A stretch of DNA of 64,000 nucleotides from an uncultured delta proteobacterium (GCA_963704865.1 CAVPIE010000002.1:654989-718988); one strand, 5' to 3'; counted from the first letter of the stretch, positions 1 through 64,000 are shown. The notes: generated by a model not told the origin, from the sequence alone. Program-made: numbers and translations.

Positions 1-41
1 TCCGCCCTAAGTGTCGGTTTTCTAAAAACTTTTGGCGATCG

Positions 42-70
42 TTGACACCGGCTGAGCCCCCACCTAGTTT
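42..70 (+). promoter_or_regulatory. candidate sigma-70-type promoter (TTGACA-17 nt-TAGTTT) upstream of the kinase gene
   Basis: TTGACA at 42-47, 17-nt spacer, TAGTTT at 65-70, 12 nt before the ATG at 82. Motif match by eye only. Confidence 0.3.
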
Positions 71-81
71 GATGGATCGCG

Positions 82-1410
82 ATGGTTGAGCGAATCGGAA
101 CGTGTCGCGTCCTCGGGCAAATCGGCAGCGGAGGCATGGCTGTCGTCTACGAAGCGATCCAGGAACCGCTCAATCGGCGTGTCGCGATCAAGGCGCTCAA
201 GCCGTCGATCGCGATCGACAGCCAGTTCGCCGCGCGCTTCGAACGCGAGGCCAATTTCATGGCGTCGCTCCAGCACGAGAACATCCTGCACGTAATCGAC
301 TTCATCAAAGATGGGCGCTCGATGTTCATCATCATGGAGTACGTCGACGGGATCGATCTCTACGATTTGCTCGAGCGCTCGCCGCGCCTACCCGCCGACA
401 TCGCGGCCATCATCACCCTGCAGCTCGCGCGTGGCCTCGACTACGCGCACTTTCGCGGGATCATCCATCGCGACATCAAGCCCGCAAACATCATGGTCTC
501 GATGCAGGGCGACGTGAAGGTCATGGACTTCGGCATCGCGCGCCACGAGCGCTTTGGCGACTTGACCGAGACGGGGACGGGCCTCGGCACACCGAGTTAC
601 ATGAGTCCGGAGCAGATTCTCGGGGACAAGCTCGATTTTCGCAGCGACATCTTTTCGGTGGGGATCGTGCTCTACCAGATGCTCACCGGCCGAAAGCCAT
701 TCGTCGAAGACGAGGCGCGGACGGTCATGCAGAAGATTCGGCTCGACCGCTACGAGGCGACGAGGAGGCTCGGCGTCGAAGTGCCACGAAAGCTCGAGCG
801 AATCATGGCGCGTTGCCTTCAAAAAATGCCTGCAAATCGCTACCCAACCACGCAGGCCCTCATCGACGACCTCGCCGAGTTTCTCGCGCCCCGTGTGCAG
901 ATGAGCCACAACGCGCGCCTGGTCATGTTCCTGAACGAAATCGGCGTGATGACCGGCGACCAAACCGACGAAGTGCTGTCCGCCGTCGCGCCGGGCGCGC
1001 TTCGAAGCGGGCGGCGCAACGGCAACTTCCTCAAGAGCATCGCCAAGTGGCAGGCGGCTGCCCTGGCCGTGCTCGCCATATCGGGGCTCAGCGTGCAGGC
1101 GGCGAGCGGTCGCTGGTCGGGCCCGCCGCTTGGACAGGCACCGGTGACCTTGAACCCCGCAGAGTCCGGACTTCTGACGGTCAGCGCTGACCCTTGGGCG
1201 CACGTGCAGGTCGATGGGCAGCATGTGCTGACGACCCCGGCAGCACGGGCGATTCTTCTGCCGCCCGGCCGGCACTATCTGAAGTACAGCAACCCTTACT
1301 TTGTGTCCGTCGAACATGAAGTCGTCGTCGAGACGGGCGAGACGGTGCACGACCGGGCGACGCTTACCGAGCCGATCGCCATCGCGGAACAACCGCAGGC
1401 GACGCCATGA
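82..1410 (+). CDS. Hanks-type Ser/Thr protein kinase with a C-terminal TM segment and PEGA-like extracytoplasmic tail
   Basis: 442-aa ORF. Gly loop GSGGMAVVY, VAIK lysine, catalytic loop HRDIKPAN, DFG and SPE motifs. Hydrophobic segment AAALAVLAISGL, then a tail (LLTVSADPWAHVQVDGQHVL...) resembling a PEGA beta domain. Confidence 0.9.
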   Translation: MVERIGTCRVLGQIGSGGMAVVYEAIQEPLNRRVAIKALKPSIAIDSQFAARFEREANFMASLQHENILHVIDFIKDGRSMFIIMEYVDGIDLYDLLERSPRLPADIAAIITLQLARGLDYAHFRGIIHRDIKPANIMVSMQGDVKVMDFGIARHERFGDLTETGTGLGTPSYMSPEQILGDKLDFRSDIFSVGIVLYQMLTGRKPFVEDEARTVMQKIRLDRYEATRRLGVEVPRKLERIMARCLQKMPANRYPTTQALIDDLAEFLAPRVQMSHNARLVMFLNEIGVMTGDQTDEVLSAVAPGALRSGRRNGNFLKSIAKWQAAALAVLAISGLSVQAASGRWSGPPLGQAPVTLNPAESGLLTVSADPWAHVQVDGQHVLTTPAARAILLPPGRHYLKYSNPYFVSVEHEVVVETGETVHDRATLTEPIAIAEQPQATP

Positions 1411-2327
1411 GGCAAAGGCTCGTCTCTGCCCTGCTCGTCGTCGGTTTCAGCGCGCTCGCCGGGGCCGCAGGAGCGCAGCCCGTGTACACGCACGCCGTGC
1501 AGGATGGCGACACGCTCGCGTCGATCGCGCAGCGCTATTATGCAGACCCCACGCGTGAAGCGGTCTTGCGCGAGGCAAATCGGATGAAGGGGTCTGGGGC
1601 CAGCGAGCTCGTGTCGGGGAGTTGGATCTTCATTCCGATGGTGAGTTTCTATCGCGTGAGCAAGGACGAAACCTGGAAGTCGATCGCAACACAGTTCTAC
1701 GGAATGCCCACGCGGTCGTCCATCTTGATCGAAGCGAACAATGGCAACAGGCGCGTCGAGCCTGACGAAGGCGCCGAGCTCCTGATCCCCTACCCGCTGC
1801 GTCACGTGGTGGCGCCCGGCGAGACGCTTGCGAAGATCGCGAAGACGTACCTGCCCGATAGCCCTCTGTCCGTGAAGCGACTGCGCGCATTCAACCCAAG
1901 CGCTCGAATCGAGCGAGGTCAGGTCGTGTTGGTTCCCTTGTTCGATCTCCGGCTGGCGGGCGAAGGACAAACCCAGGCATCGGCGGCGTTCATGCTCGCG
2001 GCTGGAGGGGGAGCTGCCAAAGCGGCGCAGGACGAAGTCGAAAGCGCGCTGCCGAAGCTCATCGAGCAGGTCGGAAACGCCCAGTTTGCCGAGGCGGTCG
2101 CGCTCGGGAACCGGCTCCTCGGAACGCAGAGCCTGAGCTCGACGCAGGTGGTGACGATCGAAAAAGAGCTCGCCGCGGCCTACGTCGCACTCGAGCGAGC
2201 GGACCTCGCCGAAGCTTCCTTTCGTGCAGCGCTGGCCCTTCAGCCCAACCTCGAGCTCGACACGGTGCGCACTTCTCCCCGGGTCCTCGAGGCCTTCAAT
2301 CGGGCCAAGCAACCCATCAAAGACTAG
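1407..2327 (+). CDS. secreted LysM-repeat protein with TPR-like helical C-terminus
   Basis: ATG overlaps the kinase stop (ATGA at 1407-1410). Signal-peptide-like MRQRLVSALLVVGFSALAGAAGA. Three LysM-like repeats (DGDTLASIAQRYY, KDETWKSIATQFY, PGETLAKIAKTYL). Confidence 0.8.
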   Translation: MRQRLVSALLVVGFSALAGAAGAQPVYTHAVQDGDTLASIAQRYYADPTREAVLREANRMKGSGASELVSGSWIFIPMVSFYRVSKDETWKSIATQFYGMPTRSSILIEANNGNRRVEPDEGAELLIPYPLRHVVAPGETLAKIAKTYLPDSPLSVKRLRAFNPSARIERGQVVLVPLFDLRLAGEGQTQASAAFMLAAGGGAAKAAQDEVESALPKLIEQVGNAQFAEAVALGNRLLGTQSLSSTQVVTIEKELAAAYVALERADLAEASFRAALALQPNLELDTVRTSPRVLEAFNRAKQPIKD

Positions 2328-2333
2328 TCGCTG

Positions 2334-3335
2334 CTACTTTTTCTTTTTGATCTTCTTCGGCCTGTACTTCGCGGGGCGACTGTCCGCGCTCGTCACCTGT
2401 GCCGCAGGACCCGCTGCTGATTCGAGCGCCCAGGGCGGGAGCGCGATGTCGCCGTTCTCTTCGGCGCGCTTTCGCAAATGGATGTACGCGATGATGCACA
2501 CGGGGATGAGCGCGAGCGAAATCAGCTGAGAGGTCGAAAACCCAAAGGCAAAGCCGCGCTCCGGGTCGTCTCGCAGGTATTCGATGAGGAATCGCCAAAG
2601 GCCGTAGAGCCCGGCCACGACGACGAGGATCTGGCCTCGAAACCTGCGGTGCATGAGCAGCCAAGTCGCGAAGATGAACAGGAGCAGGCCCGCAACCGAT
2701 TCGTAGATCTGTGTCGGATGGACCGCGAGCGAGCTCAGGCGTTCCACCATGAGGTCGGGATACTCCTGCAGGTGGTGCTGATAGGCAGGCGAGCCGTTGA
2801 TCGTTTGGTCGCAGGCAAACGTTGGGTACGCCTCGCTGTCCCATTTCGGAAAGGTGCCCGCGGACTGCAGCCAGCTCGGCGCACTCTCCCGGAGCGGGCG
2901 GCCGTAGTCACAGCCATAGAGGTAGCAGCCGACGCGCGTCAGCATGAGGCCCGAAGCGAGCGTGGGAACGGCGATGTCCGCGAAGGGGAGAAGGGGGATC
3001 TTTTTGATTCGCCAAAAGGCCAGCGCCGTGACGAAGCCGCCGAGAAAGCCGCCGTACGCCACCAGGCCGCCCGCACGAAGGTCGAACCAGGACCCAAAGC
3101 TGTCGTAGGAGTCCAAGTTGGTGAGAATGTAGAGCAGTCGGGCGCCGACGATCGCGCCTACGGCCGTCCAGGTGAAGCAGCTGGCGAGAAGCTCTCGGTT
3201 GAAGCCCTCGACCTTCTTGCCCATGTACATGATGTAGTACCAGGCAAAGAGCAGGCTGCTTCCCAACATCACGCCATAGGAGTAGATCGGGATCGCGCCC
3301 CAGGGCGTCGGAATGCTGAAAAGGACCGGATGCAT
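2334..3335 (-). CDS. lgt: prolipoprotein diacylglyceryl transferase
   Basis: 333 aa, multi-TM. N-terminus MHPVLFSIPTPWGAIPIYSYGVMLG and GGLVAYGGFLGG are typical of Lgt. Lys-rich C-terminal tail. Confidence 0.9.
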   Translation of the reverse strand: MHPVLFSIPTPWGAIPIYSYGVMLGSSLLFAWYYIMYMGKKVEGFNRELLASCFTWTAVGAIVGARLLYILTNLDSYDSFGSWFDLRAGGLVAYGGFLGGFVTALAFWRIKKIPLLPFADIAVPTLASGLMLTRVGCYLYGCDYGRPLRESAPSWLQSAGTFPKWDSEAYPTFACDQTINGSPAYQHHLQEYPDLMVERLSSLAVHPTQIYESVAGLLLFIFATWLLMHRRFRGQILVVVAGLYGLWRFLIEYLRDDPERGFAFGFSTSQLISLALIPVCIIAYIHLRKRAEENGDIALPPWALESAAGPAAQVTSADSRPAKYRPKKIKKKK

Positions 3336-3389
3336 TGGGCGGGAATCTCGCCGGGTTCGCCTCGGGGGTCAAGTGGCTTTGGTTGGGCG

Positions 3390-3680
3390 ATGAACGAGCT
3401 GCGCGTGCGGGAACACGATGGTGCGGTCGTTTTCGAGGTGCGGGTAGCGCCGCGTGCGAGTCGTAGCCGCGTCATTGGGGTGCAAGATGGCGCGCTCAAA
3501 GTTGCGCTCACCGCGCCGCCGGTCGATGGCGCGGCAAACGAAGCGCTTCGGAAGCTGCTGGCAAAAACCCTTGGCGTCTCCAAATCAGACGTCGAGATCG
3601 TCCGCGGCGATCGCGCGCGAATCAAGGTGCTGCGCGTCAACGGAATCCGTGCGACCGACGTTCGCTTCGAACTGGGCTAG
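3390..3680 (+). CDS. DUF167 (YggU-like) small protein
   Basis: In-frame ATG at 3390 inside the 2478-3680 ORF, giving 96 aa. VRVAPRASR...ALKVALTAPPVDGAANEAL pattern is typical of DUF167. The upstream part of that ORF is antisense to lgt. Confidence 0.8.
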   Translation: MNELRVREHDGAVVFEVRVAPRASRSRVIGVQDGALKVALTAPPVDGAANEALRKLLAKTLGVSKSDVEIVRGDRARIKVLRVNGIRATDVRFELG

Positions 3681-4117
3681 TTGACGATCACCCGGCGAAG
3701 GATCCACTGATCTTTTTCGCGCCGGAGATCGAAGACCGTATTGGCCAGGCCGGCATCGGTTCGAAGCCGCAGTGCGATCCGGGCGCGCTCGCCGTCGAGC
3801 GAAATGCTTTCCTGAATCAAGTGAAGCCTCGAGCCTTCGAGGGACGCGAGTGCTTTGCGCGCATCGGTCTTGAGCGCAGCCGCGTTGCGGTTGCTGTAGC
3901 GTCGCCTGTGTCCGTCGTGCACGAGCTCCACGGTGACCTTCGACGGGTCTGCGTAGCGGAGGGCATTGTCGATGCGAGATTCGGACACCTTCCCTGTCAC
4001 CGAGTCGATGAACTCATCCATTCGCTCGCGGTCGGTGACCACGATGGCGTCAGTGACCAGCGCAGCCCCGACCACGATCGAGAGGATGACAAGGAGATAG
4101 ATACCCGTTCGTCTCAT
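3677..4117 (-). CDS. hypothetical N-terminally membrane-anchored protein (146 aa)
   Basis: Internal ATG (MRRTGIYLLVILSIVVGAALV...) gives one N-terminal TM helix plus a soluble domain. GC3-rich codons. Last gene of the pspA-strand block. Confidence 0.6.
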   Translation of the reverse strand: MRRTGIYLLVILSIVVGAALVTDAIVVTDRERMDEFIDSVTGKVSESRIDNALRYADPSKVTVELVHDGHRRRYSNRNAAALKTDARKALASLEGSRLHLIQESISLDGERARIALRLRTDAGLANTVFDLRREKDQWILRRVIVN

Positions 4118-4214
4118 GACGTCCTCGAGCAATGCAGGCCTCGTGCCAGCCCATGCGGCGCCAGTTTCCCTTTTGATTTCGAGTAAAAAGCGACCGATAT
4201 CCCATGGTTGACTG

Positions 4215-5471
4215 TCATTGTGGCAGGCATGTCGCGGCGGGCTGGGACACATTGGCAGCGGGTGCCGCATGACGAACCGAACGCGCGCGGCGCTCCAGCC
4301 ATGCGGTCAGACCTACCAGGGCAGAGCCGAAACCGGCGAGCGCCAGCCAGCCACTCGGTTGGAATACCTCGATGGCGTGCACGACCTCGATCACGAAGCC
4401 AAAGCCGGCGAGTGCGATCCCCGAGTAGAGCGAAGGGCGGCGGCCCCTGACGAAACCGTAGCTCGCGATGCCGAGGCCCAGGGCGATGGCCTGGAGGGCT
4501 GCCCAGGGCCGTGGATCGATGAGCAGGGTGGTCATTGCGGTGGTCGCGTTGAGCGTGACCGCCGTTCGAAGGAAGAACACTTTGCTGCGAGCGCTCGTCG
4601 CGGCGAAGGCCAGCAGCGGGATGGACGAAATCAGACCATAGGCCAGCCAAACGCTCGAGGCGGAGAGGGTCGGCCACCAAGGGCCCGTTGCATCGACAAA
4701 CGCCGCGACCGAAAGGAGGGTTGGCACGATCGCGAACCGTTCGATCGTGGCGTCTCCACTCTTCTTTCCAAGCGTGAAGAGGGCCAATGCGGTGGTTCCT
4801 AGGATGGCTCCCCAAAATGCGGTGGAGACGTCATAAAAGAGGAGTTGGCGCGAGGCGATGACCACGGCCGGTGCCACCAGGGAGGCGACCGCCAGCCGTG
4901 ACTCCGAGGTCTGCGGCTTGATGCGGGCCGCACAAAAGGCGGTCATTCCGAGAATTGGAACGACGGTTAGGGTTGCGGCAAGCGAGCTTCGATCGGGGAC
5001 CAGCAAGAGCGCGTGACCTGCGACGCTGGCAGCGGTCAGCAGGCCCGCGTGCGGACGCGAGAGCACACGAAAGGCCGCCCAGATCAGGGGAATCAGAGCA
5101 AGCCCGGCGCCCAGAACGAGCAGGAGCGCGGCCGTGGGGCTGGGCGCGACCCATTGAGCCACCGGCCCGAGGCTCTTGGTGTCCGTCCCAAACTGCGACA
5201 GGACGAACCCACCAAGCACGCCTGCGTGAATCGGGATGAGCGCGAGCAAGGTGAGCATCAGGACGCGCGCGCTCCGGCCCTCTTGCAATCGGATACCGCA
5301 GACGTAGGCTAGGGCGGGCAGCAGCGTGGTCATCCCCAGCAGCGTGAGATACCGGGACATATCCCCGACCTGATCCCAGCTCTGCACGAGGAACGTGCCC
5401 GCAGCAGCCACGATCATGGCGGCGCCGCACCAGCGCAGCATTTGAAACAGTTGTTGAAGTCGCGTTTCCAT
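4215..5471 (-). CDS. polytopic integral membrane protein, unknown family
   Basis: 418 aa, almost entirely hydrophobic segments (10 or more by eye). Starts 8 nt after the pspA-like stop on the same strand. Confidence 0.7.
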   Translation of the reverse strand: METRLQQLFQMLRWCGAAMIVAAAGTFLVQSWDQVGDMSRYLTLLGMTTLLPALAYVCGIRLQEGRSARVLMLTLLALIPIHAGVLGGFVLSQFGTDTKSLGPVAQWVAPSPTAALLLVLGAGLALIPLIWAAFRVLSRPHAGLLTAASVAGHALLLVPDRSSLAATLTVVPILGMTAFCAARIKPQTSESRLAVASLVAPAVVIASRQLLFYDVSTAFWGAILGTTALALFTLGKKSGDATIERFAIVPTLLSVAAFVDATGPWWPTLSASSVWLAYGLISSIPLLAFAATSARSKVFFLRTAVTLNATTAMTTLLIDPRPWAALQAIALGLGIASYGFVRGRRPSLYSGIALAGFGFVIEVVHAIEVFQPSGWLALAGFGSALVGLTAWLERRARSVRHAAPAANVSQPAATCLPQ

Positions 5472-5479
5472 CTAGCCTC

Positions 5480-6115
5480 CTAGGATTCCTCGGTGCGCAG
5501 CGCTTCGAGCTCGAGCCGAAGATCTGCGGTTTCATCGACGGCATCAAGCTCGGCTTCGAACGCGTCGAGCGGTTCAGCGCACTCCGATGCGATCTCGATT
5601 TCTCCAACCCGCGTTTCCCATCGATCAAAGACTTCTTCGAGGTCACCGATCGGTCCGGTCGTGCTCGCCATTCCGTGAGCGGCTTCAGCACGCGACTGGC
5701 GCGTTCGCATCAAGTTCTTGCGTTCGTTGAGCTCGCACAAACGCGCGTTCAACATCCGGATGCCTTCGCCGAGCTCCTTGTGTGATCGCTCGTGCTCGGC
5801 CAGACGCTGGCGCAGTAGCTGCAGCCGCCGCTCCGACGCTTTGAAGCGGCGCATGCATTCGAGGGCAACCGTTTCGTCCTCGGCGGACTTCGCCCGCCGG
5901 CGCCAGGCTTCGATCGCGCGCTCTTCCTGAGCGAGGCTGTCCCTCAGGGTTTGCTGGTCGCGCTCGACCCGCTTGAGCTGGACCCGTGCCCGCGCGGTGG
6001 ATTGGCGAACCCGCCCGATCGCCGCGCCGACGGCCGCCTCGTGGTTCTCCACCTGGGCCAGCACGCCATCGACCCAGCTCGTCACGCTCATGCTCCATCG
6101 CTTCATTCGATTCAT
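5480..6115 (-). CDS. pspA: PspA/IM30 family (phage shock protein A-like) coiled-coil protein
   Basis: 211 aa, heptad-rich. The C-terminal half (RTRQSRAEAAHG..., FDRWETRVGEIEIASE, LDAFEAELDAV) parallels E. coli PspA. GGAGG lies 5 nt upstream of the ATG. Confidence 0.85.
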   Translation of the reverse strand: MNRMKRWSMSVTSWVDGVLAQVENHEAAVGAAIGRVRQSTARARVQLKRVERDQQTLRDSLAQEERAIEAWRRRAKSAEDETVALECMRRFKASERRLQLLRQRLAEHERSHKELGEGIRMLNARLCELNERKNLMRTRQSRAEAAHGMASTTGPIGDLEEVFDRWETRVGEIEIASECAEPLDAFEAELDAVDETADLRLELEALRTEES

Positions 6116-6137
6116 CGGGACCTCCTATGCCCAGTAG

Positions 6138-6153
6138 AGCAGGGAGCGTGCCA
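6138..6153 (-). promoter_or_regulatory. sigma-54 (-24/-12) promoter for the pspA-like operon
   Basis: Minus strand reads TGGCAC-gctcc-CTGCT (GG-N10-GC spacing intact). The -12 GC lies about 24 nt upstream of the pspA ATG, leaving a short leader that contains the GGAGG RBS. The divergent gene encodes a sigma-54 activator. Confidence 0.65.
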
Positions 6154-6242
6154 GGCCCGATTAGATTGAAATCATTGAGGAAAATGGCCAGTGCTTGGCC
6201 AATACGTACATAAAATGAACAGGCTGTGTACACTGATTGCAC

Positions 6243-7760
6243 ATGTTTGACTCACAGACCGCCGCTCGGCTTGATGCCATCGGGAAGCTTGGCTTCACCA
6301 ATCCCTTTGGGCGCGACCGGCCGAAGCTCGAGGCGATCATCGTGGGCGAGCAGGTGGCGCGCTCCTCGCCCTGGAGCCGCTCGTTGGACTGGCCGCTCGA
6401 AGACCCGGCGCTTCCCGCGATTCAAGAAGAAGCGGAACGGCAGATGGCGGCTGCGCGGACCGGCTTCGAGCGCGGCGCGGCATACAGCGAGCATGACTGC
6501 GACCTCATTCGGGGCACCGCCTTATACGTGCTCTACTATCGCTACGACTCCGAGCTGTACGAGTCGATAGTCGCCAAATCCGCCGACGAGACGGTGGCTT
6601 TCTACGACGGGTTTCAACAAGATTTTCGCGAGTTGTTCCGGTACGTCGGTCCGCCCCGATGGGCAAGCGCCCCCGCCGACCTATTCGCGCTCTTCTTCCA
6701 AACGCGGCGCGCCTTTCATTTCGTCTTTCATCAGATCCTCGGCAACTCGATCGCCGCCGCAAAGCTGCGCGCGAGCGTCTGGGAGTCGTTGTTCACGCAT
6801 GACCCCTGGCGCTATCTGCAGCATCTCCAAGGTCGGATGCATGAAGCGAGCACCTTGATTCTGGGCCCCTCGGGAACCGGAAAGGAGCTCGTTGCAAGCG
6901 CGATCGGTCTGTCCTCGTTCATTCCATTCGACGGAGGCCGCCGTCGCTTCGCCCGAGATTTCCGGACGGCGTTTCATCCGCTGCATCTCGCGGCGATGTC
7001 CAATACGCTCATCGAATCGGAGCTCTTTGGGCACAAAAAGGGTGCGTTTACCGGCGCGATCGCCGACCGCATGGGTCACCTCGAAGGACGTACAGCGAGC
7101 GAGACCATCTTCATGGACGAGATCGGCGAGCTCGATCCGGAAGTCCAGGTCAAGCTCTTGCGGGTGCTGCAGTCGCGGACGTTCCACCGGTTGGGGGACA
7201 GCGCGCCAAGAAGCTTTGGAGGCAAGGTGGTTGCAGCGACGAACCGGGACCTAGCGCGCGAAATGCAGGCCGGGCGTTTTCGCGAGGACCTCTACTATCG
7301 CCTCTGCTCGGACGTCATTCGAACCCCATCTCTCAAAGAGCAACTTGCGGGCGACCGTGACGAGCTTGCACATCTCGTCGAAGTGTTGATTCAACGCACT
7401 CTTGGCACCGCGGACAGCGCGAGCTTCGAAGAGGTCATGTCCGGAATCGACCGGGGCGTCGGCTTTGACTACGCATGGCCCGGCAACATGCGGGAGCTCG
7501 AGCAGTGTGTGCGCAACCTCTTGATACACGGCCGCTACCTTCCGGCGACTGCGGCTCCTGCAAGCGGCGGGCTCGACGCGCTCATCGAGCAAATGCAAAA
7601 CGCAAACGCCACCCTGGACCAGGTCATCTCCACCTACAGCAGCTGGGTCTACCAACGAGAAGGCAACTACACCCGAGCGGGCCACATCCTAGGCGTCGAC
7701 CGCCGCACCGTGGCCAAACACACAGGGGACACTCTCCGCCCCTCCAAGCACCTGAAATAA
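6243..7760 (+). CDS. sigma-54-dependent transcriptional activator (bEBP, PspF-like position) with an unrecognised ~200-aa N-terminal domain
   Basis: Walker [27 protein letters not shown] (GAFTGA loop), IFMDEIGEL, GNMRELEQCV, C-terminal HTH YTRAGHILGVDRRTVAKH. ATG at 6243 preferred over the TTG at 6237. Confidence 0.9.
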   Translation: MFDSQTAARLDAIGKLGFTNPFGRDRPKLEAIIVGEQVARSSPWSRSLDWPLEDPALPAIQEEAERQMAAARTGFERGAAYSEHDCDLIRGTALYVLYYRYDSELYESIVAKSADETVAFYDGFQQDFRELFRYVGPPRWASAPADLFALFFQTRRAFHFVFHQILGNSIAAAKLRASVWESLFTHDPWRYLQHLQGRMHEASTLILGPSGTGKELVASAIGLSSFIPFDGGRRRFARDFRTAFHPLHLAAMSNTLIESELFGHKKGAFTGAIADRMGHLEGRTASETIFMDEIGELDPEVQVKLLRVLQSRTFHRLGDSAPRSFGGKVVAATNRDLAREMQAGRFREDLYYRLCSDVIRTPSLKEQLAGDRDELAHLVEVLIQRTLGTADSASFEEVMSGIDRGVGFDYAWPGNMRELEQCVRNLLIHGRYLPATAAPASGGLDALIEQMQNANATLDQVISTYSSWVYQREGNYTRAGHILGVDRRTVAKHTGDTLRPSKHLK

Positions 7761-7914
7761 CAGCCTTTCTCCTGCAAAGATCGCAGCGACAACCCACCGT
7801 GCGGCCTTCTTGGGGGGTCGAGGACGTAGCTACGTGCCGCCGCGATCTTTCTCCCAAAATCCTTCCCATATCGGGTATTTAGAACCCCGGAGAGTGTCCC
7901 CTTCTGTTGCGACG

Positions 7915-8373
7915 GTGCGCTTGTTTACGCCCGCGGGTTGGGTGATTGGAACGTTGCATGTTCCGGCCGGGATGGGGCTGTTGCCGTTTTTGAACGGCGA
8001 TGAAGCGTTCTTCCGGATGACCAACGTCAGCATGCCGGCTCAGCCCGAGACGATTCCGTTTCTGGCGCTGCAGCGCAAGGCGGTCTTGATCGTCGTGCCG
8101 GGCGAAGATGTCTTGCTTGGCCTCGACGAAGACGATGGTCGCACGCGTCATGAAGTGGCCTGCTTGTTTGCCGGCGGGCTCGTGATGGGAACGCTGTCCT
8201 TGTCAGAAGGTGTTCGGGTCTCAGACGAGCTCATGGGGTCTCAGGAATTTTTCGCGATCGAAGATTGCACGGTAGGCATCGATGCGACGCCGGATCCCGT
8301 CATGGAAGCCGAGAAGCTCGTGTTCGTGCACGCAGCCGAGATTTTTGGTGTCGCGGAGCTGGACAGCGAATGA
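7915..8373 (+). CDS. hypothetical protein built from two copies of a ~65-aa domain
   Basis: The GxVxGTL...FF pattern occurs twice (GWVIGTLHVPAG...EAFFRM and GLVMGTLSLSEG...QEFFAI). Start uncertain (GTG 7915, ATG 7972 or ORF-track 7810). Stop overlaps the next ATG. Confidence 0.55.
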   Translation: MRLFTPAGWVIGTLHVPAGMGLLPFLNGDEAFFRMTNVSMPAQPETIPFLALQRKAVLIVVPGEDVLLGLDEDDGRTRHEVACLFAGGLVMGTLSLSEGVRVSDELMGSQEFFAIEDCTVGIDATPDPVMEAEKLVFVHAAEIFGVAELDSE

Positions 8374-9317
8374 TCGTTCGAAATGGTACGGGACTGAAGC
8401 GTGTATTCCGACGCTTCATCCTCAAGAATTGGGGGCTGATCCTCACCGTGATCTTCACTGAACAGGCCGTCGTCATCATCTCGCGATACACGAGCGTCCT
8501 CGAAACCGACGTGTTCTCTGCGACCGCCATCGGTTTGATTGCGACCGTGGTCGGCATCTTCATCGTGTTTCGCTTCAACGAGGCGTACCAACGCTGGTGG
8601 GAAGCGCGGATTTTGTGGGGGGGACTCGTCAACGAGAGCCGCACCTTCGCACACGAGGTCGGCACGCTTCTAAGCACGGAGCGCGTTCCCAAGCTCGCGT
8701 CCGAGGGCCAGGCGTCCGAAGCCCAGAAGAACCTCGTCTACCGTCATTTGGCATTCTGCAACGCGCTTCGTCTCAGCCTGCGAGGCCAAGATTGTTGGGA
8801 CGACCTCGCTCCATTCGTGACGAGTGACGAACTCACCGAACTGAAAGGATTTGCCAACAAGCCCACGCGCCTCATTCGCTCCCAAGGCGAAGCGCTTGCC
8901 GATTTGATCGGCACCGAGATGAGCCAGCAGCTCCTGCTGATGCGCTTCGACTCCACGCTGAGTCGGCTCTACGATCTTCAAGGCGGTTGCGAGCGGATCA
9001 AGAACACCGCCTTTCCCGACGAAGTTCGGCTGATTTCTCGTGGCCTGGTCTGGCTCAGCGCGGTCGCGGTCCCGATCGCGTTCTTGAGCGCTGACCGCCA
9101 GATTCGCGTCATCGAGGTGCTCGCCGTGATTGTGATCAGCTTGAGCTTCATGGTGGTTGAGCAGCTAGGCGCCTCGCTCAAGAACCCGTTCGAGAACGAC
9201 GACAATGACACGCCGATGACGAGCCTTTGTAGGACCATCGAGATCGACCTACGCCAGCACCTCGGCGAGACGAACGTCCCGCCACCGATCGAACCAGTTG
9301 ACGGCGTTCTGATGTGA
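8370..9317 (+). CDS. bestrophin/UPF0187 (YneE-like) family anion channel
   Basis: 315 aa from the ATG at 8370 (ATGA overlap with the upstream stop). FRFNEAYQRWWEARILWGGLVN motif and the hydrophobic segment layout are typical of bacterial bestrophins. Confidence 0.8.
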   Translation: MIVRNGTGLKRVFRRFILKNWGLILTVIFTEQAVVIISRYTSVLETDVFSATAIGLIATVVGIFIVFRFNEAYQRWWEARILWGGLVNESRTFAHEVGTLLSTERVPKLASEGQASEAQKNLVYRHLAFCNALRLSLRGQDCWDDLAPFVTSDELTELKGFANKPTRLIRSQGEALADLIGTEMSQQLLLMRFDSTLSRLYDLQGGCERIKNTAFPDEVRLISRGLVWLSAVAVPIAFLSADRQIRVIEVLAVIVISLSFMVVEQLGASLKNPFENDDNDTPMTSLCRTIEIDLRQHLGETNVPPPIEPVDGVLM

Positions 9318-9323
9318 GCTCGA

Positions 9324-10166
9324 TCAGTCTCTCAACGCCGAGCGCATCACGTCGAGTGGCGGCTTCATGCCGGTCCACATTTCGAAGGCCACTGCGCCCT
9401 GGTGGAGAAGCATCCCGAGGCCGTCGACGACCTGTAAGCCACGCTCTTCGGCACGCGCGAGCAGCGTCGTCCTGAGCGGCTCATAGACCATGTCGACGAC
9501 TGCGGCTCCCTCGGGCAAGGCTTCGATGGGGAGCGAATCGGCGAACGCTTGGGCGCCTGGGTTCGACTTGAGGGTCGCGCTCGTCGCCTGAACGAGCAGG
9601 CTCGCGCCCTGGAAATGACGGCCGGCTTCGCCCAATAGCGCAGCCTCCAAGCCGCAGCCGACCGCGTCCGCCAAGGATCGACACAGCGCTTCGCTTTGCT
9701 CGGGCTTCCGAGAGAGGACACGGATCTCGGACGCGCCCGCCTGGGCCAGGCCCACGACCGCGGCACGCGCCGCGCCCCCCGCGCCGAGCACGACCACGCG
9801 CGCAGCGCCCAGCTCCACACCCGCTTCCTCGAGCGAACGCACCAACCCTAGGGCGTCCGTGTTGTCGCCAAGGTAGCGCCCGTCGTGGCGCACGACGGTG
9901 TTCACTGCGCTGATCGCCTGCGCAGTCGGCGTGACTTCGTCGATCAGCGAGAGGATGGCCACCTTGTGGGGCACGGTGAGGTTGTAGCCATCGATGCCCG
10001 CAGCGTGCTCGGCTCGAATCGCCTCGGCCAAACCCTCCGGCGCGACCTCGAATCGCTCGTAGCGAAGCGCGATCCCCAGCGCCCGCGCGGCGGATTCGTG
10101 CATCTGCGGCGACTTCGAATGGGCAACCGGCCAACCGAAAATCCCGAGGCGAATCGGATCAGTCAT
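9324..10166 (-). CDS. aroE: shikimate dehydrogenase
   Basis: GIFGWPVAHSKSPQMHE, NLTVPHK, GDNTD and VVVLGAGGAARA motifs. Start taken at MTDPIRL. Confidence 0.9.
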   Translation of the reverse strand: MTDPIRLGIFGWPVAHSKSPQMHESAARALGIALRYERFEVAPEGLAEAIRAEHAAGIDGYNLTVPHKVAILSLIDEVTPTAQAISAVNTVVRHDGRYLGDNTDALGLVRSLEEAGVELGAARVVVLGAGGAARAAVVGLAQAGASEIRVLSRKPEQSEALCRSLADAVGCGLEAALLGEAGRHFQGASLLVQATSATLKSNPGAQAFADSLPIEALPEGAAVVDMVYEPLRTTLLARAEERGLQVVDGLGMLLHQGAVAFEMWTGMKPPLDVMRSALRD

Positions 10167-11598
10167 GGCTTTCGACCTTTGCGCCGAACTCTCCATCGGA
10201 CACTCGGACGCGCAAAAGGTCGCCTTGCTTCACCTCGGATTTGCTCCGAACCGCGCGACCCGTCGACTCGTGAAGCGCAATCGCATAGCCGCGCTCGAGC
10301 ACCCGCAACGGCGAAAGCGCGTCCAAATGTGCACAAAGCTCTGCATGTGTCGCGCGCGCCTCCCGCACCATCGGCCTCCCGCTGCCCCGCAATCGAAATT
10401 GGAGAGACTGCAGGCGGTCGCGGCGTGTTCGAACGGGCAAGCGGCCCGCGTCCCTGAGCCTGGCGGTCACCGTAGCGAGCTCGCGCTGATCGTGCCGGAG
10501 CACCGAGCGCGGATCCAAGCGCATCAGCCGCTGATGGAGCTCCGCATGCCGTTCCTGCCTTTCACGGAGATCGGACCGCTGCATCTGCTGGAGCTGCTCC
10601 TGCAGGTTCCGGAGCTCCCGACGAATCGGGCTGATGACTCGCCGCGCGCCGTAGAGCGGGCGCAGTTGCCGTTCGAGCCGAAGGCGAAGCCCGCCGATCC
10701 GATTGTCCAAAGCTTGGTTCAACCGCCGTTCCCAGGATCGCAGGTCGCGGAGCAGTGCTTGGCGCTCGGGCACGACGATCTCGGCTGCATTGGAGGGCGT
10801 GGCAGCTCGCACGTCGGCAACCAGATCGGCGATCGTCACATCGATCTCGTGACCGACGCCGCTCACGACGGGCACGCGACATGCTGCAATGGCGCGCGCA
10901 ACCCCCTCGTCGTTGAACGCCCAGAGGTCTTCGGCCGAACCGCCGCCGCGCGAGACGATCACCACATCCAAGTCCCCGACCCGCTGAATCAGCTCGAGCG
11001 CCGCGATGATGCTGGTCGGCGCATCCTCGCCCTGGACTCGGCAGTCTGCGACCAGAATCTGCACGGGGCAGCGCTCCGAAGCCACGCGAATGATGTCCCG
11101 CAAGGCAGCGGCCGTTCGGCTCGTGACGACGCCAACCCGCCGTGGAAGCGCAGGCAGCGGGCGCTTTCGCTCCGGGTCGAGCAGGCCCTCGGCTTCGAGC
11201 GTCGCACGCAGCCTTCGGAACTGAGCTGCGAGGTCGCCCTCGCCCGCGAGCTGCGCCGAGCGCGCGATCAGCTGAAACTGACCGCGCGCCGTATAGAGTG
11301 AAAGCGTCCCGCGAAAGCGGATGCGGGCCCCATTTTCGAGCGGGGCCTTGGTCCGGCGGACGTCGGATTGAAACATGACACCGCGCAGCTGTGCGGGGTC
11401 TTCCTCGTCGTTGAGCGTGAAATAGACGTGACCCTTCGCGCGCCGCACGTCGGACAGCTCGCCTTCGATGAGCACCTTCCCCCAGTTGTCCTCGAGCGTG
11501 AGGCGAACCGCGCGGTTGACTTCACTGACGCGGAAGACACGTTCATCGCCATCATGGCCTTGGCTCTGAAGACGCTCGAAAAGCGGCATCTCCGACAT
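10159..11598 (-). CDS. xseA: exodeoxyribonuclease VII large subunit
   Basis: 479 aa. OB-fold N-terminus (VSEVNRAVRLTLEDNWGKVLIEGELSD), core IVSRGGGSAEDLWAFNDE, long helical C-terminus. Overlaps the aroE start by 8 nt. Confidence 0.9.
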   Translation of the reverse strand: MSEMPLFERLQSQGHDGDERVFRVSEVNRAVRLTLEDNWGKVLIEGELSDVRRAKGHVYFTLNDEEDPAQLRGVMFQSDVRRTKAPLENGARIRFRGTLSLYTARGQFQLIARSAQLAGEGDLAAQFRRLRATLEAEGLLDPERKRPLPALPRRVGVVTSRTAAALRDIIRVASERCPVQILVADCRVQGEDAPTSIIAALELIQRVGDLDVVIVSRGGGSAEDLWAFNDEGVARAIAACRVPVVSGVGHEIDVTIADLVADVRAATPSNAAEIVVPERQALLRDLRSWERRLNQALDNRIGGLRLRLERQLRPLYGARRVISPIRRELRNLQEQLQQMQRSDLRERQERHAELHQRLMRLDPRSVLRHDQRELATVTARLRDAGRLPVRTRRDRLQSLQFRLRGSGRPMVREARATHAELCAHLDALSPLRVLERGYAIALHESTGRAVRSKSEVKQGDLLRVRVSDGEFGAKVESHD

Positions 11599-11628
11599 GC
11601 GCCGAACCTAGCCGCAATCCATCCTACG

Positions 11629-11650
11629 AAAAAGGGGACTGTCCCCTTTT
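11629..11650. repeat. perfect palindrome AAAAAGGGGAC-T-GTCCCCTTTT (copy 1 of 2)
   Basis: Read directly from the sequence. The same core is found at 50634-50656. Lies between the divergent starts of xseA (11598) and folK (11652). Confidence 0.8.
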
Positions 11651-11651
11651 A

Positions 11652-12491
11652 ATGAAAGTGAGCGCGATGCGTGCGGTTGTCGTTGGGGTCGGGTCGAATC
11701 TCGGAGCGCGGGAGGCCGCGATCCGTGCGGCGCGGGACCTGCTGCACGCGCGCGACGGCATCGAGGTGACCGCCGTCTCCCCGATGTACGAAACCCAACC
11801 CCTCGGACCGCCACAGCCACTGTATCTCAACGCCGCGTTCCGTTTGGAAACCAACCGTTCGCCAATCGAGCTTCTGTCGGCGCTGCTGCGAACCGAACGT
11901 CGTCTCGGCCGCCGTCGCGATGCGGACCAACGCTGGGGTCCCAGAAGCATCGATCTCGACCTGCTTTGGGACCAGCGCGGGCCACACGAGTCGCCGGGTC
12001 TTCGCGTGCCTCATCGCGAGCTCCGCAACCGCGACTTCGCGCTGGCGCCCCTGCTCGATGTCGCCCCGGAGCTCGTCGAAACGTTTGGCCGGTCGTTTGA
12101 ACAGCTGGGAGGCGCACCGCCTTTGTGGGCTCGCGACGCGCGGATCGTCGTAGAGACCTCCCCGAAAGGCTTCGACGTCGACGTCGAAGCGGACTCGCTC
12201 GCGGAAGGCTGCGCACTGAGCATCGGACACGGGGTTCGCGGAGGGCGCCCTTGGTCCAGCCTCCACCGGAGCATCGAACCCGGCGTCCAAGAATTCTCGA
12301 GCGCAGTCCGACGCGTTTTGCAGAAGGGCTTCTCAATCCACCGGGCGACGATCAGTCACTGCTCGAAATCCCAGTGGGACTTGGAATTTCATGGCGCTTG
12401 CATGGGAAACCCGCGCCCGGCTGATGTGCGACTTTGGACTACCCCGGGAACACATCGCCCCATTCGCGTCCAACTGGCAGCGCTTTACTGA
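11652..12491 (+). CDS. folK: 2-amino-4-hydroxy-6-hydroxymethyldihydropteridine diphosphokinase (HPPK) with a C-terminal extension
   Basis: VGVGSNLG, SPMYETQPLG, NAAF and SIDLDLL motifs. About 110 extra C-terminal residues. Alternative start ATG 11667. Confidence 0.85.
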   Translation: MKVSAMRAVVVGVGSNLGAREAAIRAARDLLHARDGIEVTAVSPMYETQPLGPPQPLYLNAAFRLETNRSPIELLSALLRTERRLGRRRDADQRWGPRSIDLDLLWDQRGPHESPGLRVPHRELRNRDFALAPLLDVAPELVETFGRSFEQLGGAPPLWARDARIVVETSPKGFDVDVEADSLAEGCALSIGHGVRGGRPWSSLHRSIEPGVQEFSSAVRRVLQKGFSIHRATISHCSKSQWDLEFHGACMGNPRPADVRLWTTPGTHRPIRVQLAALY

Positions 12492-12579
12492 CCGCCAGCC
12501 GGCGTCGTTTTCTCATCGAATCGTTTGTTGCTTCACGAATCGCTAGCTACTCTTAATCGGGGGTTCCAGACAAAAGAAC

Positions 12580-14652
12580 ATGGCAGATGCACGTAAGGAC
12601 AAGCGCACGCTGCTTTCGCTGAAGATCCGCTACAAGAGCGCCACGCTCGAGGATTTCATCGAACGCTACAGCAGCGACATTTCGCGGGGGGGCGTTTTCA
12701 TCAAGGCCAAGAAACCCTTGGCCGTGGGTACGCTTCTGAAGTTCGAGTTCATGCTTCAGGACGAGTCGTCCTTGATCCATGGCGTGGGCCGCGTGGTGTG
12801 GAGGCGCGAAGAAGCCGATGCGGGCCCGCAGGACCCTCCGGGCATGGGAATCAAGTTCATCAAGATGGATGCGGATTCCCGCGCCGTAGTACAAAAGATC
12901 GCAGACGACCGGGCGCACCCGGGTGTCTTCGATCAGGGCAAAGAAGGCGGCGATCATCTTCAGGTTTTGGAGTCCGACCAGCCTGCCAGCGACGATCGCA
13001 CCAAGGTCCGGCACGTCAGTGAATTTCTGGCGTCCGCGCTCGAGGAGGGCGGGGCCGGTGAAGCCGCACGACGTGAAGCGCAGGCCGGCGCTGCGCGCGC
13101 GCGTCATCACGGCGAAGACAGAAGCAACGTGGCGGCCCGTGGCGCGTTCGCGGCGCACGACACCCTCGCTTCTCAGCAGCGGCAATTTGCGTCCGAAGCA
13201 CAAGCGCGCGGCGCGATGTCCGCATTTGGCGGCTCCGGTGGCAGCTCCGCAGCGCGTGTCGGCAGCGCTGCGGCACCGGCGTTCGACGAGATCGACCCGG
13301 ACGACGACTTTCTCGAAGATGAAACCACGAAGGTCCACGAGTACCCCGCCGAAAGCTATCGCCCTGAAGCCGCCGCCACGGTGATCGCCAAGGACCCGGC
13401 GGCGCTGCTCCAATCCGAAAGGCTCGCGGCTCCCAAGGCGCCCGCCGAAAACACGATGGGCGAACCCCTTGAAGGCGGAGTCCAAGACCTTTTCGGCTCC
13501 GCGGACGTTGATTCGTTCGGCCCTGCGCCGGGGGAGATCATCGACGCGAAGTTCTTCGATTCCGACGATGGGCCAATGGGGCGACCCGTTCCAGAGGCGC
13601 CGGGGATTCCATCCGAGGCGTTCAAGGTTCCACAGTCGCCCGAGCCCGTTTGGACGACGAGGCCAACACCGGAGAAGCAGGCGCGATCCGGCCTTGTCGT
13701 TCTGCTCATCGGCGTGCTGGTCGTCGCCGTTGCAGCCGTTGCGGCATGGCAGTTTGGGCTGTTCGACGATTTGATGGATTCGCTCGCGGTGGGCTCCGCG
13801 GAACCTGCCGAGCCCAATCGCGCCGCTGCGCCTGTCGCCGCTCCTGCGGTACCCGAGCCCAAAGAACCCGCCCCAGACGCGCCGCCTGCAGCAGACGCCG
13901 CAGCCACTCAAGCTCCCGCGCAGGCCGCAGAAGGCCCGGCCAACGCTCCGCCTGTCGCCGCTCCTGCGGTTGCGAACGCGGCGCCTGCCAAGGACGTCGA
14001 TGCGGGTGTCATCAAGTTCGAGGTCACCTCGCAGCCGGCTGGTGCATTCGTCTCGGTCAACGGCAAACGCCAGGGACGCACGCCGATCGTGCTCGAGCAC
14101 GACGTGGGCACGAAGCTTTCGATCTACTCGAAGATTCGCGGCTATCTGGGTCAGAGGCAGCAGGTCGTGGTCGCCGCAGGCCAAGAGCCGCTCACGATGC
14201 AGCTCGTGCCCCTGCCCTACGTGGTTCAGGTCGTGACGGATCCACCGGGCGCCATGGCGAGTGCGGTCGGTGGCGGGGTGGTCGTCACGCCAGGTGAAAT
14301 GCAGTTCAAATCGATGCCGAGGTCTCGGAGGATCGTGTTCTCCATGAACGGCTACGAAACTGCGAACAAATTCGTGACCCGCGGTTCGTTCACCGAAGAG
14401 ACCCGCCGCATGTTCGCAACCGTCAACGTAACGCTTCGGAAAGAAGGGGCCGGATCGAGCACCAAAGTCGCCGCGCCCGTGCCTGGCGAAGAGACTGTCG
14501 AGCCAGCGGCCGCGCCGAGCGGCGAAACGGCCGGACCACAGGCCGCGCCTGCGCCGAGCGAGGAGAAAGCCGAGGCGAAGCCGCCGGCCGAGCCAGAGCC
14601 CGTCGAAGAGCCTCCGGCGCCTAGCGAAACAGAAGCGGCCGACGTCCCTTAG
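12580..14652 (+). CDS. PilZ-like (TIGR02266-type) domain protein with TM segment, Ala/Pro-rich linker and PEGA-like domains
   Basis: N-terminus KRTLLSLKIRYKSATLEDFIERYSSDISRGGVFIKAKKPLAVGTLLKFEF. TM LVVLLIGVLVVAVAAVAAW. PEGA-like FEVTSQPAGAFVSVNGKRQGRTPI and VVQVVTDPPGAMAS. Confidence 0.8.
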   Translation: MADARKDKRTLLSLKIRYKSATLEDFIERYSSDISRGGVFIKAKKPLAVGTLLKFEFMLQDESSLIHGVGRVVWRREEADAGPQDPPGMGIKFIKMDADSRAVVQKIADDRAHPGVFDQGKEGGDHLQVLESDQPASDDRTKVRHVSEFLASALEEGGAGEAARREAQAGAARARHHGEDRSNVAARGAFAAHDTLASQQRQFASEAQARGAMSAFGGSGGSSAARVGSAAAPAFDEIDPDDDFLEDETTKVHEYPAESYRPEAAATVIAKDPAALLQSERLAAPKAPAENTMGEPLEGGVQDLFGSADVDSFGPAPGEIIDAKFFDSDDGPMGRPVPEAPGIPSEAFKVPQSPEPVWTTRPTPEKQARSGLVVLLIGVLVVAVAAVAAWQFGLFDDLMDSLAVGSAEPAEPNRAAAPVAAPAVPEPKEPAPDAPPAADAAATQAPAQAAEGPANAPPVAAPAVANAAPAKDVDAGVIKFEVTSQPAGAFVSVNGKRQGRTPIVLEHDVGTKLSIYSKIRGYLGQRQQVVVAAGQEPLTMQLVPLPYVVQVVTDPPGAMASAVGGGVVVTPGEMQFKSMPRSRRIVFSMNGYETANKFVTRGSFTEETRRMFATVNVTLRKEGAGSSTKVAAPVPGEETVEPAAAPSGETAGPQAAPAPSEEKAEAKPPAEPEPVEEPPAPSETEAADVP

Positions 14653-15337
14653 GCCTTCGGTACAGCAAGCGAATCCAGAGCAGGCCGGCGAGAAAGCCGC
14701 CGATGTGCGCGAACCAAGCGACGCCGCCTCCGCCCTCGGCGATCATGTCGAGGGACATGTAGCCCAGCACGAGCTGCAGCACGAACCAGAGCACGATGAA
14801 AATCGCAGCAGGCACTTCCATGAAGTGAAAGAAGATGAAGATGGGGATGAGCGTGACCACGCGCGCATGCGGGAACAGCGTCAGGTAGCCGGCGAGGACA
14901 CCCGAGATCGCGCCCGACGCGCCGATCATGGGCACCATGCTGTTGGGGTCGACGAGAACGTGGCCCAGGGCAGCGCCGAGCCCGCACAGGAGGTAGAACA
15001 ACAGATAGCGAGCGCGCCCGAGCACGTCCTCCACGTTGTCCCCAAAGACGTGCAGAAAGAGCATGTTGCTCGCGAGATGCAGGAGCCCGCCGTGCAGGAA
15101 CATGCTGGTGTACGGCGTGACCCAGCTCCCAAGCGCGCCTCCATCCACACGCGCGGCGCCCCAGTTGCCATGGGCGATCACGTCGGGGATCACGCCGAAT
15201 CGCATCACCGCGGCTTCCGCCCCGGCTTTGTCGAGGCTCAAGCTCATCATGAAAACCAGCATGTTCGCGCCGATGATGGCCCAGGTGACGATGGGCGTGC
15301 GGCGCGTCTGGTTGATGTCGCGAATGGGTATCACCAT
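14621..15337 (-). CDS. rhomboid family intramembrane serine protease
   Basis: GASGAISGVLAGY (catalytic Ser), WFAHIGGFLAG (catalytic His), HLASNMLFLHVFGDNVE. Confidence 0.9.
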   Translation of the reverse strand: MVIPIRDINQTRRTPIVTWAIIGANMLVFMMSLSLDKAGAEAAVMRFGVIPDVIAHGNWGAARVDGGALGSWVTPYTSMFLHGGLLHLASNMLFLHVFGDNVEDVLGRARYLLFYLLCGLGAALGHVLVDPNSMVPMIGASGAISGVLAGYLTLFPHARVVTLIPIFIFFHFMEVPAAIFIVLWFVLQLVLGYMSLDMIAEGGGGVAWFAHIGGFLAGLLWIRLLYRRPKGRRPLLFR

Positions 15338-15395
15338 CGGCCTCTCTATAGCGCGCCCGCAATGCAGCCGCAGTACCCCGTGCTAGAGCGGGCAC

Positions 15396-17330
15396 ATGGA
15401 CGCGGGTCATCTGCTTGGACCGAACGGACCGCTGGCCCGCGGCATTCCGAGCTACGAGCATCGCCCCGGGCAGATTCGAATGGCCCGCGCGGTGCAGGAC
15501 GTGTTGCACCACGATGGCGTTCTGTTGATCGAGGCAGGAACCGGTACGGGGAAAACCTGGGCCTATTTGATCCCTGCGGCCCTGAGCGGGCGCCGCGTGC
15601 TGGTGTCGACCGGAACCCGCGCGCTGCAGGACCAGATCATGGAAAGGGACCTGCCGGCCTTGAAAAGCCACCTTGGCATCGACATCCAAGCAGTGTGCGT
15701 GAAGGGACTGAGCAACTATCTCTGCCGCCGAAGATTTCAGGAGCTTTCGAACAGCGCCGACGCGACGCAGCCCCGCTTCGCCCGCCCGCTACCCGCGCTT
15801 CGAAATTGGATTGAGAGTACCCGATCCGGCGATCGCGCTGACCTTTCGTCGATTGCCGAGGAAGACCCGATCTGGTCGCGTGTGGTGAGCGGATCCGAAA
15901 CGCGCATTGGCTCTCGCTGCGACTTCTACGAAGATTGCTTCGTGACCCGCGTTCGCCGACGTGCGGACGAGGCTCAGCTCGTGGTCGTCAACCATCACCT
16001 GTTCTTCGCGGACCTCGCGCTTCGCGACACCGGGTTTGCCTCGGTCTTGCCCGACTATGACGCGGTCATTTTCGATGAGGCGCATCAGATCGAGGACACC
16101 GCGACCCTCTTCTTCGGCTCGCGGCTTTCGACGGCAATGCTCGACAAGTTGGTCCGTGACGCCCGCGCGGCGTTGCGCAGCGAGCGGGGTGAAAAGAAGC
16201 AGGCGACGCGCCTGCTCGACGCGGTGCTCCAGCAATCCTCGAATTTTTTCAGCGCCCTACCCGGCAGCGCCAACGGTGGCCGAGTCCCCTTGCCCCCGCA
16301 GTCGATTCCGGAAAGCGCCCTTTTCGCCTTGGACAACGCGCTCGCCGAGCTCGCCGCCTCTTGCCGGAACCTGCGGCCGCCGCGCGAGAACGCCCTACAA
16401 ATCGCGAGGCGCACGGACCAGCTGCGGGATGCGCTCGGCTCTCTCGAAGCACCGGGCCAGGTGAGCTGGGCGCAGGCGAGCGGACGCAGCCCCGCCGTCG
16501 GCTCGAGCCCCATCGACGTGGGGCCACTCTTGCGCGAACGGCTGCACGAACGCGTCCCCTGCGTGGTGTTCACCAGCGCGACGCTGACCACCGGCGGAGA
16601 CTTTCGTTTCGTCAAGCGCCGCCTCGGCATCGATCGCGAGGTGAGCGAAGAAATCGTCGAGTCGCCGTTCCGTTACGAAGAGCAGGCTGCGCTCTACGCA
16701 CCCCAGCACCTCCCCGACCCACGCGCGTCGGACTTCCCGGACGCAGCGGTCAAAGAAATCGTGGAGCTCATCCGAATGTCAGAAGGGGGTGCATTCGTTC
16801 TTTCGACCTCGCTACGCATGATGCGGATTTTCGCCAAGCGCGTCGGAGAGCAACTCGACTACGAGTGGTTCGTCCAAGGCGACGCACCGAAACAGACCTT
16901 GCTCGATCGATTTCGCGATCAGGGCAACGCCGTATTGTTCGCGACCGCGAGCTTCTGGGAGGGTGTCGACGTCCCGGGTTCGGCGCTGCGGCTCGTCATC
17001 ATCGACAAGCTCCCCTTCGATGTACCAAGCGATCCGGTGATTGCCGCTCGCTGCGAACGCCTCGACGAGGCCGGCGAATCGTCGTTCATGCGCTACCTCG
17101 TTCCCGCCGCCGCGCTTTCGTTGAAACAGGGCTTTGGACGTCTGATTCGCCACCGGCAAGATCGCGGCGTCGTCGCCATTCTCGATTCGAGAATCCGCCG
17201 TAAAGGCTATGGAAAAGTGTTTCTTCGAAGCCTTCCGCCGGCGCGCGTCTGCGACAGCCTCGACGAGGTTCGGGAGCTCTTGATCTCCGCGAGCCAACAC
17301 CCCAACATGTCGTCCGTGTCCGCGTCTTGA
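15396..17330 (+). CDS. dinG: DinG/XPD-like ATP-dependent DNA helicase
   Basis: AGTGTGKT Walker A, DEAH box (IFDEAHQIED), four Cys (CVKGLSNYLC...CDFYEDC) as in Fe-S helicases, C-terminal FWEGVDVPG and GRLIRHRQDRGVV. Confidence 0.85.
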   Translation: MDAGHLLGPNGPLARGIPSYEHRPGQIRMARAVQDVLHHDGVLLIEAGTGTGKTWAYLIPAALSGRRVLVSTGTRALQDQIMERDLPALKSHLGIDIQAVCVKGLSNYLCRRRFQELSNSADATQPRFARPLPALRNWIESTRSGDRADLSSIAEEDPIWSRVVSGSETRIGSRCDFYEDCFVTRVRRRADEAQLVVVNHHLFFADLALRDTGFASVLPDYDAVIFDEAHQIEDTATLFFGSRLSTAMLDKLVRDARAALRSERGEKKQATRLLDAVLQQSSNFFSALPGSANGGRVPLPPQSIPESALFALDNALAELAASCRNLRPPRENALQIARRTDQLRDALGSLEAPGQVSWAQASGRSPAVGSSPIDVGPLLRERLHERVPCVVFTSATLTTGGDFRFVKRRLGIDREVSEEIVESPFRYEEQAALYAPQHLPDPRASDFPDAAVKEIVELIRMSEGGAFVLSTSLRMMRIFAKRVGEQLDYEWFVQGDAPKQTLLDRFRDQGNAVLFATASFWEGVDVPGSALRLVIIDKLPFDVPSDPVIAARCERLDEAGESSFMRYLVPAAALSLKQGFGRLIRHRQDRGVVAILDSRIRRKGYGKVFLRSLPPARVCDSLDEVRELLISASQHPNMSSVSAS

Positions 17331-17340
17331 AGGAGGCCCC

Positions 17341-19095
17341 TTGACTCAAGCCGTCGCCCAAAACCAAGGCTCCGCCGCCATCCCCGAAGCCGAGCATCGG
17401 ATCGAGCCTACGTCGCAGTCCAAGCTCGACGAAGCGCTCGCGATCCTCGAGGACCACAAGAACGAGTGGGTGGCGCTCGACATCGACGAACGCATCGAGC
17501 TGCTGGAGCACGTTCGCGAACGAGCGGTCGAGGTTGCCGAGCGCTGGGTTGCGGCATCGGTGGAAGCCAAGGGCATGAGGTTCGGCGGAGCCGAAGAGGG
17601 CGAGGAGTGGCTGGTGGGTCCTTCCGCGGTCGTGAAGAACATCACCCTCCTCATTGCATCGCTCCGTGACATCCAAGAGCGCGGGGTGCCGCAACTTCCG
17701 ACCGCAGCCTTTGCGCGGCCCGACGGGCAAGTGGTCGCTCCGGTGTTCCCGGCCGACGGGTTCGATGGTCTTCTCTTTCAGGGCTTCACCGCGGAGGTCT
17801 GGATGCAGCCAGGGGTCCGCCTCGAGGAGCTGAGCGAGAACCAGGCCTCGTTTTATCGGCAGAAGTCACCGAAAGGGAAGCTGGCCCTGGTCCTCGGGGC
17901 AGGAAACGTCTCCTCGATCGGGCCGATGGACACGCTCTACAAGCTCTTCGTCGAGGGGCAGGTCGTCTTGCTGAAGATGAATCCAGTCAACGAGTACCTC
18001 GGCCCGCTCATCGACGAAATGTTCGGGCCGCTCCGCGAGCGAGGCTTCTTTCGAGTCGTCTATGGGGGCGCCGCCGAGGGTGACTACCTCTGCCTGCACC
18101 ATCTAGTCCAAGACATCCACGTCACCGGTTCGGACAAGACCCACGACGCCATCGTCTTTGGCATCGGCGAGGAAGGCGCGCGCCGAAAGGCAGCCGATGA
18201 CGCGCGCAACCCCAAGCGACTCACCTGTGAGCTTGGCAATGTGAGCCCGATCATCATCGTGCCCGGCCCCTGGTCGCAGAAGGACCTCGAGTTCCACGGC
18301 GTGAACCTCGCATCCACCATCGTCAACAACGCGGGCTTCAACTGCACGGCAACGCGCGTGATCGTGCAGCACCAGAGCTGGAACCAGCGCGAAGCCCTGA
18401 TCGACGCGCTGCGAAGGGCGTTCAAAAAGGCTGCCGATCGGAAGCCGTACTACCCTGGCGCCAAAGAGCGCCAGAAGATGTTCCTGGAGCATCATCCGGA
18501 CGCCGAGCTGTTCGGCGCCAAGGGTGAGGGCCGGGTACCTTGGACGCTGATCCACCACCTCGACCCTAGCCACGCCGACGACATCTGCTTCAACACCGAA
18601 TCCTGGTGCGGGCAAACCAGCGAGGTTGCGCTCCCGGCCTCGTCGATCGTCGAATACATCGACGCGGCGGTGGAGTTCTGCAACGAGCGCGTTTGGGGCA
18701 CCCTTGCCTGCAGCATCATCGTCCACCCGAAGTCCCTCAAGGACCCGGCGGTTGCCGAGGCCGTCGAGCGCGCGATCGCCAAGCTCCGGTACGGAGCCAT
18801 CGCCATCAATCATTGGTCAGGGCTGATTTACGGCTTCGGGACGCCCACCTGGGGCGCATTTCCCGGGCACGACCGCAGCGACATTCGATCCGGACAAGGC
18901 GTCGTGCACAACACCTTCATGTTCGACCGGCCGCAGAAGTCGGTGCTCCGAGGCCCGTTCCGCGTGTTCCCGAGGCCGGCCTGGTTCGTCGACAACGATA
19001 GAGCCCTCGCGGTGGGCCCCAAGCTCACGTATTTCAACGCCGACCCGTCTTTGGCGAGGCTCCCCGGGCTCATCTGGGCCAGTGTGTTCGGCTAG
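17341..19095 (+). CDS. aldehyde dehydrogenase family protein
   Basis: 584 aa. GAGNVSSIGP, ELGNVSP and FNCTATR (catalytic Cys) motifs. TTG start as given in the ORF track. Confidence 0.85.
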   Translation: MTQAVAQNQGSAAIPEAEHRIEPTSQSKLDEALAILEDHKNEWVALDIDERIELLEHVRERAVEVAERWVAASVEAKGMRFGGAEEGEEWLVGPSAVVKNITLLIASLRDIQERGVPQLPTAAFARPDGQVVAPVFPADGFDGLLFQGFTAEVWMQPGVRLEELSENQASFYRQKSPKGKLALVLGAGNVSSIGPMDTLYKLFVEGQVVLLKMNPVNEYLGPLIDEMFGPLRERGFFRVVYGGAAEGDYLCLHHLVQDIHVTGSDKTHDAIVFGIGEEGARRKAADDARNPKRLTCELGNVSPIIIVPGPWSQKDLEFHGVNLASTIVNNAGFNCTATRVIVQHQSWNQREALIDALRRAFKKAADRKPYYPGAKERQKMFLEHHPDAELFGAKGEGRVPWTLIHHLDPSHADDICFNTESWCGQTSEVALPASSIVEYIDAAVEFCNERVWGTLACSIIVHPKSLKDPAVAEAVERAIAKLRYGAIAINHWSGLIYGFGTPTWGAFPGHDRSDIRSGQGVVHNTFMFDRPQKSVLRGPFRVFPRPAWFVDNDRALAVGPKLTYFNADPSLARLPGLIWASVFG

Positions 19096-19529
19096 CCGTC
19101 ACGACGGGCGAGCAGGGCCTCGTAGCTGCGCTCGGGTTCGGCCTCGCGTGCGACCTCCAGTCCCGCGGCGTGCCAGCCCGGTTCCTGGAGCTGGCCGAAT
19201 GCGTCACGCGCCCCTTCATGCCCGGCCCGCTGGTCGACGACATGCTCGAAGCCAGCGGCAAGCAAGGCAATGGCTGCCCTGAGCGAACGGTTCCCCGACC
19301 GGCAGCCGACCACCAGCTTGCTCTCTTTCGGGAACACCGCGGCGACGACCGACATGAAGTCCCCGTTGGGCCGCATGCCTGACGGCGTCGCGTGCAGCAG
19401 CGGGATGTTGTACGCCCCGACCACATGCCCATCATCGAACTCGGGAATCGAGCGAACGTCGAGGTACGCGTAGCCTTCGTCTTCGAGGAGCGCGGCGGCC
19501 TCGAGCGGTGAAACCCTCTTGACGGTCAT
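19092..19529 (-). CDS. rhodanese-like sulfurtransferase domain protein
   Basis: 145 aa. YLDVRSIPEFDDGHVVGAYNIP and active-site loop VVGCRSGNRS. Confidence 0.85.
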   Translation of the reverse strand: MTVKRVSPLEAAALLEDEGYAYLDVRSIPEFDDGHVVGAYNIPLLHATPSGMRPNGDFMSVVAAVFPKESKLVVGCRSGNRSLRAAIALLAAGFEHVVDQRAGHEGARDAFGQLQEPGWHAAGLEVAREAEPERSYEALLARRDG

Positions 19530-19572
19530 GATTTCCTTCTAGGGAACATCGACTTCGGAGCAAGTGGGCAGC

Positions 19573-20502
19573 TCAGCCGCGCGCGCCTTTGAGGAAGAGG
19601 TTCTCTAGCGACTCCCGCTCCGGGATCATCGCGTCGAGCCTGGCGCCGGCTGCGCCCGAGATTCGGAGGACCTCGTCGACCGCCTGCTGGCCCTCGACCT
19701 GCAGCGTGAGATGGCCGGCCCCGCCATCGACGATGGTCCCCCGTGACGCGAGCGAGTCCCTGAGCTTCTGTGAAGCGCTACTCAGTCGGATCTCGACGCG
19801 CCGACCGGCGGACTCCAGGAGGTCGTGCACCTGGCCTTCCGAAGTGATTTTGCCCTGCTGCATGATCACGACGCGGTCGCAGAGGAGCTCGACGTCGCTC
19901 AAAATGTGGCTCGTGAACAGGAGTGTCTTTCCGCGCTCGCGTTGTTCGAGCAGGAGGTCGCGCACCTCTTTGCGGCCGATCGGGTCGAGCCCGCTCATCG
20001 GCTCGTCGAGCACCAAGAGCTCTGGGTCGTGCAGGAGCGCCTGGGCGAGCCCGATGCGCTGCATCATCCCCTTCGAGAACTTGCCGATCGGTCGATCTGC
20101 GGCGTGCCGAAGCCCGACCTTGTCGATCATTTCTTCGGAGCGCGCGCGGCGTTCGCGCCTTTGGAGACCGACGAGCCGACCGCAGAGGTCCAGGAACTCG
20201 ATCGGCTTCAGGTATTGATACACGTACGGGTTTTCCGGCATGTATCCCACGCGCTTCGCTGCCTCACGGTCGCCGGACGGGCTCCCGAAAATTCGAATCT
20301 CGCCCTTCGTTGGAAAAATCAGGCGAAGAATCGACTTGATGGTGGTCGTCTTGCCCGCCCCATTGGGCCCAAGCAGGCCGAAAATCTCGCCGCGCTTCAC
20401 CGCGAAGCTCGTCCCGCGCACCGCATCCACGCGCTTGCGGAAAAAGCCGATGTGAAAGGTCTTGTAGAGGCCCTTCACCTCGAGCACCAAGTCGTCACTC
20501 AT
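19573..20502 (-). CDS. ABC transporter ATP-binding protein (ABC-2/NatA-like)
   Basis: Start taken at MSDDLVLEVKGL. Walker A GLLGPNGAGKTT, signature FSKGMMQR, Walker B LLVLDEPMSGLD. Overlaps the upstream stop by 8 nt. Confidence 0.9.
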   Translation of the reverse strand: MSDDLVLEVKGLYKTFHIGFFRKRVDAVRGTSFAVKRGEIFGLLGPNGAGKTTTIKSILRLIFPTKGEIRIFGSPSGDREAAKRVGYMPENPYVYQYLKPIEFLDLCGRLVGLQRRERRARSEEMIDKVGLRHAADRPIGKFSKGMMQRIGLAQALLHDPELLVLDEPMSGLDPIGRKEVRDLLLEQRERGKTLLFTSHILSDVELLCDRVVIMQQGKITSEGQVHDLLESAGRRVEIRLSSASQKLRDSLASRGTIVDGGAGHLTLQVEGQQAVDEVLRISGAAGARLDAMIPERESLENLFLKGARG

Positions 20503-21562
20503 CGAGCACTCCAAGAAGGGCACGGACGACGTCCTCGACGTCGCTGTTCCGCATCTGCGGATAAAGCGGAAGCGCAATGCCACGCGTGGCGATGTGCTCG
20601 GCCATCGGCAGCGATGCATCGCTCCCGGCAAAGCTGCCGAGCTTGTGAATCGCAAAAGAGAGAACGCCCGCTTCGATGCCCCGATCGCGGAGCTTTTCGC
20701 AAACCAACTTGCGAGCAAAGCCTTGCGGAAGCACGACTCCGAAGGTCTGGTAGTTGGACTCCGCGCCGTCAGGGGTTGTTTGAATGTCGAGCGCCCCGTC
20801 GAGCGCCTGCGTATAGAGCGCGGCCAGCTCACGCCTTCTTCCAAGAATCTCATTGAGCCGTTGAAGCTGCGCGAGCCCCAGCGCGGCGGCGATCTCGGTC
20901 ATGCGCGAGTTCCCGGCAGCGACGACGAACTCTCCGCCGAGCTGCCCGTGGTTGCGCAGCGTCCGCAGCTTGTCGGCGACGACGTCGTCGTCGGTGAGGC
21001 ACATGCCACCTTCGCCTGTCGTCAGGATCTTTCGCGGATGAAAGCTCAGGCACGACACGACGCCGAGGCTCCCGCATGGACCGCTGCCAAAGCGGCTCCC
21101 GAGCGCGCACGCCGCGTCTTCGATGATCGGCAGTGAACCCAGAGCCTCCCGAATCTCTTGGGCCCGTGCCGGGTTGCCAAACTGGTCGATTACGATGGCC
21201 GCCTTGGTGCTGCCACTCCGTGCTTCGCGGAGCGCCGCTGCGGTGCTGTTCCACTCGCCCTGATCGACATCGACGAACCGCACTTTTGCTCCGGCCAACC
21301 GGATTGCATGCGCCGGGCTCGGCCAGCTGAGCGCCGGGCATAGGACCTCGCCCCCGGAGCCAACTTGCAGCGCCTTGAGCGCGAGCTGGAGCGCGGAGGT
21401 GCCACTCGACACGGCGACCCCGTGCCGACGGCCGACGAGCGCGGCGATCGCCTGCTCGAAGCGCTCGACCAACGCGCCCTGAACGAGCTGTCCAGACTCC
21501 AAAACGGCGGCAACGGCGCGGCGTTCGTCCTCACCGATCCATGGTTTTGCTAGGCGAATCAA
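20495..21562 (-). CDS. DegT/DnrJ/EryC1/StrS family PLP-dependent aminotransferase
   Basis: AKPWIGEDERRAV, SSGTSALQLAL, SFHPRKILTTGEGG (PLP lysine). Confidence 0.9.
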   Translation of the reverse strand: MIRLAKPWIGEDERRAVAAVLESGQLVQGALVERFEQAIAALVGRRHGVAVSSGTSALQLALKALQVGSGGEVLCPALSWPSPAHAIRLAGAKVRFVDVDQGEWNSTAAALREARSGSTKAAIVIDQFGNPARAQEIREALGSLPIIEDAACALGSRFGSGPCGSLGVVSCLSFHPRKILTTGEGGMCLTDDDVVADKLRTLRNHGQLGGEFVVAAGNSRMTEIAAALGLAQLQRLNEILGRRRELAALYTQALDGALDIQTTPDGAESNYQTFGVVLPQGFARKLVCEKLRDRGIEAGVLSFAIHKLGSFAGSDASLPMAEHIATRGIALPLYPQMRNSDVEDVVRALLGVLDE

Positions 21563-21639
21563 GGTCTGGGCATCTTACCAAATCGGTCGCCCAAACGACC
21601 AGATTGCGGGGCCCGGCCGGCGGTCGCACCCTGGGAGGC

Positions 21640-21948
21640 GTGGAACTCGCGCTTCAGCTCGACGCCCTGGAACGAGCTTTGACGCGCTTGGGGATACGCT
21701 TCCTCGAAGAAGAGCTCCCCGAGGAGGCCCATGTCGACGGAGGTCTCTGCCGGGTCCAGGGGGAAATGCTGCTCTACGTGTCTCCTAGCGCCCCACCCTG
21801 GCGCCGGGCCGAGGTGCTCCTCGACGCGCTCCGCCGCCTGCCCCATCAGGAGATCTGGCTTCCCCCGGAGATCCGCCGGCTACTGCCAAGCGATGAGATC
21901 TGCGACAACACGCTTCGGCTGTTACGCTTGAAGGACGAGGAGTCATAG
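21640..21948 (+). CDS. hypothetical small protein translationally coupled to the patatin gene
   Basis: GC3-rich frame ending at TAG 21946-21948, which overlaps the patatin GTG (TAGTG). Start uncertain: ORF-track ATG 21541 would overlap the divergent DegT start, so GTG 21640 is used. Confidence 0.45.
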   Translation: MELALQLDALERALTRLGIRFLEEELPEEAHVDGGLCRVQGEMLLYVSPSAPPWRRAEVLLDALRRLPHQEIWLPPEIRRLLPSDEICDNTLRLLRLKDEES

Positions 21949-23195
21949 TGAGCGGTCTTGGCTTGATACTTTCGGGGGGTGGCGCGCGAGGAGCGTACGA
22001 GGTCGGGGTTCTCCAATACATCTTCAGCGAGTTCCTCGACTCGAAGGGGCAAGGACCCAAGGTCGACCTGATCTCCGGTACCAGCGTCGGCGCTGTCAAC
22101 GGCGCCTTTGTCGCCTCGGCCATCGGCGATGTGCCCGCCGGGGTGAAGCAGCTCGTTTCCATTTGGACCGGACTCGAGCTGCCCCACGTGCTTGGTTTTG
22201 GTCTGCGTCAGGCTGCAGGCCTCTATCGCGTGCTTCTTGGCGGCTCCGCGCAGGCGCGCGGCGTCTTCGACCCGGCCCCGCTCTCGGCGCTGGTAGGCCG
22301 AAACGTTCGCTGGCGGCGGCTCAGGCAGAACATTCGAAGTGGCGCCCTTCGAGCGCTCACGGTGAGCACTACCCACGTGGGCACCGGGCAGCCGGTGATT
22401 TTCGTCGATGCGGCTCCGGGCATTGGAATTCCAGACAGCCTGGGCCTTCATGCGCTGGTGCGCCGGGCCCGGATCGGGCAGCACCACGTCCTCGCTTCCG
22501 CAGCGATTCCACTCATCTTTCCGCCCGTCGAAATCGGCGACGAGATCCATTGCGACGGTGGCCTTCGCCTCAACACGCCGATGGGCCCGTCGGTGCATCT
22601 CGGCATGAACCGCTTGCTCGTCATTGGGCTCTCGACGCCGCACTCGCCCGACCGGCGGGCCGTAAAAGACGGCAAGTACCCGGGCGCGACGTTCATGCTC
22701 GGAAAGGTGCTCAACGCCTTTCTTCTCGACCACGTGAATACCGACCTCCTCGAAGTCCAGCGTATCAACGACTTCCTTCGGGATGGCGTCCGCGCCTACG
22801 GTCCGGAGTTCCTCGATCGCATCAACGAAGCCGCCAAAGCGCGTGGCGCTCTGGCGAAGCGCCGCCTGCTCAGCTCCTTGGTTCTTCGACCGACCGTCGA
22901 CATTGGACAAGTCGCTTCGGAGTACCTCGCCTCCAACCGAGTACGCTTTGGCAAGAGCCTCGGGCGCGCGTTCATCAGCATGCTGGATGTCGGCGCCGGA
23001 GCCGAAGCCGACTTGGCCAGCTACCTCCTGTTCGACGGGGGATTTGCGCAGACCCTCATCGAGATGGGCCGGCGCGATGCCCACGCCAAGCGAGACGAAA
23101 TCGAGGCCTTTCTCTTCGAGGATCCGGATTCCATCTTGTCCCCGGCGCCGACTGTGGGATCGAGGGCACATTCAGCTTCCAAGCCCCCGGAATAG
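21948..23195 (+). CDS. patatin-like phospholipase
   Basis: Oxyanion GGGARG, nucleophile elbow GTSVG (GxSxG), catalytic Asp in HCDGG. Confidence 0.9.
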   Translation: MSGLGLILSGGGARGAYEVGVLQYIFSEFLDSKGQGPKVDLISGTSVGAVNGAFVASAIGDVPAGVKQLVSIWTGLELPHVLGFGLRQAAGLYRVLLGGSAQARGVFDPAPLSALVGRNVRWRRLRQNIRSGALRALTVSTTHVGTGQPVIFVDAAPGIGIPDSLGLHALVRRARIGQHHVLASAAIPLIFPPVEIGDEIHCDGGLRLNTPMGPSVHLGMNRLLVIGLSTPHSPDRRAVKDGKYPGATFMLGKVLNAFLLDHVNTDLLEVQRINDFLRDGVRAYGPEFLDRINEAAKARGALAKRRLLSSLVLRPTVDIGQVASEYLASNRVRFGKSLGRAFISMLDVGAGAEADLASYLLFDGGFAQTLIEMGRRDAHAKRDEIEAFLFEDPDSILSPAPTVGSRAHSASKPPE

Positions 23196-23305
23196 CGGGC
23201 GGTTTGGGCAATCGGAGCACTGTGGACAAAAAGTGGAACCCTGACGCAAAGGTCAGTGCTATTGTAATATTTTACCCACAACGTTGGGTGTGGTAGGCTC
23301 GAACA

Positions 23306-24271
23306 GTGGCTCAACCAAGCGTCGCGCACATCTCTGAGAACGCGACCCAACTGTCTCAGCGCCTCGTCCAGAACATTGCGCTGGTCGTTCGGGGCAAAGA
23401 AGAGGTCATCAAGCTGGCGGTCGTCTCGCTTTTGGCGCGTGGGCACCTGCTGCTCGAGGACGTCCCTGGTGTCGGAAAGACGACCTTGGCGCGGGCTCTT
23501 GCGGCGTCGGTCGGTGTGACGTTTCGACGCCTTCAATGCACCTCCGATCTCATGCCGACCGATGTCCTCGGCGGCAACGTGTTCAACCAATCCAAGAGCA
23601 CCTTCGAATTTCGGCCCGGCCCGATTTTCACGCAGGTTCTCCTCGCCGACGAGGTGAACCGAACGACGCCCAAAACGCAAAGTGCGCTTCTCGAAGCGAT
23701 GGACGAACGGCAGGTGTCGATCGACGGAGAGACCCACAACCTCGAAGAACCTTTCTTCGTGGTCGCGACGCAGAACCCGCAGGAGTTCTACGGTACGTAC
23801 CCGTTGCCGGAGTCGCAGCTCGACCGCTTTCTCGTGCGGCTCAGCGTTGGCTATCCGCCGCCTGGCGTCGAACGAGAGGTGCTCACTCGTCGTGGCGCGG
23901 ACCCGGTCGAACAGCTCAACTCGACGATGAGCGCAAACGAGCTTCGGCACGTTCAGCAGGCGGTCGACTCGGTGCGCGTCGACGACGCGGTTCTCGATTA
24001 CCTGCATCGAATCGTCATCGCGACGCGAAATACGCCGCTCTTGTCGGTCGGTGTGTCCACCCGAGGGGCGCTCGGTTTCGAGCGCGCGGCGCGGGCGAGG
24101 GCGCTGGTCGAAGGGCGCTCCTTCGTGCTGCCCGACGACGTCAAGGTGCTCGCGGGCCCCGTCTTGGCCCACCGTGTGAAGGTCAGCGGCGGCATGGGCG
24201 GAGCCGCGGTTCGCGACGATGCACAGCGCGTGATTCGCGAGCTCCTCACCGTCGTCTCTGTGCCTCTCTGA
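23306..24271 (+). CDS. MoxR-family AAA+ ATPase
   Basis: LLEDVPGVGKTTLARALA (Walker A), LLADEVNRTTPKTQSALLEAM (Walker B region), ATQNPQE. Confidence 0.9.
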   Translation: MAQPSVAHISENATQLSQRLVQNIALVVRGKEEVIKLAVVSLLARGHLLLEDVPGVGKTTLARALAASVGVTFRRLQCTSDLMPTDVLGGNVFNQSKSTFEFRPGPIFTQVLLADEVNRTTPKTQSALLEAMDERQVSIDGETHNLEEPFFVVATQNPQEFYGTYPLPESQLDRFLVRLSVGYPPPGVEREVLTRRGADPVEQLNSTMSANELRHVQQAVDSVRVDDAVLDYLHRIVIATRNTPLLSVGVSTRGALGFERAARARALVEGRSFVLPDDVKVLAGPVLAHRVKVSGGMGGAAVRDDAQRVIRELLTVVSVPL

Positions 24272-24283
24272 TCGGGCCGGTCG

Positions 24284-25279
24284 ATGCGGATCTTTCGGCG
24301 AAAGCGGAGCAGGCGGAAGTTTCGACTGACGCGGGAGGGGCGGGCGTTCCTCTTCGTCACCGTCGGTGTCGGTCTCGCTGCGGTCAACACGGCGAACAAT
24401 CTCCTCTACCTGGTGCTCGGCTTGCTTCTTAGCCTGCTCCTGGTGAGCGGCGTCCTGAGCGACCTCGCGCTCTGGAAGCTCCAACTCAAGCGCAACCTCC
24501 CCGCTCGACTCTTCGCCGGGCGGCGCTCGCTCATCGACGTCGCCTTGCTCAACGAGAAGCGCTGGCTCCCGAGCGTCTCGGTCGAAGCGATCGACGAGAT
24601 CGATGGCGTAGACACGGAGGCCGCGCGTTTCGTGCGCGTCGGGCCCGGAAAGACGGAGATCGGGAGCTATCGCTTCGAGTCGCCGCGACGGGGGCTTTTC
24701 GAGCTCGGCACCGTGCGGGTGCTCACGCGCTATCCATTCGGCCTCATCGAAAAAGGCTACACCATCTTCCTGCCCGACGAGTTCGTCGTCTATCCGCAGC
24801 TGCTCGAGCACGTTGCCGCGCCTGCCCTTCGCCCGATGCAGGGGGACGCTGCGCCGATTCACCAGACCGGACGCGGAAGCGAGTTCGCGGGCAGCGTGCG
24901 CTTCTACCGTGAGGGCGATGAAGCGCGAGACATCCACTGGAAGCGAACCGCAAGCCGCGGCGAGCTCGTCGTTCGCGAACACGAGCAAGACTCGAGCGCG
25001 CTGGTCACGCTCACCGTCGACAACCTGATTCCCTCCAGCCTCGACGACGAAGCCGCATGGCAAGAGCGGTTTGAAACGTCGATTTCCGAGGTCGCAACCC
25101 TGGCTTCCGTCTATCTGGCGCAGGGCATTTCCGTGCAGGTTCAGTCGAGCAGCAGCGTCTCGCCACTGGTGCCTGGCGGCACTCCGCCCGACCCCATCTG
25201 GCACTTTCTCGCGCTCCTTGCGCCCGCCCGCGCCGATACCTCCCGCCGCAACTCAAAACGCAAGAGGCGCGCGGCATGA
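24284..25279 (+). CDS. DUF58 domain protein (MoxR partner)
   Basis: Two N-terminal TM helices. VRFYREGDEARDIHWKRTA motif is typical of DUF58. Sits 12 nt after the MoxR gene. Confidence 0.85.
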   Translation: MRIFRRKRSRRKFRLTREGRAFLFVTVGVGLAAVNTANNLLYLVLGLLLSLLLVSGVLSDLALWKLQLKRNLPARLFAGRRSLIDVALLNEKRWLPSVSVEAIDEIDGVDTEAARFVRVGPGKTEIGSYRFESPRRGLFELGTVRVLTRYPFGLIEKGYTIFLPDEFVVYPQLLEHVAAPALRPMQGDAAPIHQTGRGSEFAGSVRFYREGDEARDIHWKRTASRGELVVREHEQDSSALVTLTVDNLIPSSLDDEAAWQERFETSISEVATLASVYLAQGISVQVQSSSSVSPLVPGGTPPDPIWHFLALLAPARADTSRRNSKRKRRAA

Positions 25280-27438
25280 AATTTGGCTTCGCCCACAAGA
25301 TCGTGGCCTACCTGTTTGCGGCCCTCGGCCTCATCGCGCTCTTGCTCGGCACGACGTTCAGCCCTTTGGAAGCAACGCTCGTCGTCCTGGGTTTCGGGGC
25401 CAGTTGGTTTGCCGAGCCGCCGCTTCTCGACCGCCCGGGCTACTCGCGTTTCTGGAACATCGCCGCCGTAGTGGTTCTCATCCTCCAAATCGCGCGAGCG
25501 ATGGCCGGAGAGTCGATCTTGTCGGTGGGCGTGCAGTACGCGGCTTTCCTTCAGATCTCACGCCTCTCACACCGCAAGACAGCTGCGGACTACCAGCAAA
25601 TCGCGATCCTCGGTTTCCTGCACCTCATCGCGGGCACCGTGTTCTCGACTGGCCTCGACTATGCCGTCGTCTTCTTTGGTTTCGTCATCGTCATGCCGTG
25701 GATGCTCGCACTCACGCATCTACGAAAAGAGCTCGAGATCGCGCATGGCGCAGACAGCCCCGTTCTGCGCGGCGAGCTCCAAAGCAGAAATCTCGCGACC
25801 CCGGCGTTCTTCGGCGGCACCACGCTTCTCGCGGTTCCGCTCTTCATCTTGACCGCCGCCATGTTCTTCGCGTTTCCCCGCGTCGGCTTTGGTTTCCTTT
25901 CGAACCTCGGCGTGCGAACGCAGTCGGTCGCCGGCTTTGGTGACGACGTCGAGCTCGGTGGCTTCGGCACGATTCGCGACGACCCCACCGTCGTCATGCG
26001 CGTCAAACCCAAGAACCGCCCCGACCCGCCGCCGCGCTCGCTCGACCTGCGGCTCCGGGGAACCTCGTTCGACCGTTACAGCGACGGCCGCTGGTCGCGT
26101 TCGCCCATCGCCGGCGTAGAGCTGAAACGCCTCCAAGACACGTACATGGTTTTCCGTCCTCCGAAGCCCGAAGACCGGGAGTACGAGATCATACTCGACC
26201 CGATGGATGAGGCGGTCTTGTTCCTGCCCGAGGGCACCGTGTCATTGCAGCTCCCGCCGACGGTTCGCGCCGGCCGCAATCGATACCGTCGCATCACGCG
26301 CTCGCCAGGGCTCGACGTGCGCTACCAGGGCCGCGTCCAGGGCCCTCTGACCTACAAGGCCTTCGTCACGGCGAAGTCGCGTGGCTTTCCGGAGAACATC
26401 CCGAAGCGCCTTCGAAGCCGCTACCTCGAGGTTCCGGCTGGCTACGATCAAGTCGAGGCCTTGGCCCGAGAGGTGGTCAAAGGCGTCTCCAACCCGCACG
26501 CCCAAGCGCAGTTCGTCGAGCGCTACCTGCGCGGCGGCGGCAAGTACCGCTATACGCTCGAGCAGCCCGACACCGAAGGCAAAGATCCGCTGCAGGTCTT
26601 CCTGTTCGAGGCCAAGGCGGGGCACTGCGAGTACTTCTCGACTGCGATGGCCATCATGATGCGCTCCCTCGGAATGCCGGCTCGCAACGTCACCGGCTTC
26701 CTCGGTGCGGACTACAACCCCTACGGCGACTACTACGCCGTACGGAACGGACACGCGCACAGCTGGGTAGAAGTACTCATCGACGGTCGCTGGGTCACGT
26801 TCGACCCCACGCCGGCCTCCGGCCAGGTGTTCGCGGTGCCGTCCGGCTTGGCTGTGAGGATGCGGCAAGTCATCGATGCGATGCGCGTCCGCTGGGCCGA
26901 GTACGTCGTCGAGTACAACATCCGCGACCAGGCCAAGGCGCTGCAAGGCCTCGCGGCATGGTATCGATCCCTGCGCGGAGATCGCGGTGCCAAGCCGTTC
27001 AGCGCAGACGGTCAGTCGACCGACCAGAGCGAATTCGGGCCGATTCCGTTTCGCCCCGACTGGCGCTGGTTCGTTGCCATCATGAGCACCTTTGGCGTTG
27101 GCGTCCTCTGGGTTCGATGGCGCCGCAAACGCCGTCGCCAAACCCGTGCGGGGCGGCAGCTCGACCCCAACCGCGACCGAGCCGTCCGGCTCTACCTTTC
27201 ACTCGAGAGCAGCCTTCGAAGCGCGGGACAAGCGCGCCCACCGGATGTCACGCCGATCGAGCACGCCGAAGAGCTCGACCGCGCAGGCTTCGCTGCGGCC
27301 GATGAAGTTCGCGAAGTCACCGATGCCTACCTCGCAGCGCGCTTCGGCGAAGCGACCTTGCCGCTGCACGACTACCAGCGGCTTCGCCAGTTGAGCCGTG
27401 GGGTTAGAGCCAAGGCCAAGCGCGCGCCTACTTCGTGA
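25276..27438 (+). CDS. transglutaminase-like membrane protein (DUF3488-like N-terminus plus TGase core)
   Basis: Multi-TM N-terminus. Cys-His-Asp core GHCEYFSTAMAIMMRSLGMPARNVTGF ... HAHSWVEV ... FDPT. ATGA-type overlap with the DUF58 gene. Confidence 0.85.
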   Translation: MKFGFAHKIVAYLFAALGLIALLLGTTFSPLEATLVVLGFGASWFAEPPLLDRPGYSRFWNIAAVVVLILQIARAMAGESILSVGVQYAAFLQISRLSHRKTAADYQQIAILGFLHLIAGTVFSTGLDYAVVFFGFVIVMPWMLALTHLRKELEIAHGADSPVLRGELQSRNLATPAFFGGTTLLAVPLFILTAAMFFAFPRVGFGFLSNLGVRTQSVAGFGDDVELGGFGTIRDDPTVVMRVKPKNRPDPPPRSLDLRLRGTSFDRYSDGRWSRSPIAGVELKRLQDTYMVFRPPKPEDREYEIILDPMDEAVLFLPEGTVSLQLPPTVRAGRNRYRRITRSPGLDVRYQGRVQGPLTYKAFVTAKSRGFPENIPKRLRSRYLEVPAGYDQVEALAREVVKGVSNPHAQAQFVERYLRGGGKYRYTLEQPDTEGKDPLQVFLFEAKAGHCEYFSTAMAIMMRSLGMPARNVTGFLGADYNPYGDYYAVRNGHAHSWVEVLIDGRWVTFDPTPASGQVFAVPSGLAVRMRQVIDAMRVRWAEYVVEYNIRDQAKALQGLAAWYRSLRGDRGAKPFSADGQSTDQSEFGPIPFRPDWRWFVAIMSTFGVGVLWVRWRRKRRRQTRAGRQLDPNRDRAVRLYLSLESSLRSAGQARPPDVTPIEHAEELDRAGFAAADEVREVTDAYLAARFGEATLPLHDYQRLRQLSRGVRAKAKRAPTS

Positions 27439-28912
27439 GGAACCAGCCGAGGGCCACACCAAGCGCGGCGAGCGCAACGACGCCGGCGACGATGAGGGCT
27501 ACCTTGGAGCCCCCGGGCTTGCCTGCGCGAGCCGCTTCGTTCTTCTGCGCTCCCTGCTTCTCTTCCGCCGGCTTTTCCGACTTCGGGTCTACAATCGAAA
27601 TCGGGGTCGCGCCTGGCGGGCGGAACGTCATCACGGGCGCCCCATCTTTGTCTGTGGTGCGCGGAGCCGGAATCAGCGACGGCCCCATGGGCACTCCGGC
27701 CGGTCGCTGAGCCGCTGGCCTGCTGTCCTTGGACTCGAACCAGCCCATCGTGGCGCCTGGCGGTGCGCTGCTGCGCACGTTTTCAATTGCGGTTTCGACC
27801 TCCGAGTCACCAGCAAACCAGTTGCTGGGGTCGACGAAGTCCGAAGCCACCAGCGGCCTTGCGCCTTCATCGTCGGGGCTGAGCCGGAACGGCTTCGACG
27901 GATCGGCCGGCATGTTGACCGTGCTATCGAGCGAGGTGAACCTGCCGAGCTCTTCTTGGATCATGCCGTCGATCATCATCGGCTGCGGCGGCACCGACTT
28001 CTGGCGCTCGAGCGCCGCTTTCACGAGGTTCGCGATGTCGTACGAGGTCACCTTCATCTGATGGTGAAAGAGATAGCTCGCCAGCGCGTCGCCAAACTCA
28101 CGCGCTGTCTGGAACCGATCGTCAGGCTTTCTCGAAAGCGATTTCAGCAGCAACATTTCGAACTCCGGGTCCACCTCGGGGTGGTCGCCCACGAGGCTCG
28201 GGACGTCGGCGCTCGAAACCGCCTGGACCGTGTCGTAGTCGGTTTCGCCGAGGAACAGACGGCGCCCCGAAAGCATCTCCCAGACGCAGACACCTAGCGC
28301 GAAGATGTCAGCCCGCGCGTCGACCGACTGCCCGTTTGCCACCTCGGGCGACAGGTAGCTGAACTTCCCCTTCACCACGCCGGGGTCGGTCCGCTCCAGC
28401 TGCGTACGCGCCTTGGCAAGGCCGAAATCGGTGACCTTCACCTCGCCGCGCTTACTGATCAGGATGTTCGGCGGCGAAACGTCACGATGAACCAGCTCGA
28501 CCGGATTTCCATCTTCGTCAACGAGCTCATGGGCGTAGCTCAGCCCGCGGCAGGCTTCCATCGCAATGTAGATGACGTCCTTGAGAGGGAAGGGCTGCCG
28601 CTTGAGCCGCAGCGTCTCCATGATCTTCTTCAGGTTCGTTCCGTCGACGAACTCCATCACGATGAAGAAGCTGTTGTCCGACTTTCCGATGTCGAAGACG
28701 CTGACGATGTTCGCGTGCGTCAGCCGGGCGCCGAGCCGCGCTTCGTCCAGAAACATCCCGATGAAGTTCGTGTGCGAGGCGAGATGCGGCAGAACGCGCT
28801 TGATAGCGACGCGCTTCTTGAAACCTTGAACACTCGTGGCTTCCGCAAGGAAAACCTCCGCCATTCCGCCGGCTTCAAGTCTTTCGATCAGGTTGTATCT
28901 CTGATCGGTCAT
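27428..28912 (-). CDS. Hanks-type Ser/Thr protein kinase, C-terminally tail-anchored
   Basis: Start taken at [46 protein letters not shown]. Pro-rich linker, terminal [24 protein letters not shown]. Confidence 0.9.
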
Positions 28913-28998
28913 CTCAGGTCGTCCGCCCTCCCCTGAGGCGTTTTTCCATTGTCCTTTGTGGGCAGTGGCCTGGTCAAGGAAGGGATGCCATTGACACG

Positions 28999-29697
28999 GT
29001 GCCCCTGCAGCGCTTGACTGCTGCCGTGTCCCGCTCTCCAAAGCCCCTTCGAATCGCCCCGTCCGTTCTTTCGGCTGATTTTGGCCGCCTCGAGGCTGAA
29101 GTCCAGGCTGTCGACAAGGCGGGCGCCGACTGGATCCACGTCGATGTCATGGACGGCCGTTTCGTGCCGAACATCACAATCGGCCCACCTATCGTGAAAG
29201 CCATCCGCGCCGCGACCAAGAGCGTGGTGGACGCTCACCTCATGATCGTCGAACCAGAGAAGTATGTTCAGTCGTTTGCCGAGGCTGGCGCCGACGTCAT
29301 CACCGTGCACGCGGAAGCCAGCACGCATCTGCATCGCACGCTCCAGCAAATCCGTGCTCTCGGAAAGCGCGCCGGCGTGTCGCTCAACCCCCATACCCCT
29401 CCTGATTGCCTACGATACGTCCTGGCCAACGTCGACCTGATCCTCGTCATGAGCGTCAATCCGGGGTTCGGGGGCCAGAGCTTCATCCCGTCCGCCCTCG
29501 ATAAGCTCGCTCAGATTCGCGACATGATTGACGCATCCGGCTTCGACATCGACCTCGAAGTCGACGGTGGCGTGAAACCTGGAACTGCGCGCCAAGTCAT
29601 CGAAGCGGGCGCCGACGTGATCGTCGCGGGCAGCGCGGTCTTCAACCAGGACGACTACGCGGCGGCCATCCGGGCGATCCGAAAGGACGGCGAGTGA
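28999..29697 (+). CDS. rpe: ribulose-phosphate 3-epimerase
   Basis: [43 protein letters not shown] start. Confidence 0.9.
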
Positions 29698-31091
29698 ACG
29701 ACGACGCGGCGCTGAGCAAGGATTTCGTCGACCGCAAAGTCACCAAGCGGAAGCTCCGCAAAAGTAGATTGGTCGTTGAAGAAGGGCCCGAAAAAGGCCA
29801 GCGCCTCGACATCGCCAGCGAGCGTATGACCATCGGCCAGAGCGTGATCTGCGACCTGACGCTCAACGACACCGCGGTGAGCGGCACGCATTGCGAGATC
29901 ATCGCCAAAGAGAACGGATTTTTGCTGCGCGACCTCGGCTCGGCCAACGGGACTTGGGTTGCAGGGGTTCGCGTGCGCGAGGCCTGGCTCGAACCGGGCA
30001 TGCCCTTGCGCATCGGGCGCACCGTCATCCGCTTCGAGCACGGCCCGGGCACCATCGAAATCGACCTCAGCCGGCGCGAGAAGTTCTATGAGCTCATCGG
30101 CCACGGCGTGCGCATGCGCGAGATTTTCGCCGTCCTCGAGAAGGTGGCCGCAAGCGACCTGACCGTCCTGGTTCGGGGCGAAACCGGCACCGGCAAAGAG
30201 CTCGTCGCCCGCGCCATTCACCGCGCTTCGAAGCGCGCGCAGCGCCCGCTCATCGTTCAGGATTGCAGCGCGATTCCTGCCAACCTCATCGAAAGCATTT
30301 TGTTCGGCCACGAGCGCGGCTCGTTCACCGGCGCCGCCGACCGCAAGCGCGGCTGCTTCGAAGTGGCGGACGGCGGCACGCTGTTCCTCGACGAAATCGG
30401 CGAGCTCGACATCAGCCTTCAGCCGAAGCTTCTGCGCGTGCTCGAGACGCGCGAAGTGCAACGCGTCGGTGGGACCCGGATGATTCCGGTCGACGTGCGT
30501 GTCGTGGCCGCCACCAACCGCGACCTCCGCCAGATGGTCAACGAAGGCACGTTTCGCGAAGACCTCTACTACCGTCTGACCGTCGTCGAGGTCGACCTGC
30601 CCTCGCTCCGTGAGCGCAGCGAAGACATCCCGGCGCTCGCTGGCCAGTTCCTCGAAGAGTCGGCCAAGCGCGGCCCGCGAGAGGGCGCGACCTTCTCGAT
30701 TACCCATGACGCGATGACGAAGCTGCAAGCCTACCCTTGGCCTGGAAACGTCCGCGAGCTCAAGAACACCATCGAGCGCGCTGTTTCCCTTGCCGACGGA
30801 ACCGAGCTCGGCATGCACGACCTCATGCCCGCATCGCAAAAAACGCCGCCGATGGTGTTTCCCGGCGGCACCGCCGAGCAGTTCGTCGACAACGAGATCC
30901 CCTTCAAAGACGCCAAGCAGCGAATCGTCGATGCCTTCGAAGCGCAGTACCTCAAAGCGGTGCTCGACAAGCATGGCGACAACATCAGCCGAAGCGCGCG
31001 AGCGGCCGGCCTCACCCGCTACCACCTCCGCGAGCTCGCCAAACGCTACGGATTGCGCGGCGAAGCCAACGATCCCGACGACGAAGATTGA
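29694..31091 (+). CDS. FHA-domain sigma-54-dependent transcriptional activator
   Basis: N-terminal FHA ([25 protein letters not shown]...LGSANGTWV). AAA+ core [44 protein letters not shown]-terminal [23 protein letters not shown]. Confidence 0.9.
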
Positions 31092-31113
31092 GCGATCGGC
31101 GTCGCTCCCGCCT

Positions 31114-32367
31114 ATGATGGAAGCGATGGCTCGGGGCTCCGTTCTCTTCATCGCAGCGCTTGCCGTCGGTTGGCCACAATGGGTTTCAGCCGACGCAGCC
31201 GTCGGCCAACCCGCTGCGCCCGCGCCGTCCTGGGCCAAGTCGGTCGAAGTCGTGAACGACGGCGCCCCCGTGATGCTCGCACCCGACGGCAGCTCACGTC
31301 GCCGTGGGACCGTCGGCGCCGGCACGCGCCTCGGCTTCACGCGGAGGGTCTTCGGCGAAGGCTGCTCGACCGGGGTCTGGTACGAAACCAGCGACCAACT
31401 CTTCATCTGCGAAGGGCACGTACAACCATCGCCTGAGCCCCCTGGCCCCAAGCGCGACGAGCTCACCGGCCCAAGCTCGCGCCTGCCTCAGCGCTACGCC
31501 TTCGTCCGCTTCGACGGCACCCGCGCGTACGCGCACCCGAGCGACTACTTCCGAAGCGACTACAGCGAAGCGCTCGGCAAGGGCTATGGCATCGTGATTA
31601 CCGGAGAGCAGGTGTACGAGGGCGTCGAGTTCATCCGCACGCGCCGCTACCTCTGGATCGAACGCGGCTCGGTTCACTTCGTCGACGGAAGCGCGTTCAC
31701 CGGCGTAAAGCTCCGCCGAGGCAAGCCCCTCGACGTCGCCTGGGTCTCGCCTCGCCCCGCGAAGCTGTACGACAAACCCCACGGCCGCGTTCGAAAACGC
31801 CTCGACCGCCATGCCGCGGTCCACATCCAATCGAGCCAAGGCGCCTGGAGCCAGCTCGCCGGGGGAGGGTGGATGCGCACCGCCGACCTCGCCCGCGCCG
31901 TCCGCGTCGCCCCCCCCGAAGGCGTGGGCCCGACGGACCGTTGGATCGACATCGACATCGACCAGCAAACCCTCGTCGCCTACGAAGGCCCCAGGCCGAC
32001 CTTCGCGACCCTGGTTTCAACCGGCCGCAACAGCAAGCAATCTGAAACCCCGATCGGTGTGTTTCAGATCTGGGCCAAGCTCGAGTACTCCGACATGGAC
32101 GACATCGAGCGCACCGACGTCGACAAGAACTATTCGATTCAAGATGTCCCCTGGGTTCAGTTCTTCAAAGGCAGCTACGGCTTCCACGCCGCGTTCTGGC
32201 ACAACGACTTCGGCCGCCGCCGAAGCCACGGCTGCATCAACCTCTCGCCCGCGGACGCTCGCTACCTCTTTCAGTTCAGCCAGCCCGTCCTGCCGCCCGG
32301 TTGGAACGCGATCCTCCCGATGCCCGAAGACCGCCCGACCACGGTGCAGGTTCGTGCAACGGACTGA
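31114..32367 (+). CDS. L,D-transpeptidase (YkuD) domain protein, secreted
   Basis: Start at MMEAMARGSVLFIAALAVGWPQWVSADA (signal peptide). Catalytic region FHAAFWHNDFGRRRSHGCINLSPADA. Confidence 0.85.
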   Translation: MMEAMARGSVLFIAALAVGWPQWVSADAAVGQPAAPAPSWAKSVEVVNDGAPVMLAPDGSSRRRGTVGAGTRLGFTRRVFGEGCSTGVWYETSDQLFICEGHVQPSPEPPGPKRDELTGPSSRLPQRYAFVRFDGTRAYAHPSDYFRSDYSEALGKGYGIVITGEQVYEGVEFIRTRRYLWIERGSVHFVDGSAFTGVKLRRGKPLDVAWVSPRPAKLYDKPHGRVRKRLDRHAAVHIQSSQGAWSQLAGGGWMRTADLARAVRVAPPEGVGPTDRWIDIDIDQQTLVAYEGPRPTFATLVSTGRNSKQSETPIGVFQIWAKLEYSDMDDIERTDVDKNYSIQDVPWVQFFKGSYGFHAAFWHNDFGRRRSHGCINLSPADARYLFQFSQPVLPPGWNAILPMPEDRPTTVQVRATD

Positions 32368-32372
32368 CTCGC

Positions 32373-32801
32373 CTAGGCTTCTACCGTGTCTTTGATGTTA
32401 TGGAGCGCCATCTCGAACTCCCGATGGTTCCGCCTCGTGACGATGTGCTCTGCGAGCTTGCCGAGCACGGGAATCGGAATGCTGTAATCGACCTCGGCCT
32501 TCACCACCGTCCCTTCATCGTGCGGTTCGAGGTTAATTCCCCAAACTAGCTCGATGGTGCCGATGGTCTGATGCACGACGCACTTATCGAGAACATGCTC
32601 GATGACCGTAGCCTGCCCTCGGAGCAGAAGCCCTGCCATTTTGTAGATCCACTCGTACTGCTGCCCGGCGCCCGTCCCGATCACATTGTGAACCTCGACC
32701 ATGCTCGGCATCCAGTCGGGAAAGTTCATCGGCTCGTCGATGTACGCGAAGACTTGGTCCGCCGTGGCGTTGATGACGATGCTGCTCTTCCAAGAATCCA
32801 T
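32373..32801 (-). CDS. SRPBCC (START/Bet v1-like) superfamily protein
   Basis: 142 aa. N-terminus SSIVINATADQVFAYIDEPMNFPDWMP is typical of this fold family. Confidence 0.75.
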   Translation of the reverse strand: MDSWKSSIVINATADQVFAYIDEPMNFPDWMPSMVEVHNVIGTGAGQQYEWIYKMAGLLLRGQATVIEHVLDKCVVHQTIGTIELVWGINLEPHDEGTVVKAEVDYSIPIPVLGKLAEHIVTRRNHREFEMALHNIKDTVEA

Positions 32802-32914
32802 GGCGGGTCCGACGATAGGGTCGAAACGCCATGAAACCAGACGAATCCAACGACGTCCATACGCAATTGTTTAGCCAAAAAGGAGCCATGAGGAGTTGAG
32901 AAGCAGCAACCGGT

Positions 32915-32930
32915 TGGCGCAGCTCGAGCA
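32915..32930 (+). promoter_or_regulatory. candidate sigma-54 (-24/-12) promoter ahead of the flp/tad block
   Basis: TGGCGC-agctc-GAGCA keeps the GG-N10-GC spacing but has 1 mismatch at -24 and 2 at -12. Lies 86 nt upstream of the first Flp-like ATG. Weak match by eye. Confidence 0.35.
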
Positions 32931-33015
32931 GCCCACCCTCTGGTGGGCGACCTCTGGTCCCGACGAACGAGAGAGTTTCCACACAACATTCGCCACCCAC
33001 GTCCGATGTACGTGC

Positions 33016-33150
33016 ATGGTGTTCGCCGAGTACACGTTGCTCACAGGAATCGTCGTCCTAACGGCGGGCCTAGCCCTCTACGCCCTCGGCGTACCCCTGG
33101 TGCAGGCGTTCTACCTCACGAAGCTCTTTATCCTTTTACCGGTGCCCTGA
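33016..33150 (+). CDS. Flp-like small hydrophobic protein lacking a leader peptide
   Basis: 44 aa, MVFAEYTLLTGIVVLTAGLALYALG... The xxxxEY motif followed by a hydrophobic helix begins at residue 1. No Gly cleavage site, poor RBS. Confidence 0.4.
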   Translation: MVFAEYTLLTGIVVLTAGLALYALGVPLVQAFYLTKLFILLPVP

Positions 33151-33165
33151 GAGAGGAAGGCAGTC

Positions 33166-33351
33166 ATGAGAATCGAAGCGGGAAATGAGAAGACCTTGCT
33201 CGCCGACAAGCGAGGACTAACCACGGTCGAGTACATCATCGTGCTCGGTTTGATCGCCGTGGTCGGCATCGCGGCTTGGCAGCAATTTGGAGAAACCTTG
33301 ATCGGCGAGGTCGAAGCTGCCGACGGATACATCGCGGACGTCGTGCAGTAG
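33166..33351 (+). CDS. flp: Flp/Fap family prepilin
   Basis: 61 aa. Leader MRIEAGNEKTLLADKRG, then LTTVEYIIVLGLIAVVGIAA (canonical G/XXXXEY processing motif). GAGGAAGG RBS. Confidence 0.85.
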   Translation: MRIEAGNEKTLLADKRGLTTVEYIIVLGLIAVVGIAAWQQFGETLIGEVEAADGYIADVVQ

Positions 33352-33362
33352 CAGGCAGTGCG

Positions 33363-33908
33363 ATGAACACGGCGGTAACCATCGCTGCGGGTCTGGCTTT
33401 GTGCGTCGCGGCAACAGCGGCGTTCTGCGATTGGCGACGAGGCGAGATCCCCAATTGGCTGACGCTCCCCGCGCTTCTCCTCGCGCCATGGAGCTACGGC
33501 CTTGCGTTCGGCATCGAGTACGCCCTACATAGCCTCGCGGCTGGGTTCTTGGGCGGCCTGGTGCCGTACCTCATGTTTCGCCGTGGCGCGATGGGAGGCG
33601 GCGACGTCAAGCTCTTTGGCGCCCTAGGGGCGGTGATGGGCTTCGACCTGCTTCTCGGGGTCGAGATCCAGCTGGCGGCTTCCTTGGCGGCCTTGGTGTT
33701 CGCCAGTGCGGCGCTTGCCTGGAAAGGGGCATTGACCAGCACTCTGATGAACGCGCTTGCCGTGGGTTTCGGCCCTTTGCTTCCACAGCGATGGCGTCGC
33801 GAACCTTGCGACGAGCTGGCTGCGCAAGTTCGTATGGGAGCGCCGGTCTTCGTCGCGACGGGATTCTTCGCAACCCCACATCTCTTGCTCGCATGGGCCG
33901 CGCCGTGA
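33363..33908 (+). CDS. cpaA: A24-family prepilin peptidase (CpaA/TadV)
   Basis: 181 aa, multi-TM. First Asp in CDWRRGEIPNWL and second in GGGDVKLFGALG. Confidence 0.85.
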   Translation: MNTAVTIAAGLALCVAATAAFCDWRRGEIPNWLTLPALLLAPWSYGLAFGIEYALHSLAAGFLGGLVPYLMFRRGAMGGGDVKLFGALGAVMGFDLLLGVEIQLAASLAALVFASAALAWKGALTSTLMNALAVGFGPLLPQRWRREPCDELAAQVRMGAPVFVATGFFATPHLLLAWAAP

Positions 33909-33916
33909 CCGGAACT

Positions 33917-34696
33917 ATGTCAAATTCTGGTTCGCTGTTTACAGACAAACGCGGCGTCGTTTTTCTCGAGTTTCTCGTCTCATTCGTTCCCATGTGGACG
34001 TTCTTCTTGAGCGTTCTTCAGCTTGCGTTCATTTCCCACGCGAACCTGATGGTGAAGCACTCCGCCGACTCGGCAGCGAGGGCGGCCGTCGTCGTTTTGC
34101 CCGACGATCCAAACGAATACGGCGGCGAACCCGAGATGAGCCTGGACCGCAATGCCGTAACGGCATCCGATCTGGGTGTTGCACTCGGGCAAATCGGGTC
34201 GGCGGTGCGGGGTCGAGCAAGCGAAGCAGGCCTCTTGAAGGCCTTCTCCCAGAAGCCTTTGGCCAACCTCGGAAGGTCACGCCTCAACACGATTCGACTG
34301 GCCGCCCATACGCCGCTGATGCCGTTGGCGCCGATGAATGTAGGTCGCGATTCGCACCCCAGCATCGGTAAGGCCATCGGAAGCGAGAGGAAGCTCCTCA
34401 GCGCGCTCTACTATCAGCCGTTTGCGCTTGCGGTGACGTTTCCGGGCCTTCGGGGGGTCGTCGCGACGGAGCCGGAAATCACCGTGAGGGTCACGTACGC
34501 CTACCAATGCACCGTGCCGCTTGCCCGAAGTATTCTCTGTCAGTCGTTCGCAGACCTCGACGCCAAAGAAGAGCTCGGCGAAGCGTTCCTCCCGCTGGCC
34601 CAGAGTCTCGTCGGCGGTCGATTTCGGGGTCTACAGCACGACACCACGCTGCTGATCCAAGACGCGCCCTACGAGTATCACCCGAGGGGTTCCTGA
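33917..34696 (+). CDS. TadE-like pseudopilin
   Basis: N-terminus DKRG/VVFLEFLVSFVPMW (G/XXXXEF motif plus hydrophobic helix). 259 aa. Alternative ATG at 33893. Confidence 0.75.
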   Translation: MSNSGSLFTDKRGVVFLEFLVSFVPMWTFFLSVLQLAFISHANLMVKHSADSAARAAVVVLPDDPNEYGGEPEMSLDRNAVTASDLGVALGQIGSAVRGRASEAGLLKAFSQKPLANLGRSRLNTIRLAAHTPLMPLAPMNVGRDSHPSIGKAIGSERKLLSALYYQPFALAVTFPGLRGVVATEPEITVRVTYAYQCTVPLARSILCQSFADLDAKEELGEAFLPLAQSLVGGRFRGLQHDTTLLIQDAPYEYHPRGS

Positions 34697-35901
34697 TGCA
34701 CCCGAAGCAAGCAGGCCTAGTCGAGGACACGAAGGGTGCCATGATGCTCATGTCTCTATTCATGGCGCTCCTCCTCATCGGAGCTCTCTATTACATCCTC
34801 GGCGTAGGAGACGCTGTCATCTACCGGCGTATCATGCAGGACGGCGCCGATGCAGGCGCGCACGCAGCATCGGTGATGGGCGCCAAGGGGATGAACCTCC
34901 ATGTCTTGCTCAATGTCGTGATGGCCGTGACCACCGGCATTCTGCTGGTCATCCGCAGCGTCGAGGTTCTGCTCGAAATCGTAATCGGCATTCTCTACGG
35001 ACTCGTTGCGACGGTCGTGCTAGCGGCGAAAGCATCGGCACTCATTGCCGTGCTCAGTCCCGTCGAGAGCACGGTCGAGAGGGTTGGCGATGCCGTCGAG
35101 CAGTTTGTGCGAGCCGCCCACGACGCGTTGGATGTGGCGCACAAGGCCGTCCAGCATGGGTATCCCTTGTTGGCAGAAGCGCGCGCGGTCGATGCGATGG
35201 CCTTCCAGGCCGCGTATGATCCCCCGGTCGCCGGCGGTTTTGTCGTGCCGCTTCTCGGCTCGCGCCTTCCCAGCGGTGGTCGAGGGCTACCGATCGAAGA
35301 GGACGACATCGGCATCCTCTGTGATCGCGTCTCCGAAGGCCTGAGCAACAGGCTCAGCAACATGAGCTCAAAGGTGCCTCGATGGCTTCTCAAGTTCCTT
35401 GGTGGCGTCGTCGGGCAGGCACTCCGGCTGGGCAAACGAAGGACGTGCGCAGACGAAGTCGTCGAGCCTCCACGGCGCGTGATTGAGAACCGAGCCGATG
35501 GAACTCACGTATGGCTCGGGCACGAAGAGTTCCAATACCGTGCGTACGCGATCGGTCGAGACCCTCACGAAAATCACTGGCAGCATGGCGAGCGGGGCAT
35601 TCGCATTGCGCAAGGCGGCGCGGCGGACGGGCGCAATGCCGCGCACCAAGCGCATGTCGTAGGTCGCCTCGCCTTTGCACAGGCCGAGTACTACTTCGAT
35701 GGTACCGAGCACAAAGCTGAGTGGCTCTGGAAACAGCGGTGGCGCGCACGGCTTCGCAGGTTTCGAATCTCGCGCGACTGGATTCCGCGCGGGATTCTCA
35801 GCGCATGTTCGGGAGCGAGAGGGAGAGGTTCGCTCGACGGGCTGGCGGGCCTTTGTGACGTCGCGCGTGATTTCTCGATCAACGCGGTCTCCGCGCACTG
35901 A
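34696..35901 (+). CDS. TadG-like pilus-assembly protein
   Basis: 401 aa from an ATG overlapping the upstream stop (TGATG). N-terminus DTKGAMMLMSLFMALLLIGALYYILG and large size as in TadG-type proteins. Confidence 0.65.
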   Translation: MHPKQAGLVEDTKGAMMLMSLFMALLLIGALYYILGVGDAVIYRRIMQDGADAGAHAASVMGAKGMNLHVLLNVVMAVTTGILLVIRSVEVLLEIVIGILYGLVATVVLAAKASALIAVLSPVESTVERVGDAVEQFVRAAHDALDVAHKAVQHGYPLLAEARAVDAMAFQAAYDPPVAGGFVVPLLGSRLPSGGRGLPIEEDDIGILCDRVSEGLSNRLSNMSSKVPRWLLKFLGGVVGQALRLGKRRTCADEVVEPPRRVIENRADGTHVWLGHEEFQYRAYAIGRDPHENHWQHGERGIRIAQGGAADGRNAAHQAHVVGRLAFAQAEYYFDGTEHKAEWLWKQRWRARLRRFRISRDWIPRGILSACSGARGRGSLDGLAGLCDVARDFSINAVSAH

Positions 35902-35908
35902 GGACACG

Positions 35909-36442
35909 ATGACTGCATCAAACCGACAAGTGCTGACAGACGAAAGCGGAACGGCCATGCTCGAAGCGCTCATCAGTCTACCGGTATTCGCAGCGTCTCT
36001 GGTAGCCGTAGTCGCTCTCAATGGAATGTACGGAGCCAAGCTCGAGGCCAAGTCTCGTGCGAGGCGAATGGCCTGGCTGCAGGCCGACTCGGGCGAATGC
36101 CCTTCGCAAAGCTGTCGAAGCGGGGAGTGCGGGCGCATCGAAGGCGAAATTCGCGCTGGTGGTCTCGATGACTTGCTCACAGTGCACGACGGTCGCTTCA
36201 CCTTGGACTCCTTCCTCGGCAACCTCGGTCGTTTTTTTCTCGGCAAGGCGACGAATGGGGTCGGCCTGGCGAAGGCATTGACACCCACGATGCTGAGGCC
36301 GGAGATGGGTTCGCAACATGGGGTGACGACCCTGCTATGCAACACGACCTCCAGGAACGCCGAAGGAGTCGGCAACGTTCTCGAGCACGCCTGCCGCACA
36401 GGATTGCAAACGACGGAGTACGCGCGTGAAGTATGTAGATAG
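35909..36442 (+). CDS. TadE-like pseudopilin (second copy)
   Basis: 177 aa. DESG/TAMLEALISLPVFAASLVAVVAL (G/XXXXE motif plus hydrophobic helix). Confidence 0.7.
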   Translation: MTASNRQVLTDESGTAMLEALISLPVFAASLVAVVALNGMYGAKLEAKSRARRMAWLQADSGECPSQSCRSGECGRIEGEIRAGGLDDLLTVHDGRFTLDSFLGNLGRFFLGKATNGVGLAKALTPTMLRPEMGSQHGVTTLLCNTTSRNAEGVGNVLEHACRTGLQTTEYAREVCR

Positions 36443-37307
36443 GATCATGCCCTGGTTCCGGCTGGGACTGTTTCTGCACGTCCTCGTCGTGTTTGCTTCC
36501 GCGGTTCTCCTCCGTTCGGCCCATGCCGACGTTGCGCCGTTCTTTTCCGGCATCGTGGTAGAGACCATGAGCTACCCCGGCGCACCTCCGGAGCCCACCC
36601 GGGTTCTGCATTTGAACGGTGTCGGCGTTTCATTTCGCACGCAAACGGTGCCTGCCTCGCTCGACGAGGTTCTCCTTCACTATGAATCCCTATGCACTGG
36701 CGGGAATGCTGGGCTCGCCGAGCGGCTTTCGATGCAATCGGTCCGCAGCAAGGACGTTGGCCAAGTTGCTTGCCTCGACATGGGCGATACGCCCCGAAAC
36801 CTACGCTCGCTCGTCGATCGATTTCTTCGCTTTTCCGAGACCGGCGACTTGGGCGAGCTAGGGAGGCTTCGATACATGCGCGCTCGCGAACTGTCCGACA
36901 TGCCCGGCGGCCAAACGTTCGTTCTTACGGTCTGGGCGGACTCAGCCTTCAACCTCTTTCGAATGTTGCCGGCGGACGGCTCAGACGCAGCAGGCGGTGA
37001 CGTCGCAGCGGTGCCTCGGCCTCTAGGGTCGCAGCGCGTCTTGTCGGCATGGGAGGCAGGGTCACCCAGCGGGGTCGTCGTGTACCGGGTGCCCGACGAG
37101 TCGGCGGACGAGCTCGTATCGTTCTATCGACGCGAGCTATCGGCCAATGGCTGGACGATCATCGAGCGGCATCCTTCTCAGTCGATCGTGATCGACGATA
37201 TTCGAACGATCTCGGCGGAGCAGGGACACCGCACGGTCACGGTTCTCGCCCGGTCCACCCAAGCCTCCGCCAGCGTGCTCTCCATCCTAGTCTCTGAACC
37301 GTCATGA
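36426..37307 (+). CDS. hypothetical secreted protein inside the tad block
   Basis: Signal-peptide-like MKYVDRIMPWFRLGLFLHVLVVFASAVLLRSAHA. GGAG lies 7 nt before GTG 36426 (alternative ATG 36447). No motif recognised. Confidence 0.65.
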   Translation: MKYVDRIMPWFRLGLFLHVLVVFASAVLLRSAHADVAPFFSGIVVETMSYPGAPPEPTRVLHLNGVGVSFRTQTVPASLDEVLLHYESLCTGGNAGLAERLSMQSVRSKDVGQVACLDMGDTPRNLRSLVDRFLRFSETGDLGELGRLRYMRARELSDMPGGQTFVLTVWADSAFNLFRMLPADGSDAAGGDVAAVPRPLGSQRVLSAWEAGSPSGVVVYRVPDESADELVSFYRRELSANGWTIIERHPSQSIVIDDIRTISAEQGHRTVTVLARSTQASASVLSILVSEPS

Positions 37308-37323
37308 CCAAGGGCCACCGTCC

Positions 37324-38085
37324 ATGAATCGAACCGCTCTCCTCGCATCCGTCATCGTCGCTGCACTCGGCTTTGTGCTCCTCGGCGTCTACGTTCGGCA
37401 GTTCCAGCGAAACGCGACCGGGGGCGATCCGATTGCATTGCTCGCCATGAGCCAGGACGTCGCGGCAGGCGTGCCCCTGACCGAGCAGATGCTGCTCGTG
37501 CGGACCTTGCCCGAGAGCTATGTCGAAGAACGCCAAGTGCTCGCCAGCGCGCTTCCACGGGTCTTGGGCGTCCGCTCGTCCATTGACCTCGAGGCCAACC
37601 AAACGCTGCTTTGGACGGATCTGTCCGCGGCTCCAAGGGACCGGCGCTCGCTGTCGAGCCGTATTCCAAAAGGGATGCGAGCGATGAGCATTGCCGGAAC
37701 TGGAAGGCGACCGTTCGCCGACCTATTGCTCCCGGGCGATCGGGTCGACGTCTTGCTCACCAAAGCGAAGCGAGGCTCTGAGGCAACAGTCGTGACGGTT
37801 CCGCTGTTGCAGAACGTTCTGGTGCTTGCCGTCGGCGATCGCTTCGGCGCAGCGGACCCACAGAGCTCACCCCTTCGATCGGACTCTGTCACGCTGCTCC
37901 TCACTATCGACCAAGCCAGCCTGCTCGCGCAGGCACGACGCGATGCAACCTTGAATCTCGTCCTGCGCAACGAGAACGACCTCGAGATCAATGAGGGCCT
38001 TGCCGAGACCGATGATTCGGATGTCCTCGAGCAAGAGAAGCGGGCGCGTCGCCAACGGCGATTGCGGATCGAGAAGGTCGACTGA
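37324..38085 (+). CDS. cpaB: Flp pilus assembly protein CpaB/RcpC
   Basis: N-terminal TM. SAF-like segment IALLAMSQDVAAGVPLTEQML. Central GDRVDVLLT and LLQNVLVLAVG as in CpaB. Confidence 0.85.
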   Translation: MNRTALLASVIVAALGFVLLGVYVRQFQRNATGGDPIALLAMSQDVAAGVPLTEQMLLVRTLPESYVEERQVLASALPRVLGVRSSIDLEANQTLLWTDLSAAPRDRRSLSSRIPKGMRAMSIAGTGRRPFADLLLPGDRVDVLLTKAKRGSEATVVTVPLLQNVLVLAVGDRFGAADPQSSPLRSDSVTLLLTIDQASLLAQARRDATLNLVLRNENDLEINEGLAETDDSDVLEQEKRARRQRRLRIEKVD

Positions 38086-38086
38086 G

Positions 38087-39238
38087 GTGTCCTCTCTGAC
38101 GAAGAGGAGGGTTGTGGCAGCCGTCATGCTTCTCGCCAACGCGCTAGAGGCTGACGCCACGGCAGATCTGGAGGTCAACCGCCCGATCGTCGTGCGAGTC
38201 GGCGAGCAGAAGAGTCTCTCCGCGCGGGGCATCAAGAGCTACTCGGAGGGCGCACCTGGCTTCGCCGACATTCGCATTACGCGCGACCAAAGTCGCTTCG
38301 TGATCGTCGGCAAGGAAGAGGGGACGACTTCTCTACTCTTGATCAAGAATGACGGCAGCCAGCTCCAATACACCATTCGAGTGATTCTAGCGGACGCATC
38401 CAAGGGGTTCGGCAGCAGAGAGAATATCCGCTTGGATCTCTATTTCGTTTTGATCCAGGACCGCTACGGCCATCAGATTGGGCTCAATTGGCCAGGAAAC
38501 ATCGGAAGCACGATCGGTCCGTCGGAGGCCGCTATCGCGATCACAGGCGGCAGCGGGCAACCGACGCAGAGCGCTTTTCAGATACTGCCGCAGACGTTCT
38601 TGCCGAGCTTTGACCTCGCACAGGCCAAAGGTTGGGCGAAGTTGTACCGCCAAGCCACGCTGGTGACCGCCAACGGCACCGAGGCTGTTTTTACCTCTGG
38701 TGGAGAGTTCAACGTTCAAGTCCAGAACAACTTGACCGTGAACGTGCAGGCGATCGAGTTTGGAACGAAGGTGAGTGTTCTCCCAAAGTATGATTCGAAG
38801 ACTGGTCGAATCGAGCTCGAGATCGTTGCGGACGTGTCCGACCTGGATGCGGAAAAAGGGGCACAGGGGATTCCAGGACGAATCACCTCGCACGTTGAAA
38901 CCTTGGTCAATCTCGAGCTAGGCCAATCTGTTTCTTTGGCTGGAATTCGTGCGCGCACAGAGCGGCGGAGGAAGAAAGGAATCCCGGGGCTTGCTCTCGT
39001 TCCCTTCATCGGTGCGCTCTTTGGTACGCATTCTCGGGAGACGGAAGACGACCAATCGTACATGTTCGTGGTCCCTTCCGTCGTCGAGCCGGTGAGCGTG
39101 AGTCAAAGGGACCGCGTCGAAGAAGCGCTGCGCATATACGAGAGCTTCCGAGGTGACGTCGACGATCATCACCTCTTGGATCAACCGCGGGTTGGGCGTT
39201 CCATCGCTCCCAGGGCCGAAAGCGAGCGTAGTCGATGA
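38087..39238 (+). CDS. cpaC: secretin CpaC/RcpA
   Basis: GTG 2 nt after the cpaB stop. Secretin C-domain ...GIPGLALVPFIGALFGTHSRETEDDQSYMFVVPSVVEP. Confidence 0.85.
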   Translation: MSSLTKRRVVAAVMLLANALEADATADLEVNRPIVVRVGEQKSLSARGIKSYSEGAPGFADIRITRDQSRFVIVGKEEGTTSLLLIKNDGSQLQYTIRVILADASKGFGSRENIRLDLYFVLIQDRYGHQIGLNWPGNIGSTIGPSEAAIAITGGSGQPTQSAFQILPQTFLPSFDLAQAKGWAKLYRQATLVTANGTEAVFTSGGEFNVQVQNNLTVNVQAIEFGTKVSVLPKYDSKTGRIELEIVADVSDLDAEKGAQGIPGRITSHVETLVNLELGQSVSLAGIRARTERRRKKGIPGLALVPFIGALFGTHSRETEDDQSYMFVVPSVVEPVSVSQRDRVEEALRIYESFRGDVDDHHLLDQPRVGRSIAPRAESERSR

Positions 39239-40812
39239 GTCGCGGTTTCGCGGTCACCGTCCTCATGCCGGACGGCTCCAAGCAGGAGCTAGCCATCGCC
39301 GACACGACCTCGCTCACCGTGGGCCGCGACCCCGCTTGCCACATCGTTCTTCCGTCGCCGGCGGTCAGCCGAATCCACCTTCACATCGAACAGGGCCGCG
39401 GCGGCGCCCTGGTCGTCGATCGGTCTTCCAATGGCACCATCCTCGCCGGCGAGCGGCTTTCCGACGCCGAGACGCTCCTCACGCCAGGTGAAGCGCTTCG
39501 AGTCGGTCCCTACCTGCTTCAAATCTCGCCTCTTGTGGCGTGCAACGCTTCCGCATCTCCTGAGATCAGACGACGAATTCACCGGTCGCTCCTCGATCAC
39601 CTCGATCTTGCATCGCTGGAGGCGACCGACATGGATGCCGAGGTTCTGCGGCCGCGCGTCGTTCAGGCGCTCGAGCAGATTGTGTCGCGCTTCGAGACGG
39701 ACCTTTCTCCTTCCACAGATCTGCCCAAGCTCGTCTCGGAGATGACCGACGAGGTGCTTGGGCTCGGTCCACTTCAAGAGCTTCTGGACGATGATTCCGT
39801 TTCCGAAATCATGGTCGTCGATCCCAATACAATCTACGTCGAAAGACAGGGCACGATTCGCCTCACCCCTTTGCGTTTTACCGATGACGAATCGTGTCGC
39901 GCGGCGATCGAACGAATCGTGACGCCGTTAGGTCGTCGCATCGACGAAAGCACGCCCCTGGTTGACGCGCGCCTCGATGACGGCTCCCGAGTGAACGCGA
40001 TCATTCCGCCGCTCGCTATCCGAGGGCCGTGCATCACGATTCGCAAGTTCGCGAAACGACCGCTTCAAATGGACGAGCTGGTTCGGTTGGGAAGTCTGAG
40101 CTCGGCCATGGCGAGGTTCTTGCGGCGCTGCGTGCGCTCAAAAAAGAACTTGCTCATTGCGGGTGGCACCGGCAGCGGAAAGACGACCTTGCTCAATATC
40201 CTGTCTACCGAAATTCCAGCTGGCGAGCGAATCGTCACCATCGAAGACGCTGCGGAGCTTCGTCTGGATCAGCCGCATGTCGTTTCGCTTGAATCGAAAC
40301 CCCGAAATCTGGAGGGTTGTGGCGGGTACAGCATTCGGGACCTGGTGAAGAACGCTCTCCGAATGAGACCGGACCGAATCATCGTGGGTGAGTGCCGCGC
40401 CGGAGAAGCGATCGACATGCTGCAGGCGATGAACACCGGACACGAAGGTTCGATGACGACGACGCATGCGAACACCGCCACCGAAGCGCTCAAGCGCATC
40501 GAGACGCTCTGTATGATGGCGGGCCTCGACTTGTCTCCCCTCACGATCCGCGAACAGGTTTCCGGAAGTCTTCACGTCGTCGTTCAACAAACGAGATTCT
40601 CGGACGGCTCACGTCGTCTGACTTCGGTCACCGAAGTCGGGCAGCTAGGCGATGACGGCCAGCTCGTTCTCCACGATATTTTCGTCTTCCACCGAACCGG
40701 CACCAGTGCATCTGGTGAGGTCTTGGGCGAGCACCGAACGACGGGCTACGTTCCGAGCTTCTTAGACGAGTTCATCACGCAGGGGCTCATCGACGGTGGG
40801 GAGTTCTTGTGA
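39235..40812 (+). CDS. cpaF: FHA-domain-fused CpaF/TadA secretion ATPase
   Basis: N-terminal FHA (LTVGRDPACHIVLPSPAVSRIHLHIE...SSNGTIL). ATPase core LIAGGTGSGKTTLLN, IVTIEDAAEL, GHEGSMTTTHA. Confidence 0.9.
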   Translation: MSRGFAVTVLMPDGSKQELAIADTTSLTVGRDPACHIVLPSPAVSRIHLHIEQGRGGALVVDRSSNGTILAGERLSDAETLLTPGEALRVGPYLLQISPLVACNASASPEIRRRIHRSLLDHLDLASLEATDMDAEVLRPRVVQALEQIVSRFETDLSPSTDLPKLVSEMTDEVLGLGPLQELLDDDSVSEIMVVDPNTIYVERQGTIRLTPLRFTDDESCRAAIERIVTPLGRRIDESTPLVDARLDDGSRVNAIIPPLAIRGPCITIRKFAKRPLQMDELVRLGSLSSAMARFLRRCVRSKKNLLIAGGTGSGKTTLLNILSTEIPAGERIVTIEDAAELRLDQPHVVSLESKPRNLEGCGGYSIRDLVKNALRMRPDRIIVGECRAGEAIDMLQAMNTGHEGSMTTTHANTATEALKRIETLCMMAGLDLSPLTIREQVSGSLHVVVQQTRFSDGSRRLTSVTEVGQLGDDGQLVLHDIFVFHRTGTSASGEVLGEHRTTGYVPSFLDEFITQGLIDGGEFL

Positions 40813-41669
40813 AGCTCGAAGCCTTTCCTCTTCTGCTTTTATCCGCAGCGTTCCTCGTCGGCGGATGCGCAGTCATTTCGTATCTTCTGTTTTCCATCAA
40901 GGGAAACCTCGCCCAGCAGCAATGGCTACGCTACGCTGCTCGCCTCGATCGCCACTCGAGCTTTCTTCTACTGCCGTACCGAGGGTCGCAGATTGCCCTT
41001 GCGCAACTTCTCGCCAGCGCAGCGTTTGCTGGTCTGTTCGCGGTCAGCGGTAGCTCAGCGGTAGCTCTCGGTGCTCTGATTGCAGCCGCAGCGCCGCCTT
41101 TCGTCTTGTGGAAGCGGCACGTTGCGCGAGTCGCGCAACTCGAACGTCAGCTCGACACCTGGCTGCTGATGCTGGCCAACGCCCTCAAAGCGACGTCCTC
41201 GGTCGGAGAAGCCATTGCGTCTACCGTCCCCCTGGTACCCGAGCCGTTCAGCGTAGAGCTTGACCTATTGGTCAAAGAGATCCGGCTCGGCGCGCCGCTC
41301 GACCGCGCAATTGGCGCCCTCGCGCGACGAATCGACAGCACAGTGATTTCCGGAGCGTTCGCGACGATTGTGGTCGCCCGGCAGACTGGTGGCGACCTCT
41401 CTAGGACATTGGAGCACGCTTCGGCGGCGCTTCGTGAGTCCGCCAGGCTCGAAGGTGTCCTTCGGACCAAGACAGCCGAAGGCCGCGGGCAGGTTCTGGT
41501 CTTGGCGTCGGTGCCCTTCCTTCTCTGCGTCATGATCGCATGGCTCGACCGGTCCTGGTTCGATCCGATGCTGAACCAGCAGATCGGCCAGGCCATTCTC
41601 ACGGCCTGCGCCCTGGCGTGGACCTTTGCCACGGTTTGGGCCCATCACATCACGAAGGCCGACCTGTGA
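40809..41669 (+). CDS. tadB: TadB (type II secretion system F family) platform protein
   Basis: 286 aa. T2SSF-type segment LANALKATSSVGEAI...EIRLGAPLDRAIGALARR...RQTGGDLSRTL, flanked by TM helices. Confidence 0.85.
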   Translation: MKLEAFPLLLLSAAFLVGGCAVISYLLFSIKGNLAQQQWLRYAARLDRHSSFLLLPYRGSQIALAQLLASAAFAGLFAVSGSSAVALGALIAAAAPPFVLWKRHVARVAQLERQLDTWLLMLANALKATSSVGEAIASTVPLVPEPFSVELDLLVKEIRLGAPLDRAIGALARRIDSTVISGAFATIVVARQTGGDLSRTLEHASAALRESARLEGVLRTKTAEGRGQVLVLASVPFLLCVMIAWLDRSWFDPMLNQQIGQAILTACALAWTFATVWAHHITKADL

Positions 41670-42580
41670 TCGGCCGGCTCGATGTCGTTCTCGCCTTCGG
41701 TTTCGCCGCAGTTCTGGGAGGCGCGTCGGGTCTCACGTTCCAGCTCGCGAAGATGCCGTTGGCCAACCGGCCGACCTTGGGTGCCCGGGGTCTCAATCGA
41801 ACCAAGGTTCTGCGCAAGTGCGCTCTCTTCTCTTTTGTCGAGCCGGCGGTCCGCCTGCTGGCGGCCTGGCTGGCTCTGCTTCCAATGGAGCGAATTCGCG
41901 CGCACATCCGACGCTCGCTGACTCATGCCGGCGACTACCTCGGGCTTTCCGCTGATGAGTTGATCGCGCTTTGTTTTCTCTCGGGCCTAAGCTTCGGAGG
42001 CGGGACCTTGATTGCGTGTCAGCTTCTGGAGATATCTTGGCTGCTTCCGTTTGGGGCTCTGTGCATAGGGGCCTTCCTGCCTTGGGTTCGCGTGATGGGG
42101 GTCGCTCAACAAAGAGCAATACGCGTTGGCCGCGGGCTTCCAGCGTCGGTCGAGCTTGCGTCGATGTGCATGAGCGCGGGTCTGGACTTCCCAGGTTCAC
42201 TCCGACGCATCGTCCAGAGCGCCTCAAATCCGAGCGATCCCGTGATCGAGGAGTTTGCCAGGGTGCTGCAAGAGCTCGACCTCGGCCACACTCGGCGAAG
42301 CGCGATGGAAGGTTTCGCTGCCCGCATTCCAACCGACCAGGTCCGCGAATTCGTCAACAGCGTCGTCCAGGCCGAAGAGAAAGGAAGCCCCCTCGCAAGC
42401 GTTTTGACCATACAGGCACAGACGCAACGTCTACGGCGCAGTATCGCCGCCGAAGAAACCGCATCGGAGGCCGCGCTCATGCTCCTAGGTCCTATGACGT
42501 TGATCTTTCTGTGCGTGATCGTCCTGCTTCTCGGCCCGGTAGTTGTTCGCTTCATGACGGGAGGGCTTGGACCGGCATGA
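41666..42580 (+). CDS. tadC: TadC (type II secretion system F family) platform protein
   Basis: GTG overlaps the tadB stop. LASMCMSAGLDFPGSLRRI...ELDLGHTRRSAMEGFAAR...AEEKGSPLASVL plus terminal TM helices. Confidence 0.85.
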   Translation: MIGRLDVVLAFGFAAVLGGASGLTFQLAKMPLANRPTLGARGLNRTKVLRKCALFSFVEPAVRLLAAWLALLPMERIRAHIRRSLTHAGDYLGLSADELIALCFLSGLSFGGGTLIACQLLEISWLLPFGALCIGAFLPWVRVMGVAQQRAIRVGRGLPASVELASMCMSAGLDFPGSLRRIVQSASNPSDPVIEEFARVLQELDLGHTRRSAMEGFAARIPTDQVREFVNSVVQAEEKGSPLASVLTIQAQTQRLRRSIAAEETASEAALMLLGPMTLIFLCVIVLLLGPVVVRFMTGGLGPA

Positions 42581-43128
42581 CGGGCATCTCCCAAGTGCGG
42601 CGCTACGGCTTCGTCGCCTTGTTTGCAGCATGCGCGCTTCTGGCGCTCGCAGCGTGGCTCCGAGGCCGGGCGGCGCCCAGCCACAAACAGCAAGCTCTCC
42701 ATGACTATCCTGAGCTCTTCGTCGACGTCGCTGTCTGTCCGTCGCAAGGCGAGCCTCTCCCGAACGGTCGACGCTTGGAGGAGCTCGGCCTACTGCGCGC
42801 GGACCGCTATGCGTACGATGAAGGCGACGGCGTTCGAGCCGTGCAGCGCTACCGTGAAGCCCTGACTTGCTATCGAGCCGCTGGCTCGCAGCGCGATGCA
42901 GCGCGCGTGGGTCGTTTGCTCTCGGCGCTCTCCGCCCGAGTCAACACGGACTACGCGGCAGCGCGTTTGAATCTGGTCACGGCGCTCGAACAGAGTCGAT
43001 GGTCTGATGCGCTCAGCGAGATACATCGGCTACTTCTATTGACTGAGCACTTGAGGAGGCACGCGTATGTCGAATGGCTCAACGAGATCATCGGAAAGAT
43101 CGCCGCTCGGGCAAGCACGACGCCGTAG
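42577..43128 (+). CDS. hypothetical membrane-anchored helical protein in the tad block
   Basis: ATGA overlap with tadC. N-terminal TM YGFVALFAACALLALAAW, helical repeat-like remainder. 183 aa. Confidence 0.6.
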   Translation: MTGISQVRRYGFVALFAACALLALAAWLRGRAAPSHKQQALHDYPELFVDVAVCPSQGEPLPNGRRLEELGLLRADRYAYDEGDGVRAVQRYREALTCYRAAGSQRDAARVGRLLSALSARVNTDYAAARLNLVTALEQSRWSDALSEIHRLLLLTEHLRRHAYVEWLNEIIGKIAARASTTP

Positions 43129-43762
43129 CAAGGCACTCTGGCTCTTGCTCCCACCGTGCCTTGCGATGATCGGCGGCTGTCATCACGCAATGTTTCATCA
43201 AGGCTCCGAGCTCCAAGCTGAGCTCACCACCGTCACTTCGGAAGACCTTTTTTCCCTCGGCGTCTCCCATGCGCGTTCTGGGGACCTCCTACGCGCCGAG
43301 CAGTACCTGACCGCCGCGCGACAGCGAGGACACGACGAGGCATCCGCGATCTATTGGCTGGTGCGAGTCTGCGTAGCTGCAAGCCGCTATCAATCCGCGC
43401 TGCGCCACGCGGCCCAGTACCTTCGCGACCACCCCGCACATTGGCCACTTCGTCTCGTCGTGGCGACTATCCATGAAGCGCTCGGAGATCTGGTTCGTGC
43501 GGAGGCGGAGCTGGAGCAAATCGTGAGAGTGGCCCCCGATAGCCCGTTGCCTCACTACCGGCTGGCCATGCTGTATCGCCGCAGCGAAGACGACGGAGGT
43601 CGATCCAAAGCGCACCTCCAGGAGTACCTCAAACTTGTGCCTCGAGGCCCTCACGCGGCGGAAGCGCAGTCTATTCTCAGCGACGTTTCCGAAACCGAGA
43701 TGGGACCGCAGCGCATGCCCTATACCTTCGACGCGAGCCAAGAGGCGCAGGACGCGCCATGA
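43067..43762 (+). CDS. TPR-repeat lipoprotein (TadD-like role)
   Basis: Lipobox-like LAMIGGC. TPR-like repeats (LGVSHARSGDLLRAEQYL, IHEALGDLVRAEAEL, LAMLYRR). Start uncertain, since ATG 43067 overlaps the upstream gene by 62 nt. Confidence 0.7.
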   Translation: MSNGSTRSSERSPLGQARRRSKALWLLLPPCLAMIGGCHHAMFHQGSELQAELTTVTSEDLFSLGVSHARSGDLLRAEQYLTAARQRGHDEASAIYWLVRVCVAASRYQSALRHAAQYLRDHPAHWPLRLVVATIHEALGDLVRAEAELEQIVRVAPDSPLPHYRLAMLYRRSEDDGGRSKAHLQEYLKLVPRGPHAAEAQSILSDVSETEMGPQRMPYTFDASQEAQDAP

Positions 43763-44757
43763 GCATTCCTCGTCATGTCTTTGACCAAACCGTCGCGTCG
43801 CTATTCGCTCCAGTCATCCCCTTCTTGGAAGGCGATGTGGTCAGCGAAATCATGATCAATGGTCACGACCAGATCTACATCGAGAAACAGGGTCGACTCC
43901 ATCTCACAGGGAGCCGCTTTGCGTCAGAGCACGATTTGATGTCCGCGCTACGAAACCTCTCACAGTTCGTCGGGCGAGAGCTCAACTCGCAGCAACCCAT
44001 CCTAGAGGCGCGACTTCCTGACGGTTCGCGAGTCGAGGCAGTCATTCCGCCTGCCGCGCCCTCCGGCCCAGTGGTCAGCATCAGGCGCTTTCGCCGTCAG
44101 CAGTTGACCTTGGAACGCCTTGTCGAGCTGGGGGCAGTTCCCCGGGAGGCCTCGATTCTGCTTCGATCGGTCATCGAACGAAAGCACAACGTCATCATCG
44201 CGGGTGGCAGCGGATCTGGGAAAACGTCTTTGCTCAACGCGCTGGCATCGCTTGCTTCAAATGACGAGCGCGTCGTGGTCATCGAAGATTCTCAGGAGCT
44301 TCGGGTTCGGCTGCCTCACGTCGTGCAGTTGGAGTCGCAGCCGCCGGACATTCGCGGCCGCGGCTGCGTTACGATTCGCGACCTTCTCCGGGCCACTCTT
44401 CGCATGCGCCCCGACCGAATCGTGATCGGCGAAATACGCGGGGGCGAAGCGCTCGACCTGATTCAAGCGATGATCTCTGGCCATCGGGGTTGCCTCTCCA
44501 CGGTTCATGCCACGCTCCCCATCGATACGCTGAGCCGACTGGAAACGATGGCCCTGATGACCGACGTCGAGGTGCCGCTCGCCGTCCTCCGCGTTCAAAT
44601 CGCTTCGGCGGTGGACACGATCGTCCAAGTTTCACGTGGCTCCGACGGCTTGCGGCATGTGACCCATGTATCGCAAGTCCTCGGTCACGACCCAAATAGC
44701 GGCTATCGGCTCCATCACCTGTTCGAGCGGCCGCCAGACCTCGGAGGAGGCCAATGA
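43759..44757 (+). CDS. second CpaF/VirB11-type secretion ATPase (no FHA domain)
   Basis: 332 aa. IIAGGSGSGKTSLLN, VVVIEDSQEL, GHRGCLSTVHA. N-domain EIMINGHDQIYIEKQGRL. Confidence 0.9.
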   Translation: MSIPRHVFDQTVASLFAPVIPFLEGDVVSEIMINGHDQIYIEKQGRLHLTGSRFASEHDLMSALRNLSQFVGRELNSQQPILEARLPDGSRVEAVIPPAAPSGPVVSIRRFRRQQLTLERLVELGAVPREASILLRSVIERKHNVIIAGGSGSGKTSLLNALASLASNDERVVVIEDSQELRVRLPHVVQLESQPPDIRGRGCVTIRDLLRATLRMRPDRIVIGEIRGGEALDLIQAMISGHRGCLSTVHATLPIDTLSRLETMALMTDVEVPLAVLRVQIASAVDTIVQVSRGSDGLRHVTHVSQVLGHDPNSGYRLHHLFERPPDLGGGQ

Positions 44758-45380
44758 CGGAACCTCCAACTCTAATCCTTTGGGACGCGGACGAGGAGCG
44801 GACTTTGGTCGACCGCGCCCAGCTCTCCAGTCCCGAGCCAGCGTTTGCTGGGTCCGTTCATCCGGTCCCGGAGAACTCGCAAAGCGAGGACCGCGACCGC
44901 GCCAAGCGTGAAGCAAAGCAAACGCTGCGAGCCGGGCGCTCGCTGCTGTCGAGGTACAGGCGCGAGATCATGGAGGTCAGCGCGGCTCTCGCTGTCTTCG
45001 TTGGCCTCGGTTCGGTCGTCCGCCAACAATGGCTGATTACCGATGCCTTGCGTGAGACGCTCACCGAGGTTCGCGCTCCTCGCCAGGAAATCGGTAACGC
45101 CCGCTCTGACGCGCTTCCACGATCCCAAGAGCCCTTCACCCGAGAGGAGGTCGAGCGTCGCGCGCTCATCAAAGAGCTCTCGCCCGATGAGCGTGAGGCG
45201 CTGGAGCGGCAGGCCGCAGCCCTCATCGCATCGAATGACTTCCCGGCTGCACTGAGTCAGTACGAGACGCTTGCGGAGCTCTTTCCTGACGACCGGACGC
45301 TCCGCGACGTGGTCACCGTGCTCAAGGCCAAGCTCCGTTGCGACCCATCTGCCAGCTTCGCGCGGGGCGCATGTCGCTGA
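44754..45380 (+). CDS. hypothetical single-pass membrane protein in the tad block
   Basis: ATGA-type overlap with the upstream ATPase gene. Central TM VSAALAVFVGLGSVV, helical C-terminus. Confidence 0.6.
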   Translation: MTEPPTLILWDADEERTLVDRAQLSSPEPAFAGSVHPVPENSQSEDRDRAKREAKQTLRAGRSLLSRYRREIMEVSAALAVFVGLGSVVRQQWLITDALRETLTEVRAPRQEIGNARSDALPRSQEPFTREEVERRALIKELSPDEREALERQAAALIASNDFPAALSQYETLAELFPDDRTLRDVVTVLKAKLRCDPSASFARGACR

Positions 45381-46039
45381 TGCATCGTTGGACACTCATC
45401 GTTGGCGCTGCGGTGTCGGCGTCGTGTCAGGCGCCCACCGCTTCCGCGCCGACAGTCGACGTCGTCTTTGCGGTCGAATCAGATCCGGGCCTGCCGCTTC
45501 GCCAAGTCCATGTTTCTGTCGACGGTCAATCCGTGGGGGAGACGGATTCGAACGGTCTGGCGCGAGCAAGGGTCGACGGCAAGCCCGGGAAACGATTCAG
45601 AGTCGAGCACGATTGCCCGCATGGACATGTCGCCCCATCCGAGCCGAAATTTCTGAGGCTGCGCACCTTCGGCCGCGTCGGAGAGTCCCATTCGGGGGCA
45701 TTGAAGATCACGCTCAGATGCAAACCTGAGAAGCGGCTGGCTGTTTTCATCATTCGAGCAAAGCACGGTGCCGGCCTTCCCGTCCTTCTCAACGGGCAAA
45801 GTGTGGCTCAGATGAATCCTTCAGGCGTCGCGCAGTTCTCTGCCTCGGCCCGTCCGGGCACGGACTTCATCGTAGAGCTCGACACATCAAGTCGATCGCA
45901 GCTGAGCCCACAGCGCCCAACGCATTTGAGGACACTCCAGGACGCAGACGAGATCTTCGTCATCAACCAGTCGTTCGACCTTCGAAAATTGCCCCGGCGA
46001 CGGGGCCGACAGCGAATGAGAATCACCAAAATTGAGTAA
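45371..46039 (+). CDS. hypothetical lipoprotein, beta-rich
   Basis: Start at MSLMHRWTLIVGAAVSASC (lipobox-like). Repeated V..V.VDGQ/NGQS segments. Overlaps the upstream stop by 10 nt. Confidence 0.6.
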   Translation: MSLMHRWTLIVGAAVSASCQAPTASAPTVDVVFAVESDPGLPLRQVHVSVDGQSVGETDSNGLARARVDGKPGKRFRVEHDCPHGHVAPSEPKFLRLRTFGRVGESHSGALKITLRCKPEKRLAVFIIRAKHGAGLPVLLNGQSVAQMNPSGVAQFSASARPGTDFIVELDTSSRSQLSPQRPTHLRTLQDADEIFVINQSFDLRKLPRRRGRQRMRITKIE

Positions 46040-46068
46040 CCGCCCGGCCGCGTACTATAACCGTCGCG

Positions 46069-47415
46069 ATGGGTGATCGGGCGGACGTGGTCGTGATTGG
46101 AGCTGGGCTGTCGGGGCTTTGTGCAGCGCGCAAGCTTCGGGCTCAGGGGAAGTCCGTCTTCGTCCTCGAAGCGCGTGATCGTGTTGGCGGACGGACTCGG
46201 ACCGAACGGATTGGGCAAGGCGAATTTGACCTGGGTGGGCAGTGGATCGGTCCGGGGCAAGAGCGTGTGCACGCGCTTGCGAACGAGCTCGGCATTCAGA
46301 CCTTCCCGACGTACACCGAGGGCAAGAAGGTCTTGGAAGTCGAGGGGAAGGTGTCGACCTACAAGCGTTCGGTTGCCTCAATGTCGCTGCCCTCTCTGAT
46401 TCAGATGCAGGGGGCCCTCAGCTACCTCCACCGGGTGCAGAAGAAAATCTCGCCGACCGCGCCGATGAGCGCGGAAGGCGCCGAGGAGCTCGATGGCGAA
46501 ACGCTCGAGACCTGGCGGGCCCGGTTCGTGAAGTCGGGCAAGATCCTTGCGGTGATGGATGCCGCGATTCGCTCGATTTTTGGCGCCGAGGCGCGCGAGC
46601 TTTCGGCGCTCTACTTCCTGATGTACCTCAACGCTGGGGGCGGCTTGCTGAGCCACTCGGAGACCAGTGGCGGAGCACAGCAGGATCGCTTCGTCCCCGG
46701 GGCGCAGTCGATTTCAAACGCGCTCGCCAAGGAGCTCGGGGATGCGCTGATCCTCGGCGCACCCGTTCGCACGATCGTCCAGAACCAAGACGGCGTCGAG
46801 GCGCACTCCGACTCGAACTCGGTCGCTGCGCGCTTCGCTGTCGTCGCCGTGCCGCCGCCGCTCGCCGGGCGAATCGAATACCAGCCTTCGGTGTCCGTCG
46901 GCCGCGACCAAGTCACGCAGCGCTTTGCAATGGGCGCAGCGGTGAAGGTGCTCGTCACCTACGAACGCGCGTTCTGGCGCGAAGCAGGCTTCTCGGGCGA
47001 AGTGGTCAGCTCGGACGGGCCGCTGAGCGTCGTCTACGACAACACCTCGCATGACAGTCGGCAGCCTGCGCTGGTCGGCTTCGTCGTTGGAAGCCAAGCG
47101 CGGCAATGGTCTGCGCAACCTCTCTCCGATCGAAAGCGCCGCGTCGCCAATGCACTCTCGCGCTACTTCGGCGACGAAGCCAAATCGTTTCAGGAATACC
47201 ACGAGCTCGACTGGGGCGCGGAGCCCTGGTCTCGCGGGTGCCCGGTGGGTGGCTTACCGCCCGGGGTGCTCACCAAATCGTTCGCGCACCTTCGCAAGCC
47301 CGAAGGCCGAATCCACTGGGCCGGCACCGAGGCGGCCACCGAATGGATCGGCTACATGGAAGGCGCGATTCAGTCGGGTGAACGCGCGGCCGACGAAATC
47401 CTGCGCCGCCTGTAG
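46069..47415 (+). CDS. FAD-dependent amine oxidase (flavin monoamine oxidase family)
   Basis: DVVVIGAGLSGLCAARKL...VLEARDRVGGRT dinucleotide-binding motif. C-terminal WAGTEAATEWIGYMEGAIQSGERAA. Confidence 0.9.
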   Translation: MGDRADVVVIGAGLSGLCAARKLRAQGKSVFVLEARDRVGGRTRTERIGQGEFDLGGQWIGPGQERVHALANELGIQTFPTYTEGKKVLEVEGKVSTYKRSVASMSLPSLIQMQGALSYLHRVQKKISPTAPMSAEGAEELDGETLETWRARFVKSGKILAVMDAAIRSIFGAEARELSALYFLMYLNAGGGLLSHSETSGGAQQDRFVPGAQSISNALAKELGDALILGAPVRTIVQNQDGVEAHSDSNSVAARFAVVAVPPPLAGRIEYQPSVSVGRDQVTQRFAMGAAVKVLVTYERAFWREAGFSGEVVSSDGPLSVVYDNTSHDSRQPALVGFVVGSQARQWSAQPLSDRKRRVANALSRYFGDEAKSFQEYHELDWGAEPWSRGCPVGGLPPGVLTKSFAHLRKPEGRIHWAGTEAATEWIGYMEGAIQSGERAADEILRRL

Positions 47416-47421
47416 GGTTCC

Positions 47422-49725
47422 CTAAACGCTCGGGGCCAGGCGAACGGTGACGTCTTTGGAGGCCGGCGTGAAGCTGCCTTCGGCGTATCGATTCAGAGGA
47501 ACCAGGACGTTGGCTTCGGGGAAATACGTGGCGACGCAGCGGCTTGGGATGGGGTAGGGGACGACCGTGAACCGGGGCGCAATGCGCTGTTCGCCTCCGA
47601 AATTGTTGGTGATGTCGACCTTGGAGCCCGCCGCGATGCCAGCTTGCTGCATGTCGGCTTCGTTCATCAACACGACGCGCCGGCCGCCGTGGACGCCTCG
47701 GTAGCGATCGTCGTTTCCGTAGACCGTGGTGTTGTATTGGTCGTGAGTTCGCACCGTCATCATCCGGAAGCAGCCATCAGGCAGTGCGAGGTTGGGCGCC
47801 GGGTTGATGGTGAACTGCGCTTTGCCGCTTTGGGTATCGAACCGGCGTTCGCGCGCACTGTTGTGAAGGTGGAAACCGCCAGGCTTTCGCACACGCGTGT
47901 TGAAGTCTTCGAAACCCGGAATTGTCTGCTCGATCAAGTCGCGAATGCGATCGTAGTTCTCGATCATCCAGCACCAGCCCACCGGCGTTTCCGGGCCGAG
48001 CACCTGCTCGGCGAGCCAGGCGACGATCGACGATTCGCTGTAGAGCTTTGGATCGGCGGGGCTGAGGTGGCCGTGCGACGAATGGACGACGCCCATCGAG
48101 TTTTCGACGGTGACAAACTGCGGTCCGTAGGCTTGTTCATCGACCTCGGAGCGCCCGAGACAGGGCAGGATGATCGACCAGTTGCCGCGAATCAGATGGC
48201 CGCGGTTGAGCTTGGTGCTCACGTGCACGGTCATCTCGCAGTTTTTAAGTGCTTGCGCGGTGCGCTCCGTGTCGGGTGTCGCCTGGAGGAAGTTGCCCCC
48301 CATCCCAAAGAAGACCTTGGCGCGGCCGTCGAGCATCGCGTGAATCGCTTCGACGGTGTTGAAGCCGGGCTCGCGCGGCGGGTCGAAGCCAAACACCTCT
48401 TGGATTCGATCGAGGAGCGCCTTCGACGGCCGGTCGTGAATCCCCATCGTCCGGTCGCCTTGCACGTTGCTGTGCCCTCGGACCGGGCAGGTCCCTGCGC
48501 CGGGCATGCCGATGCTGCCGCGCATCAGGAGGAAATTCACGATCTCGCGAACATTGCCGACTCCGTTTCGATGCTGGGTCAGGCCCATCGCCCAGCAGAC
48601 GATCGTCTTTCGGCTGCGGAGGACGATGGCGACGGCTTGCTCGAGCTCGGCGCGCCTGATGCCGGCAGCCTCGAGCAGCGCATCGACGTCTTGGGCTTCC
48701 AAGTGCGCGCGCAGCTCTGAAAAGCCCTCGGTGTAGAGGCCAATGAAGTCTTGATCCAGCACCTCACCCGGGCGCTGGGCTTCGGCTTCGAGCAAGAGGC
48801 ACATCAGCGCCTTGAGCAAGGCGACGTCGCCGTTGATCTGGACTTGGAGAAAGAGGTCGGCGACCTGGGTTCCGCCGCTGAGCACCTGCGCCGGGCTCTT
48901 CGGATTGACGAAACCCATCAGGCCCGCTTCGGGGAGCGGGTTGATCGCGATGATCTGCGCGCCGTTCTTCTTCGCCTTCTGTAAGGCGGTGAGCATGCGC
49001 GGATGGTTGGTGCCCGGGTTTTGGCCCATGACGATGATCGTGTCGGCTTCGTGGATGTCGTCGAGCGTGACCGAGCCCTTGCCGATGCCCACCGTTTCCC
49101 CGAGCCCAACGCCGCTCGATTCGTGGCACATGTTTGAGCAGTCGGGCAGGTTGTTCGTCCCGAAGGCACGCACGAAAAGCTGATAGAGGAACGCCGCTTC
49201 GTTGCTCGTCCGGCCCGACGTGTAGAAAATCGCCTCGTTGGGCGAGTCGAGCGCCTTCAGTCCATTGGCAACGCGCTTGAACGCCTCCTCCCAGCTGATC
49301 GGCTCGTAAAAACGAGAGCGGGGGCGAAGCATGAGGGGTTCGGTGAGCCTACCCTGAAGGCCGAGCCAGTAGTCGGTTTGATTGGCCAGCTCGTCGATGC
49401 TGTATCGCTGAAAGAAATTCCTATCGAGCCGTCGACGCGTCGTTTCCCAAGCCGCAGCTTTCGCGCCGTTCTCGCAAAACTCGGTGAGTGCAGCGCGATC
49501 ATCCGGGTCCGGCCAGGCGCAGCCCGGACAGTCGAAGCCGTCGACTTGGTTCATCTGCCCGAGGATGCGAATCGCAGACAGTAGCCCATGGCCGTGCAGG
49601 TGCATGTGCGCGAACGAAAAGCGCACCGACGCGAGCCCCGCGGCCTTCTTCTGGGGCGCCTCGATGCGCAAGTTGTCATCGGTTTCGGGTGGCTCGGCGC
49701 TGCTCGGTCGGTGCGTCGTCATCAA
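47422..49725 (-). CDS. FdhF/YdeP-family molybdopterin oxidoreductase
   Basis: 767 aa. N-terminal GFDCPGCAWPDP motif and length are typical of the YdeP family. Followed on its strand by fdhD with a 4-nt overlap. Confidence 0.9.
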   Translation of the reverse strand: MMTTHRPSSAEPPETDDNLRIEAPQKKAAGLASVRFSFAHMHLHGHGLLSAIRILGQMNQVDGFDCPGCAWPDPDDRAALTEFCENGAKAAAWETTRRRLDRNFFQRYSIDELANQTDYWLGLQGRLTEPLMLRPRSRFYEPISWEEAFKRVANGLKALDSPNEAIFYTSGRTSNEAAFLYQLFVRAFGTNNLPDCSNMCHESSGVGLGETVGIGKGSVTLDDIHEADTIIVMGQNPGTNHPRMLTALQKAKKNGAQIIAINPLPEAGLMGFVNPKSPAQVLSGGTQVADLFLQVQINGDVALLKALMCLLLEAEAQRPGEVLDQDFIGLYTEGFSELRAHLEAQDVDALLEAAGIRRAELEQAVAIVLRSRKTIVCWAMGLTQHRNGVGNVREIVNFLLMRGSIGMPGAGTCPVRGHSNVQGDRTMGIHDRPSKALLDRIQEVFGFDPPREPGFNTVEAIHAMLDGRAKVFFGMGGNFLQATPDTERTAQALKNCEMTVHVSTKLNRGHLIRGNWSIILPCLGRSEVDEQAYGPQFVTVENSMGVVHSSHGHLSPADPKLYSESSIVAWLAEQVLGPETPVGWCWMIENYDRIRDLIEQTIPGFEDFNTRVRKPGGFHLHNSARERRFDTQSGKAQFTINPAPNLALPDGCFRMMTVRTHDQYNTTVYGNDDRYRGVHGGRRVVLMNEADMQQAGIAAGSKVDITNNFGGEQRIAPRFTVVPYPIPSRCVATYFPEANVLVPLNRYAEGSFTPASKDVTVRLAPSV

Positions 49726-50600
49726 CCCGCCTCCACCTGCACGAACGCGGACTCGCTCGACTCGAGGGCGATCCGTTGTCCGCTTGAGTAGACGTTGAAG
49801 CGGTTCTCACGCGCAAAGCCAACCAAGGTGAGGCCGAAGCGTCGTGCGGTTTCAATCGCCAAGCTCGATGCCGCACCGATGGCGACCATCATCGGGAAGC
49901 CGGCGCGCACGGTCTTTTGGACGAGCTCGAAGCTCGCTCGGCTGCTCACCACCACGAAACCGCTGGTCGCGTCGGGCGCGGCGCCCGCGAGCCAAGCTCC
50001 GACCAGCTTGTCGAGCGCGTTGTGCCGACCGACGTCTTCGCGGTGCAGCAAGAGATCGCCCGCGTCGTCGAACAAAGCCGCACCATGCGTGCCGCCGGTA
50101 TGGCGGAACCAGGCCTGCGATTCTTCCAGGGAGAGAAGCGCATCGCGAATGGCGGAAGGATGGAATGCGTCTCGTTTGACCGGCAACGGCGTGCAGCCAG
50201 CCTTCGACAAGGCTTCGACGGTGCGTTCCCCGCAAACCCCGCAGGCGCTGGTCATCGTGAGCGTTCGTTCGAGCAAACGCGACGGCACGACGACGCGCTC
50301 GTGCAACACCGCGCGAACCACGTTGTCCGGGGTGTCCGACCGTAGGCAGTGGCGGACGCTAACCAAGTCGTCGACCCCGGCGATGACCCCTTCGGCAAAC
50401 AGAAATCCGGTGACCAGATCCCGATCGTGACCCGGCGTGCGCATCGTCATCGCCAGCGAGGCCTCCGTGCGGGCGTGCGGCTCCCCGTGCTCGAGAAGAA
50501 TCTGAAGCGGCTCCTCGACCGCAACCAGGTCGCTGCCTTGCTCCCGGCGCGTGCGCTCGATGCGCTCGACTTCAGCGGAGGTAACTGGGGTGCGACTCAT
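49722..50600 (-). CDS. fdhD: formate dehydrogenase accessory sulfurtransferase FdhD
   Basis: 292 aa. TSACGVCG catalytic Cys motif, EDVGRHNALDKLVG. Confidence 0.9.
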   Translation of the reverse strand: MSRTPVTSAEVERIERTRREQGSDLVAVEEPLQILLEHGEPHARTEASLAMTMRTPGHDRDLVTGFLFAEGVIAGVDDLVSVRHCLRSDTPDNVVRAVLHERVVVPSRLLERTLTMTSACGVCGERTVEALSKAGCTPLPVKRDAFHPSAIRDALLSLEESQAWFRHTGGTHGAALFDDAGDLLLHREDVGRHNALDKLVGAWLAGAAPDATSGFVVVSSRASFELVQKTVRAGFPMMVAIGAASSLAIETARRFGLTLVGFARENRFNVYSSGQRIALESSESAFVQVEAG

Positions 50601-50633
50601 GGTCCAGCAAGCCTACTGCGCATTAACCCTTCT

Positions 50634-50656
50634 AAAAAGGGGACTGTCCCCTTTTT
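50634..50656. repeat. perfect palindrome AAAAAGGGGAC-T-GTCCCCTTTTT (copy 2 of 2); possible bidirectional intrinsic terminator
   Basis: Read directly from the sequence. Lies 8 nt downstream of the sterol-reductase stop (50664, minus strand) and 34 nt upstream of the fdhD start (50600). GGGG/CCCC stem flanked by A and T runs. Confidence 0.8.
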
Positions 50657-50663
50657 GGAGGGG

Positions 50664-51929
50664 TTAGTAGAGGCCGGGGATGATCCGCCAGCGGACTCGT
50701 TCGCAGTATCGCTTCCAGTCCTCGCCGTACTTCTTCGAGCAGAAGTTGTGGTCTCGGCGCTCTCGATGGATCAGCAGGATCGCGAAGTAGACCGGGTAGA
50801 AGTAGGGCAGGGCCGAGCCAAACAGGCAGGGTAGCGACCAGGAAAGCGCCATCAGGATGTCTCCGACGTAGTTGAAGTGACGGGACCAACCCCAAAATCC
50901 GGACAGCAACAGCTTCCCGCCCTGCTCGGTCTGAAGGTACTCGACCTTTTTGCCCCAAATCCGGGCGTTGTCCGGGTCTTTGCGAAACTTGTGCTTCTGC
51001 AGATTCACCACGCGGAAGATGTAGAGGCCGAGCATGTTGACGGCGACGATCAGCAGCGCGCCCCACCACGGCAGGGAGTGCACGCGGTCGATGAGGTAGT
51101 GCGCTTGGAGCGAATAGGTCATCGGGACCCAGACCAAGTCGCCAAACGCCAGCATGTAGCCGAAGTTCTCGTGCTTGATATCCATCGTGGTGAGGATGGC
51201 CTCCTCGTTCCAGAAGTAGTCGACGATGTAGAACATCTGAAAGAGCCAGACGAGAACCATCGAGGTCGAAGCGAAGCCGTATTGTTCGTACTGCACGTAC
51301 GCGAACGAGGTGTTGATCAGCACCCACAGAATCAGCCCTGGCCTCGCTTCGCAGAAGATTTTCAAATCGAGGCCGTCGCGGCCCGCGGGGATGCGCGGGT
51401 TGTGGCCCGTGCCCATCCAAAAATCATGAATGAACTTGCCGCTCAGATGACGTGCCTGCCCGTGCTGCTTGCCGTACCAGTAGAGATAGGCGCTGAAGAA
51501 GATCACGAAGATCGTCATCACGCTGATCAGCGCGCCGAACTGGTCGTGCAGCTCGCGAATCGAAAACACACCCGACCAGTGCGCGATGGCGACCAGGATG
51601 AACGTCACGAAGAGCGAGAACAGGCCATTCATCCGGTAGGGGAGGCGGCTTCCGTCGGGCAGCTCGGCGCCGAGGACCTCCCGGCCGGGCGCGTACCGCT
51701 GGAGGAGTGCCTGCAGCACGAACCAGACGCCATAGATGACCGCCGCCCGTCCGGTCGGCATCATCGCCTGCTGGAACCCCTCCCAATCGGCGCTGGGCCC
51801 CGGAAGCACGGCGCCGCCGTTGAAACGCACCGCGAAGAATAGATACGCCGTGAAAATGGGGAGGCCGACGATCATGGCGAAGTTTCCAGGGACCCCGCCA
51901 AACTCCAGCTTCTCTTTGTGCTCGCTCAT
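50664..51929 (-). CDS. ERG4/ERG24-family sterol reductase (DHCR7/delta-14/delta-24(28) type)
   Basis: 421 aa from MSEHKEKLEF, multi-TM. C-terminal family signature LLLSGFWGWSRHFNYVGDILMALSW ... LLIHRERRDHNFCSKKYGEDWKRYC. Confidence 0.85.
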   Translation of the reverse strand: MSEHKEKLEFGGVPGNFAMIVGLPIFTAYLFFAVRFNGGAVLPGPSADWEGFQQAMMPTGRAAVIYGVWFVLQALLQRYAPGREVLGAELPDGSRLPYRMNGLFSLFVTFILVAIAHWSGVFSIRELHDQFGALISVMTIFVIFFSAYLYWYGKQHGQARHLSGKFIHDFWMGTGHNPRIPAGRDGLDLKIFCEARPGLILWVLINTSFAYVQYEQYGFASTSMVLVWLFQMFYIVDYFWNEEAILTTMDIKHENFGYMLAFGDLVWVPMTYSLQAHYLIDRVHSLPWWGALLIVAVNMLGLYIFRVVNLQKHKFRKDPDNARIWGKKVEYLQTEQGGKLLLSGFWGWSRHFNYVGDILMALSWSLPCLFGSALPYFYPVYFAILLIHRERRDHNFCSKKYGEDWKRYCERVRWRIIPGLY

Positions 51930-52016
51930 CGGCCGGACTCTAGGGCAATAGGGCATGGGGCCGCCACCCCCTCCGCTGGGCTTTGCGGCACCCGGGACTT
52001 GGCGTAGTACAGCCCT

Positions 52017-52532
52017 ATGCGGCTGAGGCGAAAAGTCTGTCTTCTAGGCGCGCCGGGGGTGGGCAAATCGAGCCTCGTCCGGCGATTCGTCGAGGGCAGC
52101 TTCGATCATGCGCACAACCCTTCGATTGCGATGTCGATCTTTTCGGGCACCGTGGAGCTGGGCGACGTGACCCTCGAGATGATGCTCTGGGACCCGGCGG
52201 GCACCGAGCCCGGGGGGCAATACAATCGCTCCTTCATCTCCGGGGCGTCGGGCCTAATTTTCGTCGTGGACGTCACGAGGCCGCAGACGCTCGACACCCT
52301 GCTCGAAGCACAGGCCAAGGAGCGCGGTTTCATCGGCTCGCGTCCGGCGATCCTCGTCGCGAACAAAGCCGATTTGACTGGAGACTTCGCGCTCAGCAAG
52401 GCCCAAATCGATGCCGCGGGCAAGCTCGACTGGCGGCTCATCCAGGCTAGCGCGAAGACTGGAGACAGCGTCGGCAAAGTGTTCACGACCTTGGCCGAGC
52501 TGATGCTCGAAGCGAGAAAGGCGACCGGATGA
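52017..52532 (+). CDS. Ras/Rab-like small GTPase
   Basis: 171 aa. G1 GAPGVGKSSL, G3 WDPAG, G4 NKAD, G5 SAK. Confidence 0.85.
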   Translation: MRLRRKVCLLGAPGVGKSSLVRRFVEGSFDHAHNPSIAMSIFSGTVELGDVTLEMMLWDPAGTEPGGQYNRSFISGASGLIFVVDVTRPQTLDTLLEAQAKERGFIGSRPAILVANKADLTGDFALSKAQIDAAGKLDWRLIQASAKTGDSVGKVFTTLAELMLEARKATG

Positions 52533-53351
52533 GAAAGTTCGAAGGCAAGACAGCGGTGATCACCGGGGCGAGCAGTGGCATCGGGGAGTCCTGTGCGCGG
52601 AAGTTCGTCGCGGCAGGCGCGCGTTGTTTTGGCAGCCCGAAGCGCCGAGCCCTTGCAGCGGCTGGTCGAGGAGCTCGGTGCCGAGGTGGCGCACGCCGTG
52701 CCGACCGATGTGGCGAACCTCCGCGCCTGTGAGCACCTTCTCGAAGAAGCAACATCGAAGTTCGGGAGCATCGACATCCTCATCAACAATGCAGGATACA
52801 ACTCCCGTGGGCCGCTCGAAGAGCTTTCCATGGATTCGATGCTTCAGATCCTGGACGTGAATCTCCGTGGCCCGATGATGCTCACCAAGCTCGCGCTTCC
52901 GCACATGCGGTCGCGCGACTCGGGGACGATCGTCAACGTGGCATCCTTGGCAGGCCGCTTTCCACTCGACGACGAGGCGACCTATTCCACGACGAAATTC
53001 GGGCTTCGAATCTTCTCGTTTGCCGTTGCGGAGGAGCTTCGGAACACTAACGTTCGCATTTCCGTCGTGAGCCCGGGGCCCGTCGAAACCGGCTTCATCC
53101 TCGACCCGAGCGTCATCGACGCGGTCCCCCCGCTCGTGTTTTCGCAGCCGATGAGCACCGCAGATGAGATCGCCGACCTCGTGCTGGCTTCCGCGGGCGA
53201 CGGCCTGAGAGAGCGGACCAAACCTGCGTTCAGCGGGAAGCTAGCGACGATGGGTTATCTGTTTCCGTCGCTTCGCCGCACGTTGCTTCCGGCGCTCGAA
53301 CGCAAAGGAAGAGCTGCCAAAAAGAAATACCTCGCACGCCATATGCGCTGA
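52529..53351 (+). pseudogene. SDR-family oxidoreductase with an interrupted reading frame (pseudogene or sequence error)
   Basis: The N-terminus with the cofactor motif (MRKFEGKTAVITGASSGIGESCARKFVAAGAR) is in one frame from ATG 52529. The rest (VVLAARSAEPL...NNAGY...YSTTKF) is in the frame one nucleotide downstream. The break is at the GCGCGCG run 52617-52623, consistent with a 2-nt loss. Confidence 0.7.
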
Positions 53352-54269
53352 TCAATCGGTCTCGCGCCGTGGGGGCGGCAGCGCCGACAAGCGCTTCGGC
53401 GACGGCCCCCAAGTGTCGACGCGCGGTAGCATTTTGTAGAGGAGCCAGTGGTACGTGCTGCGCGGCAAGATACGCCGAAGCAGCGTGAAGGCCCGCGCGT
53501 CCAGCGTCGCCGGAACGCGTAGTGGCGGCCTCGGACGGCGCATGGTTTTGAGCACCACGCGGGCAACCGATGCTGGGGTCGCACGCGAAGCCTTCATCAG
53601 CCTTTCGATGAACGGCGCCATGTTGATGTAGTGTTCGTGATAGGGCTCGGCCAGCTCCTGCTCGGAGCGATCGCTTTGACTCGTGTACCGGACTTTCTGG
53701 AAACCGTCGGAATCGATCAAGCCCGGCTGCACCAGGCTCACCCGAATCCTCCAGGGCCGAACCTCGTACCAGAGCGCTTCGTGCGCGCCTTCGAGCGCAA
53801 ACTTCGATGCGCTGTACGCGGCCATCGTGGGCATCGCCATCATGCCACCGACGGAGCTCACCGTGATGATCCGCCCCGCTCGCTTCGCGCGCATCCCCGG
53901 AAGCACCAGTCGGATCAGCTCCATCGGCGAGCGGAAGTTCACGTCCATCTGCGCGATGCGCTCCCGTTCGTCGACATGCTCCACCACGGCCCGGTAGGAA
54001 ACCCCTGCATTGTTGATCAAAACGTCGATGCCGCCCCAATCCCGCTCGGCCTCGGCGACGATCGCTTCGCGCTCCTGCGGCTTCGTCACGTCGAGTGCGC
54101 GAATTCGAACGTGCTCCGACTCGCAGATCGCATGGGAGTCGAAGCGCGGAAGCGAGCTCTCGCGCGCCGTGAGATAAACGCGGTAGTTCGTCTCCATGAG
54201 TGCGCGCGCGATTTCGAGGCCGATCCCGGTGCTGGCGCCCGTAATCAACACCGTCTTGTCGGATTCCAT
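53352..54269 (-). CDS. SDR-family oxidoreductase
   Basis: TVLITGASTGIGLEIA (TGxxxGxG), NNAG, YSASKFALEG (YxxxK). Confidence 0.9.
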   Translation of the reverse strand: MESDKTVLITGASTGIGLEIARALMETNYRVYLTARESSLPRFDSHAICESEHVRIRALDVTKPQEREAIVAEAERDWGGIDVLINNAGVSYRAVVEHVDERERIAQMDVNFRSPMELIRLVLPGMRAKRAGRIITVSSVGGMMAMPTMAAYSASKFALEGAHEALWYEVRPWRIRVSLVQPGLIDSDGFQKVRYTSQSDRSEQELAEPYHEHYINMAPFIERLMKASRATPASVARVVLKTMRRPRPPLRVPATLDARAFTLLRRILPRSTYHWLLYKMLPRVDTWGPSPKRLSALPPPRRETD

Positions 54270-54336
54270 CTGGGTTTGAGTTTATAGGGAGCGGCACTTA
54301 CACTGAAAGCGCCTTTTGCAGGTAGGGGAGGACGCC

Positions 54337-54924
54337 ATGGTTTGGCTAATTGCTTTGTTGGTGCTCGCTGTCGCCCTGATCGCCTGGTTCGCGGGCATCT
54401 ACAACGGCTTGGTCAATCTTCGGAACCGCTTCCGCAACGCATTCGCCCAAATCGACGTGCAGCTCAAGCGGCGGCATGACTTGATTCCGAACCTGGTCGA
54501 AACCGCCAAGGGGTTCCTCGCGCATGAACGCGAGACGCTCGAAGCGGTGATCGCCGCACGGAATTCCGCCGAAGGAGCCCGCACCAGGGCGGCCGCCAGC
54601 CCAGGGGACGCCCAGGCCATGCAGGGGCTCGCAAGTGCGGAAGCCGGCTTGAGCGGCGTGCTCGGCCGGCTCTTCGCCCTCTCCGAGGCGTATCCCGACC
54701 TCAAGTCGGACAAGACCATGATGCAGCTGTCCGAAGAGCTTTCGACGACCGAGAACAAGATCTCGTTTGCGCGGCAGGCCTTCAACGATGCCGTCATGCG
54801 ATACAACAACAAGTGCGAGATGGTGCCGTCCAACTTGGTTGCCGGCATGTTCGGGTTCGAGCGCGCGGAGTTCTTCGAGGTCGAAGAAGAAGCGGAGCGC
54901 GCGCCCGTCAAAGTCCAGTTCTGA
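54337..54924 (+). CDS. lemA: LemA family protein
   Basis: ATG 54337 with an AGGGGAGGA RBS. N-terminal TM, then YNGLVNLRNRFRNAFAQIDVQLKRRHDLIPNLVE, typical of LemA. Confidence 0.9.
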   Translation: MVWLIALLVLAVALIAWFAGIYNGLVNLRNRFRNAFAQIDVQLKRRHDLIPNLVETAKGFLAHERETLEAVIAARNSAEGARTRAAASPGDAQAMQGLASAEAGLSGVLGRLFALSEAYPDLKSDKTMMQLSEELSTTENKISFARQAFNDAVMRYNNKCEMVPSNLVAGMFGFERAEFFEVEEEAERAPVKVQF

Positions 54925-54927
54925 GCC

Positions 54928-56880
54928 ATGGACTTCTTCGAGGAGCAGGTCGTCGCGCGCAAGCGAACCCGACGGTTGGCGCTCCTGTTCACGCTCGCCG
55001 TCCTCGGCGTCATCGCCTCGGTGTACCTGCTTGCCATGCTCGTCTCCGGCGTCGTCTCGATCGACGGAGCGGGCGTCCGCTACATGACAGGGGACTACGA
55101 AAACTTCGCCCAGCTCACCCTCGCGTTCTGGGATCCCGGCGTGTTCCTCTTCGCGCTCGGGAGCACGGCAAGCGTCGTCGGCCTCGGCTCGCTCTACAAA
55201 GTAGCGCAGCTTCGCGCGGGTGGTCCGGCGGTTGCCCTTGGTCTCGGCGGGCGCAGAGTCGACCCAGATTCGACCAGGCTCGACGAGCGGCGCCTGTTGA
55301 ACGTCGTCGAAGAGATGGCCATCGCTTCCGGAGTCCCCGCCCCCGAGGTCTACGTGCTCGACCGCGAGCCGGGCATCAACGCCTTTGCCGCTGGGAATAC
55401 CACCAGCGATGCGGTCATCGGCGTCACGCAAGGCACACTGCAGCTTCTCCGTCGCGACGAGCTTCAAGGCGTCATCGCCCACGAGTTCAGCCACATCCTC
55501 AATGGAGATTCGCGCATCAACCTTCGCGCCATCGGCCTCTTGCACGGGATCTTCCTCCTCGCGCTCATCGGCCGGTTTCTGATTCGCGGCTCCATGCACA
55601 GTGGCAAGAAGGAAGGCGGCGGCGTGGCTGTCATCGGCGTCGGGCTTCTCGCGATTGGCTCGATTGGTGTCTTCTTCGGACGCATGATTCAGAGCTCGAT
55701 CTCCCGACAGCGAGAGCTTCTCGCCGACGCCTCGGCGGTGCAGTTCACCCGCGACACCGATGGATTGGTCGGCGCTCTCAAAAAGATCGGCGGAGCGTCG
55801 TCGAGCTCGCACCTAGAAACGCCGAAGGCCGATGAAGCCAGTCACATCTTCTTCTCCGATGCGGTTCGCCGACTTCGCCTCTTCGCGGGTCTGTTCCGAA
55901 CCCACCCGCCACTCGGTGAACGCATTCGCAAGCTCGAGCCGAGCTGGGACGGAGAGTTTCCCGAAGTGCCGGTGCCTCGGATCGCCCAGGGCATGAGCAC
56001 GCCGCCCGGGCCACCAGGCACCCAGGCGTACGCGTTCTCCGAAGCGCCGACCGAGCTGTCCGTGGGCCAATCCCTCGAGCACATTGGGAGCCCGCGCCCC
56101 GAGCAGGTCGCCTTCGCCCGCTCGCTTCACGCCGCCCTCCCTGACCTTTGGATTCACGCCGTCCATCAGGCCCCCATGGCCCAGGCGATGGTGTTCGGGC
56201 TTCTGCTCGCGCAGGACGAAGTGCTCCGCGGGACCGAGCTGATCCGCCTCGAGGAGCTGACCGATCCGCCCACGGCCGACCTCACGCTTCGGTTTCACGC
56301 CGAGGCGGTCGACCGCTCCTCGGCCGAGAAAATCGCCCTCGTCGACATGGCGCTGCCGACCTTGCGCAACTTGTCGGCCGACGAGTACGAACGGTTTCGC
56401 CACGTTGTCGACGCGCTGATGCAAAGCGACCGGCGCATCGATTTGTTCGAGTACACGCTGAGCCGGATGATTCAGCGTCACCTCGCGCGACACTTCGAGG
56501 GTGCGGGCCCGGCACCTCTGAAGTTCCGGTCGCTTCGGGCGCTTGTGCCCGACATGCGCGTGCTCATCGCCACGCTGGCTCGGGTTGGGAGCCGAACCGA
56601 AGAAGCAGCCGAGCGCGCGTATCGGCACGGCGTGCAGACGCTTCACCTCGGGGACGCAGCAGGTGCGATCCCAGCCGAGCGCGAATGCACCCTTGCAGCG
56701 GTCGATCGCGCCCTCAGCCGCTACGATTCGGCGGCGCCCGCGCTCAAGCACGGGCTCATGTTGGCCTGCGCCGCCACGGTCATGGCGGACGACAAGGTCA
56801 CCGACCGCGAGGCGGAGCTCATCCGCGCGATCGGCGACGCGCTCGATTGTCCTGTCCCACCTTTTGTGCAATCGGAGTAA
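54928..56880 (+). CDS. M48-family (HtpX-like) zinc metallopeptidase with a long C-terminal region
   Basis: HEFSH (HExxH) at VIAHEFSHILNGD, TM helices either side. C-terminal about 300 aa ends in a TerB-like segment (ADDKVTDREAELIRAIGDAL; low certainty). Confidence 0.85.
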   Translation: MDFFEEQVVARKRTRRLALLFTLAVLGVIASVYLLAMLVSGVVSIDGAGVRYMTGDYENFAQLTLAFWDPGVFLFALGSTASVVGLGSLYKVAQLRAGGPAVALGLGGRRVDPDSTRLDERRLLNVVEEMAIASGVPAPEVYVLDREPGINAFAAGNTTSDAVIGVTQGTLQLLRRDELQGVIAHEFSHILNGDSRINLRAIGLLHGIFLLALIGRFLIRGSMHSGKKEGGGVAVIGVGLLAIGSIGVFFGRMIQSSISRQRELLADASAVQFTRDTDGLVGALKKIGGASSSSHLETPKADEASHIFFSDAVRRLRLFAGLFRTHPPLGERIRKLEPSWDGEFPEVPVPRIAQGMSTPPGPPGTQAYAFSEAPTELSVGQSLEHIGSPRPEQVAFARSLHAALPDLWIHAVHQAPMAQAMVFGLLLAQDEVLRGTELIRLEELTDPPTADLTLRFHAEAVDRSSAEKIALVDMALPTLRNLSADEYERFRHVVDALMQSDRRIDLFEYTLSRMIQRHLARHFEGAGPAPLKFRSLRALVPDMRVLIATLARVGSRTEEAAERAYRHGVQTLHLGDAAGAIPAERECTLAAVDRALSRYDSAAPALKHGLMLACAATVMADDKVTDREAELIRAIGDALDCPVPPFVQSE

Positions 56881-56883
56881 ACC

Positions 56884-57240
56884 ATGGAGACACGAAGCGT
56901 CTACGAGACCGACGACGAGGTGCAGGCACTGGCTCTCCAGGAAGCCCTGGAAACCGAGGGCATCGCCGCTGTTCTGGTCAATCACCGCGATACCGCCTAC
57001 CCGGGCATCACCGACCGGCAGCGGCATGGGACCGAAATTCGTGTCGAAATGGACCAGGTCGAGCAAGCAACGCAGCTCATCGAGGAATTCCTCGCGGCCC
57101 AGCCCGTCGAAGGGCCCCCCATGGCCCCCCCCCCCGATTCGATGCCTGCACCAGGCCTGCGCGGGCCGAGCTCGTTGATCATCATCTTGTTATTACTGAC
57201 TTTATTGGGGGTCGCCGCTTATTTACTAACTGGCAAATAA
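56884..57240 (+). CDS. DUF2007-like small protein with Pro-rich linker and C-terminal TM anchor
   Basis: VYETDDEVQALALQEALETEGIAAVLVNHRD resembles DUF2007. The tail IIILLLLTLLGVAAYLL is encoded by AT-rich rare codons. Confidence 0.65.
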   Translation: METRSVYETDDEVQALALQEALETEGIAAVLVNHRDTAYPGITDRQRHGTEIRVEMDQVEQATQLIEEFLAAQPVEGPPMAPPPDSMPAPGLRGPSSLIIILLLLTLLGVAAYLLTGK

Positions 57241-57244
57241 GAGC

Positions 57245-57273
57245 TTGGATCGCGTTCGATTGTGCGCTATAAA
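57245..57273 (+). promoter_or_regulatory. candidate sigma-70-type promoter (TTGGAT-17 nt-TATAAA)
   Basis: TTGGAT 57245-57250, 17-nt spacer, TATAAA 57268-57273, 27 nt before ATG 57300, in a locally AT-rich patch. Confidence 0.4.
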
Positions 57274-57299
57274 TTTACGGTTAGTAAAGGAAGCGCGCG

Positions 57300-57479
57300 A
57301 TGGTCGTCACAGAGTCATACGAGCTCAGGGAGCTAGCCAAGCTCCTCAACTGGAACCCGGCTCACTGTAAGGTGATCCTCAAGCAGCTGGGCGTGGACCC
57401 AACGCAGCCCATCGACGAAGAAATCGCGGCGAAAGTCGCCCAGAAGATTCGTCGCCAGTGGCCGCCTCAGGCTGCCTGA
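57300..57479 (+). CDS. small HTH-like protein (59 aa), below the ORF-track size cut-off
   Basis: My own translation: MVVTESYELRELAKLLNWNPAHCKVILKQLGVDPTQPIDEEIAAKVAQKIRRQWPPQAA. GC3-rich codons, AAAGGAAG RBS-like sequence, candidate promoter upstream. Confidence 0.5.
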   Translation: MVVTESYELRELAKLLNWNPAHCKVILKQLGVDPTQPIDEEIAAKVAQKIRRQWPPQAA

Positions 57480-57506
57480 CCCCTTCTTTCGCGATCCGGC
57501 TCCAGC

Positions 57507-59210
57507 TCAATCCAGCGCCTCGGCAATTGCGTCGAGGAGCCCGGAGTAGCGTCGAGCGCTCCGGCCAAGCGCCGCCAGCACCACTTCCTTTGGGCCGACG
57601 AGTCGCACCGCATGGCGTGCACGACTGACCGCGGTGTAGAGAAGCTCGCGGCTCAAGGTCGGCGCGTCCTCGTCCGGAAGAACGAACAGCACTTCGTCGA
57701 ACTCCGAACCCTGTGCCTTGTGCACACTCAGCGCGAACGCGTCTGAGTAGCGCGGCAACCTCGCTTCGGCGATTTCGCGAAAGCCTTCCGCTTCGCTCGG
57801 CACCGTCGCGATCGACGGCTTGCCTCCGACGAGCATCGCGAAGTCTCCGTTGTAGACCTTGAGCTCGTGGCTGTTCTCCTCGATGATGATCGGCCTCACC
57901 GCGGGCTCGCGTCCTTCGCTTTGGTACAGCCGGTCGACCACCGCGGCGCCGAGCCTTCGCGTGCCGACCAGCCCTCTCCGAAACGGACTGAGCATCACGT
58001 AGCGGCTGCGAAGGTCGAAATGCCGTGCCGGGTCCCGTGTGCCTAGCGCGGTGGACCAATGGGAAGCGGCGCGATCAAGCTCGGCAGGCAAGCCAGCCGA
58101 AGAGACCCAGACCAGATCCTTTGCATCGTCGAGGTCGAGCAGGCGTTGGACCGTCGCTCCATCGCCTTTCCGGATCGCCGCGATCAGCTGGCCGAGGGGC
58201 TGTTTCTCGTCGTAGCGATACGTCTTGGTCAGCTGCGTGACGCCGCCTTTCCAAGCGGTTTGCGCGCTCGCCATCACCAGGTCCCGAAGCACCGAACCGG
58301 CTTCCACCGAGGTGAGCTGGTCCGGGTCCCCGACGATCAACAAGGTCGCGTCCCCTGGTGTCGCGTTCAGCAATTGCCGCATCAAACCGAGGTCGACCAT
58401 CGAAGCCTCGTCCACCACGATCACGTCCGCTTCGAGCGGCCGGTCGGCGTTTCGCCCAAAGCGGGCTCCTTCGCGCCGCATCCCGAGAGCCCGTTGCAAG
58501 GTGGTGGCATGCTCGGGGATCGCCGCGAGCACTTCGATGGAAGTCGCGATCCCGGACTTCGCCTGGCGCACCGCCTCTCCCAACCGCGCGGCGGACTTTC
58601 CCGTCGGAGCGAGCAAGAGGACACGAGGTACTGCCTGGGCCTCTCGCAAGTGCTCCTCGATCATCAGCGCGACGATCGCAGCCACGGTGGTCGTCTTGCC
58701 CGTTCCCGGACCGCCGCAAAGCAGCGAGACCGAATGCTGAAGCGCGTTTCGTGCGGCGCCGCGCTGCGGCGAGTCGCCCGCGCCGGGGAACAGACGTTCG
58801 AGGGATGCCTCGAGCCGAGGTGTATCGCTTGCCATGCGTGGCGGGGTCGAAGATCGCAGCGCGAGCTCGCGAGCGATGTCACGCTCGAGCTGCCAGTACC
58901 GGCGCAGGTAGAGACGGCCGGCTTCGTCGAGCACGAGGGGCCCACCATCGCTGAGTGTGCTCGCGGCGATCAGGTCTTTCCAACGCGCGACAGCGGGCAA
59001 CTCGGCCGGTCGCCCGGCTTCCCGCGGCCAGATCTCCGCGGCCGACATGTCCAATGGGAAACAGCTGTGCCCCAACCGCACGTTGCGGCCCGTGAGCGCG
59101 ATGGCGAGCTCGACCTCGGGGCTCGAGGGCCCAACGATTCGGCCGAGCGCCCGCGCCAGCTCGACGTCGAGCAGCTCGAGCAGGCCCCTGGCTTGCAGCT
59201 CAGCGAGCAT
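57507..59210 (-). CDS. recD: exodeoxyribonuclease V alpha subunit
   Basis: LLCGGPGTGKTTTV Walker A, VIVVDEASMVDL, C-terminal SVHKAQGSEFDEV. Confidence 0.9.
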   Translation of the reverse strand: MLAELQARGLLELLDVELARALGRIVGPSSPEVELAIALTGRNVRLGHSCFPLDMSAAEIWPREAGRPAELPAVARWKDLIAASTLSDGGPLVLDEAGRLYLRRYWQLERDIARELALRSSTPPRMASDTPRLEASLERLFPGAGDSPQRGAARNALQHSVSLLCGGPGTGKTTTVAAIVALMIEEHLREAQAVPRVLLLAPTGKSAARLGEAVRQAKSGIATSIEVLAAIPEHATTLQRALGMRREGARFGRNADRPLEADVIVVDEASMVDLGLMRQLLNATPGDATLLIVGDPDQLTSVEAGSVLRDLVMASAQTAWKGGVTQLTKTYRYDEKQPLGQLIAAIRKGDGATVQRLLDLDDAKDLVWVSSAGLPAELDRAASHWSTALGTRDPARHFDLRSRYVMLSPFRRGLVGTRRLGAAVVDRLYQSEGREPAVRPIIIEENSHELKVYNGDFAMLVGGKPSIATVPSEAEGFREIAEARLPRYSDAFALSVHKAQGSEFDEVLFVLPDEDAPTLSRELLYTAVSRARHAVRLVGPKEVVLAALGRSARRYSGLLDAIAEALD

Positions 59211-62200
59211 CTGCGCCTCCTCCCAGCCACCGGTCGACCGCGTTCAGCAGCTCGGGAGATGCACGGTCGAAGAACACACTCGACCCGGCGCGCTCAGGAC
59301 CACCCATCCCTCGAAGAAACACGAAGAGCGCGCCGCCCCATTGGGTCATCGGATCGTAGTCGCGGACGCGCTGCTTCAGGTAACGATGCGCAGCGGCGGT
59401 GTAGAGCTGCGCTTGCAAAAGATAGTGCTCACGCTGGACCGCTTCGGCAATCGTGGCCGCGTCATAGGCTGGCAGGCTGTTGGACTTGTAGTCGGCGACG
59501 TACCAGCAGCCCTCCCATTGGAACAGCAAATCGATGTAGCCGCGCAGATAGCGGTGCAGTGTTTGGGAGCTGAGCTCGGCGAGTCGCGCGTGGTAGCCGG
59601 GCGCCGCCTGAGGCGCGCCGTGCTTTTCGAATAGCTTGGCCAGGCCCTCGAGGTTCGGCTGGTCCACTCGAAGCGTGAACTCGAGCTCTCGCAGCAGCAG
59701 CTTCGGCTCGAGCGCGCTCAGGCGCGGCGCACCAGGTTCAGCGGTGAGCGGCGTGCCGCACACCGTGACGAGATCCCGCTGCACCCCTTCGGCAAGAGCC
59801 GAATCGAACCCCCATGCCTCCAACTCTCGCTCGATCGCGGCCGCAGCCGGCTCTCCACCAAGCTCCGCGAAATCCGCATGCTCCAAGATCGAATGGAGAA
59901 GTAGACCTGTCTGAGCCCCAGCCGCCAGGTTGCTGAAGAGAGACGACCCTGGATCCGTGGACGCCGCGTCGCTTCGTACGACGGGCGCTTTCTCGTCATG
60001 GCCGGTGAGGCTCGTGAAGCTGGCCATTCGAGGCGCCTGAACGAAGGTGCGGCCGGGTGCTCTCGCGGACAGCCGATCCTCGAGAACCTCGAGCTGCAAG
60101 GGAGCCGCGACCTCCTCGTGAGGCGACCGGCATTCGATCGACCCCGACGACTCGGCCACCAGCGCCTCGACGGCTTCGCGCAGCTCTGTTTCGTCGAGCT
60201 TGTCGAACCCGTCGTCGCCGTGCAGCAGGTAGCGAAGCGCCGACTTCTTCCAGCCCGAACCGCGGCCCCAAAAAAGCGTGCAGCGGTATTTTGCGCGGGT
60301 GACGGCTACATAAAGCAACCGCAGCGCATCGGATTGCGCTTCGAGCTCGGCGAGCCTGCGATGCTCGTCGAGCTCCGGCTGGTTCGCGAACCTTTTCTGC
60401 GCGTTGCGGAGCGTGAAGCGAAGGTCGAGCTTGATGTTCCCCTGCGCATCGTGAAACTTCAGGGCCTTGGCCGCGAAGTCCCGAAGGCCGGCGTCATTCC
60501 ATGTGAACGGGCAGTAGACGATTCCGTATTCGAGGCCCTTGCTCTTGTGAATCGTCGCGACTCGAACGGCCCCCGAATCCGCGTCGGCCCGCTGCTGGAG
60601 CTCCTCGCGCGCCATCCCGCCGCTTGCGGAACCATCACTCGAGCGCCGGAGCCACTGCATGAGGGCGACCGGGCTCCGGCCTCGCTCGCGTTCTCCACGA
60701 AGCAAGAGCTCCTCGAGGTGCGAAAGGTCGGTGAGCTCCCTCCGTGCCGCCGGCTGTCGCGCAATCTGCGATTCCGCACCCGAGCCACGAAGCATGGCTT
60801 CGAGGAAATGCAGCACCCCGTAGCTGTGCCAGGCCTCATTCCATTCTCGAAAGCGCGTCACCCAGCCGGTCCAGGTTTCATCGGTCATCGAGGAGAGCTC
60901 ATACGGGCTGACGCCCAAAAGCCTCGTGAGAAGCGCGCGCCGGACCGCGCCGGAGTCGCCCGGCATCAAGGCCGCTTCGAGCACGGCTCTCAGCTCCGAA
61001 GCGATTTCAGTCCCCAGCACGCTCGAACCGCCGTCGAGCGAGGTCGGGATCTGGAGGGTGCGCAGTGCGGCGGTCACTTGGTTTGCTTGCGTGTTGCTCC
61101 GGCACAACACGGCGACGTCGTCCGCGACGATCGGGCGCCCGTCGATTCGAGCATCCGAATGCAACAGCAGCGCAATCTCGTTGGCGACGATCGGTGCGAC
61201 CGCCTCGGCGAGTGAACCCTTGAGCTGGTCCTCTCGCACGAAGACGACTTCCAAGCCGGTTTCGAGACTTGAACGGTTCTTCGCGGCCCGTGCGACCGCT
61301 CCTTCGAAGTCGATGTCCGCGAGCGCGAACGCGGGTTTCCTCAGGGAGAACAGGGCGTTCACCCCTTCGACGACGGCCGGGTCTGAGCGCCAGTTTGTTT
61401 TTAGCGTGTGCTTCCGCTCGCCGACGTCGGCCGACGCGCCGATGTAGGAGAACACGTCCGCGCCGCGAAACGAGTAGATCGCTTGCTTTGGGTCGCCGAC
61501 GTAGACTGCCACGCCTTCGCCGTAGATCGCCCGGAAGATCCCGTACTGTACCGAATCGGTGTCTTGAAACTCATCGACGAGCGCCAGCGGATACGCATTT
61601 GAAATCGTTGCGATGACCTCGTCGCGGTTGGACGCAGCGCTGCCCGTCAGCGATGGATTCAACGGCGCGTAGACCGCCGTCAGCAAGTCGTCGAAGGTGA
61701 AGACCGCGGTTTCGTGGCGGCGCTTGCGCGAGGCTTTCTGCGCGTGCTCGATGAAGCGCAGCTGGACCTCGAACACCGCGTAGTCGAGCATCGGCACGAG
61801 CGCTTCGTGGGCATCCCGGAGGCGACGGCAGGCCTCGAAAAACTCATGCTTCGGCTCCTCGCGGCCTTTCTTCATCGTCATGTTGCCCTGCGCGAGTAGC
61901 GCCACGCACGCTGGCGGGTACGCAAAACGCGCCTCCGAGAAGAAGTTGTCGAGCTCCGGAATCCAGGTCTTCGAGATGCTCCTGAGATTGTATCGATTCC
62001 GGTTGAAGTCCTCGTTGTGCAGGAGGATGTCGCGGATCTGCGCCCGCTCCTCGGTCCAGAGCCTTCCGGCGCGGCCGCGCAGCTCCAACCAGTCCGCGAT
62101 GATTTCCTCGCTCGGTTCTTGCCGTTCAGGACCGAGGATCTCGGTGCCCGGCATCAGGGCGACGGTGGCGAGCCTCGCCAGATGATCCGGCCCCACTTTG

Positions 62201-62730
62201 GCTTCGCTCAGCGCCTGCAGCAGCCATTCGCCTCGGTCATAGAGCTCGCTCGCCCAAAAATCGACGGCGAGCTCGGAGTGCAGGCTGCCGGCGTCCTCGG
62301 AGACTTCGAGGTCGAAATCGACTCCGAACTCCAATGGATACTCCTGGAGCAGTCGCTGGCAGAAACCGTGGATTGTCAGGATGGCGGCCTGGTCCATTTT
62401 TCCGATGGCGTTTCGAAGGCGACGCTCGACCTCGCTTCGGCCCAGGCGTTCGACGGCGGCGCCGACGACGTCGCTGAGCGCATCGCCTTGCTCGTCCGAC
62501 GGATCCAACAGCGCAAGCGCCTCCGCGATTCGTTTGCGCACGCGGACCCGGAGCTCGGCCGTCGCTGCCTTCGTATAGGTGACGACCAAGATCTGGTCGG
62601 GCTCGAGCCCGAGCTCGAGGATGGCGCGAACGAAGTACGTCGTGATCGCATAGGTCTTGCCCGTGCCGGCACTCGCTTCGACGAGCGTCGGTGCGTCGAG
62701 CGGTACGAGCTCGGGACGGAGCGCGCTCAT
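59200..62730 (-). CDS. recB: exodeoxyribonuclease V beta subunit
   Basis: Start taken at MSALRPELVPLDAPTLVEASAGTGKTY (Walker A). UvrD-like helicase motifs. C-terminal nuclease GYIDLLFQWEGCWYVADYKSN. Overlaps recC by 4 nt and recD by 11 nt. Confidence 0.9.
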   Translation of the reverse strand: MSALRPELVPLDAPTLVEASAGTGKTYAITTYFVRAILELGLEPDQILVVTYTKAATAELRVRVRKRIAEALALLDPSDEQGDALSDVVGAAVERLGRSEVERRLRNAIGKMDQAAILTIHGFCQRLLQEYPLEFGVDFDLEVSEDAGSLHSELAVDFWASELYDRGEWLLQALSEAKVGPDHLARLATVALMPGTEILGPERQEPSEEIIADWLELRGRAGRLWTEERAQIRDILLHNEDFNRNRYNLRSISKTWIPELDNFFSEARFAYPPACVALLAQGNMTMKKGREEPKHEFFEACRRLRDAHEALVPMLDYAVFEVQLRFIEHAQKASRKRRHETAVFTFDDLLTAVYAPLNPSLTGSAASNRDEVIATISNAYPLALVDEFQDTDSVQYGIFRAIYGEGVAVYVGDPKQAIYSFRGADVFSYIGASADVGERKHTLKTNWRSDPAVVEGVNALFSLRKPAFALADIDFEGAVARAAKNRSSLETGLEVVFVREDQLKGSLAEAVAPIVANEIALLLHSDARIDGRPIVADDVAVLCRSNTQANQVTAALRTLQIPTSLDGGSSVLGTEIASELRAVLEAALMPGDSGAVRRALLTRLLGVSPYELSSMTDETWTGWVTRFREWNEAWHSYGVLHFLEAMLRGSGAESQIARQPAARRELTDLSHLEELLLRGERERGRSPVALMQWLRRSSDGSASGGMAREELQQRADADSGAVRVATIHKSKGLEYGIVYCPFTWNDAGLRDFAAKALKFHDAQGNIKLDLRFTLRNAQKRFANQPELDEHRRLAELEAQSDALRLLYVAVTRAKYRCTLFWGRGSGWKKSALRYLLHGDDGFDKLDETELREAVEALVAESSGSIECRSPHEEVAAPLQLEVLEDRLSARAPGRTFVQAPRMASFTSLTGHDEKAPVVRSDAASTDPGSSLFSNLAAGAQTGLLLHSILEHADFAELGGEPAAAAIERELEAWGFDSALAEGVQRDLVTVCGTPLTAEPGAPRLSALEPKLLLRELEFTLRVDQPNLEGLAKLFEKHGAPQAAPGYHARLAELSSQTLHRYLRGYIDLLFQWEGCWYVADYKSNSLPAYDAATIAEAVQREHYLLQAQLYTAAAHRYLKQRVRDYDPMTQWGGALFVFLRGMGGPERAGSSVFFDRASPELLNAVDRWLGGGADAR

Positions 62731-64000
62731 TGCTCGCTCCGATGCTTGAAGAGCGGCCCGTAGACCCCGAGCGCGGCAAGCTCGAAGGCTTCCGCCCAGC
62801 GCTCGTCGGCGAACGGGTCGAACGAGCCAAAGGCATACCCGAGGCGTGCGTCCCTGTCGCAGAGCTTCTGCAACTCGTCCTTCGTCGGTTTCAACGCTTT
62901 GACTGGGTCCGCTGGGTCGAACTTTTCGGCGAAGATCCGCGACGCGGTTTCGAGCAAGGGAACCGGGGCTTCGAGGCACTCGCGATAGATCGTGAGCAGC
63001 GTATCGAGCAGATGCCGAGGGTCTTCGAGCGGCGCGAAAGAGACGAGGCTCGCTCGCTGGTTTTCGCCTCGAAGCACGAGATTCGTCGGGCGCGCCGCTC
63101 CGGTGGCTGCCTGCAAAAGCAGGTGTTCGATCCAAGCCCCGAGCTCGGCTTTGCGCCCAGCCTTCGTGAAGCGCTTCACGAGGCGCTGCTCGGGAAATAG
63201 GCCGTCGACGCGACCCTCCAAGACGAGGCCACCGAGCTCGATCGAGAGAAGCTCCGACCGGGTGACCGAATCGTCCTGCAGCCGATCCGCCCGTGCGTTC
63301 AGGGCGGCGATCTCCTGTGCGAGGGCTCGCCGCTGAAGCGCGCCCCAGGTTCCATCCGGGAACTCGGGCGCCGCCCCGAGGTACTCGTGAAGGGCATCGT
63401 CGCGAAGGCCAGCGCGAAGGGCTGTATTTCCAACGACCGACGCGTCGAGCGCGCCGATCTGCGTGACTGCGCTGCTCGGCTCGTACAGCTCCCAGTCGCC
63501 GAAGCGCGCCAGCAAGACCGTGTCGATGAACGAAGCAATCGGGTTCCAAAGCCAGGCTGCAAGCTCGCCTGTCGATACCACGGGGTCCCGTTCGCGCAGC
63601 TCGGCTCGAAGCTCCACCCTTGCACGCTCGCTGGGCGGCTCGCCCAGCGCTTCGGCGATTTGCAGATATCGCCGCGAGCTGCTCTGAAACGGCGCGCTGC
63701 CGTCGAAGTACGAAGCGTCGAACGCGTGTCGAGGATGCGCGCTCGGTTCGAGCAGCGGCGCCCCATCCGGACCCTGGTAGTAGCGGTTGACCGTCTCGCG
63801 AAGCTCCCAGAGCAGCGGCGACGGGCCCGCGGCGTCTCGTGAACCCGCCGAATCGGCCCCAAAGGTAATGATGAGGCGGTCACGGGCGCAAAGGATCGCC
63901 TGCAGGAATGCATGACGATCGTCGTGGCGTTTGTTCCGGTCGCCTGGGCGCGGCGATTCCCGCGTCGTATCGAAGCTCAGGCGCTTGTCCGCGCGGGGAA
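62727..64000 (-). CDS. recC: exodeoxyribonuclease V gamma subunit, partial (5' end beyond the window)
   Basis: I translated the frame by hand and it stays open from 63617 up to position 63998 (...DRLIITFGADSAGSRDAAGPSPLLWELRETV...RRYLQIAEALGEPP...). It sits directly upstream of recB. The ORF-track start at 63617 is only the first in-window GTG. Confidence 0.85.
   Translation of the reverse strand, partial: PRADKRLSFDTTRESPRPGDRNKRHDDRHAFLQAILCARDRLIITFGADSAGSRDAAGPSPLLWELRETVNRYYQGPDGAPLLEPSAHPRHAFDASYFDGSAPFQSSSRRYLQIAEALGEPPSERARVELRAELRERDPVVSTGELAAWLWNPIASFIDTVLLARFGDWELYEPSSAVTQIGALDASVVGNTALRAGLRDDALHEYLGAAPEFPDGTWGALQRRALAQEIAALNARADRLQDDSVTRSELLSIELGGLVLEGRVDGLFPEQRLVKRFTKAGRKAELGAWIEHLLLQAATGAARPTNLVLRGENQRASLVSFAPLEDPRHLLDTLLTIYRECLEAPVPLLETASRIFAEKFDPADPVKALKPTKDELQKLCDRDARLGYAFGSFDPFADERWAEAFELAALGVYGPLFKHRSEQ

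Follow-up and report, generated by a model that had tools for sequence, protein, structure and literature searches.

A Tad-type pilus gene block with a second CpaF-like ATPase in an uncultured myxobacterium of the class Polyangia

A seventeen-gene block on one strand

The 64-kb stretch of DNA analysed here (the window) belongs to an uncultured member of the myxobacterial class Polyangia, and carries 17 co-directional genes, g1 to g17, on its plus strand between positions 33016 and 46039, as defined by ORF listing, translation and Pfam/NCBIfam scans. Neighbouring genes are separated by 15 (g1/g2), 11 (g2/g3), 8 (g3/g4), 7 (g5/g6), 16 (g7/g8) and 1 nt (g8/g9), or overlap by 4 nt (six junctions: g9/g10, g10/g11, g11/g12, g12/g13, g14/g15 and g15/g16) or 1 nt (g4/g5 and g16/g17). 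The start of g7 is probably the GTG at 36426, which gives the 293 aa found in most g7 homologs and results in a 17-nt overlap of g6 and g7, while g14, starting at 43067, overlaps g13 by 62 nt, as it also does in relatives. These boundaries bear out the original prediction of 17 co-directional genes with a maximum gap of 16 nt and repeated 4-nt overlaps, and its gene order and labels are right; profile searches returned Flp, CpaA, TadE-like, CpaB, secretin, FHA-CpaF, TadB, TadC, TPR lipoprotein and second CpaF-like ATPase genes. Chance does not account for the arrangement: five related genomes (FHA-CpaF identity 58-89%) are collinear with it throughout the block, and about ten more distant ones largely so; all 17 genes keep their order in loci L001-L005, as do most genes in L008-L019. 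The block, extra genes included, also keeps its order in uncultured Polyangia genomes, so that the extras, which might have proved not to be co-conserved, are in fact kept in related loci.

Upstream of g1 lies a conserved motif, (G)CAAC-N15-CCGAT (32980-33015, plus strand, ending 8 nt 5' of the g1 start), the sole invariant columns across five aligned upstream regions; it is a candidate promoter, a function that we infer only, and no sigma-70-type site was found anywhere in 32000-47500. The first "Flp" gene, g1 (33016-33150), was newly found to encode a 44-residue Flp-like pilin (MVFAEY...) without a leader peptide, as indicated by the in-frame stops that precede its start by 2-3 codons in L001 and L004. 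Its E5 and Y6 are in register with those of a mature Flp pilin, there is no Pfam or NCBIfam match to it, its length and stop position are identical in five relatives, and synonymous exceed nonsynonymous codon differences in 14 of 15 pairs (15:1 for L001/L002 and 11:3 for the window and L004). The candidate major pilin is the Flp prepilin g2 (33166-33351), whose translation has the canonical cleavage motif G/LTTVEY, which matches Pfam Flp_Fap at E 2.9e-5, under the curated cut-off, and which is 67-88% identical to its counterparts in L001-L005. It is followed by a CpaA/TadV-type A24 prepilin peptidase, g3 (33363-33908; Pfam Peptidase_A24, E 2.5e-17), whose 181 aa comprise the peptidase domain alone.

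The three minor pilins g4-g6, which have prepilin-type N-termini, match the TadE/F/G or KilL/M/N "tip" trio by sequence. The TadE-like minor pilin g4 (33917-34696; G/VVFLEF) matches Pfam TadE at E 4.9e-4, its 20.6 bits falling below the curated threshold of 22.9. Neither g5 nor g6 of the window has a Pfam match, and their prepilin-type N-termini are the sole basis for calling them TadG- and TadE-like. The large TadG/KilN-like minor pilin candidate g5 (34696-35901; 401 aa) begins with G/AMMLM, lacks a Glu at +5, has a hydrophobic helix at its N-terminus and a long stretch of hydrophobic residues, and is kept at the equivalent position across loci at 24-88% identity; g6 (35909-36442; G/TAMLEA) is TadE/TadF-like, and the gene at its position in L018 matches Pfam TadE (E 0.0022).

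The next gene, g7 (36426-37307; 293 aa), which almost every related locus has between the minor pilins and cpaB, encodes a conserved envelope protein in which an N-terminal helix, an anchor or signal, is followed by two alpha/beta domains. Its 57 homologs, most of which carry the precomputed family PF27226, are most commonly 293 aa long; a fold search with its AlphaFold2 model (mean pLDDT 83.7) gave weak DcrB/PsbP-like matches only and no PDB match with E < 0.01. The CpaB/RcpC gene g8 (37324-38085; Pfam RcpC E 1.8e-22; TIGR03177 E 5.7e-35, above cut-off) precedes a short secretin of 383 aa, g9 (38087-39238), made up of the pilus N-terminal domain (T2SS-T3SS_pil_N, E 6.2e-7) and the secretin domain (E 3.4e-27) with no N0 or BON domain matched, the best PDB relative of which is RcpA (8ODN, E 8e-21).

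The primary motor ATPase, FHA-CpaF, is g10 (39235-40812; Pfam T2SSE E 3e-61, FHA E 2e-12), with an N-terminal FHA domain, intact catalytic boxes and a full C-terminal motif; FHA residues G30, R31, S45, R46, H48, S64, N66, G67 and T68 are invariant among seven orthologs. The platform proteins are g11 (TadB/CpaG/KilG; 40809-41669; Pfam T2SSF E 3.2e-10) and g12 (TadC/CpaH/KilH; 41666-42580; T2SSF E 1.5e-16), which align to the KilG and KilH segments, respectively, of a published supermatrix. The expectation that no CpaE/TadZ gene is present held: the ParA/MinD-type Walker A (KGGxGK[ST]) is absent from every frame of the 64 kb, and no TadZ/CpaE-type protein was matched by Pfam among about 55 ORFs of at least 70 aa chosen by coding signal. 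No FHA protein besides g10 is recognisable in the window, and the Ser/Thr kinase gene nearest to the cluster lies at 27428-29041, a linkage kept in close relatives only.

Four accessory genes flank the second ATPase gene, g15. The small protein g13 (42577-43128) has one N-terminal hydrophobic segment, a signal or anchor, and a helical domain; it matched no family in profile scans, and is found after tadC in 15 related loci at 27-69% identity, with no match in L016. Directly 5' of g15, a conserved position, is a TPR lipoprotein, g14 (43067-43762; lipobox ...MIGG|C), with matches to Pfam TPR_19 (E 2.3e-10) and others and weak, partial ones to PilW (TIGR02521, E 2e-6) and BamD; it is a candidate secretin pilotin in the place of TadD in classical tad loci, TadD-like by position and architecture only. 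The bitopic membrane protein g16 (44754-45380) has a short cytoplasmic N-terminus, one TM segment (residues 71-89) and a conserved C-terminal TPR-like hairpin. Proteins at its position in L008, L012, L014 and L018 are 486-640 aa long and share its C-terminal motif, and their N-terminal domain appears FHA-like, a marginal assignment: hhalign against the g10 FHA profile gave E 5.5e-4 at a probability of just 30%, and FHA domains are the sole matches, at E 0.03-0.2, in a PDB profile search. A second new finding is that g16, by sequence comparison, is a reduced form of this larger protein of relatives, with its FHA-like domain, membrane span and TPR hairpin. The last gene, g17 (45380-46039), encodes a lipoprotein (...SAS|C) to which beta-sandwich (Ig/Fn3-like) domains are assigned through its orthologs, of which 5 of 12 have weak Fn3_arc matches (best E 4.7e-4), besides Big_1 and MG4; the window protein itself has no profile match, and the homolog in Polyangiaceae loci lies upstream of the cluster.

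Relationship to Kil and to classical Tad systems

The original prediction proposed a Kil-type or otherwise repurposed Tad machine. In a neighbour-joining tree of CpaF, TadC and TadB built on the published Kil alignment (the published tree being a maximum likelihood tree of four proteins), the Polyangia systems form a clade (bootstrap 100) that is sister to the Kil-like systems of Bradymonadales (bootstrap 100), and both fall inside a clade with the M. xanthus Kil and Bdellovibrio systems (bootstrap 100), apart from the Caulobacter and Desulfovibrio types. The core therefore does not group with classical alpha-proteobacterial Cpa/Tad systems. M. xanthus Kil itself, however, groups with beta/gamma-proteobacterial Tad systems (bootstrap 80) and not directly with the window locus, for which reason the locus is Kil-like in a broad sense only, and "Kil-like" is not a demonstrated clean predator-only clade. 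The proposal thus stands for membership of a broad Kil-like lineage, which we regard as very probable, but not for a direct ortholog of M. xanthus Kil, from which the locus also differs in having two ATPases and one recognisable FHA domain.

The Bradymonadales loci (Bradymonas sediminis DN745_00680-00700 and Lujinxingia litoralis; Seef et al. 2021, Fig. 7) share the core order cpaB-secretin-FHA-CpaF-tadB-tadC, with accessory genes that encode TPR proteins after it, an FHA domain fused to the ATPase and, in the loci examined, the lack of TadZ. Unlike the window locus, they have no second ATPase and, by BLAST, no homologs of g7, g13, g16 and g17; the genes for pilin, peptidase and minor pilins do not adjoin the core, their secretin, at 459-475 aa, exceeds that of the window in length, their TPR protein has about 430 aa, and Lujinxingia has a separate 444-aa FHA protein after tadC, the 456-aa Bradymonas counterpart of which has no recorded FHA match.

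The M. xanthus Kil system (MXAN_3102-3108 and MXAN_4648-4661; PMC8460266, PMC12075869) is likewise a Tad-derived machine, and has in common with the window locus an FHA-fused ATPase, a short secretin without N0, CpaB, two platform proteins, an A24 peptidase, a Flp pilin and a TadE/F/G-like tip trio. The original prediction was right that Kil components carry FHA domains: in KilF such a domain is fused to the ATPase, and FHA domains occur in several further proteins of the Kil clusters (PMC8460266). Accessory proteins of Kil combine FHA with TPR domains, and no homolog of CpaE is listed for the system. Whereas the window has everything in one locus, Kil occupies two clusters, its major pilin being encoded elsewhere, and has four tip clusters; its description gives it one ATPase and numerous FHA proteins (KilD, MXAN_3104, 4648 and 4649). 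Kil is not the clade nearest to the window locus in the three-protein tree, and prey-killing experiments concern Kil only, the window system being known from sequence.

Classical Tad/Cpa loci (Aggregatibacter flp-tad-rcp, Caulobacter cpa) follow a matching gene logic, flp-flp-tadV ... rcpC-rcpA ... tadA-tadB-tadC-tadD with tadE/F/G-type minor pilins, and supply the nearest solved structures for the window secretin (RcpA) and for both ATPases (CpaF). The window locus differs in lacking TadZ/CpaE and RcpB/CpaD, in placing the minor pilins ahead of rcpC, in its FHA-fused and second ATPases, and in its remoteness from alpha-proteobacterial Cpa in trees.

The strongest alternative is a Tad pilus of the ordinary adhesive or surface-sensing kind, serving attachment, aggregation or biofilm formation, in which the FHA fusion and extra genes would belong to lineage-specific regulation unrelated to predation. 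Every core Tad part is present; the wider clade also takes in Tad systems from Burkholderia, Stenotrophomonas and Achromobacter, beside which M. xanthus is nested; identity over the ATPase core barely discriminates (Bradymonadales 58%, B. gladioli 57%, M. xanthus 54%, Caulobacter 49%); and L020, a MAG from outside the myxobacteria that falls with Achromobacter and Thauera, likewise encodes a CpaF with an FHA domain. We nevertheless consider it unlikely in view of the Bradymonadales sister group, the lack of TadZ, the short secretin, the KilF-like FHA-ATPase fusion and a host lineage within a phylum of predators.

The second ATPase

The second ATPase, g15 (43759-44757; 332 aa; Pfam T2SSE E 4.5e-55), is a CpaF paralog consisting of the N2 and C-terminal ATPase domains, without FHA and N1 regions, and is 41% identical to residues 163-483 of g10. 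Each of the 16 related Myxococcota loci whose sequence extends for 3.9 kb or more 3' of FHA-CpaF contains this gene, and in the ATPase tree its orthologs form a separate clade (bootstrap 100), marking it, by sequence, as an old paralog of FHA-CpaF, not a recent copy. Every ortholog retains an intact Walker A, Asp box, Walker B and His box.

Classical Tad systems have one bifunctional ATPase (PMC6920026, PMC11300603). The two-motor type IVa/IVb pili, with PilB for extension and PilT for retraction, resemble the window locus in pairing a long ATPase with N-terminal domains and a short one (about 330-370 aa) without N1, both encoded with a single platform. The analogy would be one of mechanism only, since g15 is a CpaF paralog and not a PilT-family protein (TIGR01420 pilT_fam E 1.5e-11 versus TadA family E 3e-81). 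In Caulobacter CpaF, R387 is needed for retraction and the C-terminal motif is tied to it (preprint 10.64898/2026.02.24.707734). Single-motor Caulobacter, Agrobacterium, Myxococcus, Bdellovibrio, Burkholderia and Stenotrophomonas have the equivalent Arg, which is not kept in the primary ATPase of the window lineage (T/A/G/K) and of several Polyangiaceae; yet Bradymonas and Lujinxingia, with a single ATPase, have Thr at this position and the second ATPase of the window lineage has Ile, which weakens the argument from R387. The C-terminal motif is full in Polyangiaceae versions of the second ATPase. Its loss from that of the window lineage counts against a simple retraction-motor role in the window genome, and we hold such a role to be rather doubtful.

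The genes g13-g17 might instead form a separate device beside the Tad genes, with its ATPase powering another process (effector export or a lipoprotein-associated envelope process) without engaging TadB/TadC. The deep clade of the second ATPase, its VirB11/TrbB-like size and good scores against those families, its own set of envelope proteins (g13, g14, g16 and g17), an insert of about 3.3 kb, including a response regulator, between g13 and g14 in L009 and L010, and the place of g17 at the opposite cluster end in Polyangiaceae would fit this. Against it, tadC through g16 are joined by 4-nt overlaps, bar the 62 nt at g13/g14; the second ATPase has no platform (T2SSF) gene, secretin or pilin set of its own beside it and is never apart from the Tad core in the 16 loci; and its closest solved relative is CpaF (8RKD/9E24, E 6e-80, over CpaF residues 148-443), versus E 1e-33 for VirB11, making a separate device quite improbable. 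Slightly more improbable is a regulatory or structural paralog, forming mixed hexamers with FHA-CpaF or a platform cap: the absence of N1 and, in the window lineage, of the C-terminal motif, CpaF surfaces that are variable or in platform contact, would suit it, but strict conservation of the four catalytic boxes over about 40% sequence divergence argues for retained ATP hydrolysis, and Polyangiaceae versions have the full C-terminal motif.

Proposed working and role

We favour the reading, at a probability of about 0.7, in which the block specifies a single, complete pilus machine of the Tad (type IVc, Flp) type, the Polyangia version of the FHA-CpaF "Kil-like" lineage, a kind known from predatory bacteria. 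That it is a Tad-type machine is almost certain, and it is probably a single functional unit taking in g13-g17. In such a machine, the g4-g6 tip complex would prime a pilus that exits via CpaB and the secretin, with g14 as a TadD-like pilotin; g1, needing no peptidase, would be a candidate minor or adapter pilin. The FHA domain of g10, with its phosphothreonine-binding residues kept, probably stands in for TadZ, and may recruit or license the motor through Ser/Thr-kinase signalling. The genes g13-g17 would constitute a conserved add-on module centred on the second ATPase, whose motor core appears catalytically intact, and which may be tied to the envelope by the bitopic g16. This ATPase would serve the same TadB/TadC platform as an exchangeable second motor, in a manner similar to how PilB and PilT divide the work, and drive a separate step, for which retraction, for all the doubt attached to it, would be the leading candidate.

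By analogy with M. xanthus Kil, the most likely role would be contact-dependent interaction with other cells, a part in predation being plausible, if tentative. The presence of a second ATPase in 16 of 16 loci contrasts with the view that Tad pili use a single motor.

Layout and parts of the locus

Seventeen successive reading frames (g1 to g17), obtained by ORF listing and translation of the + strand at 33016-46039, make up a Kil-like, TadZ-less Tad machine with an FHA-CpaF ATPase, encoded in one contiguous locus together with co-conserved extra parts. Kil is the Tad-like prey-killing apparatus of Myxococcus xanthus, and Kil-like denotes the wider subclass of Seef et al. 2021; the original prediction, a contiguous Kil-type or otherwise repurposed Tad machine with additional components, describes a real finding and is largely right. 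Gaps of 15, 11, 8, 7, 16 and 1 nt separate genes of the block, 4-nt overlaps occur at six junctions (g9/g10, g10/g11, g11/g12, g12/g13, g14/g15 and g15/g16) and 1-nt overlaps at two, and g13 and g14 overlap by 62 nt, an arrangement that is repeated in relatives. Since 293 aa is the most frequent length among homologues of the envelope protein g7, its most likely start is GTG 36426. In a scan of 32000-47500, an internal terminator was unsupported, terminator-like hairpins being rarer than in shuffled sequence, and no sigma-70-type promoter was found. The G+C content of the block is 61.4%, as against 63.9% for the remainder of the window; GC3 is about 0.64-0.72 in the block and about 0.75-0.85 in many flanking genes.

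The core Tad parts are readily recognised, and profile searches agree with the predicted labels for g2, g3, g4 (below threshold), g8 to g12, g14 and g15. The Flp protein g2 carries the prepilin processing motif ...KRG/LTTVEY (Pfam Flp_Fap, E 2.9e-5, under the curated cut-off), and g3 is a dedicated A24 prepilin peptidase of 181 aa, consisting of the peptidase domain alone (Peptidase_A24, E 2.5e-17). The motor and platform set comprises the TadA/CpaF ATPase g10, whose core has CpaF as its closest solved relative, and two T2SSF proteins, g11 and g12. The conduit is represented by g8, an RcpC/CpaB protein (TIGR03177, E 5.7e-35, over its cut-off), and by the secretin g9 (Pfam Secretin, E 3.4e-27; top PDB relative RcpA). 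At 383 aa g9 is short, with the pil_N and Secretin domains alone detected and no N0; M. xanthus KilC is likewise a short secretin without N0 (PMC8460266), but is reported to carry a BON domain, none of which was detected in g9. The TadE- and TadG-like labels proposed for g4 to g6 stood only in part: g4 matches TadE at E 4.9e-4, under the cut-off, and g5 and g6 have prepilin-type N-termini with no profile match, g5 being without the Glu at +5. The block holds a putative minor pilin trio and a second small Flp-like protein (g1), and the Kil machine has a KilL/M/N tip trio and a Flp adapter pilin (Herrou et al. 2025).

Pfam and NCBIfam gave no match to TadZ/CpaE, either within the block or in the ORFs scanned from the rest of the 64-kb window, and the deviant Walker A motif KGGxGK[ST] is absent from every frame of the window, in agreement with the original prediction, which had seen no such gene. 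The FHA domain of g10 (E 2.1e-12, residues 28-91) retains the conserved Arg, Ser, His and Asn. Its N-terminal fusion to the central ATPase is shared with Kil and Kil-like systems: M. xanthus KilF is an FHA-ATPase fusion, and several Kil-cluster proteins carry FHA domains (PMC8460266), which bears out the FHA domains that the prediction had supposed in Kil components. The likeness is incomplete, however, since Kil clusters encode several extra FHA proteins, whereas Pfam detected no FHA domain besides that of g10 in the block and none among the scanned window ORFs.

In relatives, a marginal FHA-like domain is found on the protein at the g16 position. In the window g16 is a bitopic membrane protein, with a C-terminal TPR-like hairpin that is conserved in all loci; its counterparts in four of the loci compared (L008, L012, L014 and L018) reach 486-640 aa. 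The N-terminal domain of these long proteins aligns over its whole length with the FHA profile of g10, although the hhalign score is marginal (E 5.5e-4, probability 30%), and their PDB profile matches are to FHA domains only (E 0.03-0.2). The g16 of the window has lost this FHA-like domain. As a lead, the FHA-membrane-periplasm layout at this position is reminiscent of MXAN_4649, the PrgH/YscD-like FHA protein encoded in Kil cluster 2.

Of the remaining accessory genes, g14 encodes a TPR-repeat lipoprotein and follows tadC, with g13 between them, near the classical place of tadD. Apart from the TPR repeats its profile matches are weak and partial (PilW and BamD only), and comparison with PDB sequences gave generic TPR matches only. 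By position and architecture alone, g14 is a candidate pilotin. The small protein g13 is helical with an N-terminal anchor. A confident AlphaFold2 model of g7 has two alpha/beta domains after a long N-terminal helix, and a Foldseek search of the PDB with this model gave no match below E 0.01; precomputed annotations place PF27226 on g7 homologues (P0404...), which the Pfam scan here did not report. The lipoprotein g17 shows weak Ig/Fn3-like signals, and its profile found nothing meaningful in the PDB. PEGA domains in g17 were considered and rejected, as Pfam gave weak Fn3/Ig-like matches only.

The first gene, g1, departs from the expected form of a Flp protein. The residues VFAEY come immediately after its start codon (ATG or GTG), which puts Glu5 and Tyr6 in the register of a processed Flp, and a leader peptide is ruled out because an in-frame stop lies 2-3 codons upstream of the start in two close relatives (L001 and L004). 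Both the length and the position of the stop are kept in five relatives, and the ORF is under purifying selection, since synonymous changes exceed nonsynonymous ones in 14 of 15 pairs (for instance 15:1 and 11:3). The product of g1 is a leaderless pilin-like protein, unlike a normal prepilin; it might serve as a minor or adapter pilin, on the model of the Flp adapters KilK and KilO. The only conserved DNA upstream of g1 is the element (G)CAAC-N15-CCGAT at 32980-33015, which ends 8 nt before the start codon, and in the window no clear Shine-Dalgarno sequence precedes g1. The element could be an alternative-sigma promoter giving an mRNA with no leader or a very short one. Rfam, applied at gathering thresholds to the entire window, returned nothing, so that flp is preceded by no riboswitch or leader of a known family.

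The machine ends with g17. An amine oxidase gene at 46069-47415, starting 29 nt after the block, is unrelated to it, and the amine oxidase, molybdopterin oxidoreductase and FdhD genes mark its edge; their order (46069-50600) is kept in L001-L004, though not in remoter loci. Upstream, the long ORFs at 30790-32367 (+) and 29655-31466 (-) overlap antisense; the true genes, as their conservation in L001 and L003 shows, are shorter and divergent, at about 31108-32367 (+) and from 29655 to about 31124 (-). The former encodes an L,D-transpeptidase (YkuD, E 3e-22) that immediately precedes flp in both of these relatives. As it is kept in close relatives only, it was treated as a neighbour rather than as part of the machine. 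Between it and g1 lies a SRPBCC/polyketide-cyclase-like gene (32373-32801, -), present in the window and L004 and undetected in L001 and L003, and hence apparently a small insertion at the start of the cluster that is specific to one lineage.

Elsewhere in the window, a Ser/Thr kinase with a PEGA domain (82-1410, +), a PilZ-PEGA protein (12580-14652, +) and a second Ser/Thr kinase (27428-29041, -) represent signalling genes of myxobacterial style, and show no linkage to the cluster beyond the closest relatives; a nearby Ser/Thr kinase was considered as a partner of the FHA domain and, with linkage seen in the closest relatives only, was not counted in the system. A full-length ERG4/ERG24-family sterol reductase homologue (50664-51956, -; Pfam E 4e-123), the portion of which present in L001, L003 and L004 is 85-92% identical, fits the known sterol biosynthesis of Myxococcota. 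The Ras-family small GTPase at 52017-52532 (+; Pfam Ras E 2e-24, Roc E 4e-18) is a eukaryote-like signalling protein typical of myxobacteria. Further, a PspA/IM30-like gene (-) divergent from a sigma-54 activator (+) at 5480-7760 resembles a phage-shock-type envelope stress unit, and a RecD-like helicase (567 aa) adjoining a 1449-aa UvrD/PD-(D/E)XK helicase-nuclease at 57507-63549 (-) is probably an AddAB/RecBCD-type repair pair.

Conservation in relatives and relation to Kil

In a genome scan covering one genome per species, with the FHA-CpaF protein as query, the top matches came from uncultured Myxococcota only, labelled Polyangiales, Polyangiaceae, Labilithrix, Kofleriaceae, Sandaracinaceae or 'Myxococcales'; the nearest was a Microflora Danica MAG (89% identity), and the closed 3.54-Mb chromosome CP070713 carries a version with 79% identity. 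When all 17 products were compared by tblastn with FHA-CpaF loci from other genomes, the entire block was collinear in the five closest (L001-L005), and in L008-L019 most of it was collinear at 25-60% identity, including g7, g13, the TPR lipoprotein, the second ATPase encoded by g15 (ATPase2) and usually g17. ATPase2 is present in 16/16 Myxococcota loci with at least 3.9 kb of sequence downstream of FHA-CpaF; in the three Myxococcota loci without it the sequence ends within about 2 kb, and it is absent from L020, the sole non-myxobacterial FHA-CpaF locus. Judging from the collinearity across L001-L019 and the recurrence of ATPase2, the extra genes are co-conserved with the core across deep divergence, as a machine with genuine added parts had led us to expect. 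In L009, about 3.3 kb (14400-17400), with an equivalent in L010, is inserted between the homologues of g13 and g14 and includes the genes of a response-regulator receiver protein and a 326-aa protein without assigned function; in this lineage a two-component system may therefore control the accessory module.

That Kil-like systems exist in Myxococcota, some Polyangiales included, is already known: they were found in Myxococcales, Bdellovibrionales and Bradymonadales (PMC8460266; Seef et al. 2021), and four Polyangiales genera were later reported to have Kil-like genes (PMC10196010). To place the locus among them, the KilF, KilH and KilG parts of the published supermatrix (23 taxa; KilB was left out) were combined with the window and 18 loci, and neighbour-joining trees were built with 100 bootstraps. 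In the ATPase-only tree, Bradymonadales are the sister group of the primary ATPases (bootstrap 77), and Bdellovibrio-and-like organisms follow (68). Because its deep nodes are weak (21-77), and because ATPase identity to the references, running from 58% down to 49%, hardly separates Kil-like from ordinary Tad systems, the three proteins were concatenated (695 columns).

In the three-protein tree the Polyangia form a clade (100) with Bradymonadales as sister (100), and the two Bradymonadales loci included as controls take their expected places. Polyangia and Bradymonadales together then join a group made up of Myxococcus/Stigmatella and beta/gamma-proteobacterial Tad systems (83), within which M. 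xanthus groups with the latter (80); Bdellovibrio-and-like organisms are next out (100), and Desulfovibrio-type and Caulobacter/Agrobacterium systems lie outside (100). By this topology the locus would fall in one major clade with all published Kil-like systems, nearest to that of Bradymonadales, and apart from the Caulobacter/Agrobacterium Tad systems. The Kil-type reading is nevertheless borne out only in this broad sense, since the bootstrap-100 clade that holds the locus, Myxococcus, Bdellovibrio-and-like organisms and Bradymonadales also holds the beta/gamma-proteobacterial Tad systems, from which Kil-like systems are not cleanly separated in the neighbour-joining tree. The tree points to a Kil-like locus and lends no support to direct orthology with M. 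xanthus Kil. In Bradymonadales loci, cpaB-secretin-FHA-CpaF-tadB-tadC precedes the genes of an FHA protein, on record for Lujinxingia, and of a TPR protein; unlike the Polyangia block, these loci have no second ATPase. By analogy, a role of the locus in predation is plausible.

The second CpaF-family ATPase

The block encodes two CpaF-family ATPases, g10 and g15, each recognised by the T2SSE profile and with catalytic motifs intact in both, whereas Kil of M. xanthus, and the Kil-like description with it, has a single ATPase (PMC8460266), and Tad pili are described as relying on one bifunctional motor (PMC6920026, PMC11300603, PMC12019362). The 332-aa g15 is 41% identical to g10 residues 163-483, and its best solved relative, Caulobacter CpaF (E 6e-80), is matched over CpaF residues 148-443. 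It is thus made up of only the N2 and C-terminal ATPase domains and lacks both the FHA and the N1 region. All 12 ATPase2 orthologues inspected retain an intact Walker A, Asp box, Walker B and His box. In the ATPase tree the family forms a separate long-branched clade (bootstrap 100) outside the primary ATPases, which marks it as an old paralogue rather than a recent copy. An exhaustive comparison of ATPase2 with 1.8 billion cluster representatives gave two short clusters above 50% identity (67% and 58%), with generic CpaF below, and a homology search returned close relatives alone (at least 68% identity), from metagenomes. As the evidence stands, the second motor is an addition of the Polyangia type. 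Precomputed annotations place PF27713 (UCP018868) on both ATPase families (P0284... homologues), which went unreported by the Pfam scan here.

A 2026 preprint (10.64898/2026.02.24.707734) proposes that CpaF flips (motor inversion), and that retraction needs the CpaF C-terminal face, that is R387, the beta13-beta14 turn and the C-terminal motif. At the R387 position, single-motor reference systems have Arg, except Bradymonas and Lujinxingia (Thr). The Polyangia primary ATPases have T/A/G/K in the window lineage and A, K, P, I or R elsewhere, and ATPase2 has Lys/Arg in Polyangiaceae and related loci, Ile in the closest relatives of the window and Ser in L005. The C-terminal motif is full in g10 and in the ATPase2 of Polyangiaceae (364-381 aa) and absent from that of the window lineage (330-335 aa). 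In this genome both patterns count against ATPase2 as a simple retraction motor working by the CpaF mechanism. They fit a constraint on bidirectionality that is relaxed as soon as there is a second motor, and would be compatible with either assignment of motor to step between g10 and g15.

The best hypothesis is that ATPase2 is a second, exchangeable motor on the same platform, since no second platform, secretin or pilin set accompanies it and its translation is coupled to that of the tad genes; the step assigned to it is speculative. In its full form, to which we give a probability of roughly 0.3, this would be a two-motor Tad system of Polyangia in which an ancient N1-less CpaF paralogue runs one direction or step, FHA-CpaF runs the other, and a leaderless Flp bypasses the prepilin peptidase. 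The step taken over by ATPase2 might be retraction, or the loading of a tip or effector.

Implications for Tad motors and for Kil-type killing

In the literature searched we found no description of an invariable second CpaF paralogue with its module, of a leaderless Flp or of the single-locus organisation, and all three appear to be undescribed there. The way in which a single Tad ATPase drives both extension and retraction is under active study (Ellison 2019; two CpaF cryo-EM papers, 2024 and 2025; the 2026 preprint), for which Polyangia Tad/Kil-like loci that always encode a second, stripped-down CpaF offer a natural comparison. If true, a two-motor machine would break the rule of one bifunctional ATPase for Tad pili, and both the C-terminal motif, present in Polyangiaceae ATPase2 and missing in the window lineage, and the variable R387 position among primary ATPases make the idea testable. 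For the Kil field, the locus offers a compact machine in which pilins, peptidase, tip trio, conduit, motors and accessory proteins are found together, and because all components sit in one locus, lineage-specific accessory parts can be distinguished from shared ones. If the machine is used for predation, Kil-type killing would extend to abundant uncultured Polyangia of soil and sediment.
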